Assembly: GCA_038040395.1 (NCBI GenBank)
Contig: JBBPIJ010000003.1
Coordinates: 127,131-191,130, forward strand
Length of the DNA stretch: 64,000 nucleotides
DNA from: Actinomycetota bacterium
GTDB lineage: Bacteria; Actinomycetota; Thermoleophilia; Gaiellales; Gaiellaceae
Reading direction: 5' to 3'
The translations under genes were made by a program, and so were the position numbers. The notes beneath the pieces were generated by a model. It did no database searches and was not told the origin of the DNA. It was given only the letters and a program-made list of their open reading frames with translations. Below are positions 1 to 64,000 of the stretch, one piece after another. Within the stretch, counting starts at the first letter, position 1. Each line of letters opens with the position of its first letter.

Positions 1-1975
1 CATCGTCGTCGACGACGTGCTCGTCTCGCGCAAGCACGCCGAGCTGCGCGGGAATCCCGTCTCGGGTTACGAGCTCGTCGACCTCGGCAGCCACAACGGC
101 ACGTTCGTGAACGGCGTGCGAATCGAGAAGGCGCAGCTCGAGCAGCTCGACGTCGTCGGCATCGGGCGCGCCCAGTTCCGGCTCGTCGGGGACTCGCTCG
201 AGGAGTACGTCGACACCGGCGAGATCAGCTTCGAGGCGCGCGGCGTGACCGTCCGCCTAGACGGCCATGTACTCGTCGACGGCGTCGGGATCAGCCTGCA
301 CGAGCGTGCGCTTCTCGGCATCGTCGGACCGTCCGGCTGCGGGAAGTCCACGCTGCTTCACGCCCTCAGCGGCCGTCGCCCGGCGACCAGCGGCACCGTC
401 CTCTACGACGGGCTCGACCTGTACGACCACTACGACGAGCTGCGCTCCCGGATCGGCTTCGTCCCGCAGGACGACGTCCTCCACCGAGAGCTGCGCGCCG
501 AGGCGCTGCTGGAATACGCGGCTGAGCTCGCGTTCCCGCCGGATGTGAGCGCCGCCGAGCGCTCGCAGCGGGTCGACGAGGTGCTGCTCGAGCTGGGTCT
601 GGCGGATTGGCGCGACCTGCGTGTCGACCAGCTCTCGGGCGGCCAGCGGAAGCGGATCAGTGTGGCGCTCGCTCTGCTGACCAAGCCGTCACTCCTCTTC
701 CTCGACGAGCCGACAACGGGCCTAGATCCGGGTTATGAGCGGACGCTGATGGAGCTTCTGCGCGGTCTCGCAGACGGCGGGCGCACGGTGATCGTCGTGA
801 CGCACAGCGTCCAGAGCCTTCGACTTTGCGACCGGACGCTCGTCCTCGCGCTGGGCGGCAAGCCCGCATACTTCGGGCCGCCGCAGCTCGCGCCGACGTA
901 CTTCGGGCGGGACGACTTGCAGCAGGTGTTCCAGGAGCTGAGCGCTGGTCGCGACGTCGACTGGGCCGCGCGCTTCCGCGAGCACCCGGATCACGACCGT
1001 TACGGCGCCGACACCGGCGAGGCGCCGGTCGTGGAGGAGCGCCCGGTGCCGCTTGCGGAGCGCCGCGGGCCCTGGCTGAGGCAGTTCAAGACGATGACCC
1101 GGCGCAACGTTGAGCTGCTCGCAAGCGACCGCCGCAACCTCGCCCTGCTCGCGCTCCAGGCCCCCGCTCTCGGGCTGATCATGCTGGTTGCACTGCCTGC
1201 GGGCCAGCTGTCCGCTCCTCCCGACGGCGCTCTGCGGGTCGCCGCGAGGGGCGGGCTCGTGCTGCTCACGCTCGTGATGGCCGCGACCTGGCTCGGCGCC
1301 TCGAATGCGGTGCGCGAGATCGTCCGGGAGCTGCCGATCTTCCGCCGGGAGCGCGCGCTGGGCATCTCGATCTCGGCGTATCTCAGCTCGAAGGCGTTGG
1401 TGCTCGGAACAGTCGTCGTCCTCCAGGCTCTGGTTCTGGTCGCTCTCGCGGCCGCGCGGCAGGGCGGGCCGTTCGACGCGGTCGCGCTCGGCTGGCCCTG
1501 GCTCGAGCTGGCGGCCGCGGTGGCTGCTGCCGGCCTCGCGGCAATGGCCCTCGGCCTGCTCGTCTCGGCGTTGTCCGGCCGGGTCGAGCGCGCGATGACC
1601 ATCCTGCCGGTGCTGATCGTCGCCGAGGTGATCCTCGGAATGGGCGGGATCTCGCCCGAGATGGTGTCGAAGCCGGTCATCAAACAGCTCTCGTACGTCG
1701 CGGGCACGCAATGGGGATTCTCGGCGGCGGCGTCGACCGCGGGGCTGAACGACCTCGAGCCCCTCAACGGTCTCAGCCGGACGGTGCCGACCCTCGAGCT
1801 GTCCGATCCAACGAAGGCGGCTCAGGGCTTCGCGAAGGCCTATCGCGGTGAGGCGCGCTGGGATCACACGGCGACGGCGTGGGGGACGAGCATGCTCGCG
1901 TTGCTCGGGCTGACCGTCGTCACGCTCGCCGGTGCCGGTCTGGCACTGCGCCGCGCCGATCGGCGGCGTCCGTGA
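1..1975 (+). CDS. FHA-domain ABC transporter, fused ATPase + ABC-2-type permease (5' end off-window)
   Basis: The frame is open back to position 2 (IVVDDVLVSRKHAEL..GSHNGTFVNG = FHA core). It has Walker A GPSGCGKST, signature LSGGQRKR and Walker B LLFLDEPT, followed by several hydrophobic helices. The architecture resembles Rv1747-type exporters. Confidence 0.85.
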   Translation, partial: IVVDDVLVSRKHAELRGNPVSGYELVDLGSHNGTFVNGVRIEKAQLEQLDVVGIGRAQFRLVGDSLEEYVDTGEISFEARGVTVRLDGHVLVDGVGISLHERALLGIVGPSGCGKSTLLHALSGRRPATSGTVLYDGLDLYDHYDELRSRIGFVPQDDVLHRELRAEALLEYAAELAFPPDVSAAERSQRVDEVLLELGLADWRDLRVDQLSGGQRKRISVALALLTKPSLLFLDEPTTGLDPGYERTLMELLRGLADGGRTVIVVTHSVQSLRLCDRTLVLALGGKPAYFGPPQLAPTYFGRDDLQQVFQELSAGRDVDWAARFREHPDHDRYGADTGEAPVVEERPVPLAERRGPWLRQFKTMTRRNVELLASDRRNLALLALQAPALGLIMLVALPAGQLSAPPDGALRVAARGGLVLLTLVMAATWLGASNAVREIVRELPIFRRERALGISISAYLSSKALVLGTVVVLQALVLVALAAARQGGPFDAVALGWPWLELAAAVAAAGLAAMALGLLVSALSGRVERAMTILPVLIVAEVILGMGGISPEMVSKPVIKQLSYVAGTQWGFSAAASTAGLNDLEPLNGLSRTVPTLELSDPTKAAQGFAKAYRGEARWDHTATAWGTSMLALLGLTVVTLAGAGLALRRADRRRP

Positions 1976-2820
1976 AGGCGTTCGCGTCGGCGGGAGCGAT
2001 CGCGCTGGCAATCATTGCGTTCGGCTGCGGCGGGCAGCGATCCGTGGCGCCGGTGACGCACTGGAAGCCGCCCGCGGTGTGCGAGCGGGGCGCAGCGGGC
2101 TGCGTTCCGCTCGTCGCAGCGGAGATGACGCGCCGCTACCGGCGGCTCGCGGCGTCCTGCGATCACGACGCCGCGTTCGCGCTCATGTACCTGCGCGTGA
2201 CGGAGGCGGTCGGGCGCGATGCGGGCTTCGCCGACGAGAAGTATCTCGCCCGCCTCGATTCGACGTTCGCCGCGTTCTACTTCCGGGCTTTCGACGAATG
2301 GCGCGCCGGCCGAACCGAAGCGGTGCCGCTGGCGTGGCAGATCGCCTTCCAGGCTGCCGGCCGCGGCCGCGCATCCGGGATCGGCGACCTCCTGCTCGGG
2401 ATGAACGCGCACATCAGCCGTGATCTCCCGTTCGCCGTCGCCGCCGTCGGACTGAAGCGCCCGGCGGGTCGCCGCTCGTTCGAGCAGGTGAACGCGCTGC
2501 TCGAGCGGGTTGCGCAGCCGATGCTCCGCGAGCAGGCTCGGCTCTTCGACCCGACGGTGACGAACTTCGCGCTGCCCGTCCTCTCCGCTAACCCGGGAAC
2601 ACTCGGAGCGGTCCTCACAGGTTGGCGGGACACGGCAATGCGCGACGCCGAACGGCTGCTCCGCGCGAAGACCCCCGAGGCTCGCGCGGCGGCCGCGGAG
2701 TCGATCGAGCGTACTGCGACGACGCGTGCCGCCCTGATCGCAGCGGCGACCTCACGTGTGCCCTACTCGCCCGCCGGCAAGGCGCGCGAGACGTTCTGCC
2801 AGGCGCACCGCCTCCCTTAG
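1972..2820 (+). CDS. DUF5995-like putative lipoprotein
   Basis: GTG at 1972 overlaps the upstream stop (GTGA). A signal/lipobox-like AIIAFGC is present. Motifs MYLRVTEAV, FYFRAFDEW and GMNAHISRDL are as I recall for DUF5995. The ORF-track start at 1879 would overlap the ABC gene by ~97 nt. Confidence 0.6.
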   Translation: MKAFASAGAIALAIIAFGCGGQRSVAPVTHWKPPAVCERGAAGCVPLVAAEMTRRYRRLAASCDHDAAFALMYLRVTEAVGRDAGFADEKYLARLDSTFAAFYFRAFDEWRAGRTEAVPLAWQIAFQAAGRGRASGIGDLLLGMNAHISRDLPFAVAAVGLKRPAGRRSFEQVNALLERVAQPMLREQARLFDPTVTNFALPVLSANPGTLGAVLTGWRDTAMRDAERLLRAKTPEARAAAAESIERTATTRAALIAAATSRVPYSPAGKARETFCQAHRLP

Positions 2821-2829
2821 CCCAGACCG

Positions 2830-5292
2830 ATGCGCGATCTCCCCTCCGGAACCGTCACCTTGCTCTTCACGGACGTCGAAGGGTCGACCTCGCTCCTGAA
2901 CCGTCTCGGGGACGGCTATGCGGACGTTCTCGCGGAACATCGACGGATCCTTCGTTCCGCGTTCGCCGAGCGCGGTGGCGTCGAGGTGGACACGCAGGGA
3001 GACGCGTTCTTCTACGCGTTCACGCGGGCGGGCGATGCCGTCGAGGCTGCGGGCGAAGGGCAGGCGGGCCTGGCCGACGGCCCGCTCCGGGTACGGATCG
3101 GCGTTCACACCGGCGAGCCGCTCCTCGTAGCCGAGGGCTATGTGGGAATCGACGTCCACAGGGCCGCGCGTATCGCCGGCGCCGCCCACGGGGGGCAGGT
3201 CGTGATCTCGCAGACGACGCGCGACCTGGTCGACGGCGACTCCGAGCTCCACGATCTCGGAGTGCATCGCCTGAAGGACCTGACCGCGCCCGAACGCCTC
3301 TATCAACTGGGGGCCGGCGAGTTCCCTCCGCTCCGCACGATCGATGCGACGAATCTCCCCGTCACCGCGAGCCCGCTCCTCGGTAGAGAGGAGGAGCTGG
3401 AGCAGCTCGTGGCTCTCCTTACGGACGGGACGCGCCTCGTGACGGTCACGGGCCCCGGAGGAACCGGTAAGACGCGCCTCGCGCTTCAGGTCGCGGCCGA
3501 GCTGGTCGGCACGGTCTCCGACGGAGTGTTCTGGGTCCCTCTCGCCGGCCTGACCGATCCCGGGCTCGTCTTGCCGGAGATCGCGCGGATGCTGCCTGCC
3601 CGCGACGACCTTGTCGGCTATCTGCGCGGAAAGCGGGTGCTGCTGCTGCTCGACAACTTCGAGCACCTGCTCGAGGCGGCGCCCGACCTCGCATCGCTCC
3701 TCGCCTCGGCGAACGGGCTGCGCGTGATCGTCACGAGCCGAGCCCCGCTGCGGATTTCCGGGGAGCAGGAGTACCCGCTCGAGCCGCTGCCTCCGGAGGA
3801 TGCGATGACGCTGTTCCTGGAACGAGCCCGGGGGGTCGGGAAAGATCTCGCGCCCGATCCGACGATCGAGGCGATCTGTCGCAGCCTGGACGGCCTGCCG
3901 CTCGCCATCGAGCTCGCCGCTGCGCGCACGAAGCTCATGAGCCCCGAGGCGCTCCTGGAGCGCCTCGATCGCGCCCTGTCCGTCCTCACGGGTGGCGCGC
4001 GCGACGCCCCCGAACGCCAACGAACCCTCCGCGCGACCATCGAATGGAGCCACGACCTCCTCGATGAGGAGACGAAACGCCTCTTCGCCCGTCTGTCTGT
4101 CTTCGTCGGGAGCTTTCCTCTCGGAGCCGCCGAAGAGGTCTGCGACGCAGACCTGGACACCCTGGCAGCGCTCGTAGACCTCAGTCTGCTGAAGCCCATA
4201 GCCGACGATCGCTTCCTGATGCTGGAGACGATCCGGGAGCTCGCCGCCGAGAAGCTCGAGGCGTCAGGCGAGGCCGACGAGCTACGCCGCCGCCATGCAA
4301 ATGCATTTCGCTCGCTTGCCGCCGATTGCTATGCGAGGCGCGTCGACGCGGAAGCCGAATGCTCGGAGCTTCTCGAATCCGACCACGACGACCTCCGCGC
4401 CGCGCTCGAGTGGCTCGCTGCCCACGACCCGGAGGCCGAGCTGGAGCTGGCCGGCGCCCTGGGGTGGTTCTGGCTCTCTCACTCGCATCTTCCTGAAGGC
4501 AGACGGCGACTCACCGACGCGCTCGCCCGATCGCGCGGAGCGGATCGCGTCCGGGCTACGGCGCTCACCGCCGCCGGGGGGATCGCGGGCTGGCAAGGCG
4601 ATGCCGACCGCGGCCCCGCCTGGCTCGACGAAGGCATCGCCCTGTGGCGCGAGCTCGGGGAAGTCGCGGAGCTGGCATACGCCCTCGAGACGCTCGGTTG
4701 GGCTCTCTTCGCCGTCGGCGAGAACTTGCCCTCGCTCGCCGCGTTCGAAGAGAGTCTCGAGCTCCGGCGCAGCTCCGGCGACGGGCTCGGCGAGATGCGT
4801 TCTCTCAGCGGTGTCTGCCAGGTGTTGGTCGCCGAGGGCGAGGTCGATCGCGCCGAGCCGCTCTCGAAGGAGCTGCTCGAGCTGGCCCGCAAGCGAGGCG
4901 AGCCGCGGGCGGAGCACTTCGGCCACCATTTCCTGGGCGACTGCGCGCTGATCCGCGGCGACTGTGACGAGGCCGAGGACCTGTACAGGGCGAGCCTGCA
5001 GGCAGCGCTTCCGCTCGGAGATCTCCTGGAGACGAGCTTCGAGGTGCAGGGCGTCGCCATGTCGGCGGCGGGGAAGGGCGATTGGGCGCGCGGCGTCCGC
5101 CTGGCCGCGGCAGGTGCCGCTCTCTGGGACTCGATCGGCTCCACATTGTCGGTGCCTTTCTGGAACGCGCTCCTCGACCGTTACATCGCTCCCGCCCGCG
5201 AGAAGCTGGGCTCTGAGGGGGACGCGGTCTGGGCCGAGGGCTACGCGATGCCATTCGACGATGCCGTGTCGCTGGCCCTCGACTCTGGTTGA
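2830..5292 (+). CDS. Class III nucleotide cyclase domain / STAND (NB-ARC-like) P-loop NTPase / TPR protein, alpha subtype
   Basis: The cyclase homology domain shows MRDLPSGTVTLLFTDVEGSTSLLN, TQGDAFFYAF and DVHRAARI. It also has P-loop GPGGTGKTRLA, Walker B LLLLDNFEH and an ARC-like LDGLPLAIELAA motif. The C-terminus is helical and TPR-like. No upstream repeat module is present. Confidence 0.85.
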   Translation: MRDLPSGTVTLLFTDVEGSTSLLNRLGDGYADVLAEHRRILRSAFAERGGVEVDTQGDAFFYAFTRAGDAVEAAGEGQAGLADGPLRVRIGVHTGEPLLVAEGYVGIDVHRAARIAGAAHGGQVVISQTTRDLVDGDSELHDLGVHRLKDLTAPERLYQLGAGEFPPLRTIDATNLPVTASPLLGREEELEQLVALLTDGTRLVTVTGPGGTGKTRLALQVAAELVGTVSDGVFWVPLAGLTDPGLVLPEIARMLPARDDLVGYLRGKRVLLLLDNFEHLLEAAPDLASLLASANGLRVIVTSRAPLRISGEQEYPLEPLPPEDAMTLFLERARGVGKDLAPDPTIEAICRSLDGLPLAIELAAARTKLMSPEALLERLDRALSVLTGGARDAPERQRTLRATIEWSHDLLDEETKRLFARLSVFVGSFPLGAAEEVCDADLDTLAALVDLSLLKPIADDRFLMLETIRELAAEKLEASGEADELRRRHANAFRSLAADCYARRVDAEAECSELLESDHDDLRAALEWLAAHDPEAELELAGALGWFWLSHSHLPEGRRRLTDALARSRGADRVRATALTAAGGIAGWQGDADRGPAWLDEGIALWRELGEVAELAYALETLGWALFAVGENLPSLAAFEESLELRRSSGDGLGEMRSLSGVCQVLVAEGEVDRAEPLSKELLELARKRGEPRAEHFGHHFLGDCALIRGDCDEAEDLYRASLQAALPLGDLLETSFEVQGVAMSAAGKGDWARGVRLAAAGAALWDSIGSTLSVPFWNALLDRYIAPAREKLGSEGDAVWAEGYAMPFDDAVSLALDSG

Positions 5293-5317
5293 GCATTTTG
5301 GGGGGGCGCCGCACGGC

Positions 5318-5935
5318 TCAGCCCGCACGGGCGTGAAAGCGCTCTAGCTCTCCAGCCACGAGCAGCGCGCACGCTCTTGCGCCCGGGAGCGGCAGCGCAC
5401 GGCCGCCCGCGCGAAGTGCGATCCCGTGGAACGCGCGCGGGATCAGCCTGTACTCACCGTCGACGCCAAGCGCCCGCGCCCGCTCATAGCCGCGGCGGGA
5501 GGTTGTTGGGCTCACTCCAGGAATGCCCGGCAGCGGGCGATCGAGCATCCCGTGGATCACCGTGAACCGCCGACCGCGCAATGTCTCGAGCGAGAGCCGG
5601 TCGGGAATCCACGGGGCCAGCCCGAGGACGGTCTCGACTGTCGGTTCGTCGGCGGCCTGAATCGCGACGCCGCCGCCCATGGAGAAGCCCAGGAGCAGTG
5701 TCCGTGCCGCGCCTGCGTCACGTACGGCTGAACGCGCGTCTTCGACGCACCAGTCCCACCTGTTCCAGGACTTGATCCGGTACTTGACCTCGGCGAAGCC
5801 GAGCTCTGGGAATCGAGGCGCGAGTTGTCGCACGAGCCACTCGATCGATGCGCTCCAGGTTCCGGCCACCGCGCCGGCCTGACCGCCGTTCACGCAGACG
5901 ACAGCCGCGCGTTCGGTCGGCCCCGTTACCCGCAT
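5318..5935 (-). CDS. Alpha/beta hydrolase (dienelactone-hydrolase-like)
   Basis: It has the nucleophile elbow GFSMGG and a late His in RAFHGIAL. The start is uncertain (5935, 5962 or 6079); the longest version is antisense to the methyltransferase fragment at 6045. Confidence 0.6.
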   Translation of the reverse strand: MRVTGPTERAAVVCVNGGQAGAVAGTWSASIEWLVRQLAPRFPELGFAEVKYRIKSWNRWDWCVEDARSAVRDAGAARTLLLGFSMGGGVAIQAADEPTVETVLGLAPWIPDRLSLETLRGRRFTVIHGMLDRPLPGIPGVSPTTSRRGYERARALGVDGEYRLIPRAFHGIALRAGGRALPLPGARACALLVAGELERFHARAG

Positions 5936-6044
5936 CTCCGCGCCTGTGGTCAGTCGCCCCATAAGGCAATTACACGTCAGATCAGATGCGTTCGTCGCGG
6001 ATAAAACGGCGAAAAGGTGGCCGGCTCCTGCCGCTGCGACCTCT

Positions 6045-6320
6045 ATGGAATCGGATTCCCCCATCGAGCCGCCGGTCATCTACCAGCACCCGTTGGCGTA
6101 CCTGCTCGGACTGGACGGAGTCGCACTGCTTCACGCGTTCGCTGGGGACCATGACCGCGAGTTCACCACGACTCGCTTCGACGAGATCCGGGCGCTCCTG
6201 GACTTCCTCGAGGAACTGGGCGACGGGGTGACGGTGGAGGCGATCTCAACGGAGGAGGGATACAGCAGTTGGGCCGAGGGCTACGCGATGCTGAGTTGGC
6301 TCACGAAACCGCGTACGTGA
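6045..6320 (+). pseudogene. Truncated, chimeric copy of the N-terminal part of the methyltransferase gene at 8348
   Basis: MESDSPIEPPVIYQHPLAYLLGLDG...FDEIRALLDFLEELGDG parallels 8348-8580 at both nucleotide and protein level. Homology then ends, and the methyltransferase motifs are absent. Confidence 0.55.
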
Positions 6321-7437
6321 TCACGACACCGATGAACATCGTCGTGCCGGCAATCGCGATGAGGCCGCGCCGATAGGCGAGCAGGACTTCGAGACGTGCG
6401 CTCGGTGAAGTCTTGCGCGGCGTCGCCGCGAGTGCGAGTAGGACGATCGCAAGCGCAAGCGCGAAGAAGAGGAACGGTGGAACAGCCTTGACCGCATCGA
6501 TGGACCTCCGGAACTGCTCGGCGAGCACGCCGCGGATGCGGGGGAAGCTTGCCTTCTGGCTCGAGGCGCGCGGCCCCTGAGGCGTTTTCGGGATCGCCGC
6601 GCCGTAGGCGCCTGCCGAGGATTGGGTCGCCTCGCCGGAGGTCGCGCATGCATTTAAAGCTCGATCTGCCACGACCTTTGAGTGAAGCGGATTCGGTCGG
6701 CCGACGATTACGACCCGCACGCCAAGAGGCTTCGCGCCGTGCGACGGAAGCGTTCGAACCGTGACTCGATACGTGCCGGAGCGCAAAACATGGCGGCCGA
6801 TGCGGCCGCGGAACTGCACGCGGTTCAGCCCGGCTCGGCCGTTGACCCGGAACCTTCCGACTACTCGGCAGTCCGGTGCCACGCGAACGAGCACGAATTC
6901 GACAAGCCCGCGGCGCGAGAGGCGGAAGACGAAGGTCGTACGGCGCTGCGCGCGAGGTCCCGTGCGCGAGATCCACGCGCGGGAAACCCCGAGGTGCGCG
7001 AGTTTGAGAGCCGGCTGCAGGGTGCCGGCGCCGAGGGAGCGATATCTGGCCGCGTTCCTGACCGCTGAAGACGCAGTGCCGCCCGCGGTCGTCCTTTGCA
7101 CGCGCGTCGAGTGAGATTTGTAACCGCTGCCCGCATGCGAGAGGGTCGCGGGAGGTGGTACCGGAGGCGGCGTGACCGGCGCTGGTGGCGGCGGAGGCTT
7201 CGGCCGCCCTCGGCCCTTTGATGGCTTCGGGCGAGGACGAACCTTCGGCTCCTTGGGGAGAGGACGAGCCTTCGGCTCTTCCGGGGGCTTGGGCGGCTTT
7301 GGATCGGCCTGCCCGGGAGGTGGCAGCTTCGGCTTCGACGGGGCGTACGCCGATGCTCGCATCGACCAGGCACCGACTACCCCTGCGCAGAGGAGGGCGA
7401 GGCAAACGATCCTCGTGATGCGGAGGGGGCGTCTCAT
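6301..7437 (-). CDS. Secreted proline-rich protein with C-terminal membrane anchor (hypothetical)
   Basis: It has an N-terminal signal-like helix (IVCLALLCAGVVGAWS), a long P/K-rich low-complexity stretch and a C-terminal pair of hydrophobic helices. I preferred it over the overlapping 6281..7504 frame. Confidence 0.5.
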   Translation of the reverse strand: MRRPLRITRIVCLALLCAGVVGAWSMRASAYAPSKPKLPPPGQADPKPPKPPEEPKARPLPKEPKVRPRPKPSKGRGRPKPPPPPAPVTPPPVPPPATLSHAGSGYKSHSTRVQRTTAGGTASSAVRNAARYRSLGAGTLQPALKLAHLGVSRAWISRTGPRAQRRTTFVFRLSRRGLVEFVLVRVAPDCRVVGRFRVNGRAGLNRVQFRGRIGRHVLRSGTYRVTVRTLPSHGAKPLGVRVVIVGRPNPLHSKVVADRALNACATSGEATQSSAGAYGAAIPKTPQGPRASSQKASFPRIRGVLAEQFRRSIDAVKAVPPFLFFALALAIVLLALAATPRKTSPSARLEVLLAYRRGLIAIAGTTMFIGVVITYAVS

Positions 7438-7457
7438 CCGCTTCGTAGACTCTAGGT

Positions 7458-8321
7458 ATGCAGTCGGTCGACGCCGTTTCGGCCCAAACGGGTCCGTCGA
7501 GCAACGCCTGGGACGCCTTCGGCGTGACGGGACACGACGTGCGCGAGCGTGACTGCTACGAGGTGCTCGGAGTGCCTAGAGCCGCGGACGGAGAAGAGAT
7601 CAGGCGCGCGTTTCGCAGGCTCGCGCGGGAGCTTCATCCCGACGTGTCCGCTTTGCCCCAAGCCGGGGAGCGCTTTCGCGAGCTCTCCGTCGCTTACACG
7701 GTGCTCTCCAACCCCCGAGCCCGGTACCTCTACGACCGGTTCGGCTATCGGGGGCGCGGAAACGGGTTTGGCTCCCGTAGGCGCCGCTCGGCGGGCCACG
7801 CGCCGATCCTGGCCGAGGTGGAGCTCGACACCTTCGATGCTGCGCGGGGGACACGCCGCGAGGTGCGCTACACCAGGCGGGACGAGTGCCTGGCATGTGG
7901 GGGTGAAGGCGTGGCGTCCGTCTCGGAGGCCCATCACTGCGATACATGCGGCGGCACGGGCAGGGTGCGCGTCTTCTCCGGCCTGGGTATCGCCCGCTGG
8001 CTCCAGGTCGAGACGTGCCCCGACTGCGGCGGCGAGAGCCGCGCTCCGAGCAGGGACTGTCCGGAGTGCGGTGGCGCCGGAAGCGTGACGGGGGAGCGGG
8101 TCGTGAACGTGCGCATCCCGCCGGGTGTGGAGGACGGGACCCGCCTGCGGGTAATGGGTGAGAAGCAGGACGAGCACCTTCTCGTGCGAGTGAGGCCGCT
8201 TCCCGAGGACTCCCTTCTTCTGCGCACTCTCGCTGCCGTGCTCCTCGTATGCGCGTTGGCGCTGCTCGCGTACTTCATCTTCAAGTCGTGGTCTCCTCTC
8301 GGCGCTACGCTCTTGGGCTAA
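7458..8321 (+). CDS. DnaJ-like protein (J domain + CxxCxGxG zinc finger, C-terminal TM helix)
   Basis: The J domain reads YEVLGV...ELHPDVS (HPD). There are four CxxCGG repeats (CLACGGEG, CDTCGGTG, CPDCGGES, CPECGGAG) and a hydrophobic C-terminus LLVCALALLAYFIF. Confidence 0.75.
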   Translation: MQSVDAVSAQTGPSSNAWDAFGVTGHDVRERDCYEVLGVPRAADGEEIRRAFRRLARELHPDVSALPQAGERFRELSVAYTVLSNPRARYLYDRFGYRGRGNGFGSRRRRSAGHAPILAEVELDTFDAARGTRREVRYTRRDECLACGGEGVASVSEAHHCDTCGGTGRVRVFSGLGIARWLQVETCPDCGGESRAPSRDCPECGGAGSVTGERVVNVRIPPGVEDGTRLRVMGEKQDEHLLVRVRPLPEDSLLLRTLAAVLLVCALALLAYFIFKSWSPLGATLLG

Positions 8322-8347
8322 CGATCGACCCTGCCGCCGCGACCTCC

Positions 8348-9282
8348 ATGGAATCGGATCCCCGCATCGAGCCGCCGGTCATCTACCAGCACCCCTTGGC
8401 GTACCTGCTTGGACTGGAGGGGATCGCCCTCCTTCACGCCTTCGCCGGGGACCATGACCGCGACTTCACTACGGCTCGTTTCGACGAGATCCGCGCGCTC
8501 CTGGATGCCGTCGAGGAACTGGCGACGGGGTGACGGTTGACCCGATCCCAACGACGGAGGGGTACGGCAGTTGGGCCTACGACGAGCCCGGAAACCAGCT
8601 CATCGACCTGGAGCAGCCGATCGTGCGGGAGATCCTCGACGGCCTGCCGCGCGGCGTCGCACTCGACGCTGCCTGCGGCACGGGCCGCCACAGCACCTAT
8701 CTTGCCTCGCTTGGCCACACGGTGATCGGCGTGGACAGCTCAGCCGCGATGCTCGAACGCGCGCGCGAGAAGGTGCCCGACGGCGAGTTCCACGAGGCCG
8801 ACCTGCACGACCTGCCAGTGCCCGACGATCACGTCGACGTTGTGGTCTGCGCGCTCGCCCTGATGCACGTCCCGGAGCTCGAGCCGGTGTTCGCCGAATT
8901 CGTCCGTGTCCTGCGACCTGGCGGGCACTTGGTGATCTCGGATTGGCGCTCGCTCGTCAAAGACATCGCCCTACCCGTGGTCAAAGCCAGGCCCGACGGG
9001 ACCCTTGGCTACATGCCGACCAAGAGTCGCCTCACCAGCGAATACCTCGCTGCTGCTCTCCCGCTCGGTCTGCTGGTCCTGAGGTGCGAAGAGCCCCGAG
9101 TCCCGTTCCCGTTGGTCGACGCCAGCGGCGAGTCGATCCACGGGGGCCAGGACCCAGAGCACGTCCCGGGGTCCCCGCCGAACGTCTGGGCGCTGCATCG
9201 CTGGTGTCCCGCGGCGACCAACGCTGCGTATCGCGGCAAGCCCTCCTCCATCATCTGGCACTTCCAACTCAGCGAAGTCTGA
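8348..9282 (+). pseudogene. Class I SAM-dependent methyltransferase interrupted by a 1-nt frameshift near 8520 (or a sequencing error)
   Basis: ORFs 8348..8533 and 8530..9282 are the two halves. The paralog at 6220 reads gaactgggcgacgggg where this copy reads gaactggcgacgggg, so one G is missing. The downstream half carries motif I LDAACGTGRH, VVCALALMHV and LRPGGHLV. Confidence 0.7.
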
Positions 9283-9350
9283 GTTCGGCACCAGCCGATC
9301 AGGAGGGGTGGATTTCGGGGGGTGGCCCGCGATGCCTGTGGTGGTCGTTG

Positions 9351-10766
9351 CTAGCCGACGGGTGCGGCCGCGGCTCGTCGCAGTTCCTCTCCGAAGCGCG
9401 CTCGGCGGATGAACTCGCCGACGCCTGGTTGCCCGACGAGCTCGTCGCCCTCGACGAGCACTCGGCCACGCAGCAGCACGACCTGCGGTGCGCCCGTCAC
9501 CTCGGTGCCCTCGAAGATGTTGTAGTCGCTCTTGGAGTGGTGCGTCGAGGCTGAGATCGTCACCTTGCTCTCCGGGTCGAAGACGACGAGGTCGGCGTCC
9601 GAGCCGACGGCGATTGTGCCCTTGCGCGGATAGAGGCCGAAGTAGCGCGCGGGGTTCGTCGAGAGCAGCTCGACCATCCGATTCAGCGAGATCCGGCCGG
9701 CGCGCACGCCGAACTCGTGGATCATCTGCAACCGGTTCTCGAGGCCGGGCGCGCCGTTTGGGATCTTCGAGAAGTCGTCGCGGCCCATCGTCTTCTGGCC
9801 GTCCCAGAGGAACGCGCAATGGTCGGTCGAGATCACCGACAAGACGTCGTTCTCGACCGCCCGCCACAGCACGTCATGGTTCTCCTTCGCCCGCGGCGGC
9901 GGCGTGTACACGTACTTCGCGCCCTCGAAGTCGGGCCGCTCCAGGTAGCTCTGATCGATGAAGAAGTACTGCGTGCACGTCTCGCCCCACACGTCCCAGC
10001 CCTTCTTGCGCGCGAGCTCGATCGGCTCGACCGACTCCTGGCACGAGACGTGGACGACGTAGAGCTTGCAGCCGGCGACGCGCGCGAGCTGGATCGCCCG
10101 GTTCGTCGCCTCGCCTTCCGTCTCCGGCGGCCGCGTCAGCGCGTGGAAGCGCGGCTCGGTCTTGCCCTCGGCCAGAGCCTCCTTCACCAGCACGTCGATC
10201 GCGTCGCCGTTCTCGGCATGCACCATCACGAGCGCGCCCGTCTCGGCGGCGACCTGCATAACGCGGAAAAGCGTCTCGTCGTCGACCATCAGCGCGCCCT
10301 TGTAAGCCATGAAGAGTTTGTAGCTCGTGATCCCCTGGTCGGGCAGCGCCGCGAGCTCCTCGAGCGTCCCGCCCTCCTTCAAGTCGGTGACCGCCATGTG
10401 GTAGCCCATGTCGATCACCTGTTTGCCGTTCGCCTTCGCCTTCCATTCGTCGAAAGCGGCGGAGAACGACATGCCCTGTGGCTGGATGATGAAGTCGACG
10501 TGGCAGGTCGTTCCGCCGAACGCGGCCGAGGTCTGGCCGGACTCGACGTCGTCGATCGTGACCGTGCCGCCGAATGGCATGTCGAGATGCGTGTGCGGGT
10601 CGACGCCGCCGGGCAACACGTACTTCCCGGTCGCGTCGATCACCCTGTCCGCCTGCTGGTCGAGCGACTCGCCGATCAGCGTCACCGTCTCGTCCTCGAC
10701 GTAGATGTCGGCGACGTAGTCGTCAGCGGCGGTGACGATTCGCCCGCCTTTGATCAGTACGGACAT
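9351..10766 (-). CDS. Dihydropyrimidinase / D-hydantoinase
   Basis: It starts MSVLIKGGRIV and has the HxH metal site PGGVDPHTHLDMPF, plus SYKLFMAYKG, VHAENGD and STDHC. I chose the start at the internal Met; the track ORF extends 16 codons further. Confidence 0.85.
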   Translation of the reverse strand: MSVLIKGGRIVTAADDYVADIYVEDETVTLIGESLDQQADRVIDATGKYVLPGGVDPHTHLDMPFGGTVTIDDVESGQTSAAFGGTTCHVDFIIQPQGMSFSAAFDEWKAKANGKQVIDMGYHMAVTDLKEGGTLEELAALPDQGITSYKLFMAYKGALMVDDETLFRVMQVAAETGALVMVHAENGDAIDVLVKEALAEGKTEPRFHALTRPPETEGEATNRAIQLARVAGCKLYVVHVSCQESVEPIELARKKGWDVWGETCTQYFFIDQSYLERPDFEGAKYVYTPPPRAKENHDVLWRAVENDVLSVISTDHCAFLWDGQKTMGRDDFSKIPNGAPGLENRLQMIHEFGVRAGRISLNRMVELLSTNPARYFGLYPRKGTIAVGSDADLVVFDPESKVTISASTHHSKSDYNIFEGTEVTGAPQVVLLRGRVLVEGDELVGQPGVGEFIRRARFGEELRRAAAAPVG

Positions 10767-10791
10767 CGCGGCAAGTTTAGGCTCGCACGCG

Positions 10792-12021
10792 ATGCCACTG
10801 GATCCGAGCCGCACCGTCGCCGAGCTTCGCGAGCTGCAGGAGCTGACCGGCGACGCCGACGGCGCTCAGCGCGTCGCCTGGACCGACACGTGGGTGCGCG
10901 CGAAGGACTGGCTCGACGAGAGGGTTCCGCTCGAGGCCGAGGTCGACGAGGCCGGCAACCAGTGGTGGACGCTGCCGGGCCGCTCCGAGAAAGCTGTGTT
11001 GATCGGCGGGCACATCGACTCGGTGCCGAACGGCGGCTGGCTGGACGGGGCGCTGAACATCGTCGCCGGCGTTGAGGTGCTGCGTCGCCTCGCCGAGGAG
11101 GGGGAGCCGGCAGCGACCGTTCGCCTCGTCAACTGGGCTGACGAGGAGGGCGCGCGCTTTGGCCGCTCGCTGTTCGGCTCGAGCGCCGCCGCCGGCTCGA
11201 TGGGCGACCAGGAGGAGCTGCGTGCGCGGAGGGACGCTGACGGGAACTCCTTGCCCGACGTCCTCGCCGAGCACGGCGTCGATCTCGACAAGGCATCCGA
11301 GGCGAACCTCAAGAATGCTGCGGCTTACCTTGAGCTTCACATCGAGCAGGGTCCCGTGCTGGAATCGCTCAACCTGCCGCTCGGCGTCGTCCTCGGCACC
11401 TTCGGCGTCGAGCGTCACCAGGTCACTTTTCGCGGTCAGGCGGCCCACGCGGGCTCAACGCCGATGGACGTCCGCCGCGACGCGCTCGCCGGCGCCGCGA
11501 AGCTCGAGCTCGAGATCCGCGAGATTGCCAGAGCAACAGGCGACGGCGCTGTGTGCACCATGGGCAGTGTCGTCACGAAGCCCGGGATCGTGACCTCGGT
11601 CGTCGAGACGGCCGAATGCCTGCTCGACCAGCGGCATCTGGACCCTTTCGCTCTCGGGGCGATGCTGGAGGCGGCGAAGAACGCCTCGGAGCGGATTGCG
11701 AAGGGCGAAAACATTGAGGTCGATTGGGAACGGATCTGGCAGATCGAGCCGATCCTCTTCGACGACGAGCTCATTGAGCTCGCCGACGAGTCGATCCGCG
11801 AGGTCGCCGGCACGTCGCATCGGCTCCCAAGCGGGCCACTGCACGACGCGGCCGAGGTCTCCCGCGCGGGAGTGCCCACGGTGATGCTCTTCGTCCAGAG
11901 CCTGCGCGGCCTGTCGCACACCAAGCTCGAGGACACGAAGAAAGAGCACCTCGAGCTCGCCGTGCAGGCGCTCGACCGCCTCGCCGACCGGACGATCGCC
12001 TGGGTCTCGTCGCGTTCCTAG
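10792..12021 (+). CDS. M20-family Zn amidohydrolase (allantoate amidohydrolase / N-carbamoyl-amino-acid hydrolase type)
   Basis: Motifs GGHIDSVPNGGWLDGALN, NWADEEGARFG and HIEQGPVLE are present. It is divergent from the hydantoinase gene, with a 25-nt gap. Confidence 0.8.
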   Translation: MPLDPSRTVAELRELQELTGDADGAQRVAWTDTWVRAKDWLDERVPLEAEVDEAGNQWWTLPGRSEKAVLIGGHIDSVPNGGWLDGALNIVAGVEVLRRLAEEGEPAATVRLVNWADEEGARFGRSLFGSSAAAGSMGDQEELRARRDADGNSLPDVLAEHGVDLDKASEANLKNAAAYLELHIEQGPVLESLNLPLGVVLGTFGVERHQVTFRGQAAHAGSTPMDVRRDALAGAAKLELEIREIARATGDGAVCTMGSVVTKPGIVTSVVETAECLLDQRHLDPFALGAMLEAAKNASERIAKGENIEVDWERIWQIEPILFDDELIELADESIREVAGTSHRLPSGPLHDAAEVSRAGVPTVMLFVQSLRGLSHTKLEDTKKEHLELAVQALDRLADRTIAWVSSRS

Positions 12022-12145
12022 AAAGACACGACCCGCCGAGAGGCGGGCCGAAGTCTGGTGAAGCGGGGAACCACCCCGCGCGCGACCCACAACCGATTCG
12101 CATCGTAGCGAACCACCACGCCAGCTTCGACCCACCGTATCGGCG

Positions 12146-12233
12146 CGGAGGGCACCGGACTCGAACCGGAACCGGTGGTGAGCCGGTCGCTCTGGTTGTG
12201 GGCCAGGCATCTCACCTTGAGATTTCACCCTCC
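12146..12233 (-). tRNA. 88-nt tRNA-like gene with long variable arm and tRNA-Sec/allo-tRNA-like geometry; anticodon loop atypical (possible pseudo-tRNA)
   Basis: The reverse complement reads GGAGGGTG-AA-ATCTC/AAGGT/GAGAT-G-CCTGG/CCCACAA/CCAGA-..ACCGG/CTCACCA/CCGGT..-CCGG/TTCGAGT/CCGG-TGCCCTCC-G. The T-loop is canonical. The acceptor pairing is 7-8 bp, the T-stem 4 bp and the D-arm compact. Position 33 of the best anticodon loop is C, not U. Confidence 0.4.
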
Positions 12234-12352
12234 GCCACGCGAGCGTACGACCGAGTCTCGGCGCTTCAGTCGTTTGCAGACGCCTTGGAGCAGAGTCGAC
12301 ACACTTCCGCGGCCCCGAGTACCACGACGAGAGCCCGGATCCCGACGGGAGT

Positions 12353-13378
12353 ATGCTCCGAAACTTGCTGAGCTTCGGCGTTACCGTCATGCCGGACCCG
12401 CCCTACGGGCGCCTGATCGAGCTCTTTCAGCGCGCCGAGGAGCAGGGCTTCGAGTACGGGTGGACGTACGACTCGCACATCCTCTGGCAGGAGTCCTACG
12501 CGCTTCTGCCGCTCGCCGCGGCCCAGACAAAGACCCTCAAGCTCGGCCACTGCGTCACGAATCCGGGCATCCGCGACCCGACGATCACGGCGAGCTGGTA
12601 CGCGACCATGCAGGACGTCTCCAAGGGCCGGATGGTGATGGGCATCGGCCGCGGCGACTCCTCGCGGCGCGTCGTCGGCCTCAAGCCCGTCAAGATCGTC
12701 GAGTTCGAGCGGCGTCTGCGGATGATGAAGGACCTGATGAACGGCCGCCCGGTCGAGTGGAACGAGAAGGATCTCACGCTCGAGTGGGCCCGCGAGCTAC
12801 CGGAGATCCCGATGCACGTCGCGGCCTACGGGCCACGTGCGCTCGGCGTCGCGGGCCGCGTCGGCGACGGCGTCATCATCCAGCTCGCCGACCCGCAGAT
12901 CATCCAGTGGATCATGGAGACGGCCCGCACCGCGGCCACCGAGGAGGGCCGCGACCCCGACGCGCTCGAGTGCATCGTCTGCGCGCCGAGCCACATCGGC
13001 GACGACATCGCCGACGCGCGCGAGCAGGTGCGCTGGTTCCCGGCGATGGTCTCGAACCACGTCATGGACCTGATCGAGCGCTACGGCTTCGACTCCGAGA
13101 TCCCGGCGGCGCTGACCGACTACGTGAAGGCGCGGAAGTTCTACGACTACAAGGACCACAGCCGGGTCGGCGCCAAGCACGGCGAGTTTGTCACCGACGA
13201 GATCTGCGACCGCTTCTGTGTGCTGGGGACGGCCGAGCAGGCGACGGAGAAACTGAAGGAGCTCGAGTCGATCGGCGTCGACCAGTTCAACATCTACCTG
13301 ATGACCGAGGGCCAAGACGAAACGCTCGCCGCCTATGGCAAGGAGATCATCCCGCAGTTCAGCGGTGTCGCGGCTTAG
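12353..13378 (+). CDS. LLM-class (luciferase-like) oxidoreductase, probably F420-dependent
   Basis: The N-terminus FGVTVMPDPPY..GFEYGWTYDSHILWQE, plus GHCVTNPGIRDP and MGIGRGDS, fit TIM-barrel LLM proteins of the F420-dependent type. Confidence 0.75.
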   Translation: MLRNLLSFGVTVMPDPPYGRLIELFQRAEEQGFEYGWTYDSHILWQESYALLPLAAAQTKTLKLGHCVTNPGIRDPTITASWYATMQDVSKGRMVMGIGRGDSSRRVVGLKPVKIVEFERRLRMMKDLMNGRPVEWNEKDLTLEWARELPEIPMHVAAYGPRALGVAGRVGDGVIIQLADPQIIQWIMETARTAATEEGRDPDALECIVCAPSHIGDDIADAREQVRWFPAMVSNHVMDLIERYGFDSEIPAALTDYVKARKFYDYKDHSRVGAKHGEFVTDEICDRFCVLGTAEQATEKLKELESIGVDQFNIYLMTEGQDETLAAYGKEIIPQFSGVAA

Positions 13379-13511
13379 GGCGAGACCTCCTCTTCGCAGC
13401 GTGTGGTCCGGGCAGCGAGTGCGAGCCCACCTCGCCTATGTCGACCAATCGGATGCTTCAAAGAATCCCGGGGTGGCGAAGGCGTGCTGCCCGCTCCATC
13501 ATTCCAGGGAA

Positions 13512-15998
13512 ATGCGCGATCTTCCCTCTGGAACGGTCACCTTTCTCTTCACGGACATCGAGGGCTCGACGTCGCTCCTGAACAACCTCGGTGACGAGTA
13601 CGCCGCCGTTCTCGCCGAACATCGACGGATCCTCCGTTCCGCATTCACGAAGCGCGGGGGGGTCGAGGTCGACACGCAGGGAGACGCATTCTTCTACGCG
13701 TTCACGCGGGCCGGCGATGCGGTCAAGGCGGCGAGCGAGGGGCAAGACGCTCTTGCCGAGGGCCCGCTCCGAGTACGGATCGGAGTTCACACCGGCGAGC
13801 CGCTCGTCACGGACGAGGGCTACGTCGGGCTCGATGTCCACCGCGCAGCGCGCATCGCCGCCACGGCCCACGGAGGGCAGGTGGTGATCTCGCAAACGAC
13901 GCGCGATCTTCTCGATTCCGGGATCGAGCTGCGGGAACTGGGTGCCCACCGCCTAAAGGATCTCGTAGAACCTCAGCGGCTCTACCAACTCGGCTTCGAC
14001 GAGTACCCGCCGCTCAGGAGCCTCAACCAAACGAACCTTCCAATCCAGCTGACGCCGCTCATCGGCCGCGAGCACGAGGTAGAGGATTTGCTCACTGTCC
14101 TCCGCCGCGACGACGTCCGCCTTCTCACCTTGACCGGCGCCGGCGGGACCGGAAAGACCCGTCTTGCTCTTCAAGTGGCGGCTGAGCTGGTCGAGGAGTT
14201 CGAGGATGGTGTCTTCTGGGTTTCACTCGCGTGGATCAGCGATCCCGAACTCATCGTGCCCACGATCGCGCAGACGTTAGGTGTGCGTGAGGTCCCCGGC
14301 GAGTCCCTGCCCGCCACGCTGGTTACCTATATCGACGAGAAGCGGCTTCTGCTCTTGCTCGACAACTTCGAGCAGGTGCTCGGCGCCGCTCCAGCGGTCG
14401 CCGAGATGCTTGCCGCCTGTCCGATGCTGGAGCTCCTTGTCACGAGCCGCGAATGCCTGCACGTCAGCGGCGAGTGGGAGTACCCGCTCCAGCCGCTTGT
14501 CGAGGGTGACGCCGTCGCTCTCTTCAGCGAGCGCGCACGGGCCGCACAGCCCGACTTCAAGGCGAACGCCGCGGTAGGTGCGATCTGCCGGGCGCTGGAC
14601 GGGCTGCCGCTTGCGATCGAGCTCGCGGCAGCCCGCGTCAAGGTGCTTCAGCTCGAACAGATCCTCGCCCGGCTCGAGCACCGGCTCGAGCTGCTCACCG
14701 GCGGTACACGCGACTCGCCTGAGCGACAGCGGACGCTGCGGGCGACGATCGGGTGGAGCTACGACCTGCTCGACGAGGAGGAGCAGTCCATCTTCGCCCG
14801 TCTTGCCGTCTTTGTCGGCGGCTGCACGCTCGCGGCGGCCGAGCAGATCTGCATGGCCGAGCTCGACACGCTCCACTCCCTCGTCGACAAGAGCCTGCTC
14901 CGCCAGACCGAGGGCGGGCGCTTCTCAATGCTGGAGACGATCCGCGAGTACGCGACCGAGCGACTAGATGAGTCGAGCCGGGGGGATGAGCTCCGGCGAC
15001 GGCACGTCGAGCACTACCTCGCGCTCGCCGAGGACGAGAGCGACGAGCGGACCTGGCTCGCTCGACTTGCGGCCGAGCACGACAACGTGCGCGCCGCGCT
15101 CATCTTCCAGCGCGGGGAAGGAGAGCCCGCGCTCTTACTCCGCTTTTGCCGTGTCCTCGGCCCGTTCTGGTTCCTACGCGGGTACTGGGATGAGGGCCGC
15201 ACATGGCTCGAAGACGCACTCGCACTCGCTCCCGAGCCGACGGTGATGAGGGGGAACGCGCTGAGGGAACTCTCTAGCCTCGAGTGGCACCGTGACCTTG
15301 AGCGGGGCCGTGCTGCGGCGGAGGAAGCGATCGCAATCTTCCGTGCTCTCGGCGATGAGGACGGTCTCGCCGGTTCACTGACGTCGGCAGGAACGTTTTT
15401 GAGCATGAGCGGCGCGACAGCCGAGGCAAGGGTGCTTTTCGAGGAAGCGGCCGAGGTGGCGACTCGCTCAGGCAACCGCAAAAACCTCAGCATGGCGCTC
15501 GGCAACCTCGGCTCAGTCGCGTTCATGGAACACGACTACGAGGGTGCGTGCGATTTCTTTGAGCAGGTGCTCGAGATTTCCCGGACGATCGGCCACCGAT
15601 ATGGCACGGCGGTCGCCATCTCCAACCTTGGCATGGCAGCATTTCAGCTCGGCCACTACGCCGACGCACTCACCCGGTTCCAGGAGAGCCTGGTGGTGAG
15701 TCGAGACATTGAATACAAGGAGGGGCTGGCGTACGGCATCCAGTTTGCCGGTGCAGCGTTCGCTTTCCTCGGTGACGCTGCTCGGTCAGCTCGCCTGATG
15801 GGTTACAGCGAGGTCCTTCACGAGGAGCTCGCGAGCAAGCTACCGAGTGACGAAATGGAGATGCGCGATACTGCGCTCGCGGCGCTGAGGCGGCAACTCG
15901 GCGAGCGCCTGGACACCCTGTTCGCCGAAGGTCAGGCACTGGCGTTCGAGGAGGCGATCGAGGCCGCGCTCGCGGAGCCGCGCAGCCGGGCTACTTAG
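13512..15998 (+). CDS. Cyclase / STAND NTPase / TPR protein, alpha subtype
   Basis: It has MRDLPSGTVTFLFTDIEGSTSLLN, TQGDAFFYAF, DVHRAARI, P-loop GAGGTGKTRLA, LLLLDNFEQ and LDGLPLAIELAA, with a TPR-like C-terminus. The start is taken at the conserved MRDLP (the track ORF starts at 13335). Only the last ~35 nt of the shared leader are recognisable upstream. Confidence 0.85.
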   Translation: MRDLPSGTVTFLFTDIEGSTSLLNNLGDEYAAVLAEHRRILRSAFTKRGGVEVDTQGDAFFYAFTRAGDAVKAASEGQDALAEGPLRVRIGVHTGEPLVTDEGYVGLDVHRAARIAATAHGGQVVISQTTRDLLDSGIELRELGAHRLKDLVEPQRLYQLGFDEYPPLRSLNQTNLPIQLTPLIGREHEVEDLLTVLRRDDVRLLTLTGAGGTGKTRLALQVAAELVEEFEDGVFWVSLAWISDPELIVPTIAQTLGVREVPGESLPATLVTYIDEKRLLLLLDNFEQVLGAAPAVAEMLAACPMLELLVTSRECLHVSGEWEYPLQPLVEGDAVALFSERARAAQPDFKANAAVGAICRALDGLPLAIELAAARVKVLQLEQILARLEHRLELLTGGTRDSPERQRTLRATIGWSYDLLDEEEQSIFARLAVFVGGCTLAAAEQICMAELDTLHSLVDKSLLRQTEGGRFSMLETIREYATERLDESSRGDELRRRHVEHYLALAEDESDERTWLARLAAEHDNVRAALIFQRGEGEPALLLRFCRVLGPFWFLRGYWDEGRTWLEDALALAPEPTVMRGNALRELSSLEWHRDLERGRAAAEEAIAIFRALGDEDGLAGSLTSAGTFLSMSGATAEARVLFEEAAEVATRSGNRKNLSMALGNLGSVAFMEHDYEGACDFFEQVLEISRTIGHRYGTAVAISNLGMAAFQLGHYADALTRFQESLVVSRDIEYKEGLAYGIQFAGAAFAFLGDAARSARLMGYSEVLHEELASKLPSDEMEMRDTALAALRRQLGERLDTLFAEGQALAFEEAIEAALAEPRSRAT

Positions 15999-16079
15999 GA
16001 GGCCGGAGCCGCGTTGCCTGGGCCGAGGGGGTCAGCAGAGGAGCCGGCGGGGACGCCTCGGGAATCATGATGTAGCCGC

Positions 16080-17177
16080 ATGGAGCGAACGCACGCTTTG
16101 GCAGGGCTCGCGGCCGTCGGCCTCGTTCTCGGAATAGCTCCGCTTCGGGAGTCAACCCCGGCTCAGGCCCAGGATCGACCCGGCTCCGTCTGGAACGGGG
16201 ACATCTACGTTGTGAATGCAGACGGCAGTGGAAAGATGCGACTGACTCGAGACCCGGCCGAAGAGTTCGACCCCGCCTGGTCTCCCGACGGCACGAAGAT
16301 CGCCTTTTCGCGCTTCACGGGGCGCCGCTACCAGATCTTCGTCATGGATGCAGACGGCACGAACGTCGTGCAGCTCACGTACGGAGACAGCGCCGCCTCA
16401 GACGCAGCCTGGTCACGGGACGGAAGCCGCATTGCGTACACCCTGTGCCGAGGCTCCTGCGACATCTACGTCATGAACGCCGACGGGGATGGCGTGAGGA
16501 GGCTGACGTACGGGGAGCATCCCGGTGACCAGAGCCCGACCTGGTCGCCCGACGGCCGGCGCATCGCGTTCGCCGATCTCACGGGTCTGTTCGTGATGGA
16601 CGCCGACGGCGGCGACTGGCAACGCCTCACGGATGGTCCGGCCGACGACAGCAATCCCGCGTGGTCGCCAACCGGGCCGGAAATAGCCTTCGACGGCTCT
16701 CGAGGCTTGTTCAACGGAGACATCTACGTCGTGAACGCGGACGGCAGTGGGATGGCAAACGTCACGGACAGCCTGCCGCTCGATTCAAATCCGTCGTGGT
16801 CTCCGGACGGGCGGACGATCGCCTTCATGCGGAAGCAACACCGGAGGGCGCGTGCGCGCGTCTTCGTCATGAACGCCGACGGGAGCGTCCAGATGAATCT
16901 CGGCGTCATTGGCGATGCCTACTCGAGGCCGTCGTGGTCTCCGGACGGAACGAGGTTGGCGTACTCCTGGCTGACGGCCTGCATCGTCCCGAGTGTGGCC
17001 GGCAAGACGCTTCAGGAGGCGCGCAGCCGAGTCCGCCGTGCGAGCTGCTCGGTGGGACAGGTCCGGTTCATCGAGTCCGCGCGCCCGCGCGGCACCGTCT
17101 TGTTGCAGCAACCGCAAGCGCGAGCGGAGCGGCGCATCGGGACCAAGGTGAACCTCGTTGCCAGTCGAGGGCGCTGA
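16080..17177 (+). CDS. TolB-like PD40 beta-propeller protein with C-terminal PASTA-like domain
   Basis: It has a signal peptide and repeated WSPDG..IAF / IYV(M/V)NADGSG blades. The C-terminus VPSVAGKTLQEARSRVRRASCSVGQV...GTKVNLVASRG matches the PASTA pattern. Confidence 0.75.
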   Translation: MERTHALAGLAAVGLVLGIAPLRESTPAQAQDRPGSVWNGDIYVVNADGSGKMRLTRDPAEEFDPAWSPDGTKIAFSRFTGRRYQIFVMDADGTNVVQLTYGDSAASDAAWSRDGSRIAYTLCRGSCDIYVMNADGDGVRRLTYGEHPGDQSPTWSPDGRRIAFADLTGLFVMDADGGDWQRLTDGPADDSNPAWSPTGPEIAFDGSRGLFNGDIYVVNADGSGMANVTDSLPLDSNPSWSPDGRTIAFMRKQHRRARARVFVMNADGSVQMNLGVIGDAYSRPSWSPDGTRLAYSWLTACIVPSVAGKTLQEARSRVRRASCSVGQVRFIESARPRGTVLLQQPQARAERRIGTKVNLVASRGR

Positions 17178-17181
17178 CGAG

Positions 17182-17297
17182 ATGCCCCCGGCATGAATCG
17201 AACATGCGCACGCGGTTTAGGAACTAGCGTGCCGAAAGGCTATTTGCAGGGGAAAGTGCGCCTTTCGTGGGGCTGCGCGCCAGTGAATGCGCCAGTG
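17182..17297 (+). repeat. Copy A: tRNA-Arg(CCU) 3'-half-like 41-nt core + conserved ~115-nt module (tRNA sense is on the minus strand)
   Basis: The core TGCCCCCGGCATGAATCGAACATGCGCACGCGGTTTAGGAA lies at 17183-17223. It is followed by CTAGCGTGCCGAAAGGCTATTTGCAGGGGAAAG and TGCGCGCCAGTGAATGCGCCAGT. The ATG of the next gene is 156 nt from the module start. Confidence 0.95.
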
Positions 17298-17337
17298 CTC
17301 TAGCGAAGGTCCGCGGCTCGCCCCATCATTCAGGCGA

Positions 17338-19932
17338 ATGCGCAACCTCCCTTCCGGAACCGTCACCTTCCTCTTCACCGACGTCGAGGGCTCGACCAAG
17401 CTTCTGCACGAGCTCGGGCCTGATCGCTACGCGGAGGCGCTAGCAGAGCACCGCCGCGTCGTGCGGGAGGCTTTCGGCGGCCACGGAGGGGTTGAGGTCG
17501 ACACCCAGGGCGACGCTTTTTTCGTCGCCTTCCCGACGGCTCCGGGTGCGCTCGAGGCAGCTGCCCAGGCGCTGCAGGCACTCGCCTCGGGCTCGATCCG
17601 GGTGCGGATCGGCATCCATACCGGCACGCCGCACGTGGCCGATGAGGGCTACGTCGGGGTCGACGTGCACCGCGCAGCGCGCATCGCCGCCGCCGGCCAC
17701 GGCGGGCAGGTACTCCTGTCGGAGACGACTCGCAATCTCGTAAGGATGGAGGTGCGCGATCTCGGTCTTCATCGGCTGAAGGATCTGGCCGAGCCGCTGC
17801 GGCTGTTCCAGTTGGGTGACGGCGACTTCCCGCCGCTCAAGACGCTGTACCGTACGAACCTGCCCGTTCCGGCCAGCGTGTTTGTGGGCCGCAGGCGCGA
17901 GGTCGCAGAGGTGGCGGCCGTACTCGCTCGCGCTGACGTGCGTCTCTTGACGCTGACGGGGCCGGGCGGAACGGGCAAGACGCGGCTCGGGTTGCAGGCA
18001 GCTGCTGACGCGTCGGATCGCTTTCCGGACGGAGTTTTTTGGGTGGGCTTGGCTGCTCTGGACGACCCACAGCTGGTACTGCCGAGCGTCGCGGACGCGC
18101 TCGAGGCGAAGGATGACTCGGCGGTGCACATCGCCGACAAGCGGATGCTCCTGTTGCTCGACAACTTCGAGCAGGTCGTGGACGCCGCGAACGATGTGGC
18201 CGCGCTGATTGGCGACTGCCCGAATCTGAACGTGATCGTGACCAGTCGCGAGCCACTGCACGTGACCGGCGAGCGGGTGTACGCCGTTCCCCCGCTAGAG
18301 GAACGTGACGCGACGTCGCTGTTTCGCGAGCGCGCGATCGCCGTGCGGTCGGATTTCAGCGCCGACGGTGTCGTGGGGGAGATCTGCCGCCGCCTGGAGG
18401 GTCTGCCGCTCGCGATTGAACTGGCTGCGGCGCGTATCAACGCGCTCTCGCCGGCGGCGATCCTCGAGCGGTTGCAGGAGCGGCTGCCCCTGCTGACGGG
18501 TGGCCCGCGTGACGCCCCGGAGCGCCACCGGACCCTCCGCGCGACGATCGGATGGAGCTACGAGCTGCTCACTCCGAACGAGCAGCGGCTGTTCGCTCGC
18601 CTCGCGGTGTTCGCAGGCGGCTGCACGCTCGAAGCGGCCGAGCATGTCTGCGACGCCGATCTCGACACTCTCGCGTCGCTGGTCGACAAGAGCCTCGCCC
18701 GCCATCGCGACGACCGCTACTGGATGCTCGAGACGGTTCGCGAGTACGCGGATGAGCAACTCGAAGCGACCGGAGAGCCAACTGAACTCCATCGGCTGCA
18801 CGCCGACTGGTTCAAAAGACTCGCGCGGACGGCTGAGCCGGAGCTCCGAGCGTTGCACCAACGGCCGTGGCTGGACGCGCTCGAGCGTGAGCTCCACAAC
18901 TTCCGTCGAGCTCTCACGTGGGCGCTCGAGGAGGGCGAGTGCGAGCTCGCGCTCACGCTCTTGAACGCCCTCGACCGATTCTGGGGGAATAAGGGGCGGT
19001 CTGCGGAAGCGCTCGCATGGTTCGATGGCGCGCTCGCGAAGGGTTCCGAGCTGCCGGTGGACATCCGTGCGCGGGCGCTGTGGATCGCTGGGAGGCACGC
19101 GGGGTTGGTTGACCGACGCGCACGTGCGCAAGCGCTGCTCGAGGAAGCCGCGCCTCTCCTCGCCCACGCCGGACGGCGAGAAGATCACGTGTTCTGCCTG
19201 TGTGAGCTCGCGAGCATCCAGCAAAGAGCCGGAAACGCGGTTGAAGCGACGCGGCTGTTGGATCAGGCGGTCAGGGAAGCGAAGGACCTCGGCCAGCCGC
19301 GCGCCTTGTCTGCAGCGCTCGGAGCTCGCAGCCATCTAGCAAGCGCGCGCGGCGACTACGCGGGCGCCCTCTCCCTGGCCGAGGAGAGCCTGTCGCTACG
19401 GCGCACCCTGAACGATCCCGCCGTCGTGCTCTCGTCTCTGTACGCGGTCGCACTCGCCGCGCTTGACGTCGGTGACGAGCATCGGGCCCGGATTCTGTTC
19501 CGCGAAGCCCTTGAGCTGGCGCGCAATCTTGGTCACCTCGTCATGATCGCTGCGTCGGCGGCGAACCTGGGCTATCTCGAGCTCTTCGGCGGCAATACAA
19601 CCGAGGCGCGGTCGCTGCTCCGGGAAGGCCTGAAGACCTTCACGGAGATGGGGCGTGAGAGTTTCGTAGCCGACTGCGTCAGCGGCGTCGCCGCCGTCGA
19701 AGCGGCCGAAGGCCGGCCCCGGTTCGCCGTCGTGCTGTGGGCCGCTGTCGACGCATCCTTCGCGCGCGTCGGTGGTCAGCTCGACCCGATCGATTCGCTT
19801 GGACGACAGCGGTTCGAGCCCCGCGCGAGGGCCACGCTCAGCGCCGAAGACCTGGTAGCGGCAGCCGAAGAAGGAGCTGCGATGACACTCGACGTGGCGA
19901 CCCAGCTCGCCCTTGAGACGTCGACGGAGTGA
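17338..19932 (+). CDS. Cyclase / STAND NTPase / TPR protein, beta subtype
   Basis: It has MRNLPSGTVTFLFTDVEGSTKLLHELG, TQGDAFFVAFPTAPGALEAA, DVHRAARI, GPGGTGKTRLG, LLLLDNFEQ and LEGLPLAIELAA, with a TPR-like tail. Confidence 0.85.
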   Translation: MRNLPSGTVTFLFTDVEGSTKLLHELGPDRYAEALAEHRRVVREAFGGHGGVEVDTQGDAFFVAFPTAPGALEAAAQALQALASGSIRVRIGIHTGTPHVADEGYVGVDVHRAARIAAAGHGGQVLLSETTRNLVRMEVRDLGLHRLKDLAEPLRLFQLGDGDFPPLKTLYRTNLPVPASVFVGRRREVAEVAAVLARADVRLLTLTGPGGTGKTRLGLQAAADASDRFPDGVFWVGLAALDDPQLVLPSVADALEAKDDSAVHIADKRMLLLLDNFEQVVDAANDVAALIGDCPNLNVIVTSREPLHVTGERVYAVPPLEERDATSLFRERAIAVRSDFSADGVVGEICRRLEGLPLAIELAAARINALSPAAILERLQERLPLLTGGPRDAPERHRTLRATIGWSYELLTPNEQRLFARLAVFAGGCTLEAAEHVCDADLDTLASLVDKSLARHRDDRYWMLETVREYADEQLEATGEPTELHRLHADWFKRLARTAEPELRALHQRPWLDALERELHNFRRALTWALEEGECELALTLLNALDRFWGNKGRSAEALAWFDGALAKGSELPVDIRARALWIAGRHAGLVDRRARAQALLEEAAPLLAHAGRREDHVFCLCELASIQQRAGNAVEATRLLDQAVREAKDLGQPRALSAALGARSHLASARGDYAGALSLAEESLSLRRTLNDPAVVLSSLYAVALAALDVGDEHRARILFREALELARNLGHLVMIAASAANLGYLELFGGNTTEARSLLREGLKTFTEMGRESFVADCVSGVAAVEAAEGRPRFAVVLWAAVDASFARVGGQLDPIDSLGRQRFEPRARATLSAEDLVAAAEEGAAMTLDVATQLALETSTE

Positions 19933-20102
19933 TCGGCTCATGGTGTAGCAGGGCAGACGTTTTGACCACAGGACGTGCGCCCGGGGAAAGTTCAGCTAAC
20001 GGAGCTTGAACGCAACCGAGTCGCCAACGGAGCTGCCCGGTAAACGCGTGGTAGACCGGCAGCCGCCTGGAGCGCACCAGGCGCTCGAACGCCCCCTCCG
20101 GC

Positions 20103-20270
20103 TGTACGAAGTCATCCCAGGCCGCCGCCGGTCTGCGGGATCTGGCGATTCCGGTCGCCTCGCTGGTGGTCTTCGCGCTCGTCGCGGCGGTCGCGGGGGT
20201 CGCCGCCGCGGCGCTCCCGGCGCGGCGCGCGGGCCGGCTCAACGTCCTCGCCGCTCTCCAGTACGAGTAG
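20103..20270 (+). pseudogene. C-terminal remnant of an FtsX/MacB-type ABC permease
   Basis: Frame 3 reads ..AAGLRDLAIPVASLVVFALVAAVAGVAAAALPARRAGRLNVLAALQYE*. This is the typical last TM helix and PARRAxRL..ALRYE ending of FtsX-family permeases. An in-frame stop lies at 20049, and no start or upstream domains are present. Confidence 0.6.
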
Positions 20271-20301
20271 CCAGACGACTCCGGCGCAAGCTGATCTCGA
20301 G

Positions 20302-20362
20302 TGGAGCTAGTCGGACTCGAACCGACGACCTCCTGGGTGCGATCCAGGCGCTCTCCGCACTA
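20302..20362 (-). pseudogene. tRNA-Ala(CGC) remnant lacking the 5' acceptor strand and D-stem
   Basis: The reverse complement reads ..AGTGCGGAGAGC-G-CCTGG/ATCGCAC/CCAGG-AGGTC-GTCGG/TTCGAGT/CCGAC-TAGCTCC-A. There is no complementary GGAGCTA 5' strand upstream. Confidence 0.65.
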
Positions 20363-20499
20363 GAAAAGACTTGGTTGAACCATTTCTAGGGCCTCGCAAG
20401 ATCGCCCCAACATCTCCCGCAACATTCTGCATCCGGTTCTGCAGAGCCTCCGGTGCCAGTGAAGCCAAACAATCAAACGGCTGGAAGCGAAGCACGCCT

Positions 20500-20563
20500 C
20501 GAGCCGACTGGACCACTTCCATGGGTAAGGAGGGGGTCTCCGGTTCGAGTCCGGAAGAGGGCT
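20500..20563 (+). other. Degenerate tRNA-like fragment (T-arm + acceptor 3' strand)
   Basis: It reads TCCGG/TTCGAGT/CCGGA-AGAGGGC-T, preceded by an imperfect anticodon-arm-like CTTCC/ATGGGTA/AGGAG. No matching 5' acceptor strand is present. Confidence 0.3.
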
Positions 20564-20581
20564 TCAAGGCGGGTCGTGTTT

Positions 20582-21349
20582 TCAGTGGGTATGCCCGTCG
20601 CGACCAGCTTCGCCCGCCGTCCGCCGTGCTTCCTCGAACGCCTCGAGTATGTCTTCCTGGCGAGGTGGAGACTCCAGAGTGTCGGCAAGGCGATCAAAGG
20701 GAAACCCGGTCGCACGGATCTTCTCGACTGTGGCTCCCACGTCGTAGATCGTCCGACGAAGCGTGACACCTGGGCCGAGGAGAGCCCAGTAGGCGCCGGG
20801 CTCCCGCTCGTAGGGCATCCCGACGCTCCCCGGATTGACAACTCGCACCGGGCTCTTGCGGTCGTACTGCATGTGGGTATGGCCACAGACGACGACGTGC
20901 TGCTCCACGTCCTCGAGTACTCGAACCAGCACGTCGTCCGGCGTGGCCTTCGTTATGAACTCCTCGTCACTGCGGGGGGTCGCGTGGCAGAAGAGCGTCG
21001 GCCCGAGCCATTCGATGTCGATCGCGACCGTCCTCGGAAGTCTTGCAACGAACTCGAGCTGATCATCGTCCAGCCGCTCCGCCGTCCAGCGGACAGGGGC
21101 GACGAGGTGAGGCGGGAGTTCCTCGGTCTCGTCGAGGCGGTCGACGACCTCGCGCTCGCTGTTCCCCGCAATGACGATGGCACGCTCGCCAAGCGCTCGC
21201 AGTCGCTCGATCGTCTCACTTGGGAAGGGGCCCCAGATGAAGTCGCCGCCGATGACGAGTCGATCGACGGGGAGCTTCTCGACCTCGGTCAGCACGGCCT
21301 CGAGGGCCGGGAGGTTGCCGTGGATGTCGTAGAGGGCGGCGACGCGCAT
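20582..21349 (-). CDS. Calcineurin-like metallophosphoesterase
   Basis: Motifs DIHGN, GGDFIWGP, GNSE and CGHTH are present. It is the last gene of a tight minus-strand four-gene cassette. Confidence 0.8.
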   Translation of the reverse strand: MRVAALYDIHGNLPALEAVLTEVEKLPVDRLVIGGDFIWGPFPSETIERLRALGERAIVIAGNSEREVVDRLDETEELPPHLVAPVRWTAERLDDDQLEFVARLPRTVAIDIEWLGPTLFCHATPRSDEEFITKATPDDVLVRVLEDVEQHVVVCGHTHMQYDRKSPVRVVNPGSVGMPYEREPGAYWALLGPGVTLRRTIYDVGATVEKIRATGFPFDRLADTLESPPRQEDILEAFEEARRTAGEAGRDGHTH

Positions 21350-21360
21350 TCGGCCGTGAG

Positions 21361-22284
21361 TTATGCGGAGCTGAACCGCCAGGTCTCAGCTACGCCAAGG
21401 CGGGCGAGAAGCCTACGGGCCTTGTCTAGGCGTTCCTCCAGATCGCGGTCGCTCGAATCGAAGAGAAAGCCAGCTAGGTCTCCACTGTGAGCGACCTGCA
21501 GACCTAGGGCGCCAACGTCCCGCACCTGCTGCTCCAGCGCCTCCAGCTGGGGCACCGGCAGGTGTCGCTGGTTCAGTCGCGCGCTCGTGCTCGCGACGAC
21601 ACCGACGGCATGTACGTCATCTTCGGCAAGCGCGTCGCGTAGGAGGAGCCTGAGCCTCTCGAATTCATTCACTTCGCCCGCCGAGTAGCGGGCGGGGGGG
21701 AAATCGAGCGTTGAGACTCCGGACCCATCGAGGCTGGTCGAGAAGCCCAGCACGTCCAGGCTCGGGAGGGGGACGCCGAAGTCCTCGAGGACGACGCCGT
21801 CACGCTGGGCGAACAGCACGGCGCGGTCGAACATCAGCGGGTCGGACGCGACCTCGGACCGGACCGCGAGCGCTGCGATTGCCGCCTGGTCCATCTGAGC
21901 GCCGGCCGCGGAGAGGATCGCTCGGACCGCGGCGACGATGTCGCTCGTGGAGGAGCCAAATCCGCGGCACACGGGAATCGCACCACGGATGACGAGGTGG
22001 GCGCCGACGTCGTCCAGGCCGAGCGCGTCCAATGCGAGGCGCGCGGCCGTGAGAGCCTTGACCTTCCACGCCGGCGTGACCTCTACCGTCCGCACCCCCG
22101 GCTCGAGAGAGGCGCGCACCTCAGCCTGGAACAGCGTGCATTGGAGGGTAACGAGGCCGCGCACGCACCTTCCATCGACCGAGAAGACGCCTTGCAGGAT
22201 CTCGCCGTGATGAGTGCCGGCTCGACCGATCCCGACCTCGGCGCCCTCCTCCCTGGACGCGTGAACGGTGCCGTGCCCGGTCAA
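21361..22284 (-). CDS. GHMP-family kinase, PduX (L-threonine kinase)-like
   Basis: It has the N-terminal GTHHGEILQG and GHMP motif II PVCRGFGSSTSD. It overlaps the upstream gene by 4 nt. Confidence 0.7.
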   Translation of the reverse strand: MTGHGTVHASREEGAEVGIGRAGTHHGEILQGVFSVDGRCVRGLVTLQCTLFQAEVRASLEPGVRTVEVTPAWKVKALTAARLALDALGLDDVGAHLVIRGAIPVCRGFGSSTSDIVAAVRAILSAAGAQMDQAAIAALAVRSEVASDPLMFDRAVLFAQRDGVVLEDFGVPLPSLDVLGFSTSLDGSGVSTLDFPPARYSAGEVNEFERLRLLLRDALAEDDVHAVGVVASTSARLNQRHLPVPQLEALEQQVRDVGALGLQVAHSGDLAGFLFDSSDRDLEERLDKARRLLARLGVAETWRFSSA

Positions 22285-24119
22285 GGCATCACCGCGGCTG
22301 CGGGCTCGGCCGTCAGGATTCCGGCGAGGGCGGCCGCGAAACGCCTGTTCTCGACCGGAGTCCGGGCCTTGACCCGAAGGTAGCCGTGCGCCTCCGACAT
22401 CGATTTTCCAGAGCAGTCCTTCACGAGCAGATCGTGCTCCACGAAGAGCCGTTGCGCGACGTCCGGCCCATCGACGCCCCCGGGGAGCCGGACGAAGCAG
22501 AAGCTCGCGCTCGAGGGTGACACCTCGACCCCCGGAATCTCTCTCAGGAGCGAGGCCAGCTCGTCGCAGTCGCGGCGGACGCGGCGACAGCTTTCCTCGA
22601 GCATCTTCCTGTAGCGGGGCAAGAGGCGGAGAAACGCCTCGGCTACGCCGTTGACGTTCCAGATCGGCAGCTTCGCGCGGACGAGGGCGGCGAGGTCGGC
22701 GTTTTCGGTCAGCAGGTAGGCGAGTCGGAGGCCAGGGATGCCGCAGGACATGCTGAAGCTCTTCACGACCGCCAGATTCGGATGAGCGTCGATTTCGTCC
22801 CTCAGCGTTTGCAAAGCCGGATCGGCGCAGAAGTCGACGAATGACTCGTCGACGATGAACAGCGTGCCGCGGCGCGCGAATCTCTCGGATAGGTCGAGGA
22901 GCTCCTCGCGCGGAACCACGAGTGAGGTCGGGTTGTTCGGAGAGCTGACGACGGCGAGCTCGACATCGGCCGCGTCGGCCGCCCCGAAGAACGTGTCCGC
23001 GTCAAGGCGGAACGCCGGAGGCTGAAGCGCAAAGCGGACGAGCTGACCTGGATGAAGCGCCTGTTCGTACTCGTTGAAAGTCGGGACAGGCACGACAGCA
23101 CGTCGAGTAACCGACCCGCAGACGACCTTGATCAGCTCCGAAGCGCCATTCGCGACGACGAGGCGATCTGGCGGCTGCTCGACGATGCCCGCCATCAGGC
23201 GCGCCAGTGTCGCTTGCCCCGCGGGATAGTCGGTCGCGACGCGGTCGAGCTCTTGCCGTAGATCGCGCAGCATCGGCTCCGGAGGGAAGTACACGTTGGT
23301 CATCACGAGGTGATCGACGGCACCGTGCCGCTGGAATCCGCCATGGCCACGCGCGAGCATCGCGAACCGCTCCTCCGGAGTCGAGAAGACGTACTCGGCC
23401 GTTTCCCAATCGTCGGCGTCGTCGATCTCACACCAGCGGCTGCAATCGACCGCTCGGAGACTGAGCCGTCCGCCGTGAATCGCCTCGGAGAGCACGGCCT
23501 CGTAGAAGTCCTGAACGCGCCCCTCTTCGATGAACCGCTCGAGGCCGGGGACGAGCTCCTCGCGAAGGAACGCTCTGCGCAGTACATAGACACTGGCGGT
23601 CTTGCGCGCAGGTTCGAAAGCGGGCTCGTCATCTCTGATGTCAACCATTCGGGCGACGTAGTTCTCGTCGTCGAGCTCGACCACCGTCCCTGTCATGCCA
23701 GGCTCGTACGCCGCCACCGGCACCAGGCTGTCCTCGCCCGGGCCGTCGAGCGCAACGAGCAGCTCTTGGTCGAAGACGACGTCACCGTCGAGTAAGTAGA
23801 CATCCTGGTCAAGCTCCTCGCGGGCGAGCCAAAGGGAATAGACGTTGTTCGTGGTTCGGTAGCGGTCCGAGACCGCGTAGCTAATCGTCAGGTCTTCAAT
23901 GGCGGACGAGATCTGGTCCAGGGAAGAGACGATCTCGTCGCCGCGGTGCCCGACGACGATGACGACCTCCCGGACGCCCCCGTTCCCCAGAGTGCGAAGT
24001 GTCCGATGCAGGAGCGGGATGCCCGCGACGGGGAGCAACGGCTTGAGCTCGCTCGCCGCCCTGCCGAGGCGGGTGCTTTGTCCCGCGGCCAGGATCACAG
24101 CCTTCGCGGGCCGGCTCAC
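22281..24119 (-). CDS. Bifunctional nucleotidyltransferase :: class I/II PLP enzyme (CobD/HisC-like decarboxylase/aminotransferase) fusion
   Basis: The N-terminus has AVILAAGQSTRLG..LLPVAG (NTP-transferase loop). The C-terminal half has VANGASELI, VSSPNNPTS, DESFVDF and KSFSMSCGIPGLRLAY. Confidence 0.75.
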   Translation of the reverse strand: MSRPAKAVILAAGQSTRLGRAASELKPLLPVAGIPLLHRTLRTLGNGGVREVVIVVGHRGDEIVSSLDQISSAIEDLTISYAVSDRYRTTNNVYSLWLAREELDQDVYLLDGDVVFDQELLVALDGPGEDSLVPVAAYEPGMTGTVVELDDENYVARMVDIRDDEPAFEPARKTASVYVLRRAFLREELVPGLERFIEEGRVQDFYEAVLSEAIHGGRLSLRAVDCSRWCEIDDADDWETAEYVFSTPEERFAMLARGHGGFQRHGAVDHLVMTNVYFPPEPMLRDLRQELDRVATDYPAGQATLARLMAGIVEQPPDRLVVANGASELIKVVCGSVTRRAVVPVPTFNEYEQALHPGQLVRFALQPPAFRLDADTFFGAADAADVELAVVSSPNNPTSLVVPREELLDLSERFARRGTLFIVDESFVDFCADPALQTLRDEIDAHPNLAVVKSFSMSCGIPGLRLAYLLTENADLAALVRAKLPIWNVNGVAEAFLRLLPRYRKMLEESCRRVRRDCDELASLLREIPGVEVSPSSASFCFVRLPGGVDGPDVAQRLFVEHDLLVKDCSGKSMSEAHGYLRVKARTPVENRRFAAALAGILTAEPAAAVMP

Positions 24120-24128
24120 CCGACCATT

Positions 24129-25550
24129 CTAGAACCCGCTGCCGAGCGCCCCCGGGCTCAGCGCAGGCATTTCTGCGTGGGCCTCGACGTCATCTACGCC
24201 GAGCAGTGAGCTGAGGGCAGCTCGCCCCACATCGTGCTGGTAGAGCCAAACGCTCGTGATCGCGCGCTCGTTGCTCGGCTCCCCGCCAACGCGCTTCGGG
24301 GCCCGGATGCCCACGCCGAGCCCGTACGACAACACGCCGGGGAGCGCGCGGCCGCGCCGATCGACGACCTCGGCATCGCCGGTCACGACGAGGCCGGCCG
24401 AGGATCGCGCGGGCTCGATGCGGGCCCCGGACTCTTCGAAGAGCTCCGGAAGCTGTGGTTCGTACCCCGTAGCGGCCACCACCAGGCCCGCTTCGCCGAG
24501 GGCAGCGGCTGCCTCGCGCCCGTCGTCGGTCGCTCCGAGCCGGAGGAGTCGTATTGGGAGACCGTTCTCGGCGAAGCCGAGCGCTCGGCGGGCGAGCTCC
24601 CGCGCATCGCCCTTGAGTCCGGCCACCCGGTTCACGCGCCCGCTCACCGGGCAGACGTCTCGCTTGGGATCAAAGGGGTACTGCTCCGCTTCCGCATCCG
24701 CCGTCGTGAGGTAGAAGAGCCGGATGGGACTCCGGTGCATGAGCGTCACGGTCGGCGGCATGCCGCGTTCGGTCCTGAACCTTGGATCATTCATCATCAG
24801 CCACGCGAGGGACCACGCGCTGTGCGAACCCCCGATGACCGCCACGCGCCCGGACGTCCTGACGGCGTCGATCAGACGGCGTGGCAAACAGATTCTCTCG
24901 TCGAAGAGCGCCGACGCGTGCCGCACTTTGGGTGCATAGGGCTCGAGCGTCAGCCCAGGAAGGATCTCGAGCTTCTCGAGGTGGTCAGGCGCTCGCCCAC
25001 CCATCGCGATCACGGCCTTATCGGCCCGGACGACACGAGCCGCGCCGTTTTCGGTGGCAACCGCAACGCCGCGGTCACCGACGCGCACCTCCCTCACCGT
25101 CGTCTCGCGTGCGACCGCGCAGGCGGAATGGCTCTCGAGGATCGCCTCGATCGCAGCCCCCAGCGAATCGAGATACGCCCCCGCGAGTTGCAGTGGTGCG
25201 TGCACGCCGCTCATCTTTCGCAGCTCCGCGGTCGCGGCGTCACCCCGCACGTCGTCAAACGGCCCGCTCTCGGGGATCTCGTCGAGCCCTTCGAGAAACG
25301 CGACGGCGAGCGAGTTCGACGAGATTGTGTAGTGACGCAAGCTGCCGCCGCCCAGACCCTGGCCGCGTTCAATGACGAGGACGCCCCGATCGAGGAGCTC
25401 GTCGAGGCGCCCTGTACGCGCTGCGCAGACGAACGGGCCGAGCGTTGCGGGGCCGCCACCGCAGAAGACAACTCCGAACTCCGCTTTCTTCCGCACGTCG
25501 GAAGCCAGGGGCCGGCGCAACTTTCCGACGCTTATCTCGGGAGTTGCCAC
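24129..25550 (-). CDS. Class B flavoprotein monooxygenase-like (N-hydroxylating / FMO-type) enzyme
   Basis: It has two dinucleotide-binding motifs (FCGGGPATLG and VIGGSHSAWS) and an ATGY motif (VVAATGYEP). Confidence 0.6.
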   Translation of the reverse strand: MATPEISVGKLRRPLASDVRKKAEFGVVFCGGGPATLGPFVCAARTGRLDELLDRGVLVIERGQGLGGGSLRHYTISSNSLAVAFLEGLDEIPESGPFDDVRGDAATAELRKMSGVHAPLQLAGAYLDSLGAAIEAILESHSACAVARETTVREVRVGDRGVAVATENGAARVVRADKAVIAMGGRAPDHLEKLEILPGLTLEPYAPKVRHASALFDERICLPRRLIDAVRTSGRVAVIGGSHSAWSLAWLMMNDPRFRTERGMPPTVTLMHRSPIRLFYLTTADAEAEQYPFDPKRDVCPVSGRVNRVAGLKGDARELARRALGFAENGLPIRLLRLGATDDGREAAAALGEAGLVVAATGYEPQLPELFEESGARIEPARSSAGLVVTGDAEVVDRRGRALPGVLSYGLGVGIRAPKRVGGEPSNERAITSVWLYQHDVGRAALSSLLGVDDVEAHAEMPALSPGALGSGF

Positions 25551-25609
25551 ATCAGTCTCCGGCTCAACACGCCTCGACTACCAGACGCAAGGAGCCACCC
25601 ACATCTTGC

Positions 25610-25857
25610 CACTAGGACGAACATGACGGCGGCCAGCACGCTTTCAGGGACGGACGGAGCTTCTTCCCCGGCGACGAACCGCTCGATCTCGTCAGCGATG
25701 TCGAGTGACAGGTAGATGCCGAAGTAGTCGTTGCCTGAGACGCGCATCAGCCGCGCATTGGGGATGCGCGACGCCACGTCCATCGTCTCGGCCTCGTACA
25801 AGGAGCGGTAGAGGAGCTGGTACGCAATCGCGCGACTCCACCGTTTCGCGCGTACTG
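25610..25857 (-). pseudogene. Remnant of the junction of an alpha/beta-hydrolase::cyclase fusion gene
   Basis: ..ASRIPNARLMRVSGNDYF..IADEIERFVAGEEAPSVPESVLAAVMF resembles a hydrolase C-terminus running into the start of a cyclase domain. Homology stops after VMF, and an in-frame stop lies just upstream (about 25858). Confidence 0.3.
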
Positions 25858-26213
25858 GATCTCAGCGTCGGCCAGCCCCCTGGACGTCCAGCTCTACCGC
25901 GACATTCTGCGCGATTCGCAACCGCGCGAGACAAACGACGGGACTTCAGCCGCTGAGGCAACCGAGCGGTAAATCGATCCCGGCAGAGGGCGCGCTGGCG
26001 CTGACCGTGAGAGTCAAGGTAACAAGGGCTACGTGCACCGGGCGAGCTACTGTGGCGCCTCGTGAACCCGAGAAAATCGTCGGAGAATCTACTGACCACA
26101 TGACTGACCACACGGCCCCTCTTGAGGGGTGCCGAAGACTGGAAACCTGGCCGGAGACGCTACTGAGGCTGTCGGGCCGATCATCGCGGCGCGCGAGGCG
26201 GGCGTCTCGGCGG

Positions 26214-26513
26214 TTACGCGCGACGCTCGAGCGCGTTCACGACCTCCATTCGTTCGACGCCGACAACTGTCCCGGCGGCGTTCGCTTCAGCCTGCGAACG
26301 CTGTTCGCCCGCGCGCTCCTCACTTGCGTCCATCGCCTCCCGGCTATCCCAGATCGACAGCGACACGCCTCTTCCCGTTTCCCGGTCGATCAGGCAATAC
26401 AGAGCACGAAGGCCAGGCATCTCGTTCTCGCGCGGGAGCGCCTGTTCCTGCGGCTCGGGCAGCAGGTCTATCCGATCCGGCTTGCCGTCGATGATCGTCA
26501 ACCGTCCGTACAT
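26214..26513 (-). CDS. Small ABM/Dabb-like protein (hypothetical)
   Basis: It is a 99-aa ORF with a ferredoxin-like pattern (..VSLSIWDSREAMDASE..). The assignment is weak. Confidence 0.45.
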   Translation of the reverse strand: MYGRLTIIDGKPDRIDLLPEPQEQALPRENEMPGLRALYCLIDRETGRGVSLSIWDSREAMDASEERAGEQRSQAEANAAGTVVGVERMEVVNALERRA

Positions 26514-26739
26514 CGGATCGCCACCTCCTCTCGGCGCAGATCATCCCATCGCGGATGGGGCGGCGCGCGCCGTCTTCGCCGCAGGCGAAACGGGCCTTCG
26601 TTCTGCCCTTCTCGTCCTAACTGCTTTAGCGTTGCCCCGGGGCAGAAGAGCCGTGAGTTTCACATCAAGCCTCTAGTAGTAGCTGAGGGATTGGCGAAAC
26701 GGGCGGTGGCGGGCGACGTAACTCGCTCCTCTGCGTCCG

Positions 26740-26979
26740 TTAGGAACCTGCCGCTTGCTGCTTGACGTGATTGAGCACAGCGTTCAGCTCCGGGGTGGGT
26801 GAGAAGTCGACATACTCCACATCCTCCAGCGCTTCGGGAGCATGTCCCGGCGCCCAGTAGAAGGCTTGCCCCGCCTTGTAGTCCTTTGGCCCGTTAGGCG
26901 TGTGCATACGGACCGTCCCTTTCACCATGTAACCCCAGTGCGGGCACTGGCATAGATCGCCCTCCAGCCCCGATTCCAC
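26740..26979 (-). CDS. Cupin-domain protein (short)
   Basis: CPHWGYMVKGTVRMH...GQAFYWAPGHAPE is a cupin beta-barrel pattern. The protein may be N-terminally truncated. Confidence 0.5.
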   Translation of the reverse strand: MESGLEGDLCQCPHWGYMVKGTVRMHTPNGPKDYKAGQAFYWAPGHAPEALEDVEYVDFSPTPELNAVLNHVKQQAAGS

Positions 26980-27166
26980 CTTCGCCTCCGCTCGCTAGGA
27001 GGGTTTGACGAAACAGGATCGCGGGTACATCGATTAAGCGCGTTCGTCCTGGCATTAAAAGCCGCAGAGGGCTCTGCACTTCCTCTTCGAGTTGTCACAT
27101 CCAGGCCTGAGCGCATCAGGGAGCTCAATCGGGTTTTCTGCCTGAACGGAGCAGAAGGAGCATCAC

Positions 27167-27478
27167 ATGCATGCGATCATTCGCCGTTACGACGGTGTGG
27201 ACCAGAGTCGCACGGCCGAGCTGACCGGCAAGGTCAACGAGACCCTCGTCCCGAAGCTGGAGAAGCTGTCCGGGTTCGCGGGCTACTACCTGATCGAGGC
27301 CGACAACGGCGTCTTCAGCTCGCTCGGTCTCTTCGAGACGCCTGAGCAGGGCAAGGAGTCGACGAACGTCGTCTCTACGTGGATCCGCGACGAGAAGTTC
27401 GAGTCGCTGCTCCCGAACGAGCCCAAGATTACAAGCGGCCGGGTCGTCGCTCACAGCGACCGCGTCATGGTCGCGTAG
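27167..27478 (+). CDS. Small hypothetical protein (ABM-like fold possible)
   Basis: It is a 103-aa ORF with an AGGAG-like RBS (gcagaaggagca) upstream and strong hairpins downstream. Its 3' third is duplicated in inverted orientation at 37596-37750. Confidence 0.6.
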   Translation: MHAIIRRYDGVDQSRTAELTGKVNETLVPKLEKLSGFAGYYLIEADNGVFSSLGLFETPEQGKESTNVVSTWIRDEKFESLLPNEPKITSGRVVAHSDRVMVA

Positions 27479-27498
27479 CTCGACCGCACCGCATTTGA

Positions 27499-27576
27499 CA
27501 GAGGGCCCGGCTTGCCGGGCCCTCTGTCGTTTCCTCCCAGAGGGCCCGGCTTGCCGGGCCCTCTGTCGTTTCCTCC
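27499..27576 (+). terminator. Tandemly duplicated (2 x 39 bp) GC-rich hairpin, probable intrinsic terminator
   Basis: The unit cagagggcccggcttgccgggccctctgtcgtttcctcc occurs twice, back to back. Each unit has a 10-bp perfect stem followed by TGTCGTTTCC. Confidence 0.6.
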
Positions 27577-27947
27577 CGCCGCGGTGCCGCGATCAAGGCG
27601 AAGCGGGTCCGGGCGGGCGTTTTTTGTCGGAGAGAGCCTGGGGACCCACCCCTCCCGCCTTCTCCCCGGTCCGCAGAACTGCCTTCGACCCGCGAGCTGC
27701 TCAACCGCCATCGACGACGGCTCGCAAACGCAGGCGAGCTGCCCTCGCACTGCTCGAAACGGCCGCGCCGTAGTGAAGCGGTTCCGCTCGACGGCTATAA
27801 CCCCGCGACCGCGGCGATCCCGTTCTAGTGGCGCACCCGAGAACCTCCCGCAGCGAGCCATCCGCAAGTTCCTTCCCCGACGCGAGAACTAGCCGAACGG
27901 CTAGGCGACGATCCCGCGGGCATCAGCCAGAATGAGCTGAGAGGGGG

Positions 27948-28169
27948 ATGAGGGCGGTGGCCATCTGCGGCATCTGCGGCGGCAAGTACGACGAGCGGGC
28001 CTACCAGGTCATCGTGCCCGAGCTTCGCGCGTCCTTCGACAAGGTCGACTGCTCCGAGCGCGCGCTGAAAGCGCATCGCCGCCAGGACAGGCGGCCCGAG
28101 CTTGTGGACGCACTCGTCAGCGAGGTCGAGCGGCTGCGCGAGCAGCTTCGCGAGCAAGCTCGCGTCTAG
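27948..28169 (+). CDS. Hypothetical small Cys-containing protein
   Basis: It is a 73-aa ORF with CGICGG...C and a coiled-coil-like tail. No family was recognised. Confidence 0.35.
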   Translation: MRAVAICGICGGKYDERAYQVIVPELRASFDKVDCSERALKAHRRQDRRPELVDALVSEVERLREQLREQARV

Positions 28170-28374
28170 CGGCTGGCGCAGGAGGCGTAATCAGCAGCGC
28201 CACGCACGGTCATCGAGAAGAGCGTTTGCAGGGCACTGCTCGAGCCGACCCCTACGAGACCTGCGTGCCGTCATTCGGCTCTTCTGCGACGACAGAGCTG
28301 GGAGTGTGTGTTTCGGGCTGTCTCGCTCGTTGGAGGACCACAGAGGGTGTGAGGAACCCGCGGGCCGGCTTTCG

Positions 28375-28614
28375 TCAGGCCCGCTTCCGACGCCGCTCCC
28401 GCTCGGCGTACCAGAGCTCGAACCGCCCGTGCGGGGACTCGAGGTACGCGGCGAACTGGTCCTCGAAGGCCGCGAGCTCCGCGCGGAGCTTGAACAGCTC
28501 GTATGCGAGCCGGCGTTGCTCCGAGCAAACGTGTTCGTCGCGCGCGCCGACCGCCACCGAGGCGCCGCACTCCGCGCAGGGCATGTACGCCGGCTGGGGG
28601 ATAGATCCGAACAC
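28375..28614 (-). CDS. Hypothetical small zinc-ribbon-like protein
   Basis: It is a 79-aa ORF with CAECG...HVC and a basic tail. Confidence 0.4.
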   Translation of the reverse strand: MFGSIPQPAYMPCAECGASVAVGARDEHVCSEQRRLAYELFKLRAELAAFEDQFAAYLESPHGRFELWYAERERRRKRA

Positions 28615-28723
28615 CGCTGACTCCGAAGAGGCCTCATGGTCATCGGCAGCTCCGGCCCTTGCGGCGATCCCTCAAAATAACGAGGGCCGCGTGAGCGACC
28701 CTCGAGACGGCCTCCGAAGTTGG

Positions 28724-29155
28724 CTAGACGCTCGTCGGCACCGGGATAGCGCCGATCTGCTGGAGCAGGCCGAGCTGGTCGAAGAGTCCCCAGCCCTCAA
28801 CGAGCTTCCCGCCCGAGATGCGGTTGATATTGATGCCGGCGGTGGTCGCCTGCTTCCCGGTCGCGGGCATCCCCATCAGCTCGCCCTCGTTCGTGCCGAT
28901 CGCCGTCCAGCGCGTGATGACGGTCTCGCCTTCGGCGAACTGCTCATCGACGGTGATGCGCAGGTCGGGGAACGCCGTTCGGTACATGACGACGAACTCG
29001 CGGAACCCCTGCAGGCCCCGGATCTGCTCCGGTGCGCCGACGACAGTCGCGACGAAGTCGTCCGCGATCAGCTCGTCAATCACGTCAAGGTGCCCCTCGC
29101 TCCAGACCTCGTCGTTGACCCGGCGGACGATCGCCTTGTTCTCTTCTGTTGACAT
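28724..29155 (-). CDS. SnoaL-like ester cyclase / NTF2-fold protein
   Basis: It starts MSTEENKAIVRRVNDEVWSEGHLDVIDELIADDF and contains GMPATGK...GGKLVEGW, which is typical of the ester-cyclase family. Confidence 0.8.
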   Translation of the reverse strand: MSTEENKAIVRRVNDEVWSEGHLDVIDELIADDFVATVVGAPEQIRGLQGFREFVVMYRTAFPDLRITVDEQFAEGETVITRWTAIGTNEGELMGMPATGKQATTAGININRISGGKLVEGWGLFDQLGLLQQIGAIPVPTSV

Positions 29156-29236
29156 GGGCGCTCCTTTCCGAGCGGTGCGGTGCTTCCCCGCGAGCCTACT
29201 CCCCCACCGCCTTCAGCGAAGCCAGATGGAGCGCGG

Positions 29237-29320
29237 CTACCTAGAGAGACGTCCCCGGTATCGGTAGCCAAGGATGGCTACCAAAACAATGATGATGATG
29301 ATCCAAAGCCAGATCGACAC
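29237..29320 (-). CDS. 27-aa hydrophobic peptide (below ORF-track threshold)
   Basis: It starts at GTG, with AAAGGA 5-6 nt upstream. It encodes VSIWLWIIIIIVLVAILGYRYRGRLSR*: one TM helix plus a basic tail. It lies 81 nt upstream of the SnoaL-like gene on the same strand. Confidence 0.4.
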   Translation of the reverse strand: MSIWLWIIIIIVLVAILGYRYRGRLSR

Positions 29321-29422
29321 TGTGATCCTTTCGTTAGAGCGTGCCGACTCTACGGCGAGTCGACCCGTATCTGCAACCTGCGCAGCCTACGCCCGCGAGC
29401 TACCAATCGAAACGCCAATCCC

Positions 29423-29665
29423 TTAGCTTGGAGCGCGGGGTTTGACTAGGAGGTCGGTAGTCGGCTTCCGCTCAGGCGGGGCTCGGAAGGAAACGCAGGT
29501 CAGCTCAGTGAGGAATGGCTCGGGACCGAGCTTCTCGACACGCCAGAGTCCGTCTTCGGCAAGCGAGACGATGTCGCCCTTCACATAAACGTGCTCTCCA
29601 GCGTCAATGTCGGTCGTGCGGTCGGGCTCGCCCTGCGTCTTTAGCCGAAGCAAGTACTGGGCCAT
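29423..29665 (-). CDS. Hypothetical protein
   Basis: It is an 80-aa ORF. No family was recognised. Confidence 0.35.
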   Translation of the reverse strand: MAQYLLRLKTQGEPDRTTDIDAGEHVYVKGDIVSLAEDGLWRVEKLGPEPFLTELTCVSFRAPPERKPTTDLLVKPRAPS

Positions 29666-29881
29666 GATCGCGCCTCCTGCTCCACAAAGGGTGCTGGCCC
29701 CGCAAGTCTGAACTCTGTTTGCCTTGGCTCCTCGCCTCGCGCGCGCTATGGGGGGCGCGTCGGTGGCCTACGGGCTTCCGGCCGGGGTTCTGGCAGCAGG
29801 GCCAGTGGAAATCACTCTACTCCTCTGGCGAGCCCAGTGCCGAATCGGTACGCACCCCGTAGTGAATCCTCGCCTCCACCG

Positions 29882-30149
29882 TTGGTGATCACGAACCGCC
29901 GAGCGTGGGCCGCGTCGAACTTAAAGGGGTTCGGCGACGCCTCGAACTCCCCGAGGTTCTTCCCCTCGGCGAGAACGCGTCCCTCGCCAGAGCCCCCGCA
30001 TCCGATGGTGACCGCCGGGACGAAGTCGTTCCGGCAGCCGCCCGGCTGCGGGACGCTGGCGCACCGGTCCGTTAAGACGATTTACGGGCGCGTAGGCGGT
30101 TGAGGAAACACGGGGAACGAGGCAATGAGGCGCAAACCAGTATGGGCAG
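29882..30149 (+). repeat. Segmental duplication partner of 50163-50378 (carries an extra 52 bp)
   Basis: By eye it is identical to 50163-50378, apart from a 52-bp insertion/deletion at 30014-30065. The indel is flanked by the short homology acc|g. Confidence 0.9.
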
Positions 30150-30265
30150 ATGCCCCCGGCATGAATCGAACATGCGCACGCGGTTTAGGAACTAGCGTGC
30201 CGAAACGCCATTTGCAGGGGAAAGTGAGCCTCTCGGCCAGCTGCGCGCCAGTAAATGCGCCAGTG
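30150..30265 (+). repeat. Copy B: 41-nt core + ~115-nt module
   Basis: The core lies at 30151-30191. The whole module and leader are identical to copy F. Confidence 0.95.
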
Positions 30266-30305
30266 CTCTAGGGAAGGTGCGCAGCTCGCCCCATCATTCA
30301 GGCGA

Positions 30306-30445
30306 ATGCGCGATCTCCCTTCCGGAACCGTCACCTTCCTCTTCACCGACATCGAGGGCTCGACGTCGCTCCTGAACAGCCTCGGTGACGAGTACGCGGA
30401 CGTTCTCGCCGAACATCGACGGATCCTCCGTTCCGCGTTCGCTAA
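30306..30445 (+). pseudogene. Truncated cyclase-STAND gene (first ~47 codons only), mosaic of beta and alpha subtypes
   Basis: MRDLPSGTVTFLFTDIEGS is nucleotide-identical to the 50535 gene. It is followed by TSLLNSLGDEYADVLAEHRRILRSAF, which matches the alpha-subtype genes at 2830 and 13512. Homology ends near 30445. Confidence 0.8.
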
Positions 30446-30528
30446 GAGCGGCGGTCGCTCCCCTTCTTGGCCCCGCTGGAGTGTCAGATTCATCAACGAC
30501 CCGCTATCCCAGGCGATACGTTTCCGTC

Positions 30529-30927
30529 ATGGGCAGGAACGTCCTCGTCGTCAGCACGGTCGAACATGCGGACGACGTTTTGCGTGCGCATGTCGGGGAG
30601 GCCGACACAATCAAGGTCGTGGTGCCGGTCGTACGACAGGGCGCACTCGACTGGCTCGCCAACGACCAGAAAGCGTTTGGTCATGCAGAGCGAGTCGCCG
30701 AACGCACGGCCGAGCAGCTCCCTGGCGAGACCGTTGACGCTGTTGCCGGCGAAGCGAACGTCGGTCTCGCCATCCGCGACGCTCTTGCGACTTTTCCGGC
30801 GGACGAGATCGTCGTTGCGGTTCGTCCGGACGAAGAGGAAGGGCTCGTCGAGTCGATCGGGACCGACAGCGCGCCGCAACACTCCCTCGAGGGAGTGCCC
30901 GTCCGCTATGTCGTGATCCGGGACTAG
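30529..30927 (+). CDS. USP-like / adenine-nucleotide alpha-hydrolase-like small protein (hypothetical)
   Basis: MGRNVLVVSTVEH..IKVVVPVV...ADEIVVAVRP has an alternating beta-strand pattern. The family call is weak. Confidence 0.5.
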   Translation: MGRNVLVVSTVEHADDVLRAHVGEADTIKVVVPVVRQGALDWLANDQKAFGHAERVAERTAEQLPGETVDAVAGEANVGLAIRDALATFPADEIVVAVRPDEEEGLVESIGTDSAPQHSLEGVPVRYVVIRD

Positions 30928-30940
30928 TTCGACTCGGGCG

Positions 30941-31093
30941 GTGGCCGCCTCACTTGCGCGAGCGTGCGGGCAAGCACGCGAGTCGAGCCTCGCCGATGAT
31001 CTCTTGCAGCGCGTCCGCGAGCGTGTCCGCCTGGAGATGGCGATGCTCGACAAGGGCTACGACGTGACGCCGGTTTACGAGGCGTGCGAGTAG
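30941..31093 (+). pseudogene. Possible DDE transposase remnant (IS4/IS5-like DKGYD motif)
   Basis: The short frame reads ..LADDLLQRVRERVRLEMAMLDKGYDVTPVYEACE*. Only the DKGYD-type motif supports the call. Confidence 0.25.
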
Positions 31094-31169
31094 GCCGGGG
31101 CCCAGGCGAGAAGACCGACGCCCGGGAGCATCACAGCACCCCCGCCATGGCGGAGATAGGCTCAGCCGA

Positions 31170-31484
31170 GTGGATGTCGTGTTCGAGGTCGCCAGCCAGC
31201 CGTACCCGCTCGACGAGCAAGCGGCGACGCTCATGGCGGAGAACCTGAGGGTGAAGGCTGCGCACGAGCCTGGCGCCAAAGGAACCGTAGGAGCTCGGAC
31301 CGTCGCCGACGCGATCGAGCTCCGGCTGATCGAGGACAGAGACGACCCGATCACCCTGGGCGGAGACGGGGCCGAGGCCGTCTACTACGCGCTGGACGCC
31401 CCGACCGGCGGCAGCGAGCGGCCGTGGGCGCTCTACGACGCCGTCAAACGGCTCCACGACGAGCGGCTTCGCCAGAAGAGCTAG
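31170..31484 (+). CDS. Hypothetical protein
   Basis: It is a 104-aa ORF. An internally deleted inverted copy lies at 37749-37865. Confidence 0.5.
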   Translation: MDVVFEVASQPYPLDEQAATLMAENLRVKAAHEPGAKGTVGARTVADAIELRLIEDRDDPITLGGDGAEAVYYALDAPTGGSERPWALYDAVKRLHDERLRQKS

Positions 31485-33034
31485 GACAGCGTGCCCGTCG
31501 CGTTCGAGGTCCTCGGCAAGCGCTGCGAGATCGGTGAGCGATTCGTCGACCTAAACGGCGTGAGCCGCCCCCCGTCAAGCGTGCCGCCCCCCGCAACCGG
31601 CTGCCCGGGAGAGGAGGCGAGCAGCTCCTCGTACAGGGACGCGAAGCGAGGAGCGATTTCCGCCCAGCCGTATCGGCGGCTCTCTGTCTGAGCGCGTCGG
31701 CCACGCGCCCGGCGTTCCTCCTCGCCGCGAGCGGCGCTGACGAGTGCGTCGACGAGCGCCTCCTCGTCGTCGGGCCGAATGAGCCAGCCCGTCCTTCCGT
31801 CGGCGACGATCGCCGCCGGGCCATGCGCCCGGCAGGCAATCACCGGTAGGCCGCAGGCCATCGCCTCAACCAGAACGAGCCCGAACGCCTCGGCGACGGA
31901 GGGCAGGACGAGCGCGTCGGCCGCGTTCAGCGCCTGCGGAAGCTCCTCGTGCGGGCGCCAGCCGGCGAGGAAGACCTGCCGGTTCCCGATCCTCCGCGCC
32001 GTGGCGAGTGGATGCTCCCCCTCCCACTCGCCCGGATGGCCGCCGACGAGCACGAGCGGCGCAGGCGTGCCGAGCAGCTCAACAGCACGCGCGTGGGCGC
32101 TGATCAGGAGCGGAAGGCGCTTGACCGCCGTGTAGCGACCGACGTAGAGGAAGACCGGGCCGCCGGCCCGGAAGGGAGCGAGCTCCTCGTCACGGTATGC
32201 GAGGCTCCCCGGCCGGCCGCTCTCGTCCCAGCCGCGCGGCTGCTCGACCAGCCAGCGGCGCCAAAACGCGAGCCGCTCGTCTTCTGCGAGCGGTCGCCGC
32301 GAGAAGCGCTCAAGCTCGACGCCACCCGGGAGGCCGCGCAGCTTCGCCCGCTCGAGGCCGAGAAGGAGGGCCGCCTCCGCCTCCGCCCCTGGCGGCACGA
32401 CCAGGAGGGCGCAACGCCGCGCCCAGGCTCGCAGCCGTCGGCCCCAATCCGGCGCGTAGCGCCAGCCCGGCGGCGCTCCTGCCTCGATCAGGCGCAGCAT
32501 GGCGAGCTCGGTCCCGTGCAGCTGGCCCAGCACGGGCACCGCGGGGAAGCCGCGTAGCGCGGCCTCGTTCGCGGGCGTCAGGTGGTGCAGATGGAGCAGG
32601 TCGGCGGCGCCCGCACCGGCACGCGCGAGCAGGTCGATCCAGGCAGCGACGAGCCGTTCGTAGGCGGCATCGTCGACGGCGGCAAAGATGCGATCGGGCG
32701 CATCCGGGCGATCCTCATAGGACGGCTGGAAAGGAACGGGCGCAGCCAGTGCCTCCGCACGCTCGAGCGCGCGCGAGTAGTCGAGCGCGTGGACGTCGAG
32801 CCCGGCGAAGAAGCTCGCCGCGTGGGTCAGCTCGCCCGGCTGTCCGAGCGAGCCCGCGGCGAGCGTCGGCTGCCAGCCTACGGCCGGCAGTGCGCGAGCG
32901 AGCGAGCGCGCGACCTGCGCCGAGCCGCCGCGGGGGAAGAAGAAGAGCGCCGAGACGACGAGTCTGCGCGCGTCCGGCGCGCGGCCGCCGCGCCGAGGAT
33001 GGTGCTTCCATCCCGAATCGCCTGCTACCTGCAC
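31481..33034 (-). CDS. GT4-family (GT-B fold) glycosyltransferase
   Basis: It has FFFPRGGSAQVARSLARAL and the C-terminal LVLPSVAEAFGLVLVEAMACGLPVIA..GRTGWL (E-x7-E region). The start is uncertain. Confidence 0.8.
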   Translation of the reverse strand: MQVAGDSGWKHHPRRGGRAPDARRLVVSALFFFPRGGSAQVARSLARALPAVGWQPTLAAGSLGQPGELTHAASFFAGLDVHALDYSRALERAEALAAPVPFQPSYEDRPDAPDRIFAAVDDAAYERLVAAWIDLLARAGAGAADLLHLHHLTPANEAALRGFPAVPVLGQLHGTELAMLRLIEAGAPPGWRYAPDWGRRLRAWARRCALLVVPPGAEAEAALLLGLERAKLRGLPGGVELERFSRRPLAEDERLAFWRRWLVEQPRGWDESGRPGSLAYRDEELAPFRAGGPVFLYVGRYTAVKRLPLLISAHARAVELLGTPAPLVLVGGHPGEWEGEHPLATARRIGNRQVFLAGWRPHEELPQALNAADALVLPSVAEAFGLVLVEAMACGLPVIACRAHGPAAIVADGRTGWLIRPDDEEALVDALVSAARGEEERRARGRRAQTESRRYGWAEIAPRFASLYEELLASSPGQPVAGGGTLDGGRLTPFRSTNRSPISQRLPRTSNATGTLS

Positions 33035-33120
33035 GGTTCGATTCTCGTCCGTCAGCCGGACACGGCGGCGCGGGCGCGGCCGCGCCGAGGGAGTCTCCCG
33101 AAGCGGCTCGACGCAGACAG

Positions 33121-33732
33121 CTACACGGCCAGTCGTGCATCGGACTCGAAGCGGCGCGCAAGCACCTTGTCGATGAGGCCGTACTCCATCGCTTCCTCTG
33201 GGGTCATGAAGTAGTCGCGCTCCATGTCCTTGGAGACCTTCTCGAGCGCCTGCCCGGTGTGCTGGGCGACGATCTCCTCCATCTGCCGCTTGAGCGCGAT
33301 CGCCTCCCGAGCCTGGATCTCGATGTCGCTCGCCTGCCCCTCGAAGCCGCCCGAGAGCTGGTGGATGAGGATCTTCGCGTTCGGGAGCGCCATCCGCTTG
33401 CCCTTCGCGCCGGCGGCAAGCAGCAGCGCGCCCAGCGACATTGCGATCCCGACAGAGATCGTCGCGATCGCAGGCTTGACGAACTGCATCGTGTCGTAGA
33501 TGGCGAGGCCGGCGTAGACGGAGCCGCCGGGGCAGTTGATGTAGAGCGAGATGTCCTTGTCGGGGTCCTCGGACTCGAGATGGAGCAGTTCAGCGATCGT
33601 CAGGTTGGCGATCTCGTCGTCGATCGGTGAGCCGAGGAAGATGATCCGCTCGCTGAGGAGGCGCGAGTAAATGTCGAGGGCGCGCTCGCCGCGCGCGGTC
33701 TGCTCGACCACCATCGGAATTAACGGGCTCAT
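33121..33732 (-). CDS. clpP: ATP-dependent Clp protease proteolytic subunit
   Basis: It has [48 protein letters not shown] (Ser), ILIHQ (His) and [13 protein letters not shown] (Asp). Confidence 0.9.
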
Positions 33733-33897
33733 CGCTGCTTCCTGACTCTACTTCGGCCCGGTTCCCCTCGCCGAGCCCTGTGGGGTGCCCAAAATCGCGT
33801 TCCGCCTGCAAATCGCGGTTTGCTGCGACGCCGATCCGAGTTTTGCCACCCCACAGGTGTGAATCGAGAAAGCCGGTAGGGAAGTAGTCTGGTTTCG

Positions 33898-35073
33898 GTG
33901 ATGCAGTCCCCGGACCCCGGGTTCGCCGTCGCGGAGCGAGAGATCGAACGCGCACAAGACGCACGGTCTCTCGGCGTTGAGCTTTGGTCGGGAACGGTTC
34001 CTCCCGACGCTGAAGAACTGCGGTGGCTCATCGCGGATGGCCTTGAGAAGGGGTTTCTGACCTACGACGAGATCGCAGCCGCGCTCGAGGACGTCGGCCT
34101 GACGAGGGAGCAGACCGAGGACTTCTACACCTACCTGGTCGAACGCTCGATCGAGCTGGTCGAGGGGGAGCAGCACAAGCATCCGCCGCACGAGCAGCCC
34201 GCGCTCGTCGAGGACAAGGCGCCGCCGAAGTTGGACCTGACCGTCGAGCCCTCGCTCGACTCGCTGCGGCTCTACCTGGGCGAGATCGGAAAAGTGCCGC
34301 TGCTGACGGCCGACCGGGAGGTCTACCTCGCGAAGCGGGTCGAGCGCGGGGACATGGCGGCGAAGACGCAGATGATCGAGGCTAATCTCAGGCTCGTCGT
34401 CTCGATCGCGAAGCGGCACCTCGGCCGCGGCCTCCCGTTCCTCGACCTGATCCAGGAAGGCTCGCTCGGGTTGGTCCGTGCGGTCGAGAAGTTCGACTAT
34501 CGCAAGGGCTTTAAGTTCTCGACCTACGCGACCTGGTGGATCCGGCAGGCGGTGACGCGCGCGCTCACCGACAAAGCGCGGACGATCCGCATCCCGGCGC
34601 ACATGTTCGAGCGGCTGAACAAGGTCATACAGAGTCAACGGCAGCTCGTGCAGCGCCTCGGCCGCGAGCCGCGTCCCGACGAGATCGCCGCCGAGCTCGA
34701 GCTGACGACCGAGGAGGTGCGGGAGATCCTGCGGATGGCGCAGTTTCCAGTCTCGCTTGAGAAGCCGATCGGCGAAAAGGAGGACTCGAAGCTCGGTGAC
34801 CTTGTCGAAGATGAGCTGGCCGAGTCGCCCTTCGACGTGACCTCGGTCTCGCTCCGATGCGATGACATCGAGCACGCGCTCGCGGCGCTATCCGAACGCG
34901 AGCGCCAGGTGATCGAACTTCGCTTCGGCCTACACGATGGCCAGCCGCGAACGCTCAAGGAGGTGGGGCGCACCTTCGGCCTCACCCGCGAGCGGATCCG
35001 TCAGATCGAGAACGACACGCTCAAGACGCTCGCGTCGCTGCCGGAGGCGCAGCGCCTGAAGGACACCCTCTAA
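33898..35073 (+). CDS. RpoD/SigA-family (group 1/2) sigma-70 factor
   Basis: Region 1.2 reads [17 protein letters not shown]. Region 2 reads [51 protein letters not shown]. Region 4.2 reads [20 protein letters not shown]. Confidence 0.9.
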
Positions 35074-35658
35074 ACCGGCTCGCGCCCAGGTCGCCGGCCG
35101 GCCCCTATTCGGCGAGGAAGCCGACTGAGCGCAGGCGAAGCTGCGTCAATATCGCTTCGGCGTGGAAGGCGGCCGGCTCGACGCCGCGCTCGGTCGATCC
35201 CAGCCGCGGCTACTTCCCGCGCGCGGTCTTTTTCTTCGGCTTCGGCTTCCTCGTCTTGCCCGTCTTGCCTGGGCCCGCATCCTTCTTCGGCCGCTTCGGT
35301 GACACCGGCTCCCTCCTTCCTTGGCTGGCCGTACCTGGGTGCCTGCGCGCTCGCATCCGGTCGGAGGCTCCCACTCGCCCAGCAGGGCGATCTGCCCGCA
35401 GATACAGATCGGCAAGCCCACCCCTGCCAGAGCACCGTGCCATCCGTCGCTTCTCGGCTTTTCTGCGACAAGCAGCGCCTTCATCGTGACCCAGCCCGGC
35501 CAACGAATGCTTCCGCAAATCGATCAGACCGTGACCTCTCAGCGAGTGGGCGTTCTTGGCGGTACTGTTTTCCCTGACCACACGAGTGAGAGCGAGTACC
35601 GGTTTTGGCTTTGCGCCTTCCGCTGCACGTTCGTGACGCAGTCGAGGGAGGTGTAGAT

Positions 35659-35871
35659 ATGGCAACCGGAACCGTGAAGTGGTTCAACGACGACAAGGGC
35701 TACGGCTTCGTCACGCAGGACGACGGTGGCAAGGACGTCTTCGTCCACCACAGCGCGATCAGCGGCGAGGGCTTCAAGAGCCTGACTGAGGGCGCGAAGG
35801 TGGAGTACCAGGTGGAGGACGGGCCGAAGGGTCCGCAGGCACGCGACGTCAGCGTCGTCGCCCCAGTGTGA
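35659..35871 (+). CDS. Cold-shock protein (CspA family)
   Basis: It has [18 protein letters not shown] (RNP1), VFVHHS (RNP2) and the RBS GAGGGAGG upstream. Confidence 0.9.
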
Positions 35872-35999
35872 CCTTGGCGGGGCGCACAGCTGTTGGGCTG
35901 CGCGCCCTCTCGGGATAGTGCGCTCGCACTCTCTTGTCTAACTTTTGCCTTGTCTCTGGCGGGGTCGCATTCGTGTTGAGGATCCGGACAAGCCCCGGG

Positions 36000-36674
36000 A
36001 TGATCGAGCTGAGCGATCGGGAAGCCGGCGAGCTGCGCGAACGACTACGACGGGTCGGCTCAGCTCAACCGGCGGAGGAGACGATCGCCGTGTCGGCAAA
36101 TGCGAGCACCAGCGTTACCTTCACGCACGCGCAGAAGGTCGCCGTGATCGACGTCCTGGCGCAATGGATGAACGAGATGGGACAGGAGGAGATCGGTGAG
36201 GGCCCGTTCAAGCTGAGGGATGCGCTCACCGCCGACCTCGAGCGCGAGTGCCGAAGGGAATCTCGCCGAAGACCGCCTGCAGCTGTAAATAGCTCGTCGG
36301 CCGAACGGCGTCGAGCAGCAAACCCGTCGTCGAGCGCAGGGAATCGAGCCTTCCGCGTGCGTCCTCCGAGTCGCCGGTCCAGCAGACCGACAGGACGACG
36401 ACGCTGTCACCACTTGCGCGATCGTGGGCAAGAACGAGGAAAGCGCGTTGCCGACGATCGTCGCAGACCAGTCGCCGAGCAGGCGCGCACCGCGGGCGGC
36501 GAACCTCGCCGTTCGCGGCACCATCGAGATGGTTGTCGTTGTCGATCACGGCGGAGAGACGTGCATCTCGCCCGCGAGCACGTTGACCGGGATCACTCCG
36601 AGATGCAGCGGAGCGACGAGCAGATCCGCCAGCGGGTCACTCGCGACGCTTACGACGCGCAGACGCCCCGCTAG
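36000..36674 (+). CDS. Hypothetical ORF; only the first ~85 codons look protein-like
   Basis: MIELSDREAGELRERL...GPFKLRDALTADLERE is plausible. The Arg-rich remainder overlaps an antisense gene fragment and is probably not native coding sequence. Confidence 0.3.
   Translation: MIELSDREAGELRERLRRVGSAQPAEETIAVSANASTSVTFTHAQKVAVIDVLAQWMNEMGQEEIGEGPFKLRDALTADLERECRRESRRRPPAAVNSSSAERRRAANPSSSAGNRAFRVRPPSRRSSRPTGRRRCHHLRDRGQERGKRVADDRRRPVAEQARTAGGEPRRSRHHRDGCRCRSRRRDVHLAREHVDRDHSEMQRSDEQIRQRVTRDAYDAQTPR
36226..36549 (-). pseudogene. Fragment resembling the C-terminal part of an FAD-linked (BBE/GlcD-like) oxidase
   Basis: ..SVVVLSVCWTGDSEDARGRLDSLRSTTGLLLDAVRPTSYLQLQAVFGEIPFG fits the usual pattern (G..eeg...l.plr...p..d.v.p.~Y..lQ..fd...p.g). 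No FAD-binding N-terminal part is present. Confidence 0.3.
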
Positions 36675-37162
36675 GCCTTCTGCCTCAGCGCCTTGCCGGC
36701 CATCACGGCCCCGACGACGAAGATCACCGTCGCGAGGTAGATCAGGCCGAGGTGCCCGATGGTGTCGAACCCCCATGGATAGTGGGCTGGAAGCGCCACC
36801 GCGAGCGCGAGCACGGGCGTAGCGACCGCCCCGACCCACGCCCAGCCGTAGCCCCTGCGAACGCCGAACCAGGACAGGAAGATGACCGCAAGCCCTGCCG
36901 CGGCGATGAAGCCGGAGAGGGCGATCTGCAGGTGGCTGATGTAGTGGTACAGATCGTTGTCAAACGCTTTGATCTCGCTCTTGCCGCTCGCCACCTGGTC
37001 GGGTCCGATCCCGAGCTCGAGAAAATCGCCGCTGAAATTGCGGATGAAGAAGATGAGTCCGTAGCCGATGAACGCGACGCCCGCGATCGTCATCAGCCAG
37101 GTGCCCCAGCGCAGCTGACTCGACTCGCGCCGCTCGACCTCGGCCGTGGAGATGCTTGCCAT
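36671..37162 (-). CDS. Integral membrane protein (4 predicted helices), hypothetical
   Basis: It is 163 aa with four long hydrophobic segments. The ORF is clean, with a short gap to its neighbours. Confidence 0.65.
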   Translation of the reverse strand: MASISTAEVERRESSQLRWGTWLMTIAGVAFIGYGLIFFIRNFSGDFLELGIGPDQVASGKSEIKAFDNDLYHYISHLQIALSGFIAAAGLAVIFLSWFGVRRGYGWAWVGAVATPVLALAVALPAHYPWGFDTIGHLGLIYLATVIFVVGAVMAGKALRQKA

Positions 37163-37525
37163 TGGCTTACCTCCCGTGGTTTGCGGGGGACGCTAATCCG
37201 TCGCCCGTCATCGTTCAAGCCTAGATGACCGATGGCGGCCATCGGCGCCGCCGATAGCCTCGCGCGGAGGCGCACAGCCGCCTCCTCGCCGTCATCCGCG
37301 ACGGCGGTCGGCAGCCGCGCGACCGGGGCCCGGATCCTTCGCCCCCGCTCGCAGTCGTACGCGGACTGGCTCGACGAACGCGATGCCCGTCTCCGGCCCC
37401 GCCGGATCGCCGCGTACGGCTTGTGACCGAGAGCGGCAAGACGATCGCGCGCACCGCCGAGAGCAACGTTGAGCGCATGGCCGCCGCCCTCGAACCCCGC
37501 CACGGCCCGCATCGCGGCGCGGCGG

Positions 37526-37750
37526 GGGGAAACGACGGAAGGCCCGGCAAGCCGGGCCCTCCGTCAAATGCGGTGCGGTCGAGCTACGCGACCATGACGC
37601 GGTCGCTATGAGCGACGACCCGGCCGCTCGTAATCTTGGGCTCGTTCGGGCTCAGCGTCTCGAACTTCTCGTCGCGGATCCACGTAGAGACGGCGTTCGT
37701 CGACTCCTTGCCCTGCTCAGGCGTCTCGAAGAGACCGAGCGAGCTGAGCT
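37526..37750 (-). repeat. Inverted duplicate of 27316-27545 (3' third of gene 27167..27478 plus its terminator hairpin)
   Basis: The reverse complement aligns base for base with a few substitutions, for example ..ttcgagacgcctgagcagggcaaggagtcgacgaac.. and the hairpin ggcccggcttgccgggcc. Confidence 0.9.
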
Positions 37751-37865
37751 AGCTCTTCTGGCGAAGACGCTCGTCGTGGAGCCGTTTGACGGCGTCGCTC
37801 ATCGAGCGCACACGGCTCCTTGGCGACCTCGAACACGACGTCCACTCGGATGAGCCTATCCCCGC
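37749..37865 (-). repeat. Inverted, internally deleted duplicate of gene 31170..31484 (5' region + first ~16 codons fused to last ~15 codons)
   Basis: The reverse complement contains gataggctcaTccgagtggaCgtcgtgttcgaggtcgcc, matching 31156-31195. It also contains gacgccgtcaaacggctccacgacgagcgtcttcgccagaagagctag, matching 31437-31484. Confidence 0.85.
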
Positions 37866-38530
37866 CGAGAGAAAGAACGATTGTTGGGTAGGGCCGGGGC
37901 GGTGCCGCAAACCGTCCCAGCCCATATCTGTAATACGGTCCAGCCTGCTGTGACCCTTACAGGCTGCCCCCGGCGATGGGGGCCGCAAATTGCTCACGAC
38001 GTGTCGGCTCGCACCCTTGCTCGCAGGCCGCAACGCTGTCATCGTGCCTGCCTTCCGGTCGGCCCTCCTTGGGTCTCCCGGCAGTTGGGGCCCCCGCGCC
38101 TAGCCGCAGGAGCGCGGGGCCCCTTCGTTAGTAGAAGCCTCGACTCGCCGTTTGCGGTGCCGCACCGCCGGCTGGCGTCGAACCGTCGGGGTGCATACGC
38201 GCCGTGGTGAATCGTCGCTTCCACCCCGTGCGCAGACCTCGCGCGATGAGATGCAGCCGAAGCAGCACGAGGTCCTGAACGTCCGAACGAGCTGAGGCAC
38301 TCCGCAGGCCAAGGCGGTCTTGGGCGGAAGCTCAGCGGGCGGTCCGAAAGGAGGTAGGCGCGCGCGCCGTTTCCCTCGCAGCGTAGTTACAGCGTTCGCC
38401 TCGCGACCCCGGGATAAGCTCACCTCGACCCCGAGCGTGGAGGATCGCGTCAGAGCATCGTTGTCCGCTTCAACCCCGCAAACCTGACGACCGAGAAGTA
38501 CGACGAAAGTCGTCCTTTGGCATGAGAGCG

Positions 38531-38646
38531 ATGCCCCCGGCATGAATCGAACATGCGCACGCGGTTTAGGAACCAGCGTGCTGAAATGCTATTTGCAGGC
38601 AAAACGTCGGCCGTGAGCGGGGTGCGCGCCAGTCAACTCGCCAGTT
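38531..38646 (+). repeat. Copy C: 41-nt core + ~115-nt module
   Basis: The core lies at 38532-38572. The module is more diverged (..CCAGCGTGCTGAAATGCTATTTGCAGGCAAAAC..TGCGCGCCAGTCAACTCGCCAGT). It starts 231 nt upstream of the histidine kinase start codon. Confidence 0.95.
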
Positions 38647-38761
38647 GCAGGAAGCGTCGCTCTGACGCTTCGCGCCGCTGAAAGAAGGAAGGCCCGCCCA
38701 TTTACACAATGGGGTTCCTGAGCCTAGAATCGCTGGCTCAGTCCTCAGTCATCGCCCTTTC

Positions 38762-41485
38762 ATGTCCAGTAAACGCTTCGCGGCCCAGCCCTGGCTCATA
38801 GCCGTCGTCTTCGCAGCGGTGGCGGCCGTCGTCGTTCTTCCTTTCATGGCGTCGCCGTTCGCGCCTCCGGAACTCTTGACGGCGCTGGCCCTGCTCATCG
38901 CCGGTCTCGCCGGTTTCCTCGGCGGCCCGCTGCCGGGCCTTGTCGTGGTACTCGCAGGTCTCGGGTCGGTTGCGCTAGTCGTCGACCGTCCGGCGCGCGT
39001 CGCGCTCGCGCTTCCGGTGGGCGTGGCGCTGGCCGTCGCCGCCGGGGTCATAGGCCTTCGTCACCGGCGGCGGGAGAACGAGCGCGCCCTCGCGCTGAAG
39101 GAACTGGCAGCGATTCGCGACACCGCTACAGAGGCAATAGTAGACCTCGATCGGGAGGGCGCGATCACGAGCTGGAGCCGAGGCGCTGAGAAGATATATG
39201 GCTATGCCGCTGACGAGATCGAGGGACGTCCATTGAGCATTCTCGCCGCCGAGGAACGCGTCACTGAGATCGATGAGCTGCTTGGCCAGGTTCGCGACGG
39301 CAGCACGGTGCGCCGGGAAACGGTGCAGCGACGAGCCGATGGAGAGACGTTCTCGGCCTCACTGACCGTCGCGCCCGTCGGTAACGGCACCCAAGAGGCC
39401 GCAGGCGCCGTCGCCGTCGCGGTCGACGTGAGCGAGCGCGTGCAGGCGCAGAGCGAGGCGAAGGAGGCCAGTTCGCGATACGAGACGCTTGTGACGCGGC
39501 TTCCGCTCGTGACGTACCTCCACGCCGCCCGTGACCGCTCCTCCCCGATCTACGTGAGCCCGCAAATCGAGGCTCTGCTCGGGTATACGCCCGACGAGTG
39601 GCTCGCGCAAGGTGACCTTCCGTCGCGCCTGATCCACGGCGACGACCGCGACCGCGTCAGCCAGGAAGCGGCAAAGAGCGCCCGCGCTGACGCGCCATTC
39701 CATTCCGAGTACCGCATGCTCGCCCGCGACGGTCACGTTGTCTGGGTCCGCGACGAGGCGACAACCGTCCGTGACGACGCGGGCGACCCCGCCTACATCC
39801 AGGGCTACCTCCTAGACATCAGTAAGCAGAAGCTCGGCGAGGAGGACCGTGAGCGCCTGCAAGAAGCCGAGCGTGACGCACTCACCCGCGCCGCCGAACG
39901 GGATGAACGGCTCAACTTCCTCGCCCGAGGGACGGACACCCTCGCAGCCTCGCAGGACTACGAGCACGCGCTCCGAGAGATCGCCGAGCTCGCCGTTCGG
40001 CGTTTCGCCGACTGGTGCATCTTCGACATCGGGGACGAGGCGGGGGCGTTGTCACGCCGAGTGGTTGCCCACGCCGAGCCGATTCCCGCTGCGCGTGCAG
40101 CGGAGCGGGCGCCCGAGGAGGAGCCGGATCAAGTCGCAAAGCGAGTAGTCGCCCGGCAGCGGGCGGAGATCGTTCCCGCGCCCGGCTCCGCACCGACGAC
40201 GATCCCGTCTGTGAGTGGTATGGAGGCCGAGTCGTACATGTGCCTCCCTCTGCTCGTGCGAGAACGGGTCGTCGGGGCGGTGACGATGATCTCTACGACG
40301 GCAGGCCGCAGGTTCGCGGCCGACGATCTCGCGCTCGTCCGCGATGTGGCGCGCCGAGTCGCGCTCGCGATCGACAATGCCCGGCTCTACGCAGAGGTCG
40401 AGGAGCGCGCCGTAGCGGCGCGTGTGCTGACGTACGTTGCGAACGGTGTCTTCCTTCTCGACCGCGCTGGCGAGATTCAGCTCTGGAACCCGGCCGCCGA
40501 GGCGATGACGGGTCTGCCCGCGAGCTCCGCGATCCATCGGCCCGCAGCGGACGTCCTCCCTGGCTGGCACGAGATCGCCGAGCGAATCCCGATCCAGAGC
40601 TCATCCGATCCAAGGCACGAGGAAACGGTCCCCTTCGAGACGCCGAAGGGAGAGCGCTGGTTTTCGATCGTTGGCGTCAACTTCTTCGGCGGCACCGTCT
40701 ACGCGTTCCGAGACGTCACGGAGGCGCGCCGCCTCGATGAGCTCAAGGCTGAGTTCGTAGCGACGGCCTCGCACGAGCTTCGGACTCCGCTCGCGGCCGT
40801 CTACGGAGCGGCGCAGACGTTGCGCCGTCACGATTTTGCGCTCGACGAAGCAGGACGCGCCCGCTTCATCTCACTCATCGCAGACGAATCCGAGCGGCTG
40901 AGCAGGATCGTCAACGAGATCCTGCTCGCGAGCCAGCTCGACGCCGGGCGCCTCGATCTCGCGAGCGAGCCGTTTGACTCGGCCGAGCTTGTCGAGCGAG
41001 TCACCGAGGCGGCGCGAGCGCACCTGCCGGGGAGTGTCACGTTGGACGTCACTCTTCCGGAGCCCGCGCCTTCCGTAGCCGCCGACCGCGACAAGGTGCG
41101 TCAAGTCCTCGTCAATCTCGTCGACAACGCGATCAAGTACTCACCCGACGGCGGGCGCGTCGAAGTGGGGATCGACCAGGCGGAGAGCGCTGTCCGCTTC
41201 TACGTCACCGACGAGGGGCTGGGGATCCCCGAGCTCGAGCAAGAGCGGATCTTCGACAAGTTCTACCGCCTCGATCCCGAGATGACCCGGGGGGTCGGCG
41301 GCACAGGTCTCGGCCTGTACATCTGCAGTGAGCTGGTGCGCCGCATGGACGGCCGGATCTGGGTGGAGTCGCAGCACGGTCGCGGCTCGACGTTCTCGTT
41401 CGAGCTCCCGGTTGCGGAGATGTCCCTCCCGCCGGTGACGGCCCCGGAATCGCACAAGGCCACCGCCGCGTCCCCGGGGCTCTGA
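38762..41485 (+). CDS. Membrane-anchored multi-PAS / GAF sensor histidine kinase
   Basis: It has N-terminal hydrophobic helices and PAS-like segments (..WSRGAEKIYGY.., ..HSEYRMLARDGHVVWV.., ..LWNPAAEAMTG..), with a GAF-like middle. The kinase core has H-box ASHELRTPLAAV, N-box LVNLVDNAIKYSP, G1 DEGLGIP and G2 GGTGLGLYI. No adjacent response regulator is present. Confidence 0.85.
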   Translation: MSSKRFAAQPWLIAVVFAAVAAVVVLPFMASPFAPPELLTALALLIAGLAGFLGGPLPGLVVVLAGLGSVALVVDRPARVALALPVGVALAVAAGVIGLRHRRRENERALALKELAAIRDTATEAIVDLDREGAITSWSRGAEKIYGYAADEIEGRPLSILAAEERVTEIDELLGQVRDGSTVRRETVQRRADGETFSASLTVAPVGNGTQEAAGAVAVAVDVSERVQAQSEAKEASSRYETLVTRLPLVTYLHAARDRSSPIYVSPQIEALLGYTPDEWLAQGDLPSRLIHGDDRDRVSQEAAKSARADAPFHSEYRMLARDGHVVWVRDEATTVRDDAGDPAYIQGYLLDISKQKLGEEDRERLQEAERDALTRAAERDERLNFLARGTDTLAASQDYEHALREIAELAVRRFADWCIFDIGDEAGALSRRVVAHAEPIPAARAAERAPEEEPDQVAKRVVARQRAEIVPAPGSAPTTIPSVSGMEAESYMCLPLLVRERVVGAVTMISTTAGRRFAADDLALVRDVARRVALAIDNARLYAEVEERAVAARVLTYVANGVFLLDRAGEIQLWNPAAEAMTGLPASSAIHRPAADVLPGWHEIAERIPIQSSSDPRHEETVPFETPKGERWFSIVGVNFFGGTVYAFRDVTEARRLDELKAEFVATASHELRTPLAAVYGAAQTLRRHDFALDEAGRARFISLIADESERLSRIVNEILLASQLDAGRLDLASEPFDSAELVERVTEAARAHLPGSVTLDVTLPEPAPSVAADRDKVRQVLVNLVDNAIKYSPDGGRVEVGIDQAESAVRFYVTDEGLGIPELEQERIFDKFYRLDPEMTRGVGGTGLGLYICSELVRRMDGRIWVESQHGRGSTFSFELPVAEMSLPPVTAPESHKATAASPGL

Positions 41486-41507
41486 GGACTCGCCTTAGAG
41501 ATCGGGA

Positions 41508-41622
41508 ATGCCCCCGGCATGAATCGAACATGCGCACGCGGTTTAGGAACTAGCGTGCGAAAGCTCCATTTGCGGGGGAAAGTGCGGCCATTTCGGTCGT
41601 GCGCGCCAGTGATTGCGCCAAT
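41508..41622 (+). repeat. Copy D: 41-nt core + ~115-nt module
   Basis: The core lies at 41509-41549, starting 23 nt after the kinase stop codon and 236 nt upstream of the SDR gene. Confidence 0.95.
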
Positions 41623-41743
41623 CGAATCGACCACTGCCAAGCCGGAGTACCGCTTGACGGGGCCGTAGGTGACGCGAAGATGCGGGCGGACGGCTAGTTC
41701 ATAGGCGCTCGCGGCCGGCCGAGGTGCGGTACGTTCCGAGGCG

Positions 41744-42484
41744 ATGGCCGACATGGCCGGACAAGTAGCGCTCGTGACGGGCGGTGTGCGAGGTATCGGC
41801 CTCGCTATCTGCGAGCGGCTGATCGAGAGAGGCGTGCTCGTGACAGCGGGCTACTCGCGCAACGAGCAGGCGGCGAACGAGTTCCTGGAGGCGCACGAGA
41901 GTCGGGGGGCCGGCGTCGCGCAGGGGAACATCGCCCACCCTCCGGACTGCGAGCGGGTGATCAAAGAGATGGTCGACAAGCACGGCCGGCTCGACATCGT
42001 CGTCAACAACGCCGGGATCACCCTCGATCGCACCGTGCGCAAGATGGCGCCAGAGGAGTGGGCGCACGTAATCAACGTGAACCTGAACGGCGCCTTCTAC
42101 ATGTCGAGCGCGGCGCTGGAACAGATGATCGACCAGGGCTACGGGCGCATCATCAACATCAGCTCCGTGATCGGCGAGATGGGCAACATCGGGCAGGCGA
42201 ACTACGCGGCCGCGAAGTCGGGCCTCTTCGGGCTGACGATGAGCCTCGCGCTCGAGAGCGCGAACAAGGGGATCACGGTCAACTGCGTCGCTCCGGGGTT
42301 CGTCGCCACCGAGATGGTCGCGGCCTTACCCGAGAACGTCCTCGAGAAGGTGATCGCGCAGATCCCGGCCCGCCGGCTAGGCGAGCCGGACGAGGTCGCC
42401 CGTGTGGTCGAGTTCCTCGCCGATCCCGACTCCAGCTACATTACCGGCGCGGTGTTTTCGATCAACGGCGGCCTGAACATGTGA
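41744..42484 (+). CDS. phaB: Acetoacetyl-CoA reductase-type SDR (PhaB/FabG family)
   Basis: It has TGGVRGIG, NNAG and S...YAAAK. It sits directly upstream of MaoC dehydratase and PHA synthase genes. Confidence 0.7.
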   Translation: MADMAGQVALVTGGVRGIGLAICERLIERGVLVTAGYSRNEQAANEFLEAHESRGAGVAQGNIAHPPDCERVIKEMVDKHGRLDIVVNNAGITLDRTVRKMAPEEWAHVINVNLNGAFYMSSAALEQMIDQGYGRIINISSVIGEMGNIGQANYAAAKSGLFGLTMSLALESANKGITVNCVAPGFVATEMVAALPENVLEKVIAQIPARRLGEPDEVARVVEFLADPDSSYITGAVFSINGGLNM

Positions 42485-42544
42485 GAGTGCCGCCGCGGAG
42501 AGATCGGCTTCCTCCGCCAAATAAACCCGCCCTCACAAATTTTC

Positions 42545-43036
42545 ATGTCTTCAGACCCCGCCCGCCTTTCGATGCCTGCGCCCGCGACGCGGACGACGAT
42601 CGCCGGCCTTTCGAGGCTCGTGGGATCGCACCTCGGGTACACGCGTTGGCGCCTAATCACGCAGGAACAGGTCAACCGCTTCGCTGAGGCGACCTGGGAC
42701 GACCAGTGGATCCACGTCGACGTCGAACGCGCCAGGTCGGGCCCCTTCGGCGGCACGATCGTCCACGGCTTCCTGACGCTCTCGCTTGCCCCGGCCCTCC
42801 TCGACGAGCTGCTGCAGGTCGAGGACGCCTCTCGCACGATCAACTACGGCCTCAACAGGGTTCGTTTCCCCGCGCCCGCGCCGGTCGGCTCTCGCGTACG
42901 CCTCGGGGTCGAGCTGAGCTCGCTCGAGCAGGTAGCCGGCGGCGTCCAGGCCGTGCTCGCGCTTACTTTCGAGTCCGAGGGCAGCGCCAAGCCCTGCTGC
43001 GTCGGTGAGCTCCTGCTGCGTTTCGTCTGCGACTGA
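42545..43036 (+). CDS. phaJ: MaoC-like (R)-specific enoyl-CoA hydratase
   Basis: It has a hot-dog fold pattern: FAEATWDDQWIHVD...GGTIVHGFLTLSL. Confidence 0.7.
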   Translation: MSSDPARLSMPAPATRTTIAGLSRLVGSHLGYTRWRLITQEQVNRFAEATWDDQWIHVDVERARSGPFGGTIVHGFLTLSLAPALLDELLQVEDASRTINYGLNRVRFPAPAPVGSRVRLGVELSSLEQVAGGVQAVLALTFESEGSAKPCCVGELLLRFVCD

Positions 43037-43066
43037 GTCCCCCGCCGCTCGTGTACAACTGACGGG

Positions 43067-44794
43067 ATGACGACCGTCACTGACGATCCCGAGGCCCGCG
43101 CCGGCGCCGCTGAGGCGGCAGAGGCGCTCGAGCCCGAGGCAGGGCTCCTCGGATCGGCCGATCCGCTCTCGCTGGGGCGCGCTCTTGCGCAGGTCGGCGC
43201 CGGTGTCGTCAGCCATCCTCTCGAAGCCGGGCTCGCCGGGCTGCGCTATCTGAGCGACCTGGCCGCCGCCGGATCCGTCACGTTCGCACGGGCACTCGGC
43301 GCCGACTGCGAGGGCCCGTTCTCTCCCGCTCCCAAAGACGGCCGCTTCGCCGACCCCGCCTGGCAGGGCAACCCCGCCTACTACGGCCTGCTCCAGGGCT
43401 ACCTCGCCTGGTCGCGCTACGCGAACGATCTCGTGGCCGTCGCCGGGCTCGACGAACGCGAGACGCGCAAGGCGGCGTTCGCGATGCAGATGATCGTCGA
43501 CGCTCTCGCCCCGACCAACTTCCTCGGGGGTAACCCGGCCGCGCTCAAGAGGGCGTTCGACACGGGCGGAGCGAGCCTCGCGGACGGGATGCGCAACTTC
43601 CTCGAGGACGTGCGCTCGAACGGTGGCTTCCCGCAGCAGGTCGACCTCGCGCCGTTCAAGGTCGGAGAGAACCTTGCGGCGACGCCAGGCAAGGTCGTGT
43701 TCCAGAACGACCTGATGGAGCTGATCCAGTACGAGCCGCAGACCGAGACCGTCTTCGAGACGCCGCTGCTTCTGAGCCCGCCCTGGATCAACAAGTACTA
43801 CATCATGGATTTGGCGCCGGGGCGGAGCTTCGCTGAATGGGCGATCACGCACGGGCACACCGTCTTCGCAATCAGCTACCGCAACCCGGATGCGACGCAG
43901 CGGGACGTCTCGCTCGACGACTACCTACTCCAAGGACCGCGCATCGCCCTCGACGTGGTCGGCGACGTCACCGGCGCATCGCAGGCGAACGTCGTCGGTC
44001 TCTGCCTCGGGGGGACGCTGACCGCGATGCTGCTGGCCTACCTGGCCGAGGAGGGCGACAACCGCGTCCGCTCGGCCACGCTGCTGAACACGCTCGTCGA
44101 CTTCGGCGAGCCGGGTCAGCTCGGCGTGTTCCTCGATCCCGAGTCGATTGCTCGGCTCGAGCGGCGGATGGCGAGCCGGGGCTACCTTGAGGCAACCGAG
44201 ATGGCGCGCACCTTCGACCTTCTCCGAGCGAACGACCTGATCTGGAACTACGCCGCCAGCAACTGGTTGATGGGCGAGCAGCCGCCTGCATTCGACATCC
44301 TCGCCTGGAACTCCGACAGCACTCGGCTGCCCGCGGCGATGCACTCCTTCTATCTCCGTTCGTGCTACCTGGAAAACGAGCTCGCGCGGGGCGAGTTGGA
44401 GCTCGCCGGTACCCGGCTGCGGCTCGAGGACGTGACCGCGGACACCTACGTGCTCGCGGCGAAGGAAGACCACATCGCCCCCTGGGGCTCGAGCTACCGG
44501 ACGACGCAGCTGCTGCGCGGAAGCGAGGCACGCTTCGTGCTCAGCTCCTCGGGCCACATCGCGGGGATCGTCAATCCGCCGAATCCGAAGTCGCGCCACT
44601 GGACGCTCGACGAGCTCCCGCCGGATCCGGACGAGTGGGTCGCGAGCGCCTCGGAGCACGAGGGCTCGTGGTGGGAGGACTGGGCCGCGTGGATCGAGAT
44701 TCGGGCCGGAGAGCGAGGCGCGCCTCCGCCGCTCGGGAGCGAGTCGTATCCAGTGGTCGCCGACGCTCCGGGCAGCTACGTGCACGATAAGTGA
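43067..44794 (+). CDS. phaC: Class I poly(3-hydroxyalkanoate) synthase
   Basis: It is 575 aa with DPAWQGNPAYY, PWINKYYIMDL, lipase-box variant GLCLGGT, WNSDSTRLP and the C-terminal GSYV. Confidence 0.85.
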   Translation: MTTVTDDPEARAGAAEAAEALEPEAGLLGSADPLSLGRALAQVGAGVVSHPLEAGLAGLRYLSDLAAAGSVTFARALGADCEGPFSPAPKDGRFADPAWQGNPAYYGLLQGYLAWSRYANDLVAVAGLDERETRKAAFAMQMIVDALAPTNFLGGNPAALKRAFDTGGASLADGMRNFLEDVRSNGGFPQQVDLAPFKVGENLAATPGKVVFQNDLMELIQYEPQTETVFETPLLLSPPWINKYYIMDLAPGRSFAEWAITHGHTVFAISYRNPDATQRDVSLDDYLLQGPRIALDVVGDVTGASQANVVGLCLGGTLTAMLLAYLAEEGDNRVRSATLLNTLVDFGEPGQLGVFLDPESIARLERRMASRGYLEATEMARTFDLLRANDLIWNYAASNWLMGEQPPAFDILAWNSDSTRLPAAMHSFYLRSCYLENELARGELELAGTRLRLEDVTADTYVLAAKEDHIAPWGSSYRTTQLLRGSEARFVLSSSGHIAGIVNPPNPKSRHWTLDELPPDPDEWVASASEHEGSWWEDWAAWIEIRAGERGAPPPLGSESYPVVADAPGSYVHDK

Positions 44795-44858
44795 AGAGCG
44801 AGCGAAGTTAGCGCTTGCGTGCTATAGTTAACGGAACACCGAACTAGGAGGAACCGTT

Positions 44859-45179
44859 ATGCCTACCACCACAGATAAGGCTATTCAGACGACGCAGGAG
44901 CATGTGCTGAACGCCATGCGCCAGAGCCAGGAGGCGATCGTCAAGGCCGTCACCGTCTGGAGCGAGGCCGTCGCCAAGGCCGTGCCGGAGCTGCCTGCAA
45001 CACCCCTTGCCAAGGAGCTGCCGACACCCGAGGAGCTCATCGAGTCGAGCTTCCAGTTCACCGAGCGGCTAATTGCCGCGCAGCACGAGTTCGCAAAGAA
45101 CGTGCTCGCCGCCGCCGCGCCGGTCATGAAGAAGACCTCAGCCGGCAACGGCTCAGAGAGCGCTTCGAAGGCTTCGTAA
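44859..45179 (+). CDS. Phasin-like small helical protein (context-based)
   Basis: It is a 106-aa Ala/Glu/Lys-rich helical protein directly after phaC, with a good RBS (AGGAGGAAC). Confidence 0.45.
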   Translation: MPTTTDKAIQTTQEHVLNAMRQSQEAIVKAVTVWSEAVAKAVPELPATPLAKELPTPEELIESSFQFTERLIAAQHEFAKNVLAAAAPVMKKTSAGNGSESASKAS

Positions 45180-45230
45180 CTTCGCCGAGCCGGCGCCCGC
45201 ATCGGCGGGCGCTGGCTCCCGGACCGATCA

Positions 45231-45608
45231 ATGGTCGAAGACGCGTGGAAGGCGCAGATTGAGGCTCTCGGGGGCTTCATCCACACTCAGCGCAAGCTGG
45301 CGCAACTCTCGCTGCGCGAGCTCGCTGGGCTGACGAACCTCTCGAACGCCTACCTGAGCCAGGTCGAGCGTGGACTCCACGAGCCGTCCGTCCGCGTGCT
45401 CAAGTCGATCGCCACCGCACTCGACCTCTCCGCGGAGACGCTACTCGAGCACGCAGGCCTCCTCGGTGAGGAGCGATCGACCGAGCCGGCTGGGGGTCCG
45501 ACCGCCACGGAGGCTGCGATCCGGGCCGACCGAACGCTCTCCGAGGGCCAGAAGGAGGCGTTGCTCGCTGTCTTCAGGAGCTATTCCCGGCCGCCCGTCG
45601 AGACCTGA
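45231..45608 (+). CDS. XRE-family helix-turn-helix transcriptional regulator
   Basis: LSLRELAGLTNLSNAYLSQVERGLHEPSVRVLKSIATAL is a classic Cro/C1 HTH. Confidence 0.8.
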   Translation: MVEDAWKAQIEALGGFIHTQRKLAQLSLRELAGLTNLSNAYLSQVERGLHEPSVRVLKSIATALDLSAETLLEHAGLLGEERSTEPAGGPTATEAAIRADRTLSEGQKEALLAVFRSYSRPPVET

Positions 45609-45626
45609 CCGCCAGCGGCCAGTCGT

Positions 45627-45668
45627 ATGCCCCCGGCATGAATCGAACATGCGCACGCGGTTTAGGAA
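45627..45668 (+). repeat. Copy E: core only (no extended module)
   Basis: The core lies at 45628-45668. The flank differs, and GCGGTTTAGGAAACCGC forms a perfect 7-bp hairpin here. Confidence 0.95.
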
Positions 45669-46377
45669 ACCGCTTGTCCACTCGTGCAAACCCGCTTAGT
45701 AGAGCGGTTTTCGGCTACCTGGGTTGAGCCTGAACCGCTGTAGCGCCGCTGCGAAGCCGCCGGGGAGGAGGAGGCGGCGACTCTTCGAGGCAATCAATCC
45801 CGGGGCAGCCAATCCGTACGAGGTCTGGACGACGACCGTTCTGATTCGCCCGATCGTCCCGTAACCCAAGAACACGTCGAGGAGCAGCAGCTGTCGTTGA
45901 GTCCGCCGACGCTGCTGCTCCTCCTCCCGTGATCCCTTCGCTCAGCGGGTGCGCCGAGCAGTGGCGCGAGGCTCATCGGAAGTCGTCAATGAAAGAAGAG
46001 GCAGAGAGTGCCGGGTACTTGACGACTCCTCCAACAGGGATCGGAGCAACGGAGTTAGCCCGAGTGGGACTTCGCCGTCTAATCCTCGCGATGCTCGACG
46101 AACGCTTCGGCGGGGACCTCGACTGGATTTGGCAAGCGCGGCGTATGCTCCCAGCCTCACTTAATCCGAACGCGGCGGCTCCACTGGCTACCGGGCCTCT
46201 CGGGCTGCGTGCTGCGGGCGATCCGGGCGAAGATCGGATCTTCGTGGAAGTTGCCGACCAGTCCGCGTGATATCGGGAACAGAGCCGGTAGAACTCGTTT
46301 CAGAATGACCGGTCGGGTGTGCGGCGCTGACACGTTAGGATCGGCGGCTACATTCAGCGTCGAGATCAGGAGGCGAC

Positions 46378-46713
46378 ATGGCGACTTTCGGCATCGTCCA
46401 CCGGTTCCCCGGTGGAACTAAGGATCAGTATGAAGCGGGGATCGATCGCGTTCATCCGTCGGACGGGAGTCTTCCCGAGGGCCAGACCTACCACGCAGCC
46501 GGTGCCACGGATGATGGGTGGATCGTGGTCGCGCTATGGGACTCCCGAGAGAGCTATGAGCGCTTCCGTGACGAGACGCTGATGCCAGGGCTCCAAGCCC
46601 TTGGCGACGCCGCGTTCCCTACACCGCCGCAGTCAACGGAGTTCGAGATCCACAACGAAAAGCAGGCATCGTTGGCCGGGGCTCTGGCTACTCATTCTGA
46701 AGCGAGCTCTTAG
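46378..46713 (+). CDS. Small ABM-like (ferredoxin-fold) protein, hypothetical
   Basis: It has MATFGIVHRFPGGTKDQYEAGIDRV..WIVVALWDSRESYERFRDE and the RBS AGGAGG. Confidence 0.55.
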   Translation: MATFGIVHRFPGGTKDQYEAGIDRVHPSDGSLPEGQTYHAAGATDDGWIVVALWDSRESYERFRDETLMPGLQALGDAAFPTPPQSTEFEIHNEKQASLAGALATHSEASS

Positions 46714-46769
46714 GCCGGGGGTACCAATTTCGGTACCAACTAGCAGCTACCCGCTTCCTCAGAATGACG

Positions 46770-46795
46770 AAAGGCCCCTCTTTGCAGGGGCCTTT
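46770..46795. terminator. Perfect 10-bp hairpin flanked by A/T runs (bidirectional terminator-like)
   Basis: The sequence is aaaggcccct-ctttgc-aggggccttt. Confidence 0.55.
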
Positions 46796-46798
46796 CTA

Positions 46799-46860
46799 CT
46801 CCCCGGGTTGGACTCGAACCAACAACCCTCCGGTGCGGCAGACGGCACCGGGCGCGCGGG
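46799..46860 (-). other. tRNA-like remnant (T-arm + acceptor 3' strand)
   Basis: The reverse complement reads ..GTTGG/TTCGAGT/CCAAC-CCGGGGA-G. The upstream part does not give a canonical anticodon arm or a matching 5' acceptor strand. Confidence 0.3.
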
Positions 46861-47071
46861 CTGACCAGTTTGGGGCAGCCCAACTCCTAACCGGCCGAAC
46901 GGCCCAGGCGCACGGCGGCTGCCCCAGAGCTTCTGGCTGATGGCTGAGGCTCTCCGCAAACCGCCCTACAAGGGCAAGCCGCTACCGCCCTGGGGCGAGT
47001 GCTCTCGCACAGTCGAGCGTGCGTGCGTCACGAGAACGGCGCGGGGTTCCGCCCGTCTGTCTCGCCCCGCA

Positions 47072-47887
47072 CTACTTGAGCACAAGGCTGAGGACGACAC
47101 CGATGATGACGAAACTCGGAATCGTGTGCGCGAAGAGCGCTATCCAGATGCTCTGAAATCGCCGCGTGGGATACGCCTGAGCGAAGATGCCGTCGAGCAA
47201 GCTGGACGGAATGCTCCAAGGCTGGTGCAGGTGGTAGGCGGCGAACAGGGCACCGTTCACGACCCAGTCTCCCCTACCAACAGCATCTCGCATTCGTGGC
47301 AGCAGCAGCCCCCGGAAGAACAGTTCCTCGACCCACGGGGACAAGAGGGCAACCGCCACGAGCAGCGCGAACCAGCCCCACGCGCCACTGAAGAAGTTCT
47401 CCGCGCGGTCGGTGCCCAGGAGATTGGGGAGATCCCTGGGCGACGGACCTGTGGGATATATCGGCACCGCGTTGATTGCAGCCGAGAGAAGGACGAAGGG
47501 AAGCACCCACCACCAGACCTTTCCCCCCACCCGGCGTGTCTTCGGATCCTTGGGCCCCCGCAGCCACAGCGCGTCACGCACACGCGACCATCCGAGGCTC
47601 CCCTGCTCCTGCCGAACAAGGATCAACGCCAACACGAGTTGCCAGACGAGCCCCGCGGCAAAGCAAATCAGGAGCGCTTCAATGAACGGGTCGCGTCCCC
47701 CCAGTCGATCCCTGAGCCAGGGAGCTACGATCCACGCTAGGACGCCCATCGGCACGGTCGCCGCCGCCCAGACCCCAAGGATCTTGGCGAGGGAGTACTG
47801 CGTTACAGGTTCATACCGATCGAACTCTTCGCTGGCACCCGCAAGCGCGCGCACTCCCGCCGACGTCCCGGCGCTGGTCTCCGACAT
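47072..47887 (-). CDS. CPBP-family intramembrane glutamic endopeptidase (CAAX protease/Abi)
   Basis: It has multiple TM helices with EELFFRGLL, FAAYHL and LFAHTIPS motifs. Confidence 0.8.
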   Translation of the reverse strand: MSETSAGTSAGVRALAGASEEFDRYEPVTQYSLAKILGVWAAATVPMGVLAWIVAPWLRDRLGGRDPFIEALLICFAAGLVWQLVLALILVRQEQGSLGWSRVRDALWLRGPKDPKTRRVGGKVWWWVLPFVLLSAAINAVPIYPTGPSPRDLPNLLGTDRAENFFSGAWGWFALLVAVALLSPWVEELFFRGLLLPRMRDAVGRGDWVVNGALFAAYHLHQPWSIPSSLLDGIFAQAYPTRRFQSIWIALFAHTIPSFVIIGVVLSLVLK

Positions 47888-48139
47888 TGTCCTTACCTCT
47901 CTCTGCCGTCGGCCTCAAATGGTCGTTTGTTCTTGGGCGACCCAACGCGGGCGCAGGCAAGCCGCTCGTCGGTGCGGTCGTCCGCTGTGGCTGCGGCGCT
48001 CGTCGGCCGTACAGCCTGGAAGTAGCCGAGCGCGTCGAGCCAGACAGGACGCTGCCTAGCTCGTTGTACGCTGGCGCGTAGCTGATTGCGCGCGCCGAAG
48101 GCAGGTAGATGCGGCCGGATCGGGTTGCCGAACGCTTAG

Positions 48140-48752
48140 ATCGGCTTACGCATTGCCCTCCAGCGGCACCTGACGGGGACGCGAACCTCGAGCGAGGAGT
48201 ATCCCGCCGGGTCGCCCAACAAGACCAGGATCGCCTTCGTGAGATCCCTGCGCGGCTCCGGGTTTGGCATCTTCGTCATACGCCGACGGCAATGGGCAGC
48301 GGGTGCTCGCGCGGAACGCCTCTGTGTTCGGCCACCCCGCTTGGTCTCCTACCGGGCAGATCGCCTTCGCCGGGGACGACCTGTTGATCCACGTCATGAA
48401 CAGCGATGGCAGCGGGCAGCGGAGGCTGACCGACACTCAGGCGGATACTGAGTCCCCCGCCTGGTCACCAGTCGCGAGCAGGATCGCCTTCACGAGTAGC
48501 TTCGGTGACGCGAACTATGCGATCTACACCATGAATCCCGACGGCAGCGCCCAGCGGCAGCTGACGCACGAGCATGCCGGGGACCCTGCTTGGGCACCCA
48601 ACGGCACGAAAATCGCCTTCGCGAGCTCTCGTGACGGGGACACTTATGAGGTCTACGTCATGAACGCCGACGGCAGCGGACAGACGCGGCTCACCGACAA
48701 CTCAGCCGCTGATAGCGATCCATCCTGGCAACCGACGCCGCGACGTCGGTGA
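48140..48752 (+). pseudogene. N-terminally truncated, frameshifted TolB-like PD40 propeller gene
   Basis: The frame from 48140 reads ..SPNKTRIAFVRS..GFGIFVI, then shifts by 1 nt near 48280 into ..ADGNGQRVL..WSPTGQIAF.. (ORF 48264..48752). No start codon or signal peptide is present. Confidence 0.55.
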
Positions 48753-48868
48753 GGAGGCCAGCTCCCGACCCCGTCGACTTAGGACTCGTTTCCACAATGA
48801 CCACAGGGGGCCGCGCACCGTAGAGGAAGGCGGGCTGCGGCACAGGTCATTCGGCCTGGCGAAGCTAT

Positions 48869-49972
48869 CTATGGCAACGGCTGCCAGTCTGGAAGCGTTT
48901 CGTCACTGCGGTCATGTGTAAGTGGCATGGCGGCGGTTCCGTCGCGGTTCGCAGCGTAGATGTCGCCGCTGTTCAAGCCGTCGTGAACGTAGACGAATCG
49001 ACGACCGTCGGGCGACCACGCCGCAGCCGCTTCGTTGGCTCCTTGAAGTAAGCGCTGGAGATGATGACCATCCGCTCCAATCGTGTAGACGATCGTTGTG
49101 TGTGCGATCTGGGTGAACGCAAGCCGACTTCCGTCAGGTGACCAGGACGGATACAGGTTCAACCCAGCGAGACTAGTGAGAGCTTTCGGGTTCCGCCCGT
49201 CGGGCGTCACGAGCCAGATTTGTCGATTCCTGGTGAAGGCGATCAGTCGCCCATCCGGTGACCAGGCAGGTGGCGACAAGCCAAGGACGTTGTTGACGAG
49301 CCTGCGGACTTGGTGTGTAGAGAGGTCGAGAATGTTCAGGCTCGCGTCGCAGATGAATTTGCTGCAGAGCCGTCCTCGGATAAAGACAAGCTTACGCCCG
49401 TCCGGAGACCAGTCCGCATAACCGGGATAACCGTCGGCCGGTTCGCCTCGTCCGACGAGAAGCGACTTGAGATGCGTGCCGTCGGCGTTGATGACATCGA
49501 GCGCGACCGTGTTCGCGGTAGGCACGAGGACGGTCAGCAGTAAACGCTGCCCGTCAGGCGACCAGCGGGGCGCTGCGCTCTCAGCGGGCTGACCCTTGAG
49601 GCGGGAGCGACCGCTGCCGTCGGGGTTGATCAGGTAGATGCCATCACTCGGTCGGCTCGCATCGCTGAAAGCCTGGAAGGCGATCTTTCCGTTTCTGCCG
49701 GTGACGTTCGAGGGGTTCTCGCCGTCGCTTGAACCACAAGCAGCAACAAGGGAACCAACTGCCGCGATGACACCGAGCCTCGCGTAACAACCGGCTCTGG
49801 ACTGAACGGCGGGTGCGCTTCCTAGCAGCGTCATTCGTGCCGATGCTCTCACAGTGACGCCGCACCGGCTCATTCTGAAACGACTTCTTAGCGGCCGTCG
49901 TAAGGTGGCGAGGGCGCGTGGGTGGGCCTGTGAGGGTGTGAGCAGCATGCCGATTGTGAGGGCACCGTTCAC
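48869..49972 (-). CDS. TolB-like PD40 beta-propeller lipoprotein
   Basis: It has a lipobox-like LVAACGSS and repeated WSPDG..L(A/V)F and INPDGSG blades. The start is probably an internal Met. Confidence 0.75.
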   Translation of the reverse strand: MNGALTIGMLLTPSQAHPRALATLRRPLRSRFRMSRCGVTVRASARMTLLGSAPAVQSRAGCYARLGVIAAVGSLVAACGSSDGENPSNVTGRNGKIAFQAFSDASRPSDGIYLINPDGSGRSRLKGQPAESAAPRWSPDGQRLLLTVLVPTANTVALDVINADGTHLKSLLVGRGEPADGYPGYADWSPDGRKLVFIRGRLCSKFICDASLNILDLSTHQVRRLVNNVLGLSPPAWSPDGRLIAFTRNRQIWLVTPDGRNPKALTSLAGLNLYPSWSPDGSRLAFTQIAHTTIVYTIGADGHHLQRLLQGANEAAAAWSPDGRRFVYVHDGLNSGDIYAANRDGTAAMPLTHDRSDETLPDWQPLP

Positions 49973-50162
49973 CGTCGACGCTCGACGTGTTGAGCTGGCA
50001 ACACGACGACCGCGTCGAACTCTTGAGCCGAGCGGTCACACCCCGGCCCTCGCTCGGTCGAGATGATGACGATCGGCCACTTGTCCGGCGTCGCGGCATA
50101 GGTCCCCGGCGCTGCACTCGCCCGGAAAGCCGTTGAGCTGTCCCGGCCCGAAGACTTCGACC

Positions 50163-50378
50163 TTGGTGATCACGAACCGCCGAGCGTGGGCCGCGTCGAA
50201 CTTAAAGGGGTTCGGCGACGCCTCGAACTCCCCGAGGTTCTTCCCCTCGGCGAGAACGCGTCCCTCGCCAGAGCCCCCGCATCCGATGGTGACCGGTCCG
50301 TTAAGACGATTTACGGGCGCGTAGGCGGTTGAGGAAACACGGGGAACGAGGCAATGAGGCGCAAACCAGTATGGGCAG
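50163..50378 (+). repeat. Segmental duplication partner of 29882-30149
   Basis: See 29882-30149. Identity continues through copy F and into the first 19 codons of the downstream gene, up to 50593. Confidence 0.9.
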
Positions 50379-50494
50379 ATGCCCCCGGCATGAATCGAAC
50401 ATGCGCACGCGGTTTAGGAACTAGCGTGCCGAAACGCCATTTGCAGGGGAAAGTGAGCCTCTCGGCCAGCTGCGCGCCAGTAAATGCGCCAGTG
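50379..50494 (+). repeat. Copy F: 41-nt core + ~115-nt module
   Basis: The core lies at 50380-50420. The ATG of the next gene is 156 nt from the module start. Confidence 0.95.
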
Positions 50495-50534
50495 CTCTAG
50501 GGAAGGTGCGCAGCTCGCCCCATCATTCAGGCGA

Positions 50535-53045
50535 ATGCGCGATCTCCCTTCCGGAACCGTCACCTTCCTCTTCACCGACATCGAGGGCTCGACCAAGCTC
50601 CTGCACGAGCTCGGCGCCGAGGCCTACGCAGACGCGCTCGTCGAGCATCGCCGCGTCCTGCGGGAGGCGTTCGGCGCCCACGGCGGCGTCGAGGTCGACA
50701 ACCAGGGAGATGCGCTCTTCGTCGCCTTTCCGACGGCGCCGGGCGCTCTGGAAGCGGCTGCTGACGCGGTGGCAGGACTCGCTCCGGGACCGATCCGGGT
50801 ACGGATCGGCGTCCACACGGGCACGCCGCACGTGTCCGAGGAAGGCTACGTCGGGCTCGACGTCCACAAGGCCGCGCGCATTGGAGCCGCCGGTCACGGT
50901 GGCCAGGTGCTGGTCTCGCAGACGACACGCGCGCTGGTCGATGCCGATCTCCCACTCGACGACCTAGGCGAGCACAGGCTCAAGGATCTTTCGGCGCCGC
51001 AGCATCTCTGGCAGCTTGGCCCTGGCGAGTTTCCGCCTCTGAAAACGCTCCACCAGACGAACCTGCCGGTACAACCGGGCCCGCTCGTCGGCAGGCAACG
51101 CGAGCTCCGGGAGGCGGGGAAACTCCTCCGTGAGCAACGCCTTGTGACGCTGACAGGCCCCGGGGGCTCCGGGAAGACCCGCCTAGCTCTCCAGGTGGCT
51201 GCTGAGGCGGTTGCGGATTTTCCTGACGGCGTGTGGTTGGTCTCGCTGGCGGAGTTGACCGACCCCCGGCTAGTGCTGGCGTCTGTGAGCCGGACGCTCG
51301 GCGCACGCGGTGATCTCAAGGCTCACCTCGGCTCGAAGCGCCTCCTGCTCTTGATCGACAACCTGGAGCATCTGATCGACTCCGCGCCGCAGTTGGCGGA
51401 GCTTCTTGCGACCGGCGAACAGGTGAAGCTGCTCGTGACGAGCCGGGAGCCGCTTCGGATCGGCGGCGAGCACGAATACGCGGTCTCGCCGCTCGAGATC
51501 GATGAAGCTGTCGACCTCTTCGTCGAGCGCGCCCGCGCAGTGAATGCCGACTTTCCGGTCGCCGATCACACCGAGGTCCTGCGTGAGATCTGCGCCCGCC
51601 TCGACGGACTTCCCCTTGCGATCGAGCTCGCCGCAGCCCGTGCCAAGGTGCTCTCGCCGGAGGCGCTCCGGGATCGGCTCCAGGAGCGCCTACGCTTGCT
51701 CACCCGGGAGCGCCGAGACGTCCCCGAGCGCCAGCGCACGCTGCGCGCAACCATCGAATGGAGCCACGCGTTACTCCACGGCGAGGAGCAGAACCTCTTC
51801 GCCCGCCTGGCGGTCTTCGTCGGCGGCTGTACGCTCGACGCGGCAGAGGACGTCTGCGAGACGTCTCTCGACGCACTGGCCTCGCTCGTCGACAAGAGCC
51901 TCTTGCGCTGGTCGAACGAGCGCTTCGAGATGCTGGAGACGATTCGCGAGTACGCAGTGGAACATCTCGGAGAAAGCGCAGACCGCGACACCTGGCGGAC
52001 CCGCCACGCCGATTACTTCCTCGGCCTCGCGAACCGCGCCGAGCCGAACCTCTACGGTCCAGACCAGTCGCTATGGCTGGAGCGGATCGAAACAGAGCAC
52101 GCAAACCTGAACGCAGCCCGCGAGTTTCTGACCCGCGCAGGCGACGGGGAACGCGCTCTCGAATTGACGGCGGCGATCTGGCGTTTTTTGTCCATCCGAG
52201 GCCGACTCGGGGAGTGCAGGACATGGCTCGAGGAGACTCTCTCTGGGACGGCGGAGCCGACCGAGACGCGCGTCCGCGCCCTCGTCGGAGCATCCATGTC
52301 TGCGCTGCGCCAAGGTGACCACCCGCGGGCGCGGGAGCGGATCACCGAGACGATCGAGCTCGCGCGGCAGTTGGAGTACACGTGGGGCATCGCGGCGGCG
52401 ATCAACCACCTCGGCATACTCTCGTCCGCCGAGGGCGACGAGGAGCGGGCGGAAGCCTTCTATGCAGAGAGTCTGCCGCTCTTCCGCGACGCCGGAGACG
52501 AGCGCATGGTCTGCACCTGCATCCACAACCTCGGAGTTTCGGCGCTTTACCGAGGCGATTACGACCGCGCGACGAAGCTCCTCGAAGAAGGTCTGGCAAT
52601 TGCACGCTCGATTCAGTCAAAGCGCGACGTCGCGGGCTCGCTCGTAGACCTCGGGCTAACCGCCCTGCTGCAAGGCGACCTCGAGGAGGCGCACTCCTTG
52701 CTTCAGGAGAGCCTCGCCCTTTCGGAGGAAGACCTCGAGCTCAACATTCCCTGGTGCCTCGCCGGGCTGGCGGCCGTCGCAGCCGCAGAGTCTCAGGCCG
52801 AGAGAGGAGCCTTCTTGCTCGGCGCGGCTGACCGCCTGGCCGAGACGCTAGGTGTATCGCTTGTCGAGGCATCGTTCGACCGCAAACTGCGCGAGCAGAC
52901 CATTGCCGGTCTTCGTCAGGACCTCGACGAGCAAGCGCTTACCGCCTGCCTCGCCGAGGGCCGATCGAAGACCCTCGAGGAGGTGCTCGCCTTCGCGCTT
53001 CGGGGCCTCGGGGCTCGGCCGTCCGAAGAGATGCCCCCGGCATGA
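50535..53045 (+). CDS. Cyclase / STAND NTPase / TPR protein, beta subtype
   Basis: It has MRDLPSGTVTFLFTDIEGSTKLLHELG, NQGDALFVAFPTAPGALEAA, DVHKAARI, GPGGSGKTRLA, LLLIDNLEH and LDGLPLAIELAA, with TPR-like repeats. The last four codons and the stop (MPPA*) lie inside repeat copy G. Confidence 0.85.
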   Translation: MRDLPSGTVTFLFTDIEGSTKLLHELGAEAYADALVEHRRVLREAFGAHGGVEVDNQGDALFVAFPTAPGALEAAADAVAGLAPGPIRVRIGVHTGTPHVSEEGYVGLDVHKAARIGAAGHGGQVLVSQTTRALVDADLPLDDLGEHRLKDLSAPQHLWQLGPGEFPPLKTLHQTNLPVQPGPLVGRQRELREAGKLLREQRLVTLTGPGGSGKTRLALQVAAEAVADFPDGVWLVSLAELTDPRLVLASVSRTLGARGDLKAHLGSKRLLLLIDNLEHLIDSAPQLAELLATGEQVKLLVTSREPLRIGGEHEYAVSPLEIDEAVDLFVERARAVNADFPVADHTEVLREICARLDGLPLAIELAAARAKVLSPEALRDRLQERLRLLTRERRDVPERQRTLRATIEWSHALLHGEEQNLFARLAVFVGGCTLDAAEDVCETSLDALASLVDKSLLRWSNERFEMLETIREYAVEHLGESADRDTWRTRHADYFLGLANRAEPNLYGPDQSLWLERIETEHANLNAAREFLTRAGDGERALELTAAIWRFLSIRGRLGECRTWLEETLSGTAEPTETRVRALVGASMSALRQGDHPRARERITETIELARQLEYTWGIAAAINHLGILSSAEGDEERAEAFYAESLPLFRDAGDERMVCTCIHNLGVSALYRGDYDRATKLLEEGLAIARSIQSKRDVAGSLVDLGLTALLQGDLEEAHSLLQESLALSEEDLELNIPWCLAGLAAVAAAESQAERGAFLLGAADRLAETLGVSLVEASFDRKLREQTIAGLRQDLDEQALTACLAEGRSKTLEEVLAFALRGLGARPSEEMPPA

Positions 53046-53072
53046 ATCGAACATGCGCACGCGGTTTAGGAA
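53031..53072 (+). repeat. Copy G: core only, overlapping the 3' end of the upstream CDS
   Basis: The core lies at 53032-53072. ATG CCC CCG GCA TGA is read in frame as the C-terminus of the 50535 gene. Confidence 0.95.
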
Positions 53073-53141
53073 GGTTCCCGTCATTGCTGCGAGAATCTCC
53101 GATCTCGAACTGGAATCTCTCCGGACAGACGAGGTGATCTG

Positions 53142-53537
53142 TTGGCAGCTCCACGTGTGAGGCTTCTTGGCGAGCTCGCCTTGCGCGTCAACGACCTCGG
53201 GAAGATGCTGGCGTTCTACCGCGACGTGGTCGGGCTCGAGGTCTGGCGAGAATACGAGGACTGCGTGTTCTTCCGGATTGCCGACGGGGTCGAAGGACAC
53301 CCACAGCTACTCGTTCTCTTCGACCGCAACATTGTGGTCGGCCCCGCGACGTCCACGATCGACCACTTCGCATTCGTGATCGGGCTGGAGGAATACGACG
53401 AATGGCGACGTCAGCTGGAACGATCGGGGATGCAGGTGCGTCCGAGCGAACCTGGCTTCCAGTGGCGGGCCCTCTTCATCACGGATCCTGAAGGAAATAC
53501 CGCTGAGTTCGTCTGCCACGACCCGAGTATCGAGTAG
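53142..53537 (+). CDS. VOC-family (glyoxalase/bleomycin-resistance/dioxygenase fold) protein
   Basis: It has LALRVNDLGKMLAFYRDVVGLEV...IDHFAFVI...LFITDPEGNTAEF. The start may be the GTG at 53157. Confidence 0.75.
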   Translation: MAAPRVRLLGELALRVNDLGKMLAFYRDVVGLEVWREYEDCVFFRIADGVEGHPQLLVLFDRNIVVGPATSTIDHFAFVIGLEEYDEWRRQLERSGMQVRPSEPGFQWRALFITDPEGNTAEFVCHDPSIE

Positions 53538-53868
53538 AGCGTGCGCAGACGTGACGGCTTCCTCGGGAGCGCGGCTGCCGCTTCATCGCGCCGCGCCCGT
53601 GCAACTTGTTCAAGTGAGGTTCGCGTTCCTCGCGTGCGGTGTCCGCAGTTGCCGCACGCGAACACACGGATCGCGGAGCTGCTCTAGGAGAACGCCACAG
53701 CGGTCAACATCGGCGAGAAGGTCCGAGGCGCGAAGCAGGCCGAGCTTCGAGACGCTGCGAGTGCGCGCCACCGCAGAGCGGATCACAGCGGTGTTGAGCG
53801 GATATAGCCCGCCAGCCGTTGTCGCGCGAAAGTCCCGCGCTCGTGGGACTTCTGGCTCCACCAGCGTA

Positions 53869-53983
53869 GTGCCCCCGGCATGAATCGAACATGCGCACGC
53901 GGTTTAGGAACTAACGTGCGAAAACCTCATTTGCAGGCAAAATCCAGCTTCGAACCGGGGTGCGCGCCAGTGAATGCGCCAGC
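53869..53983 (+). repeat. Copy H: 41-nt core + ~115-nt module
   Basis: The core lies at 53870-53910, and the first base is G instead of A. The ATG of the next gene is 156 nt from the module start. Confidence 0.95.
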
Positions 53984-54024
53984 CCGCTAGACGCGACTTA
54001 CGCGCGCGTCCCATCATTCGCCCA

Positions 54025-56490
54025 ATGCGCGATCTTCCCTCCGGCACCGTCACCTTCCTCTTCACCGACGTGGAGGGCTCGACCAAGCTGCTGCACGAAC
54101 TGGGTGCCGAGGCGTACGCCGAGGCTCTGCTGGAGCACCGGCGGGTACTGCGCGAGGCGTTCAGCGCCCAGGGTGGCGTCGAGGTCGATACGCAAGGTGA
54201 CGCCTTCTTCGTCGCCTTCCCGACCGCGCCGGGCGCGCTTGCGGCGGCTGCCGCGGCGCTCGAAGGACTCTCAACGAGCCCGATCCGGGTGCGAATGGGC
54301 GTCCACACGGGCACGCCGCACGTAGACGAGGAGGGGTACGTCGGCGTCGACGTGCACCGCGCGGCACGAATCGCGGCGGCAGGACACGGCAGGCAGGTGC
54401 TCATCTCGGCGTCCACGGCTGCGCTGCTCGGCACCGACGGGCTGCGAAACCTCGGCGAGCACCGGCTGAAGGACCTGTCCGCGCCCGAGCAGATGTACCA
54501 GCTCGGCGACGAGGAATTCCCGCCGCTGAAGAGTCTCTACCGAACGAACTTGCCGATCCCGGCGACGCCGTTCCTCGGTCGCGAGCACGAGCTAGCAGCG
54601 GTGCGCGGGTTGCTGGAGAACGCTCGCTTACTCACCCTTACGGGGCCGGGCGGGACGGGCAAGACACGTCTTGGGCTGCAGGCGGCCGCCGAGGCTGCGG
54701 AGCGCTACCCCGACGGGATCTTCTGGGTGCCGCTGGCGCCGCTGCGCGATCCCGAGCTCGTCCTGGCGACGACCGGGCAAGCGCTCGGAGCCAAGGACGG
54801 TCTGGCGGAGCACGTCGCCGACAAATCGCTGCTGATCCTGCTCGACAACTTCGAACACGTCATCGAGGCAGCCCCTCGCCTCTCCGAGCTGCTTGCCACC
54901 TCCCCCAACGTCCATCTGCTCGTTACGAGCCGCGAGCTGCTTCGCGTTCCCGGGGAACAGGCCTACCCGGTTCCGCCGCTCGAGGCGGAGGACGGGACGG
55001 AGCTCTTCGTGGCCCAGGCGCGGGCGGCGCTGCCGAACTTCGTCGCGAGTGACGCTGTGCCGGAGCTCTGCGCGCGGCTCGAGAACCTGCCGCTTGCAAT
55101 CGAGCTGGCGGCGGCGCGAGTCCGAGTCCTCTCGCCCGAGCAGCTCGTTGAGCGGCTCTCGCAACGGCTGGATCTGCTCAAGGCCGGCCGCGGCGTCGAC
55201 CCGCGCCAGCAGACGCTGCGCGCGACGATCGAGTGGAGCCACGAGCTGCTGGACGAGGACGAGCAACGGCTCTTCGCGCGGCTCGCCGTCTTCGCGGGCG
55301 GCTGTACGCTCGAGTCGGCGGAAGCGGTCTGCGATGCAGATCTCGACACGCTCGAGTCGCTCGTCGACAAGAGCCTGGTTCGCATCCGCGAGGGCGACCG
55401 CTTCTGGATGCTGGAGACGATCCGCGAGTACGCCGCCGAGCGGCTCGAGGACTCCGGCGAGGCCGAGATGTTGGAGCGCCGTCACGCGGAACACTTCCTT
55501 GAGCTCGGCAAAGAGGCCGAGCTCAATACACGGGTCTACTCCGGCGAGTGGATCGGGCGGTTGCAGCAGGAGCACGACAACCTTCGCGCAGCGCTCGATC
55601 ACCTCGCAGCCTCAGGGGAGATCGAGCTTGTCCTGCAACTGGCCGGAGACCTGGCGCACTTCTGGCACTACGGTGGGCACGTCGCCGAGGGCAGACGCCG
55701 TCTCGAGAACGCGCTCATCGAGGCTCCGGAGAGCCCGACCGCAGCGCGTGCCGACGCTCTTACCGCAGCTGCCCGGATGACGTACGGGACAGGCGACGCT
55801 ACGGCGGCCAGGCCGATCGCGGAGCAGGCGCTCGAGCTTCATCGCCGCCTTGGCGACCCGCGGGGTGCCGCTCTCGACCTCAACGTGCTCACCGTTGCCT
55901 CCATCGAGGAAGGGGACTTCGAGCAGGCGCAGCAGCTCGCCGAGGAGAGCCTGGCTCTTTTCCGTCAGGCCGGCGACGAGCACAACGCGGTCGCGGCGAC
56001 ACGCACTCTCGCGTTCACGTACCACAGCCGTGGCGACCTCGAGCGCGCAGGCGCACTGCACGAATCGAACCTGTTCGAGGCGCGAGCACTCGGCTTCAAG
56101 GAGCAGGAGGCTCAGACGTTGGGGTCGCTGGCGATGATCGCCTTCGAGCAAGGCAGGATCGAGGATGCGCTCGCGCTGGGGAAGCAGAACCTCCTCGCCT
56201 GTCGTGACCTTGGCTCCCTTCACGGGCTCGCGCAGAGTCTCTGTCGCAATGCCAGTTCCTTCGCCGTGTTCCCCGGGAAAGCGGATACGGCCGCCCGGCT
56301 TCTCTCCTGCTTCGAGGCTCAGAGAGACAGGATCGGCGTCAGCGAGGCCTGGATCGCGAGGATGAACGAGGAGACGCTCTCAGCGATCCGCGCCCGGCTC
56401 GACGAAAGCGACTTCGCCGAAGCATGGGAGCAAGGCCGGGCGCTGACGATCGACGAGGCCGTCGCGCTCGCCCTCGAATCACTCGAGTAA
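54025..56490 (+). CDS. Cyclase / STAND NTPase / TPR protein, beta subtype
   Basis: It has MRDLPSGTVTFLFTDVEGSTKLLHELG, TQGDAFFVAFPTAPGALAAA, DVHRAARI, GPGGTGKTRLG, LILLDNFEH and LENLPLAIELAA, with a TPR-like tail. Confidence 0.85.
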   Translation: MRDLPSGTVTFLFTDVEGSTKLLHELGAEAYAEALLEHRRVLREAFSAQGGVEVDTQGDAFFVAFPTAPGALAAAAAALEGLSTSPIRVRMGVHTGTPHVDEEGYVGVDVHRAARIAAAGHGRQVLISASTAALLGTDGLRNLGEHRLKDLSAPEQMYQLGDEEFPPLKSLYRTNLPIPATPFLGREHELAAVRGLLENARLLTLTGPGGTGKTRLGLQAAAEAAERYPDGIFWVPLAPLRDPELVLATTGQALGAKDGLAEHVADKSLLILLDNFEHVIEAAPRLSELLATSPNVHLLVTSRELLRVPGEQAYPVPPLEAEDGTELFVAQARAALPNFVASDAVPELCARLENLPLAIELAAARVRVLSPEQLVERLSQRLDLLKAGRGVDPRQQTLRATIEWSHELLDEDEQRLFARLAVFAGGCTLESAEAVCDADLDTLESLVDKSLVRIREGDRFWMLETIREYAAERLEDSGEAEMLERRHAEHFLELGKEAELNTRVYSGEWIGRLQQEHDNLRAALDHLAASGEIELVLQLAGDLAHFWHYGGHVAEGRRRLENALIEAPESPTAARADALTAAARMTYGTGDATAARPIAEQALELHRRLGDPRGAALDLNVLTVASIEEGDFEQAQQLAEESLALFRQAGDEHNAVAATRTLAFTYHSRGDLERAGALHESNLFEARALGFKEQEAQTLGSLAMIAFEQGRIEDALALGKQNLLACRDLGSLHGLAQSLCRNASSFAVFPGKADTAARLLSCFEAQRDRIGVSEAWIARMNEETLSAIRARLDESDFAEAWEQGRALTIDEAVALALESLE

Positions 56491-56595
56491 GTGCGCTGCG
56501 GCGCCGCATGAACCTCGAGATGACCGCTCGTTCATAGCGAAACGAGTTCTAAGGGAAGTGCCTGCTTAGCGGTGGAATTGCCCCAGCGAGGCGGT

Positions 56596-56711
56596 ATGCC
56601 CCCGGCATGAATCGAACATGCGCACGCGGTTTAGGAACTAGCGTGCCAAAACGCTATTTGCAGGGAAAACGCTGCTTCGGAACGCCGTGCGCGCCAATGA
56701 ATGCGCCAGTG
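56596..56711 (+). repeat. Copy I: 41-nt core + ~115-nt module
   Basis: The core lies at 56597-56637, starting 287 nt upstream of the GTG start of the next gene. Confidence 0.95.
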
Positions 56712-56882
56712 GGACGAGCCGCCCATGACGCGTGGTTCGGACCCTCGCGCTTGGGGAAGTCTCCAACCCCACGAAATATCATTCGCCGTGGAGAACCCCG
56801 GTTAGCGAGGGACTGTCCACTGTTCAGGTGCCAGGCACCGGACGTGGTTGGAAAGGCCACGAGCGTCTTCTAGGCTCTAGGT

Positions 56883-59800
56883 GTGACCACGTGCTCGAGC
56901 TGCGGTGTCGAGAATCCGGCGAGCTCCCGCTTTTGCGGGGGATGCGGCGCGCCACTCAGCCAGGTCTGCGCCGCCTGCGGGACGGCCAACGATCCGGCAA
57001 TGCGGTTCTGCAACCAGTGCGGCTCAGCGTTGGGCGAAGAGGCATCCGGCCCGTTGGCACCGACGTCAACGCCTGCACGCGCCCGTGCTGAGCCGGTTGC
57101 CGAGCGCCGGGTGGTGTCGGTGTTGTTCGCGGATCTCGTCGGCTTCACAGCGCTGTCGGAGTCGCGTGATGCGGAGGAGACGCGCGATCTCTTGTCGCGC
57201 TACTTCGAGCTGTCGCGGACGCTGATCGCCCGGTACGGGGGGACGGTGGAGAAGTTCATCGGCGACGCGGTGATGGCGGTGTGGGGGACGCCGGTCGCGA
57301 CCGAGAGTGACGCTGAGCGGGCGGTGCGGGCAGCGCTCGATCTGGTCGCGTCGATCCCCGAGCTGGATCCGGCGCTGAATGCGCGGGCGGGTGTGCTGAC
57401 GGGTGAAGCGGCCGTGACGATCGGCGCCGAGGGCGAGGGAATGGTGGCGGGGGATCTGGTCAACACCGCCTCGCGGATCCAGTCGGCGGCGGAGCCGGGC
57501 ACTGTGCTGGTCGGCGAGGTGACGCGGCGGGCGAGCGAGCAGGCGATCGTCTACGAGAGCGCCGGCGAGCAGGAGCTGAAGGGGAAGGCGGAGCCGGTGG
57601 CGCTGTGGCGTGCGTTGCGGGTCGTCTCGGGCGTCGGCGGCACGCTCAAGTCGGCCGGGCTGGAGGCGCCGTTCGTCGGTCGCGAGCGGGAGCTGAAGCT
57701 GATCAAGGAGCTCTTCCACGGCTGCGCGCAGGAACGGCGAGCGCACCTGGTCTCGGTGACCGGGATCGCGGGGATCGGCAAGTCGCGCGTGGCGTGGGAG
57801 TTCTACAAGTACTTCGACGGGATCGTCGAGCCGGTGTTCTGGCACCGGGGACGCTGTCTGGCCTACGGCGAGGGGGTGGCCTATTGGGCGTTGGCGGACA
57901 TGGTCCGGATGCGGTGCCGGATCGCGGAGGACGAGCAGCCCGCCTCGGCGCGCGAAAAGCTCCGGGCGACGCTGGAGGAGCATCTCCTCGATCCGGAGGA
58001 GCGGGCGTTCGTCGAGCCGCGGCTCGCGCACCTGCTGGGGCTGGACGAGGCCGCTGCGGGTGACCGGCAGGATCTGTTTGCGGCGTGGCGGCTGTTCTTC
58101 GAGCGGCTGGCGGACGGGTCTCCGACCGTGCTCGCGTTCGAGGACATGCACTGGGCGGACACGAGCCTGCTCGATTTCGTCGAGTACCTGCTCGAGTGGT
58201 CGCGCGACTACCCGCTCTACGTGGTCACCCTCGCCCGGCCGGAGCTGCAGGAGCGGCGTCCGAACTGGGGCGCGGGCCAGCGCAACTTCAGCTCGCTCTA
58301 TTTGGAGCCGCTCTCGCAGGCGGCGATGCAAGAGCTGCTCGAGGGGCTCGTGCCCGGCCTGCCCGAGCAGTTGCGCGCGCAGATCCTCGCGCGCGCCGAG
58401 GGCGTTCCCCTCTACGCGGTCGAGACGGTGCGGATGCTGCTCGACCGCGGCCTGCTCGTCCAGGAAGGCCCCGCCTACAAACCCACGGGCGAGATCGAGA
58501 AGCTCGAGGTGCCGGAGACCTTGCACGCGCTGATCGCGGCCCGTCTCGACGGCGTCTCCGCTGAGGAGCGGCGCCTGCTCCAGGACGGTGCGGTGCTCGG
58601 CAAGACGTTCACCCAGCATGCGCTGGCTGCGCTCTCAGGCACACCGGCCGAGGAGCTGGAACCGTTGCTGTCGGCGCTGGTGCGCAAGGAGGTGCTGGGC
58701 ATCCAGTCCGACCCGCGCTCGCCGGAACGAGGCCAGTACGGCTTCCTGCAGGACCTCGTCCGCCATGTCGCCTACGAGACACTCTCCAAACGCGAGCGCA
58801 AGACACGCCACCTCGCCGCCGCCGAGCACCTGACGAGCGTCTTCGCCGACCAGGACGAGATCGCCGAGATACTCGCCTCCCATTACCTCGCCGCCTTCGA
58901 GGCCGCCCCGGAAGCCGAGGATGCGCAGGCAATGCGGGCGAAAGCGAGCGAGATGCTCGCCCGGGCGGGTGAGCGGGCCGGCTCGCTCGGCGCGCCCGAC
59001 GAAGGCCAGCGCTACTACGAGCAGGCGGCGACGCTCGCGGAGGAGCCGCTGGTCGAGGCGGCGCTGCTCGAGCAGGCCGGCCGGCTCGGCTATCCGGCAG
59101 GCCGACCGGCGGAGGCGCGAGCTCAGCTCGAGCGTGCGATGGCACTGTTCGAACAGGGCGCCGAGACCGGGCAGGCGGCGCGCGCCGGCGCAGCCCTTGC
59201 GGACATCGACGTCATCGAGGGCCGTCTCGAGCAGGCCGCCGCGCGGCTGGAGTCGGCTCTTCCTGCGCTCGAGCAGGCGGGGCCGAGCGCCGAGCTCGCC
59301 GAGACGCTCGCTCAGCTCGGGAGGGTGCAGGCGCTACGCGTGGATGACGCCGCGCTCGCCACGCTCGAGCAGGCGCTGCTCCTGGCTGAGCAGCTCGGAC
59401 TCGAAGAGGTGCTCGTGCAGGCGCTCACGAGCAAGTCGATCGGTCTGCTCTACCAAGGACGGTTCGTCGAGAGCCGCGTGCTGCTCGAGGGTGCGGTCGA
59501 GCGCGCGCGCCTCGGAGAGCTGCACAACGCCTGGTTTCGCGCGGCGGGCAACCTCGCCGTCCTGCTACAGGACTCCGACCGGCATCTGGAGGTGCTCGAG
59601 CTGGTCGGCGAGGTCGAAGCGCAGGCGCGCCAGCTCGGCAACCGCGAACAACTGGCGTTGGCGCGGCTGGGGACGATCTCCTCGCTCTTCCTGCTTGGGC
59701 GCTGGGACCAGGCGCTCGCGAGGGCAGACGAGGCCGAGCAGCTGCAAGCGAGCGACTCGGCGCGCTCCGAGCTGATCGAGCTCGTAGCCGTCCGTTGCGA

Positions 59801-60419
59801 GCAAGGCGACCTGGCAGCCGCCGGGAACCTCATGCGCGGGTACGAGTGGGCCCGCGATGCAGAACAGACGGAATACAGGTGTCTCTTCACGGCGTTGGAG
59901 GCTCGGCTGCACCGTGCCCAGAGCCGACCGGCCGAGGCGCTCGCCGCCGCCGAGCGCGGGCTCGCGCTTCGCAGTGAGCTCCCGATCACCAACACGGGGA
60001 TCAAGCGCAACCTGATCGAGGCGCTCGAGGCGGCGTTCGCGCTCGGCGACCTCGCGAAGGCGGAGGAGCTCCTCGGCGGCGCTGAGACGCTTCAACCGGG
60101 CGAGCTGACGCCGTTCCTGCGCGGACACCGCGCTCGCTTCCGCGCCCGCCTCGATGCGCAGCACGGCCGGGTCGAAGGCGTCGACAAGAGCTTTCGTAGT
60201 GCCGGAGCGGTCTTTCGCGAGTTCGGCTTCGCGTTCTACCTCGCAGTCACCGAGCTCGAACACGCCGAATGGCTGGCCGCGCAGGGCCGCGGCGACGAAG
60301 CACAACCGCTGTTGGATGAAGCGCGCCAAGCCTTCGAGCAGCTGCAGGCAACCCCCTGGCTCGAGCGAGCGGCACAGGTAACCCCGGCGAGACGCGAAGC
60401 CGAGGCCGCGCTCCCCTAA
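56883..60419 (+). CDS. Double zinc-ribbon / canonical class III cyclase / AAA_16-type STAND ATPase / TPR protein
   Basis: It has CSSCG..FCGGCG and CAACG..FCNQCG ribbons. The cyclase motifs are VSVLFADLVGFT, KFIGDAVMAVWG and VNTASRIQ. It also has P-loop GIAGIGKSRVA and Walker B LAFEDMHWAD, followed by a long TPR-like C-terminus. Confidence 0.85.
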   Translation: MTTCSSCGVENPASSRFCGGCGAPLSQVCAACGTANDPAMRFCNQCGSALGEEASGPLAPTSTPARARAEPVAERRVVSVLFADLVGFTALSESRDAEETRDLLSRYFELSRTLIARYGGTVEKFIGDAVMAVWGTPVATESDAERAVRAALDLVASIPELDPALNARAGVLTGEAAVTIGAEGEGMVAGDLVNTASRIQSAAEPGTVLVGEVTRRASEQAIVYESAGEQELKGKAEPVALWRALRVVSGVGGTLKSAGLEAPFVGRERELKLIKELFHGCAQERRAHLVSVTGIAGIGKSRVAWEFYKYFDGIVEPVFWHRGRCLAYGEGVAYWALADMVRMRCRIAEDEQPASAREKLRATLEEHLLDPEERAFVEPRLAHLLGLDEAAAGDRQDLFAAWRLFFERLADGSPTVLAFEDMHWADTSLLDFVEYLLEWSRDYPLYVVTLARPELQERRPNWGAGQRNFSSLYLEPLSQAAMQELLEGLVPGLPEQLRAQILARAEGVPLYAVETVRMLLDRGLLVQEGPAYKPTGEIEKLEVPETLHALIAARLDGVSAEERRLLQDGAVLGKTFTQHALAALSGTPAEELEPLLSALVRKEVLGIQSDPRSPERGQYGFLQDLVRHVAYETLSKRERKTRHLAAAEHLTSVFADQDEIAEILASHYLAAFEAAPEAEDAQAMRAKASEMLARAGERAGSLGAPDEGQRYYEQAATLAEEPLVEAALLEQAGRLGYPAGRPAEARAQLERAMALFEQGAETGQAARAGAALADIDVIEGRLEQAAARLESALPALEQAGPSAELAETLAQLGRVQALRVDDAALATLEQALLLAEQLGLEEVLVQALTSKSIGLLYQGRFVESRVLLEGAVERARLGELHNAWFRAAGNLAVLLQDSDRHLEVLELVGEVEAQARQLGNREQLALARLGTISSLFLLGRWDQALARADEAEQLQASDSARSELIELVAVRCEQGDLAAAGNLMRGYEWARDAEQTEYRCLFTALEARLHRAQSRPAEALAAAERGLALRSELPITNTGIKRNLIEALEAAFALGDLAKAEELLGGAETLQPGELTPFLRGHRARFRARLDAQHGRVEGVDKSFRSAGAVFREFGFAFYLAVTELEHAEWLAAQGRGDEAQPLLDEARQAFEQLQATPWLERAAQVTPARREAEAALP

Positions 60420-60439
60420 CGCGCTGAGTCCCGCCCCGA

Positions 60440-60466
60440 CATGTCCGGTGCCAGGCACCGCACATG
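60440..60466 (+). terminator. 27-bp imperfect palindrome 21 nt after the stop codon (terminator or operator)
   Basis: The sequence is CATGTCCGGTGCC-A-GGCACCGCACATG, with one mismatch in the 13-bp arms. The central GGTGCCAGGCACC also occurs at 56827-56839, upstream of the same gene. Confidence 0.45.
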
Positions 60467-60657
60467 CCGGACTGGCTAGGTGCCGAGGACGACGACTGTC
60501 TGCGCGCAGTGGAGCTGGCGCAGAGTTGCGTGGATTCGAGCGATGGAGAGGCCCCCGCAGCCTCGGCGATCCGCGATAGAGGTAGGTCCGGGATGGTCGG
60601 AACGCCAAACCAGCCGATTTGCGGGTGTTCCCGCCGAACTCGGCTCGTCTAGTGGGA

Positions 60658-60771
60658 GTGCCCCCGGCATGAATCGAACATGCGCACGCGGTTTAGGAAC
60701 TAGCGTGCTAAAACGCCATCTGCAGGTAAAAGCCGTCTCTGACCAGCGTGCGCGCCAGTGAATGCGCCAGT
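60658..60771 (+). repeat. Copy J: 41-nt core + ~115-nt module
   Basis: The core lies at 60659-60699, and the first base is G. It starts 232 nt upstream of the GTG start of the next gene. Confidence 0.95.
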
Positions 60772-60889
60772 CCGCTTGTAAAACCAGCCAGACATGCTTT
60801 GCTCGGCTAGGCCTGAGGACCGGACATAGCCTGGGGATCGCCGCCGCGCAAAACTACAAGCTTGCGGTGCGCGGTCGTAGGCTTTGAGC

Positions 60890-63800
60890 GTGATCGTCTG
60901 CCCGAGCTGTTCGCAGGAGAATGCGGCCGGCGCCCGTTTTTGCAGTGCCTGCGGCGCAGCCCTAGAGGCTTCCCCAGCCGCGGCGCGTGAGGAGCGCAAG
61001 GTCGTGACCGTGCTGTTTGCCGATCTGGTCGGGTTCACCGCTCGCGCCGAGCAGCTCGATCCCGAGGACGTCCGCGGGTTGCTCGCGCCGTTCCATGCCC
61101 GGCTGCGCGAGGAGCTCGAGCGCTTCGGGGGCACCGTCGAGAAGTTCATCGGCGACGCCGTGATGGCGCTCTTCGGCGCGCCGATCGCTCACGAGGACGA
61201 CCCTGAGCGCGCCGTCCGCGCGGCGCTCGCCATCCTTGACTGGGCCGGCGAGCAGGAGAATGAGCTCCAGCTGCGACTGGCGGTGAACACCGGCGAAGCG
61301 CTGATCACGCTCGGCGCGCGGACGGCCGAGGGGGAGGGCATGGCCGCCGGCGATGTCATCAACACGACTGCCCGCCTCCAGTCGGCGGCGCCCGTCAACG
61401 GCATCCTCGTCGGCGAGACCACGTATCGGGCGACCAAGCACGTGATCGAGTACCGCGAGGCCGAGCCGGTTGAGGCCAAGGGGAAGTCGGAGCCGATCCC
61501 GGTCTGGGAAGTGGTCGCGCCGCGCTCGCGCTACGGCGTCGACCTGGCCGAAGCGCGAGCCCCGCTCGTCGGCCGCGAGGGCGAGCTCGATGCGCTCCGC
61601 GACGCGCTCGGGCGGGCGCGCTCGGAGGTGCTCCAGCTCGTCACGCTCGTCGGGGTGCCGGGGATCGGCAAGTCCAGGCTCGTCTACGAGCTCTTCAAGT
61701 CGATCGAGGCCGAACCCGACTTCACGACCTGGCGCCAGGGCCGCTCGCTGCCGTATGGCGAAGGCGTCAGCTTCTGGGCGCTGGCGGAGATCGTGAAGGC
61801 GGAGGCGGGAATCCTCGAGTCCGATTCCGAGGCCGATGTCGAGAGCAAGCTGCGCGCGGCCGTCGCAGAGGTGGCGGCCGACGAGAGCGAGGCTAAGTGG
61901 ATGGCGTCACGGCTCGGCAACCTCGTCGGAGTGCAGAGCACCGACGAGGTCGCCGGCGCGTCTCAGGCCGAGAGCTTCTCCGCCTGGCGGCGTTTCGTCG
62001 AAGCGCTGGCCGACCAGCATCCGCTCGTTCTCGTCTTCGAAGACCTCCACTGGGCCAACGACGAGCTGCTCGACTTCATCGACCAGCTCGTCGACTGGGC
62101 GCGCTCTGCGCCGATCCTCGTGCTCTGCACTGCGCGGCCCGAGCTGCTGGAGCGCCGGCCGGGCTGGGGTGGGGGCAAGGCGAATGCGTCGACGCTCTCA
62201 CTGCCGCCGCTGGAGGACGAGGACACAGCACGGCTTCTTTCCGCGTTGCTCGAGCGGGCGGTCCTGCCTGCTGAGACGCAGTCCGTCCTGCTTGCACGCG
62301 CCGAGGGAAACCCGCTGTACGCCGAGCAGTACGCACGGATGCTCGTGGAGCGAGGCGACGCCGAGGACCTGCCGTTGCCCGAGACGGTCCAGGGAATCAT
62401 CGCCGCCCGCCTCGACGGCCTGTCGGATTCGGAGAAGGCTCTTCTCCAGGACGCCTCGGTGGTCGGCAAGGTCTTCTGGCTCGGGTCGCTCCGGGCAATC
62501 GGCGGGCTCGAGCGCGGCCCGGCGGAAGAAGCCCTGCTCGCGCTCGAGCGCAAGGAGCTCGTCCAGCGCGCGCGGCGTTCGTCGGTCGAGGGCGAGGGCG
62601 AGTACGCGTTCCGCCACCTCCTGGTCCGGGATGTCGCCTACGGCCAGATTCCCCGCGCGGCGCGCGCCGACAAGCACCGTGCTGCGGCCGAGTGGGTCGA
62701 AGGGCTCGGCCGCTCCGATGACCACGCGGAGATGCTCGCGTCGCACTACTCGCGCGCGCTCGAGTACGCCCGAGCGGCCGGCAGCGAGGACGGCGAGCTC
62801 TCCGAGCGCGCGCGAATTGCGCTGCGCGACGCCGGCGACCGCGCGTCGTCACTCCAAGCCTGGCCTGCTGCCGCCCACTTCTACACCGAGGCGCTCGAGC
62901 TCTGGCCGGAGGACGATCCGGGGCTGCCGCACCTCCACTTCCGGTGCGGACGAGCGCGGTTCAATGCGGACGGCACCGGGCTGGACATGCTCGAAGCTGC
63001 GGTCGACGAGCTCGAGGCCGCCGGCGACGCGGAAGCCGCGGCGCAGGCGGCCGTCGTGACAGGGCGCTCCCACTGGCAGCGCGGCGAGGTCGCCGAGCAT
63101 AACGCGTACATAGGGAGGGCCCTCGAGCTCGTCGGTGAACGCGAGGAATCTGCCGCAAGGGTGATGGCGATTGCCGCTGAAGCCGCCAGGCAAATGTTCG
63201 ACGGCGAGTTCGGGGACAGCATCGCCCTGACCGACGAAGGCCTGCCCATCGCCGAGCGTCTCGGTCTCGATGAAGTTCGCGCGCGGTTGCTCGAGTTGCG
63301 CGGTTACGCGCGGTGCACTTCGGGCGACGCCGGGGGATTCGCCGACTTCGAGCAGGCGATCGCCCTTGCCTCGGAGTTCCATGCTTCTGAGCAGGTCCAC
63401 ACCGCTTGGAACAACCTCGCAGTAATACAGATCGCGATGGGACAACTCGAGGCCGCTCACGAGTCATTGGCTGCGATCAAACGGAACGCTGAACGGCATG
63501 CCACCCCCTCGAGGCTCCGCTGGGTTGAAGTCCTCGGCGTGGAATTCGGCCTGATGGACGGCAACTGGGCGGAAGTCAGCCGCGTAACGAGTGAGCTGAT
63601 TGCGGAGTCGGAAGCCGGCAATCGGCACTACACCGATTATTCGTGTCGCCTGCTCCGCGCAATGATCCGCCGTGCGTCCGGTGACCTTCCGGGCGCGGTT
63701 GCCGACATGGAGCAATGCCTCACGCTCGCTCGGGCTAGCGCAGACGCACAGGTGATGGCACCGGCGCTCATCGGTGCGGGGTCCGTGTTTCTCGAAGCGG

Positions 63801-64000
63801 GGCGCAGCGACGAAGCTGCCACCCTGGCCCATGAGGCGCTCGCGATGGGCATCCGGCTCGTCGTCGTCTCGAACAACATGAACGTCGTCGACGCTGCCTG
63901 GCTCATGCGGGACGTCGGGTTCCGGGCTGATTATGTGGCCCTGCTCGAGGAGTCGCTGGCGACCCCATGGGTCGACGCGGCGTCGGCGATCTGCTCCGGC
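60890..64000 (+). CDS. Zinc-ribbon / canonical class III cyclase / AAA_16-type STAND ATPase / TPR protein (3' end off-window; not in the ORF track)
   Basis: It starts at GTG 60890, and the frame is open to the window edge (1037 codons). Motifs are VIVCPSCSQENAAGARFCSACG, VTVLFADLVGFT, KFIGDAVMALFG, INTTARLQ, GVPGIGKSRLV and LVFEDLHWAN. It is a paralog of 56883..60419. Confidence 0.8.
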   Translation, partial: MIVCPSCSQENAAGARFCSACGAALEASPAAAREERKVVTVLFADLVGFTARAEQLDPEDVRGLLAPFHARLREELERFGGTVEKFIGDAVMALFGAPIAHEDDPERAVRAALAILDWAGEQENELQLRLAVNTGEALITLGARTAEGEGMAAGDVINTTARLQSAAPVNGILVGETTYRATKHVIEYREAEPVEAKGKSEPIPVWEVVAPRSRYGVDLAEARAPLVGREGELDALRDALGRARSEVLQLVTLVGVPGIGKSRLVYELFKSIEAEPDFTTWRQGRSLPYGEGVSFWALAEIVKAEAGILESDSEADVESKLRAAVAEVAADESEAKWMASRLGNLVGVQSTDEVAGASQAESFSAWRRFVEALADQHPLVLVFEDLHWANDELLDFIDQLVDWARSAPILVLCTARPELLERRPGWGGGKANASTLSLPPLEDEDTARLLSALLERAVLPAETQSVLLARAEGNPLYAEQYARMLVERGDAEDLPLPETVQGIIAARLDGLSDSEKALLQDASVVGKVFWLGSLRAIGGLERGPAEEALLALERKELVQRARRSSVEGEGEYAFRHLLVRDVAYGQIPRAARADKHRAAAEWVEGLGRSDDHAEMLASHYSRALEYARAAGSEDGELSERARIALRDAGDRASSLQAWPAAAHFYTEALELWPEDDPGLPHLHFRCGRARFNADGTGLDMLEAAVDELEAAGDAEAAAQAAVVTGRSHWQRGEVAEHNAYIGRALELVGEREESAARVMAIAAEAARQMFDGEFGDSIALTDEGLPIAERLGLDEVRARLLELRGYARCTSGDAGGFADFEQAIALASEFHASEQVHTAWNNLAVIQIAMGQLEAAHESLAAIKRNAERHATPSRLRWVEVLGVEFGLMDGNWAEVSRVTSELIAESEAGNRHYTDYSCRLLRAMIRRASGDLPGAVADMEQCLTLARASADAQVMAPALIGAGSVFLEAGRSDEAATLAHEALAMGIRLVVVSNNMNVVDAAWLMRDVGFRADYVALLEESLATPWVDAASAICSG

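What the first reader, a model, noticed from the sequence alone, without database searches (positions are those of the whole stretch)
20582..25550. Four-gene cassette resembling the late FR-900098 (FrbH/FrbG) chemistry but with a kinase instead of a phosphonate-forming enzyme
Four minus-strand genes are tightly packed, with gaps of 9, -4 and 11 nt. In transcription order they are:
- a class-B flavin monooxygenase-like protein (two GxGxxG-type motifs plus ATGY)
- a nucleotidyltransferase fused to a CobD/HisC-like PLP enzyme
- a PduX-like GHMP kinase
- a metallophosphoesterase

Established knowledge:
- PduX phosphorylates L-threonine, and CobD decarboxylates L-threonine-O-3-phosphate in cobalamin linker synthesis.
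- In FR-900098 biosynthesis (Streptomyces rubellomurinus), FrbH is exactly such a nucleotidyltransferase::PLP-decarboxylase fusion. It makes a CMP-conjugated amino-phosphonate and decarboxylates it.
- FrbG is a flavin N-hydroxylase acting on the CMP conjugate, and a hydrolase later releases CMP.

Inference: here a kinase could generate an O-phospho-amino acid, which is isosteric with the phosphonate substrate. That product could then be CMP/NMP-activated, decarboxylated, N-oxygenated and released by the phosphoesterase. The result would be an N-hydroxy-amino-alkyl phosphate, or an activated head group for a surface polymer.

No PEP mutase, acetyltransferase or transporter is visible. The cassette lies between a tRNA-Ala remnant and a gene remnant, so it looks acquired.
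Basis: partly seen in the sequence, partly recalled or inferred. Interest (0 to 1): 0.66.

Follow-up and report, generated by a model that had tools for sequence, protein, structure and literature searches.

The report
Kinase-fed FrbG/FrbH-like cassette lacking PLP lysine
Four tightly packed genes look like the late steps of an antimalarial phosphonate (FR-900098) pathway rebuilt to start from a kinase-made phospho-amino acid, but the supposed decarboxylase domain has lost its catalytic lysine, so the chemistry is probably not a simple copy.

Summary
In detail: four minus-strand genes with gaps of 9, -4 and 11 nt. They encode a class-B N-hydroxylase-like flavoprotein, an NTP-transferase::CobD-like fusion, a PduX/DabA-family GHMP kinase and a YfcE-type metallophosphoesterase.

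The FrbG/FrbH analogy holds by context. The flavoprotein and the fusion are each 43% identical to an adjacent pair in a metagenome cluster that also carries PEP mutase, a homocitrate-synthase-like gene, aconitase and an extra DXP reductoisomerase. All flavoprotein-linked fusions form one clade, apart from the far commoner fusions that sit next to CDP-alcohol phosphatidyltransferase or LicD.

The conserved core is three genes: flavoprotein, fusion and kinase, found in 5 of 5 close loci with unrelated flanks. A sixth relative swaps the GHMP kinase for an SbnI-type serine kinase. The phosphoesterase is present in only 3 of 6 loci.

New finding: every member of this subfamily lacks the PLP Schiff-base lysine (M457 here). 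It has also gained C459, C518, C541 and K584, yet the domain is still under constraint. The "decarboxylated" step is therefore unproven.

Best reading: a phosphate-ester, CMP-handled, N-oxygenating small-molecule pathway starting from Thr or Ser. It is a new variant of a known kind.

The parts
24129..25550 (-). FrbG-type flavoprotein (class-B N-hydroxylating monooxygenase-like), 473 aa. A GGAGA Shine-Dalgarno-like sequence lies 6 nt upstream of the GTG at 25550. Public gene calls start 18 codons later.
   Evidence: The AF2 model has pLDDT 89.7. Top Foldseek matches are DesB, SidA, KtzI and PvdA, at E about 1e-12 and TM about 0.5. Motifs are GGGPA, GGSHSA and ATGY. It is 43% identical to the flavoprotein of the PEP-mutase/dxr cluster L100 and 41% identical to P0205, which UniRef names 'FrbG'.
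23385..24119 (-). N-terminal nucleotidyltransferase domain of the fusion (about aa 1-245). The signature reads AAGQSTR...LKP, keeping R17 and K26.
   Evidence: NTP_transf_3 4e-14. PDB hits are inositol-1-phosphate and phosphocholine cytidylyltransferases 2xme and 1jyk. R17 and K26 are invariant in the family. The second Gly of GxGxR is Ser in most of the clade.
22305..23252 (-). C-terminal CobD/HisC-like fold-type-I PLP domain of the fusion (about aa 290-605), without the Schiff-base lysine. The M457 codon is at 22749-22751.
   Evidence: TIGR01140 scores 169.8 bits against a cut-off of 290.55. M457 aligns with the motif lysine of 6oux and 1lc5. Changes specific to the subfamily are K457 to M/V/A/P, Y459C, R518C, V541C, A/S584K, W263Q and Y274T. 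The domain is 66% conserved within the clade, against 60% for the NTP domain.
21361..22284 (-). GHMP kinase of the PduX/DabA (COG4542) family; probable L-threonine (beta-hydroxy-amino-acid) kinase.
   Evidence: GHMP_kinases_N 1.3e-11. Motifs are GEILQG and PVCRGFGSSTS. JGI labels homologues 'involved in propanediol utilization'. It is 49-54% identical to kinases that sit beside a PALP enzyme, ATP-grasp/argininosuccinate-lyase-like genes and NRPS genes, which is the dabABC pattern (PMC10906522).
20582..21349 (-). YfcE-type metallophosphoesterase. It is an accessory member of the cassette and a candidate CMP-releasing hydrolase.
   Evidence: Metallophos_2 1.5e-17. TIGR00040 scores 54.9 bits against a cut-off of 56.25. 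PDB 3rqz matches at 1e-15. Metal-ligand motifs DIH8-10, GD35-36, GNSE62-65, H122 and GHTH156-159 are intact. Homologues are present only in L001 and L002.
20302..20356 (-). 3' fragment of a tRNA-Ala(CGC)-like gene, a possible former integration site.
   Evidence: The sequence was read directly. The 32-nt T-arm plus acceptor string is unique in the window. The T-arm hairpin folds. There is a weak match to the tRNA/tmRNA clan and no intact tRNA.
25610..25801 (-). Truncated gene remnant directly upstream of the cassette.
   Evidence: The ORF at 25532-25801 was read by eye as ...IPNARLMRVSGNDYF...DEIERFVAGEE...VLAAVMF, then breaks off. There is no Pfam hit.
20139..20270 (+). C-terminal remnant of a membrane-protein gene (...LPARRAGRLNVLAALQYE*), typical of FtsX-type permease ends (my knowledge).
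   Evidence: Translation. No complete ORF lies upstream in that frame.

Best explanation
The block is a small, self-contained biosynthetic module. Its conserved core is kinase + NTP-transferase::PLP-like fusion + N-oxygenase.

Proposed steps (all inferred from homology and synteny; none shown biochemically):
1. The GHMP kinase phosphorylates a beta-hydroxy amino acid, most likely L-threonine. A relative uses an SbnI-type serine kinase instead.
2. The N-terminal domain of the fusion joins the O-phospho-amino acid to CMP using CTP, as FrbH does with its phosphonate substrate.
3. The CobD-like domain processes the CMP conjugate. In FrbH this step is PLP-dependent decarboxylation. Here the Schiff-base lysine is missing while the other PLP-site residues are kept, so there are three options: decarboxylation proceeds without an internal aldimine, the reaction has changed, or the domain only binds the substrate.
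4. The FrbG-type flavoprotein N-oxygenates the amino group of the CMP conjugate, using NADPH and O2.
5. In the window, L001 and L002, the metallophosphoesterase cleaves the CMP-phosphate link. This would release an N-hydroxy (or further oxidised) aminoalkyl phosphate.

Overall this is FR-900098 late-stage logic moved from a PEP-mutase-derived phosphonate to a kinase-derived phosphate ester, with a rewired PLP domain.
For: - Gene order and tight spacing.
- The trio flavoprotein-fusion-kinase is conserved in L001, L002, L092 and L093, with unrelated flanks and host GC from 57 to 70%.
- L028 carries the same Lys-less fusion and flavoprotein, but its neighbour is an ethanolamine-phosphate-cytidylyltransferase::SbnI-like serine kinase. 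Two unrelated kinases next to the same pair argue that an O-phospho-amino acid is the input.
- L100 shows that homologues of the pair (43% each) sit with PEP mutase, a FrbC-like gene, aconitase and an extra dxr.
- An NJ tree puts all flavoprotein-linked fusions in one clade.
- FrbH cytidylylates first and then decarboxylates (PMC8976061). FrbG acts on the CMP conjugate (PMC7347517).
- The flavoprotein model matches N-hydroxylases.
- The kinase is homologous to DabA-context kinases.
- The phosphoesterase metal ligands are intact.
- No PEP-mutase motif occurs in the window or in the five other Lys-less loci.
Against: - M457 replaces the PLP lysine, so step 3 is not established.
- The phosphoesterase is absent from 3 of 6 loci.
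- No acyltransferase, transporter or resistance gene (dxr) is in the cassette or the window, so no hydroxamate end product can be named.
- Kinase specificity rests on about 50% identity to kinases whose activity is itself shown only genetically (PMC10906522).
- No direct comparison with S. rubellomurinus FrbG, FrbH or FrbI was possible.
- Nucleotide specificity (CTP) is assumed.
Confidence: 0.5

Rival explanations
1. The CobD-like domain no longer decarboxylates. The pathway keeps the amino-acid carboxylate as far as the flavoprotein. The flavoprotein then N-hydroxylates the alpha-amine of a CDP-linked phospho-amino acid. Two rounds would give an oxime by spontaneous decarboxylation, as in oxime-forming N-oxygenases. 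The PLP-like domain would serve only as a binding or scaffold module.
For: The catalytic lysine is lost in all 16 close homologues and in L028, with no conserved replacement at that position. Several more distant family members have also lost it.
Against: - The other PLP-site residues (D424, N396, S456, R465) are retained.
- The domain is at least as conserved as the NTP domain.
- Coordinated gains (C459, C518, C541, K584) suggest a new active site rather than a passive one.
Confidence: 0.2
2. The module makes a CDP-activated amino-alcohol head group, possibly N-modified. A transferase encoded elsewhere would then attach it to a lipid or a surface glycan, as most members of the fusion family appear to do.
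For: Among 80 GTDB loci, 43 have a CDP-alcohol phosphatidyltransferase and 14 a LicD gene immediately downstream of the fusion. Half of the Lys-less loci lack a CMP-releasing phosphoesterase.
Against: - No such transferase lies within reach in any of the six Lys-less loci.
- The flavoprotein-linked fusions form a separate clade.
- An adjacent phosphodiesterase in the window would destroy the donor.
Confidence: 0.15
3. It is a phosphonate-tailoring module, with the PEP mutase and early genes lying elsewhere in the genome.
For: L100 and several distant family members (L105, L121, L127, L165) have a PEP mutase next to the fusion.
Against: - A dedicated amino-acid kinase is conserved in all six Lys-less loci, in two non-homologous forms, and is not needed for a phosphonate.
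- No PEP-mutase motif occurs in the 64-kb window or in those loci.
Confidence: 0.05
4. It supplies (R)-1-amino-2-propanol phosphate for the cobalamin nucleotide loop (Thr kinase plus CobD), with the other two genes unrelated.
For: The best curated hit of the PLP domain is CobD, and some kinase homologues are named L-threonine kinase or BluE.
Against: - The CobD score is far below the cut-off, and the catalytic lysine is absent.
- The domain is fused to an NTP-transferase and is always paired with an N-oxygenase.
- No cob genes were seen near the cassette in the window or its relatives.
Confidence: 0.03

Closest known systems
Late steps of FR-900098 biosynthesis in Streptomyces rubellomurinus (FrbH, FrbG, FrbI)
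   Same: - An N-terminal cytidylyltransferase fused to a CobD-like domain.
- An adjacent upstream class-B N-hydroxylase-type flavoprotein.
- A hydrolase candidate to remove the nucleotide handle.
- The same clade as the pair in a PEP-mutase/FrbC/aconitase/dxr cluster.
   Different: - The input comes from a kinase (phosphate ester), not from PEP mutase (phosphonate).
- The PLP lysine is absent.
- There is no FrbF-type acetyltransferase and no dxr resistance gene.
- The hydrolase is optional across relatives.
- I could not establish the FrbI family, so FrbI/phosphoesterase homology is untested.
PEP-mutase-free actinomycete and Erwinia clusters carrying a FrbG-like/FrbH-like pair (L003, L010, L014, L048, L083, L086, L087, L095)
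   Same: - Flavoprotein (41-46%; 29% in Erwinia) directly upstream of the fusion (46-50%; 34% in Erwinia).
- No PEP mutase within 10 kb.
   Different: - Those fusions keep the lysine.
- They come with an 820-aa Antibiotic_NAT+HAD protein, MaoC/SDR, ATP-grasp, A-PCP-C genes and an MFS exporter, plus a CDP-alcohol phosphatidyltransferase in Erwinia.
- They have no kinase and no metallophosphoesterase.
DabA/PduX/BluE L-threonine kinases and the SbnI serine kinase (supply of O-phospho-amino acids to PLP enzymes)
   Same: A dedicated kinase makes O-phospho-Thr or O-phospho-Ser for a downstream PLP-fold enzyme. The window kinase is 49-54% identical to DabA-context kinases. L028 uses an SbnI-like domain.
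   Different: The downstream partner here is a CobD-like domain fused to a cytidylyltransferase. It is not a cysteine-synthase-like beta-replacement enzyme or free CobD.
Fusion + CDP-alcohol phosphatidyltransferase or LicD loci (Kennedy-like head-group pathways)
   Same: The same two-domain architecture, presumably producing a CDP-amino-alcohol.
   Different: They form a separate clade, keep the lysine, have a transferase downstream, and lack a flavoprotein.
Fosfoxacin, the natural phosphate analogue of fosmidomycin from Pseudomonas fluorescens
   Same: An N-hydroxy-aminoalkyl phosphate would be its immediate un-acylated precursor type. Phosphoserine is isosteric with the FrbH substrate (my inference; compound described in PMC9782300).
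   Different: There is no formyl- or acetyl-transferase and no dxr here. The Pseudomonas flavoprotein homologue P0221 stands alone without a fusion. No held paper describes fosfoxacin biosynthesis.

Membership tests
FrbH-type bifunctional cytidylyltransferase/PLP decarboxylase | N-terminal MobA-like NTP-transferase domain with the catalytic Arg and Lys of the GxGxRx(n)PK signature | tested here: met
   NTP_transf_3 4e-14. R17 and K26 are invariant. The second Gly is Ser. FrbH K38A abolishes its activity (PMC6697681).
FrbH-type bifunctional cytidylyltransferase/PLP decarboxylase | C-terminal CobD/HisC-like fold-type-I domain | tested here: met
   TIGR01140 7.9e-50, 6oux 3.8e-36 and 1lc5 1.6e-23.
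FrbH-type bifunctional cytidylyltransferase/PLP decarboxylase | Schiff-base lysine in the S-x-S-K motif | tested here: not met
   M457 aligns with the motif lysine of 1lc5 and 6oux. The lysine is absent in 16 of 16 close homologues and in L028, and present in 104 of 104 other first-search hits.
FrbH-type bifunctional cytidylyltransferase/PLP decarboxylase | Same clade as fusions from FR-900098-type clusters, next to a FrbG-type gene | tested here: met
   NJ tree. L100 context.
FrbH-type bifunctional cytidylyltransferase/PLP decarboxylase | Cytidylylation followed by decarboxylation of the CMP conjugate | not testable with these tools
   This needs enzymology. The FrbH sequence itself was not available for direct comparison.
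FrbG-type / class-B flavin N-hydroxylase | FAD and NADPH dinucleotide motifs plus the ATGY motif | tested here: met
   GGGPA 31-35, GGSHSA 240-245 and ATGY 360-363.
FrbG-type / class-B flavin N-hydroxylase | Fold of N-hydroxylating monooxygenases | tested here: met
   Model pLDDT 89.7. Top 30 Foldseek hits are mostly DesB, SidA, KtzI, PvdA and putrescine N-hydroxylase, at E about 1e-12 but TM only about 0.5. No curated Pfam or NCBIfam model reaches threshold.
FrbG-type / class-B flavin N-hydroxylase | Orthology to S. rubellomurinus FrbG | tested here: inconclusive
   It is 43% identical to the flavoprotein of the PEP-mutase/dxr cluster L100 and 41% identical to P0205, named FrbG in UniRef. No FrbG chain was found in the PDB copy by sequence or by profile.
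L-threonine kinase (PduX/BluE/DabA, GHMP) | GHMP motifs and homology to kinases of dabABC operons | tested here: met
   PMC10906522.
L-threonine kinase (PduX/BluE/DabA, GHMP) | A curated model reaching its cut-off, or demonstrated substrate specificity | tested here: not met
   The best NCBIfam hit is thrB at 35.7 bits against a cut-off of 168. The substrate cannot be tested here.
CobD (cobalamin L-threonine-O-3-phosphate decarboxylase) | Equivalog score, catalytic lysine and a cob gene context | tested here: not met
   169.8 bits against 290.55. M457. No cob genes near the cassette.
YfcE-type metallophosphoesterase | The five metal-ligand motifs and the family model | tested here: inconclusive
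   All motifs are present. TIGR00040 scores 54.9 against a cut-off of 56.25, just below. Pfam Metallophos_2 is well above its cut-off.
   The PLP domain matches CobD/HisC. The NTP domain matches LicC and inositol-phosphate cytidylyltransferases. No glycan genes are adjacent.

The most novel reading that the evidence does not exclude
The Lys-less, cysteine-enriched CobD-like domain (M457, C459, C518, C541, K584) has acquired a new reaction on a CMP-linked (N-hydroxy)amino acid. I recall a precedent: the NDP-sugar dehydratases E1 and ColD lost the PLP lysine when they changed chemistry. Together with the kinase and the FrbG-type oxygenase, the domain would form a phosphonate-independent route to N-oxygenated aminoalkyl phosphates, which are fosfoxacin-type antimetabolite precursors.
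Probability: 0.17. Interest if true: 0.8.

Novelty: new variant of a known kind. Interest (0 to 1): 0.62.

Why it matters
FR-900098 and fosmidomycin are clinically studied DXR inhibitors. Their natural phosphate analogue, fosfoxacin, has no biosynthesis described in the papers I could search.

A conserved gene trio feeds a kinase-made phospho-amino acid into FrbH/FrbG-type enzymes. This gives a directly testable route to phosphate-ester versions of this chemistry.

It also supplies a natural experiment on what a fold-type-I PLP domain does after losing its Schiff-base lysine while staying under selection.

Finally, it shows that the 'FrbH' architecture is a very large family, used mostly for lipid or glycan head groups and only rarely for phosphonates.

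Tried and rejected
- Direct comparison with FrbG, FrbH and FrbI failed. Johannes 2010 and Eliot 2008 are not held, and no FrbG chain was found in the PDB copy by phmmer or by profile. The FrbI family therefore stays unknown to me.
- The fosfoxacin lead through a Pseudomonas flavoprotein homologue (P0221) went nowhere. That gene stands alone.
- The JGI metagenome scan gave no relative above 46% identity, so the sample of the cassette clade stayed at five loci plus L028.
- ARAGORN at lowered thresholds gave only noise around the tRNA fragment.
- No direct repeat of the tRNA fragment flanks the cassette, so no att pair can be claimed.
- The sigma-70 promoter and terminator scan was uninformative.
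- There were no PADLOC hits, so a defence role was rejected.
- I could not measure distances between C459, C518, C541, C569 and K584, because model coordinates are not exposed.

Full report
**Observation**

They are separated by 9 nt, a 4-nt overlap and 11 nt.

Pfam, NCBIfam and PDB sequence searches give the following:
- The 473-aa protein has only sub-threshold FAD/NAD(P)-binding hits.
- The 612-aa protein has an N-terminal MobA-like NTP-transferase domain and a C-terminal class I/II aminotransferase-fold domain. Its best curated match is CobD (TIGR01140, 7.9e-50, below cut-off). Its best solved relative is 6oux, a threonine-phosphate-decarboxylase-like enzyme.
- The 307-aa protein is a GHMP kinase.
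- The 255-aa protein is a calcineurin-like metallophosphoesterase close to the YfcE group.

**The flavoprotein**

An AlphaFold model built on 38 homologues is confident (pLDDT 89.7). Its best structural matches are N-hydroxylating flavin monooxygenases: DesB, SidA, KtzI, PvdA and putrescine N-hydroxylase. These match at E about 1e-12 but with TM only about 0.5. A non-oxygenating reductase is therefore not the favoured reading. Thioredoxin-reductase-type folds do follow further down the list.

**Is the pair really FrbG/FrbH-like?**

I could not obtain the S. rubellomurinus sequences, and no FrbG chain turned up in the PDB copy. Context supplies the test instead.

- In metagenome contig L100, a flavoprotein 43% identical to the window's lies directly upstream of a fusion that is also 43% identical.
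- That pair is flanked by a homocitrate-synthase-like gene, an aconitase, a PEP mutase (PF13714, 1.3e-54) and an extra DXP reductoisomerase. From what I know of the frb cluster, this is its gene content.
- A Streptacidiphilus homologue, 41% identical, is named FrbG in UniRef.
- In a neighbour-joining tree of 56 fusions, all flavoprotein-linked ones, including the window's, form one clade. That clade is separate from the much more numerous fusions followed by a CDP-alcohol phosphatidyltransferase (43 of 80 GTDB loci) or a LicD gene (14 of 80).

The published roles are that FrbH cytidylylates 2-amino-4-phosphonobutyrate and then decarboxylates the CMP conjugate (PMC8976061), and that FrbG hydroxylates the CMP-linked amine (PMC7347517).

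**Co-occurrence**

- The fusion has 15 homologues at 58-76% identity, all from metagenomes.
- I could inspect four of their contigs. L001 and L002 carry all four genes in the same order. L092 and L093 carry flavoprotein-fusion-kinase but no metallophosphoesterase.
- In L092 a PAP2 phosphatase lies upstream. In L093 an aldehyde dehydrogenase and an amidohydrolase lie upstream, and an amidase lies downstream.
- The flanks are unrelated in every case, and host GC ranges from 57 to 70%.
- The clade is rare. It collapses to one full-length representative (P0007), plus P0356 and a fragment, in a 50%-identity library in which 378 proteins match at 1e-30. It has no relative above 50% in the GTDB species representatives or above 46% in the JGI contig set.

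**The kinase**

- JGI labels its homologues with the PduX COG name.
- Its 49-54% identical actinomycete relatives sit next to a cysteine-synthase-like PLP enzyme, ATP-grasp/argininosuccinate-lyase-like genes and NRPS genes.
- That is the dabABC pattern, in which DabA was shown genetically to be the L-threonine kinase feeding O-phospho-threonine to a PLP enzyme (PMC10906522).
- No curated model reaches its threshold, so the specificity is an inference.

**The unexpected point**

In the CobD-like domain, the residue that aligns with the motif lysine of CobD 1lc5 (sltKfyaipGLRLGY) and of 6oux is methionine (KSFSMSCGIPGLRLAY, M457, codon 22749-22751). From established knowledge of fold-type-I enzymes, this is the PLP Schiff-base lysine.

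- All 16 close homologues have M, V, A or P at this position. All 104 other hits of the first search have K.
- The same subfamily has fixed further changes: Y459C, R518C, V541C, A/S584K, W263Q and Y274T.
- The other PLP-site residues are retained.
- The domain is at least as conserved within the clade as the NTP-transferase domain, 66% against 60% pairwise.
- This looks like neofunctionalisation rather than decay.
- Some very distant family members have also lost the lysine. The structural-genomics 'CobD' 3fkd has a histidine there.

**A sixth locus sharpens the picture**

- The Vicinamibacterales MAG locus L028 carries the full Lys-less signature and the flavoprotein, but no GHMP kinase.
- The gene upstream of its flavoprotein encodes an ethanolamine-phosphate-cytidylyltransferase-like domain fused to a domain matching SbnI. 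The PDB names SbnI an O-phospho-L-serine synthase.
- Two unrelated hydroxy-amino-acid kinases beside the same pair argue that an O-phospho-amino acid is the input. The kinase is therefore functionally integral to the module.
- A Patescibacteria locus (L081) pairs an SbnI-like domain with a lysine-containing fusion. Kinase feeding is thus not restricted to the Lys-less form.

**Mechanism**

I commit, at about 0.5, to a kinase-fed, CMP-handled, N-oxygenating small-molecule pathway.
1. Thr (or Ser) is converted to the O-phospho-amino acid.
2. The phospho-amino acid is joined to CMP.
3. The conjugate is processed by the rewired PLP-like domain.
4. The flavoprotein N-oxygenates the amine.
5. Where the metallophosphoesterase is present, CMP is released.

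All steps are inferred from homology and synteny.

Rivals:
- A variant with a dead decarboxylase, ending in a carboxylate-retaining product or an oxime (0.2).
- A CDP-activated head-group donor for a transferase encoded elsewhere (0.15).
- Phosphonate tailoring with a distant pepM (0.05).
- Supply of the cobalamin linker (0.03).

No dxr, FrbF-like or SbnI-like gene is in the window, and there are no PADLOC hits.

**Acquisition**

- The cassette is bracketed by debris. Below it lie a permease-like C-terminal remnant, a 3' fragment of a tRNA-Ala(CGC)-like gene and a second T-arm-like fragment in inverted orientation (I4).
- Above it lies a truncated gene remnant.
- Together with the unrelated flanks in relatives, this supports mobility.
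- GC and codon-position GC are indistinguishable from the neighbours, and no att-like direct repeat was found.

**Novelty**

Within the held literature I found no description of this cassette, of a Lys-less FrbH-like enzyme, or of fosfoxacin biosynthesis. The library is incomplete, so this is absence of evidence only.

I rate the cassette a new variant of a known kind. It keeps the FrbG/FrbH logic but takes a phosphate-ester input and has an altered PLP domain.

Noticed in passing
L003, L010, L014, L048, L083, L086, L087 (Streptomyces, Kutzneria) and L095 (Erwinia rhapontici plasmid pERA53, 7716-18708): A conserved cluster is shared by actinomycetes and an Erwinia plasmid. It contains a FrbG-like flavoprotein, a lysine-containing FrbH-like fusion, an 820-aa Antibiotic_NAT+HAD protein (possibly FrbF-like), MaoC/SDR, HAD, ATP-grasp and MFS genes, plus A-PCP-C genes in actinomycetes or a CDP-alcohol phosphatidyltransferase in Erwinia. 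No PEP mutase lies within 10 kb. It could make an N-acyl-N-hydroxy-aminoethyl-phosphate (fosfoxacin-like) unit from phosphoserine.
   Followed up: partly
L005-L082, L084/L085, L096 (for example L084 10001-12617): Most members of the NTP-transferase::CobD-like family are followed immediately by a CDP-alcohol phosphatidyltransferase (43 of 80 loci) or a LicD gene (14 of 80, often with a class I/II aminotransferase upstream). A methyltransferase is sometimes present. This suggests a widespread bacterial and archaeal route from a phospho-amino acid to CDP-amino-alcohol head groups. I found no paper on it.
   Followed up: partly
L100 3680-14472: An uncultured-organism FR-900098/fosmidomycin-type cluster: FrbC-like, aconitase, FrbG-like, FrbH-like, PEP mutase and a reverse-strand DXP reductoisomerase (a likely self-resistance copy), followed by PCP and AMP-binding genes.
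   Followed up: partly
L028 7340-8599: A fusion of an ethanolamine-phosphate-cytidylyltransferase-like domain with an SbnI-like free serine kinase domain, directly upstream of the flavoprotein and the Lys-less fusion.
   Followed up: partly
window 27499-27576: A perfect tandem duplication of a 39-nt unit. Each unit contains a GC-rich palindrome (CAGAGGGCCCGGCTTGCCGGGCCCTCTG). It gives spurious weak miRNA-family hits in Rfam.
   Followed up: no
window 20525-20568 (+) versus 20312-20334: A second tRNA-like T-arm/acceptor fragment (GGTCTCCGGTTCGAGTCCGGAAGAGGGCTTCA). It is in inverted orientation to the tRNA-Ala fragment (23-nt arms, 87% complementary), just before the stop of the phosphoesterase gene.
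   Followed up: no
window 2830-5292, 13335-15998, 17287-19932, 50484-53045, 53974-56490: Five paralogous large proteins that begin with similar N-termini. The two that I scanned (13335-15998, 17287-19932) combine an adenylate/guanylate-cyclase domain with a STAND (NB-ARC) ATPase and TPR repeats. Two of the five (17287, 50484) have nearly identical N-termini (MRQCS.EG..LAPSFRRMR.LPSGT). Two further long ORFs at 56883 and 60884 begin with zinc-ribbon-like CxxC motifs.
   Followed up: no
PDB 3fkd (alignment): The Porphyromonas gingivalis protein deposited as L-threonine-O-3-phosphate decarboxylase has histidine (SFSH) where CobD has the PLP lysine.
   Followed up: no

What the first reader, a model, noticed from the sequence alone, without database searches (positions are those of the whole stretch)
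50379..50534. Conserved ~115-nt module (core + two sequence blocks at fixed spacing) placed upstream of eight functionally different + strand genes
Eight of the ten cores (A, B, C, D, F, H, I, J) continue into a shared module.
- Block 2 at about +43..+75 reads CTAGCGTGCCGAAACGCCATTTGCAGGGGAAAG.
- A non-conserved ~18-nt spacer of constant length follows.
- Block 3 at +93..+115 reads TGCGCGCCAGTGAATGCGCCAGT. It contains the direct repeat CGCCAGT-N5-CGCCAGT, with a 12-bp period.

Downstream genes:
- Four beta-subtype cyclase-STAND loci have their ATG exactly 156 nt from the module start and share a further motif, CCCATCATTC(A/G)..ATG.
- The other four are two zinc-ribbon cyclase-STAND genes, the PAS/GAF histidine kinase and phaB.

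On the + strand the module can form the hairpins GCATG-AATCGAA-CATGC, CACGC-N13-GCGTG and GCGT-GCCGAA-ACGC.

Inference: this could be a shared promoter/operator, with the direct repeat fitting a response-regulator-type or other dimeric DNA binder. It could equally be a structured 5' UTR that couples these genes into one regulon. Alternatively, it is simply the conserved arm of a recombination site.
Basis: partly seen in the sequence, partly recalled or inferred. Interest (0 to 1): 0.62.

Follow-up and report, generated by a model that had tools for sequence, protein, structure and literature searches.

The report
tRNA-derived attachment-site arm, repeated
The repeated 115-base module is the scar of mobile DNA inserting again and again into one tRNA-Arg gene (a copy of the gene's 3' part plus the element's conserved recombination arm), not a shared gene switch.

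Summary
The window holds ten 42-nt cores, eight of which continue into blocks 2 and 3, and four loci have their ATG at +156.

The core, read on the minus strand, is the 3' part of tRNA-Arg(CCT), from the anticodon loop to the discriminator base. The intact gene closes the array 4 kb beyond the window. This Gaiellaceae genome holds 17 copies. Congeners hold 0-4, always downstream of the same tRNA.

Blocks 2 and 3 are the element-side arm of an anticodon-loop-type att site:
- An inverted repeat, GCACGC-N3-TTAGGAA-N3-GCGTGC, brackets the anticodon loop.
- A TTTGCAGG box sits at a fixed offset.
- A phased GCGCCAGT pair follows.

The same box-plus-pair layout lies next to tRNA-targeting tyrosine integrase genes across the family. 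An intact 15.5-kb island in another genus carries the core, the pair on both arms and an integrase.

Neither the window nor 44 other module-bearing loci encode an integrase, so the units look like integrase-less cassettes accreted in tandem.

The regulatory readings fail:
- Only the tRNA T-stem covaries.
- There is no Rfam or sigma-70 match.
- Elsewhere, Pfam-verified genes converge on the module.

This is an att arm of a known kind. The size of the array is unusual.

The parts
50380..50421 (-). Core F, the displaced 3' part of tRNA-Arg(CCT) read on the minus strand. Discriminator A at 50380; acceptor 3' strand 50381-50387; T-arm 50388-50404; variable region 50405-50408; anticodon-stem 3' strand 50409-50413; anticodon loop TTCCTAA 50414-50420. 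Position 50421 is the first non-tRNA base.
   Evidence: The reverse complement equals positions 32-73 of the tRNA-Arg(CCT) that ARAGORN finds at G000 C3 c[195152,195223].
50405..50429 (.). Inverted repeat GCACGC-GGT-TTAGGAA-CTA-GCGTGC centred on the anticodon loop. Inferred core-type recombinase sites flanking a 7-bp crossover region.
   Evidence: Sequence. Paired in 95% of 39 copies but never compensated, so it is a DNA-level repeat and not an RNA helix.
50439..50447 (+). ATTTGCAGG box, the conserved heart of block 2.
   Evidence: At a fixed offset in 34 of 38 modules. The same box lies 17-18 nt from the tRNA 3' end in the P' arms beside 16 of 23 integrase genes of a related family.
50471..50493 (+). 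Block 3: two phased GCGCCAGT repeats (50474-50481 and 50486-50493). Inferred arm-type binding sites.
   Evidence: The same pair lies on P' arms of Arg(CCT) cores, beside several other tRNA genes in 51 of 89 genera, and on both arms and upstream of the integrase gene in the intact island L139.
50494..50534 (+). 41-nt leader of the cyclase-STAND gene (CCCATCATTC motif). It belongs to the gene, not to the att arm.
   Evidence: Kept with the gene in G028 (L033), where the module is truncated to half of block 3. Identical length in four window loci.
50535..53045 (+). Cargo gene: class III cyclase + NB-ARC/STAND + TPR. Its last codons and stop lie inside the next core, G.
   Evidence: Pfam; ORF end 53045 against core start 53032.
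17183..17296 (+). Module A (core + arm). This is the outermost copy, 5 nt after the stop of the conserved PD40/PASTA flank gene.
30151..30264 (+). Module B, a near-identical duplicate of F including its left flank.
38532..38645 (+). Module C, before the PAS/GAF histidine kinase gene.
41509..41622 (+). Module D, before phaB-phaJ-phaC.
45628..45669 (+). Core E without the module (GGAAA, then a different arm, ACCGCTTGTCC).
53032..53073 (+). Core G without the module (GGAAG, different arm).
53870..53983 (+). Module H.
56597..56710 (+). Module I. Its left flank keeps the core-proximal half of a P' arm.
60659..60771 (+). Module J. Its left flank is a second P' arm type (ATTTGCGGG box).

Best explanation
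**What the module is.** It is the tRNA-distal junction left by site-specific integration into the tRNA-Arg(CCT) gene. Its first 41-42 nt are a copy of the gene's 3' part, anticodon loop to discriminator, on the minus strand. This is the 'displaced fragment' that every integration at an anticodon-loop-type att site leaves behind. The next ~75 nt are the element's own arm, the one that in attP lies on the anticodon-stem side of the crossover.

**The arm has three parts:**
- One half of an inverted repeat that brackets the 7-bp anticodon loop. I infer these are core-type recombinase sites around the crossover.
- A TTTGCAGG box at a fixed 19-nt offset. I infer an accessory-factor or recombinase site.
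- About 30 nt further out, two GCGCCAGT repeats one helical turn apart. I infer arm-type sites for the N-terminal domain of a tyrosine integrase, or sites for its excision factor.

**How the array arose.** Repeated integrations at the regenerated tRNA, plus deletions and duplications, have stacked at least 11 units over 51 kb on this contig and at least 4 more on contig C12. Almost all units have lost, or never had, an integrase. They are compact cargo units (often one gene plus one att site) of the cis-mobilizable-element kind.

**Why the module sits in front of eight different genes here.** Each cargo gene abuts the same arm of its element. The genes do not share regulation.

**Shown versus inferred.** Shown: the tRNA origin, the array geometry, the presence/absence differences among relatives, the shared arm layout and its link to integrase genes. 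Inferred: which protein binds which block, and whether any unit can still move.
For: 1. The reverse complement of the core equals tRNA-Arg(CCT) positions 32-73. The intact gene is the last copy of the array.
2. All copies are direct repeats lying downstream of the tRNA 3' end. In the same genus there are 0-4 copies per genome, always at this tRNA, with syntenic outer flanks: the PD40/PASTA gene on one side and ABC-transporter genes on the other.
3. Variant cores carry compensatory T-stem changes (GCAAG/CTTGC, GGCCG/CGGCC). One variant, GCCGG/CCAGC, pairs only on the minus strand through G-U. The cores were therefore copied from functional tRNAs of other hosts.
4. Identity to the tRNA stops exactly at the anticodon loop, and an uncompensated inverted repeat brackets the loop.
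5. The same design, a pair of phased repeats plus a TTTGCAGG box, forms the P' arm between integrase genes and tRNA-Lys in 16 of 23 loci.
6. GCGCCAGT pairs also lie on the other (P') side of Arg(CCT) cores. They lie beside Ser, SeC and Arg tRNA genes in 101 of 301 genomes. Six of 30 such loci have a tyrosine integrase within 1.5 kb.
7. L139 is an intact 15.5-kb island bounded by Arg(CCT) cores. It has the pair on both arms and upstream of a PF00589 integrase gene.
8. The spacing from core to block 3 falls in two classes, about 92 and about 103 nt, one helical turn apart.
9. tRNA-Asp and tRNA-Lys in the same genome have analogous fragment repeats, each with its own arm.
Against: - No integrase lies in the window, in the rest of the G000 array, or in 44 other module-bearing loci.
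- The only G000 integrase next to a core (on C12) belongs to tRNA-Lys.
- The G000 homologue of the L139 integrase (C11, 44-45% identical) has no GCGCCAGT pair and no tRNA beside it.
- Most units lack a matching P' arm, so independent excision is doubtful.
- No protein binding and no excision product has been observed.
- In the four beta-type cyclase cassettes only 41 nt separate block 3 from the ATG. Transcription must therefore start in or upstream of the module, and a co-opted promoter role is possible.
- The order of units in this MAG depends on how the assembler resolved 42-160-nt repeats. I could not check this from contigs.
Confidence: 0.85

Rival explanations
1. Shared promoter/operator. 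The module carries a promoter, and the GCGCCAGT pair is an operator for a dimeric or tandem-binding regulator that ties the eight genes into one regulon.
For: All eight window modules lie upstream of co-oriented genes. In four of them only 41 nt separate block 3 from the ATG, so their transcripts must start in or before the module. A GCGCCAGT pair also lies just upstream of the integrase gene in L139, which would fit autoregulation.
Against: There is no sigma-70-like match in 50200-50700. Outside this window at least five Pfam-verified genes (S9 peptidase, multicopper oxidase, DUF6351, two aminotransferases) converge on block 3 with their 3' ends. The distance from block 3 to the start codon varies from 41 to 173 nt, while the distance to the tRNA core is fixed. 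The same pair lies beside tRNA 3' ends where no downstream gene follows. The cyclase gene keeps its leader without the module in G028, and has no module at all at window 2830.
Confidence: 0.08
2. Structured 5' UTR or cis-regulatory RNA transcribed on the + strand.
For: Three hairpins can be drawn. One short metatranscriptome contig overlaps 50405-50500.
Against: No Rfam family matches. The only helix with compensatory changes is the tRNA T-stem, and one variant of it pairs only on the minus strand. CACGC/GCGTG never compensates, and GCGT/ACGC is no better than shuffles, with 296 of 500 shuffles reaching the observed percentage of paired cells. The orientation relative to neighbouring genes is mixed.
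Confidence: 0.02
3. Active integron-like platform. The tRNA-Arg(CCT) locus is a capture site where integrase-less units of one gene plus one att site are excised as circles and re-inserted by a tyrosine integrase encoded elsewhere (for example the C11 homologue), which keeps the arms under selection.
For: The junctions are very tight: the previous gene's stop lies from 239 nt before the next core to 14 nt inside it. The cores are 100% identical in 16 of the genome's 17 copies, while the spacers diverge. The blocks are conserved against a free spacer. An orthologous cyclase gene is a core-bounded unit in G007 and G012, lies just outside the outermost core in G028, and is a plain gene in G000. 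A related integrase is present in G000.
Against: Congeners with arrays (G010, G007) have no such integrase in genomes that are 88-92% complete. The P' sides are heterogeneous or missing. No circular junction or alternative joint was seen, though contigs cannot show one. The conservation pattern can equally reflect selection in the donor elements before each insertion.
Confidence: 0.15

Closest known systems
Tandem ssrA genomic islands of Dehalococcoides (McMurdie et al. 2011, PMC3146451)
   Same: Many direct repeats of the 3' end of one small-RNA gene lie within 100 kb downstream of it. An extra conserved motif sits next to each repeat. The number of islands varies between strains. Some islands lack an integration module and were suggested to be cis-mobilizable. 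The cargo is a paralogous gene family.
   Different: There the target is the tmRNA gene, the repeat is 20 bp at the T-loop, and the recombinase is a CcrB-like serine recombinase present in 16 islands. Here the target is tRNA-Arg(CCT), the repeat is 41-42 bp from the anticodon loop, the associated recombinases are tyrosine integrases, and almost no unit keeps one.
Cis-mobilizable elements (CIMEs) and site-specific accretion, ICESt1/ICESt3 type (review PMC5704250)
   Same: The units are flanked by att sites but lack integration and transfer genes, and they are stacked by integration of newcomers into a resident att site.
   Different: Described cases have one or two CIMEs beside an ICE or IME. 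Here at least 11 units stand at one tRNA with no resident integrase. Many carry a single gene. Mobilization is untested.
Anticodon-loop class tDNA att sites of tyrosine integrases (Islander class A; Williams 2002; PMC4383910)
   Same: The displaced 3' tDNA fragment marks the island end, identity runs from the anticodon loop to the 3' end, and the island restores the gene.
   Different: Islander counted only 4 tandem arrays of three or more islands in 2168 genomes, each island with its own integrase. This array would fail Islander's integrase filter.
Arm-type sites of heterobivalent integrases (lambda P/P' arms, mycobacteriophage L5, pSAM2; from my own knowledge)
   Same: Short direct repeats about one helical turn apart, tens of bases from the core, occur on both arms and near the int gene.
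   Different: Binding has not been shown here. The motif (GCGCCAGT) and the TTTGCAGG box are, as far as I know, undescribed.
Integron cassette arrays
   Same: Compact, mostly co-oriented units of one gene plus one site form an array at a fixed chromosomal site.
   Different: There is no IntI-type integrase beside the array. The site is tRNA-derived with a one-sided arm, not an attC hairpin, and it lies 5' of the gene as the cassettes read here.

Membership tests
Displaced tDNA fragment / att junction of a tRNA-integrating element | The repeat is identical to the 3' part of a resident tRNA gene, in the same orientation, downstream of that gene. | tested here: met
   The core equals tRNA-Arg(CCT) positions 32-73. 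The gene at C3 c[195152,195223] closes the array.
Displaced tDNA fragment / att junction of a tRNA-integrating element | Presence/absence differences with conserved outer flanks in relatives. | tested here: met
   0-4 copies in 30 congeners. The PD40/PASTA and ABC flanks are syntenic.
Displaced tDNA fragment / att junction of a tRNA-integrating element | An integrase gene lies inside the unit. | tested here: not met
   None in the window, the G000 array or 44 module-bearing loci. The feature is met only in the related intact island L139.
Displaced tDNA fragment / att junction of a tRNA-integrating element | Repeated arm sites lie on both sides of the core and are bound by the integrase or excision factor. 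| tested here: inconclusive
   The sequence pattern is met. Binding cannot be tested with these tools.
Cis-mobilizable element (CIME) array | The unit is flanked by att sites and has no integration or transfer genes. | tested here: met
Cis-mobilizable element (CIME) array | The unit is excised or transferred together with a neighbouring functional element. | not testable with these tools
   This needs raw reads or an experiment. Contigs break at the repeats.
Integron | An IntI-type integrase and attI lie beside the array. | tested here: not met
   The genes beside the tRNA are ABC-transporter, PadR-like and PhzF-like by eye. PF00589 hits lie elsewhere in the genome.
Integron | An attC site: an imperfect palindrome that folds as a single strand. 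| tested here: not met
   The only covarying stem is the tRNA T-stem. The other hairpins show no covariation.
Cis-regulatory RNA (5' UTR element) | A conserved structure with covariation on the mRNA strand, and a constant position upstream of a co-oriented gene. | tested here: not met
Sigma-70 promoter plus operator | -35/-10 hexamers at a fixed distance from the regulated start. | tested here: inconclusive
   No consensus match, and the distance to start codons varies from 41 to 173 nt. Actinobacterial promoters can escape this scan, and no TSS data exist.

The most novel reading that the evidence does not exclude
The tRNA-Arg(CCT) locus of Gaiellaceae works as an integron-like capture platform built from a tRNA-derived att site. 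Integrase-less units of one gene plus one att site, many encoding NLR-like cyclase-STAND sensors, would be excised, shuffled and re-inserted by a tyrosine integrase supplied in trans. The conserved GCGCCAGT/TTTGCAGG arm would be the cassette's recombination signal, and possibly its promoter as well.
Probability: 0.15. Interest if true: 0.75.

Novelty: new member of a known kind. Interest (0 to 1): 0.4.

Why it matters
- The result explains a striking repeat family in an uncultured soil and permafrost actinobacterium without invoking a new regulon. This should stop the eight genes from being annotated as co-regulated.
- It defines a recognisable att architecture for Gaiellaceae elements: crossover at the anticodon loop, a TTTGCAGG box, and a phased GCGCCAGT pair. 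Related elements use a CGTACTCC pair instead, and possibly CGAACCG or GCCGTT pairs. The architecture can be used to delimit islands in these MAG-only lineages.
- One tRNA gene carries at least 11 displaced fragments in a 2.7-Mb genome. The Islander survey found only four arrays of three or more islands in 2168 genomes.
- The array is a hotspot for gain of cyclase-STAND signalling genes, PHA synthesis genes and glyoxylate-shunt genes.
- If the units still move, this would be a natural cassette system distinct from integrons.

Tried and rejected
- **Rfam:** no match in the whole window at gathering thresholds.
- **Promoter and terminator scan of 50200-50700:** nothing.
- **Viral contigs:** no match to the module junction.
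- **C12 integrase as the Arg(CCT) integrase:** rejected. It lies 100 nt from a core, but its homologues face tRNA-Lys, and its own CGTACTC pair and ATTTGCAGG box face the adjacent tRNA-Lys.
- **Integrase remnants beside Arg P' arms:** none found by tblastn at E=1.
- **A third degenerate GCGCCAGT repeat in the 'spacer':** not supported by an offset scan.
- **Neighbour-gene orientation from my own ORF callers:** unreliable in this 68% GC DNA. I replaced it with Pfam-verified cases.
- **Metatranscriptome and metagenome contigs:** they break inside the repeats and give neither TSSs nor joints.
- **PADLOC on the cargo:** only weak cyclase and TPR similarities, so no defence system can be named.
- **Pfam and PHROGs tallies of 79 ORFs around metagenome copies:** no recombinase or phage genes among the 25 most frequent families that each tally listed.

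Full report
**1. Observation**

The 42-nt core occurs ten times in the window, all on the + strand. Eight copies are exact and two differ only at the last base. Shuffles give none. Eight copies continue into block 3 with at most 3 mismatches.

The ATG lies at +156 in four loci, with a shared 41-nt leader. The downstream genes are cyclase-STAND proteins, a PAS/GAF histidine kinase and a phaB-like reductase followed by phaJ and phaC.

**2. What the core is**

Read on the minus strand, the core runs as follows: anticodon loop TTCCTAA, stem ACCGC, variable GTGC, T-arm GCATG-TTCGATT-CATGC, acceptor strand CGGGGGC, then A. ARAGORN finds no tRNA in the window. In the whole genome it finds one tRNA-Arg(CCT), at C3 c[195152,195223]. 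That is the last of 12 cores lined up on contig C3 between 144313 and 195193. The window is C3:127131-191130.

Five more copies lie on contig C12. One of these, at C12:15866, has the T-stem changed from GCATG/CATGC to GCCGG/CCAGC. That variant pairs only on the minus strand, through a G-U pair.

Identity to the tRNA ends exactly at the 5' edge of the anticodon loop. In module copies the next base is C; in the gene it is A. The cores are therefore displaced 3' fragments of a tRNA gene, the classical footprint of integration at an anticodon-loop att site (Islander principle and class A, PMC4383910).

**3. The locus in relatives**

Record titles of related contigs place the genome in the Gaiellaceae. 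Among 30 genomes of the same genus there are 0-4 cores per genome. Wherever I fetched the locus, the copies lie in direct orientation just downstream of the tRNA-Arg(CCT) 3' end, and some carry blocks 2 and 3.

The flank beyond the tRNA (ABC-transporter genes) is syntenic in five relatives. The PD40/PASTA gene, which ends 5 nt before the first G000 core, is the outer flank in G010 too, where a truncated core follows it. The 51 kb in between is therefore an insertion zone.

A cyclase gene that is 83-85% identical occupies three different contexts:
- In G007 and G012 it is a core-bounded unit.
- In G028 it lies just outside the outermost core, with only half of block 3 left.
- In G000 (window 2830-5292) it is a plain gene with no module.

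**4. What blocks 2 and 3 are**

I collected 47 distinct copies from G000, relatives and 30 metagenome contigs. A 39-copy alignment shows three conserved features:
- YAGCGTGC, which with GCACGC forms an inverted repeat around the 7-nt anticodon loop.
- ATTTGCAGG at a fixed offset, in 34 of 38 copies.
- GCGCCAGT-N4-GCGCCAGT.

Pair counting gives compensatory changes only in the T-stem, in 3 of its 5 pairs. CACGC/GCGTG shows none, and GCGT/ACGC performs at chance level. The distance from core to block 3 falls into two classes about 11 nt apart, as expected for protein-DNA phasing.

**5. Link to recombinases**

Neither the window nor the rest of the array encodes an integrase. The same holds for 44 other module-bearing loci, tested by phmmer, tblastn and Pfam and PHROGs tallies.

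The one integrase next to a core (on C12) belongs to a family whose members normally sit as: int stop, CGTACTCC x2, about 45 nt, TTTGCAGG, 10 nt, tRNA-Lys 3' end. Its own such arm faces the adjacent tRNA-Lys, so it is a Lys integrase. That canonical arm nevertheless has the same design as the module.

The search for the cognate recombinase gave these results:
- Some Arg(CCT) cores carry on their other side a P' arm with GCGCCAGT-N3-GCGCCAGT, AGCGG repeats and a TTTGCAG box at -17. One of these is the intact tRNA of G020.
- The GCGCCAGT pair occurs in 101 of 301 Gaiellaceae genomes, in 51 of 89 genera. It lies about 100-125 nt from the 3' ends of Ser, SeC and Arg tRNA genes.
- Six of 30 sampled loci hold a tyrosine integrase within 1.5 kb.
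- In G137 (L139) an intact 15.5-kb island is bounded by two Arg(CCT) cores. The pair lies on its distal arm, on its P' arm and just upstream of a PF00589 integrase gene. DNA methylases and an XRE regulator lie inside the island.
- G000 has a 44-45% identical integrase on C11, but nothing ties it physically to the array.

**6. Against the regulatory readings**

- No Rfam family matches, and there is no sigma-70-like site.
- Outside this window, at least five Pfam-verified genes end 30-100 nt from block 3, pointing at it.
- The distance from block 3 to start codons ranges from 41 to 173 nt, whereas the distance to the core is fixed.
- Metatranscriptome contigs were too fragmentary to place a TSS.

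A co-opted promoter in the four cyclase cassettes remains possible, because only 41 nt separate block 3 from their ATG.

**7. Model and comparison**

The module is a displaced tRNA fragment plus the conserved P arm of an anticodon-loop att site. The array is a tandem accretion of mostly integrase-less units.

The closest descriptions are the tandem ssrA islands of Dehalococcoides, which also show a conserved motif beside each repeat and islands without integration modules (PMC3146451), and CIME accretion (PMC5704250). Islander found only four arrays of three or more islands in 2168 genomes, so the array is unusually long.

tRNA-Asp and tRNA-Lys in the same genome show the same phenomenon, each with its own arm.

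**8. Caveats**

- Protein binding and present-day mobility are inferred, not shown.
- The order of units in this MAG rests on how the assembler resolved the repeats.
- The metagenome copies were found with a pattern that fixes the junction, so conservation there is partly by ascertainment. Copies in relatives and in G000 were found through the core alone.

Noticed in passing
G000 C24:16716-21760; also C3:191467 (about 340 nt beyond the window end), C12:15065 and C12:11480: tRNA-Asp(GTC) has its own array of displaced fragments (anticodon loop to 3' end, 40/40 identical to the resident gene). Each is followed by a different conserved arm (TTGGGCG..TTGCCGTT-N4-CGCCGTTAG). Asp fragments are also embedded in the P' arms of some Arg(CCT) cores.
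   Followed up: partly
G000 C12:19462-20797 and C24:6244-6284: There is a tRNA-Lys(TTT) island. An intact ~385-aa tyrosine integrase lies just downstream of tRNA-Lys. The 41-nt Lys 3' fragment recurs on contig C24 with GTTGCAAC-type and GAGTAC repeats. If the contigs join as the orientation suggests, the C12 Arg(CCT) units lie inside the Lys island.
   Followed up: partly
window 53032-53045: The cyclase-STAND gene 50535-53045 takes its last codons and its stop from core G, so the integration junction has replaced the native 3' end of the gene.
   Followed up: partly
window 30068-30388 versus 50297-50617: A near-identical segmental duplication covers the left flank, the module and the first codons of the cyclase gene. 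Copy B heads only a 160-aa ORF, a truncated cyclase.
   Followed up: partly
window 2830-5292: This cyclase-STAND gene is 83-85% identical to a core-bounded unit in three congeners, but here it has no core or module on either side. Either the unit became fixed and lost its sites, or the gene was captured into the array elsewhere.
   Followed up: partly
window 60575-60658 (left flank of core J); L033, L036, L090, L094, L106: A second P' arm type recurs next to Arg(CCT) cores: CGAACCG-N3-CGAACCG, then ATTTGCGGG about 43 nt from the core, then TAGTGGGAG. This suggests that elements with a different arm specificity use the same tRNA.
   Followed up: no
window 33121-33732 and three metagenome loci: A solitary clpP recurs near modules: 3 of 79 ORFs around metagenome copies, plus the one in this window. 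An RpoD-like sigma factor gene also lies inside the array (33898-35073).
   Followed up: no
G000 C2:210323-211646 and all 12 relatives checked: Two tyrosine recombinase genes with strong Xer-like scores lie side by side in every genome examined. This adjacent arrangement is unusual to my knowledge.
   Followed up: no
G000 C12:7922-10752: Isocitrate lyase and malate synthase genes (identified by eye from their sequences, not searched) form one module-headed unit. Together with the phaBJC unit in the window, this shows that core metabolic operons travel in these units.
   Followed up: no
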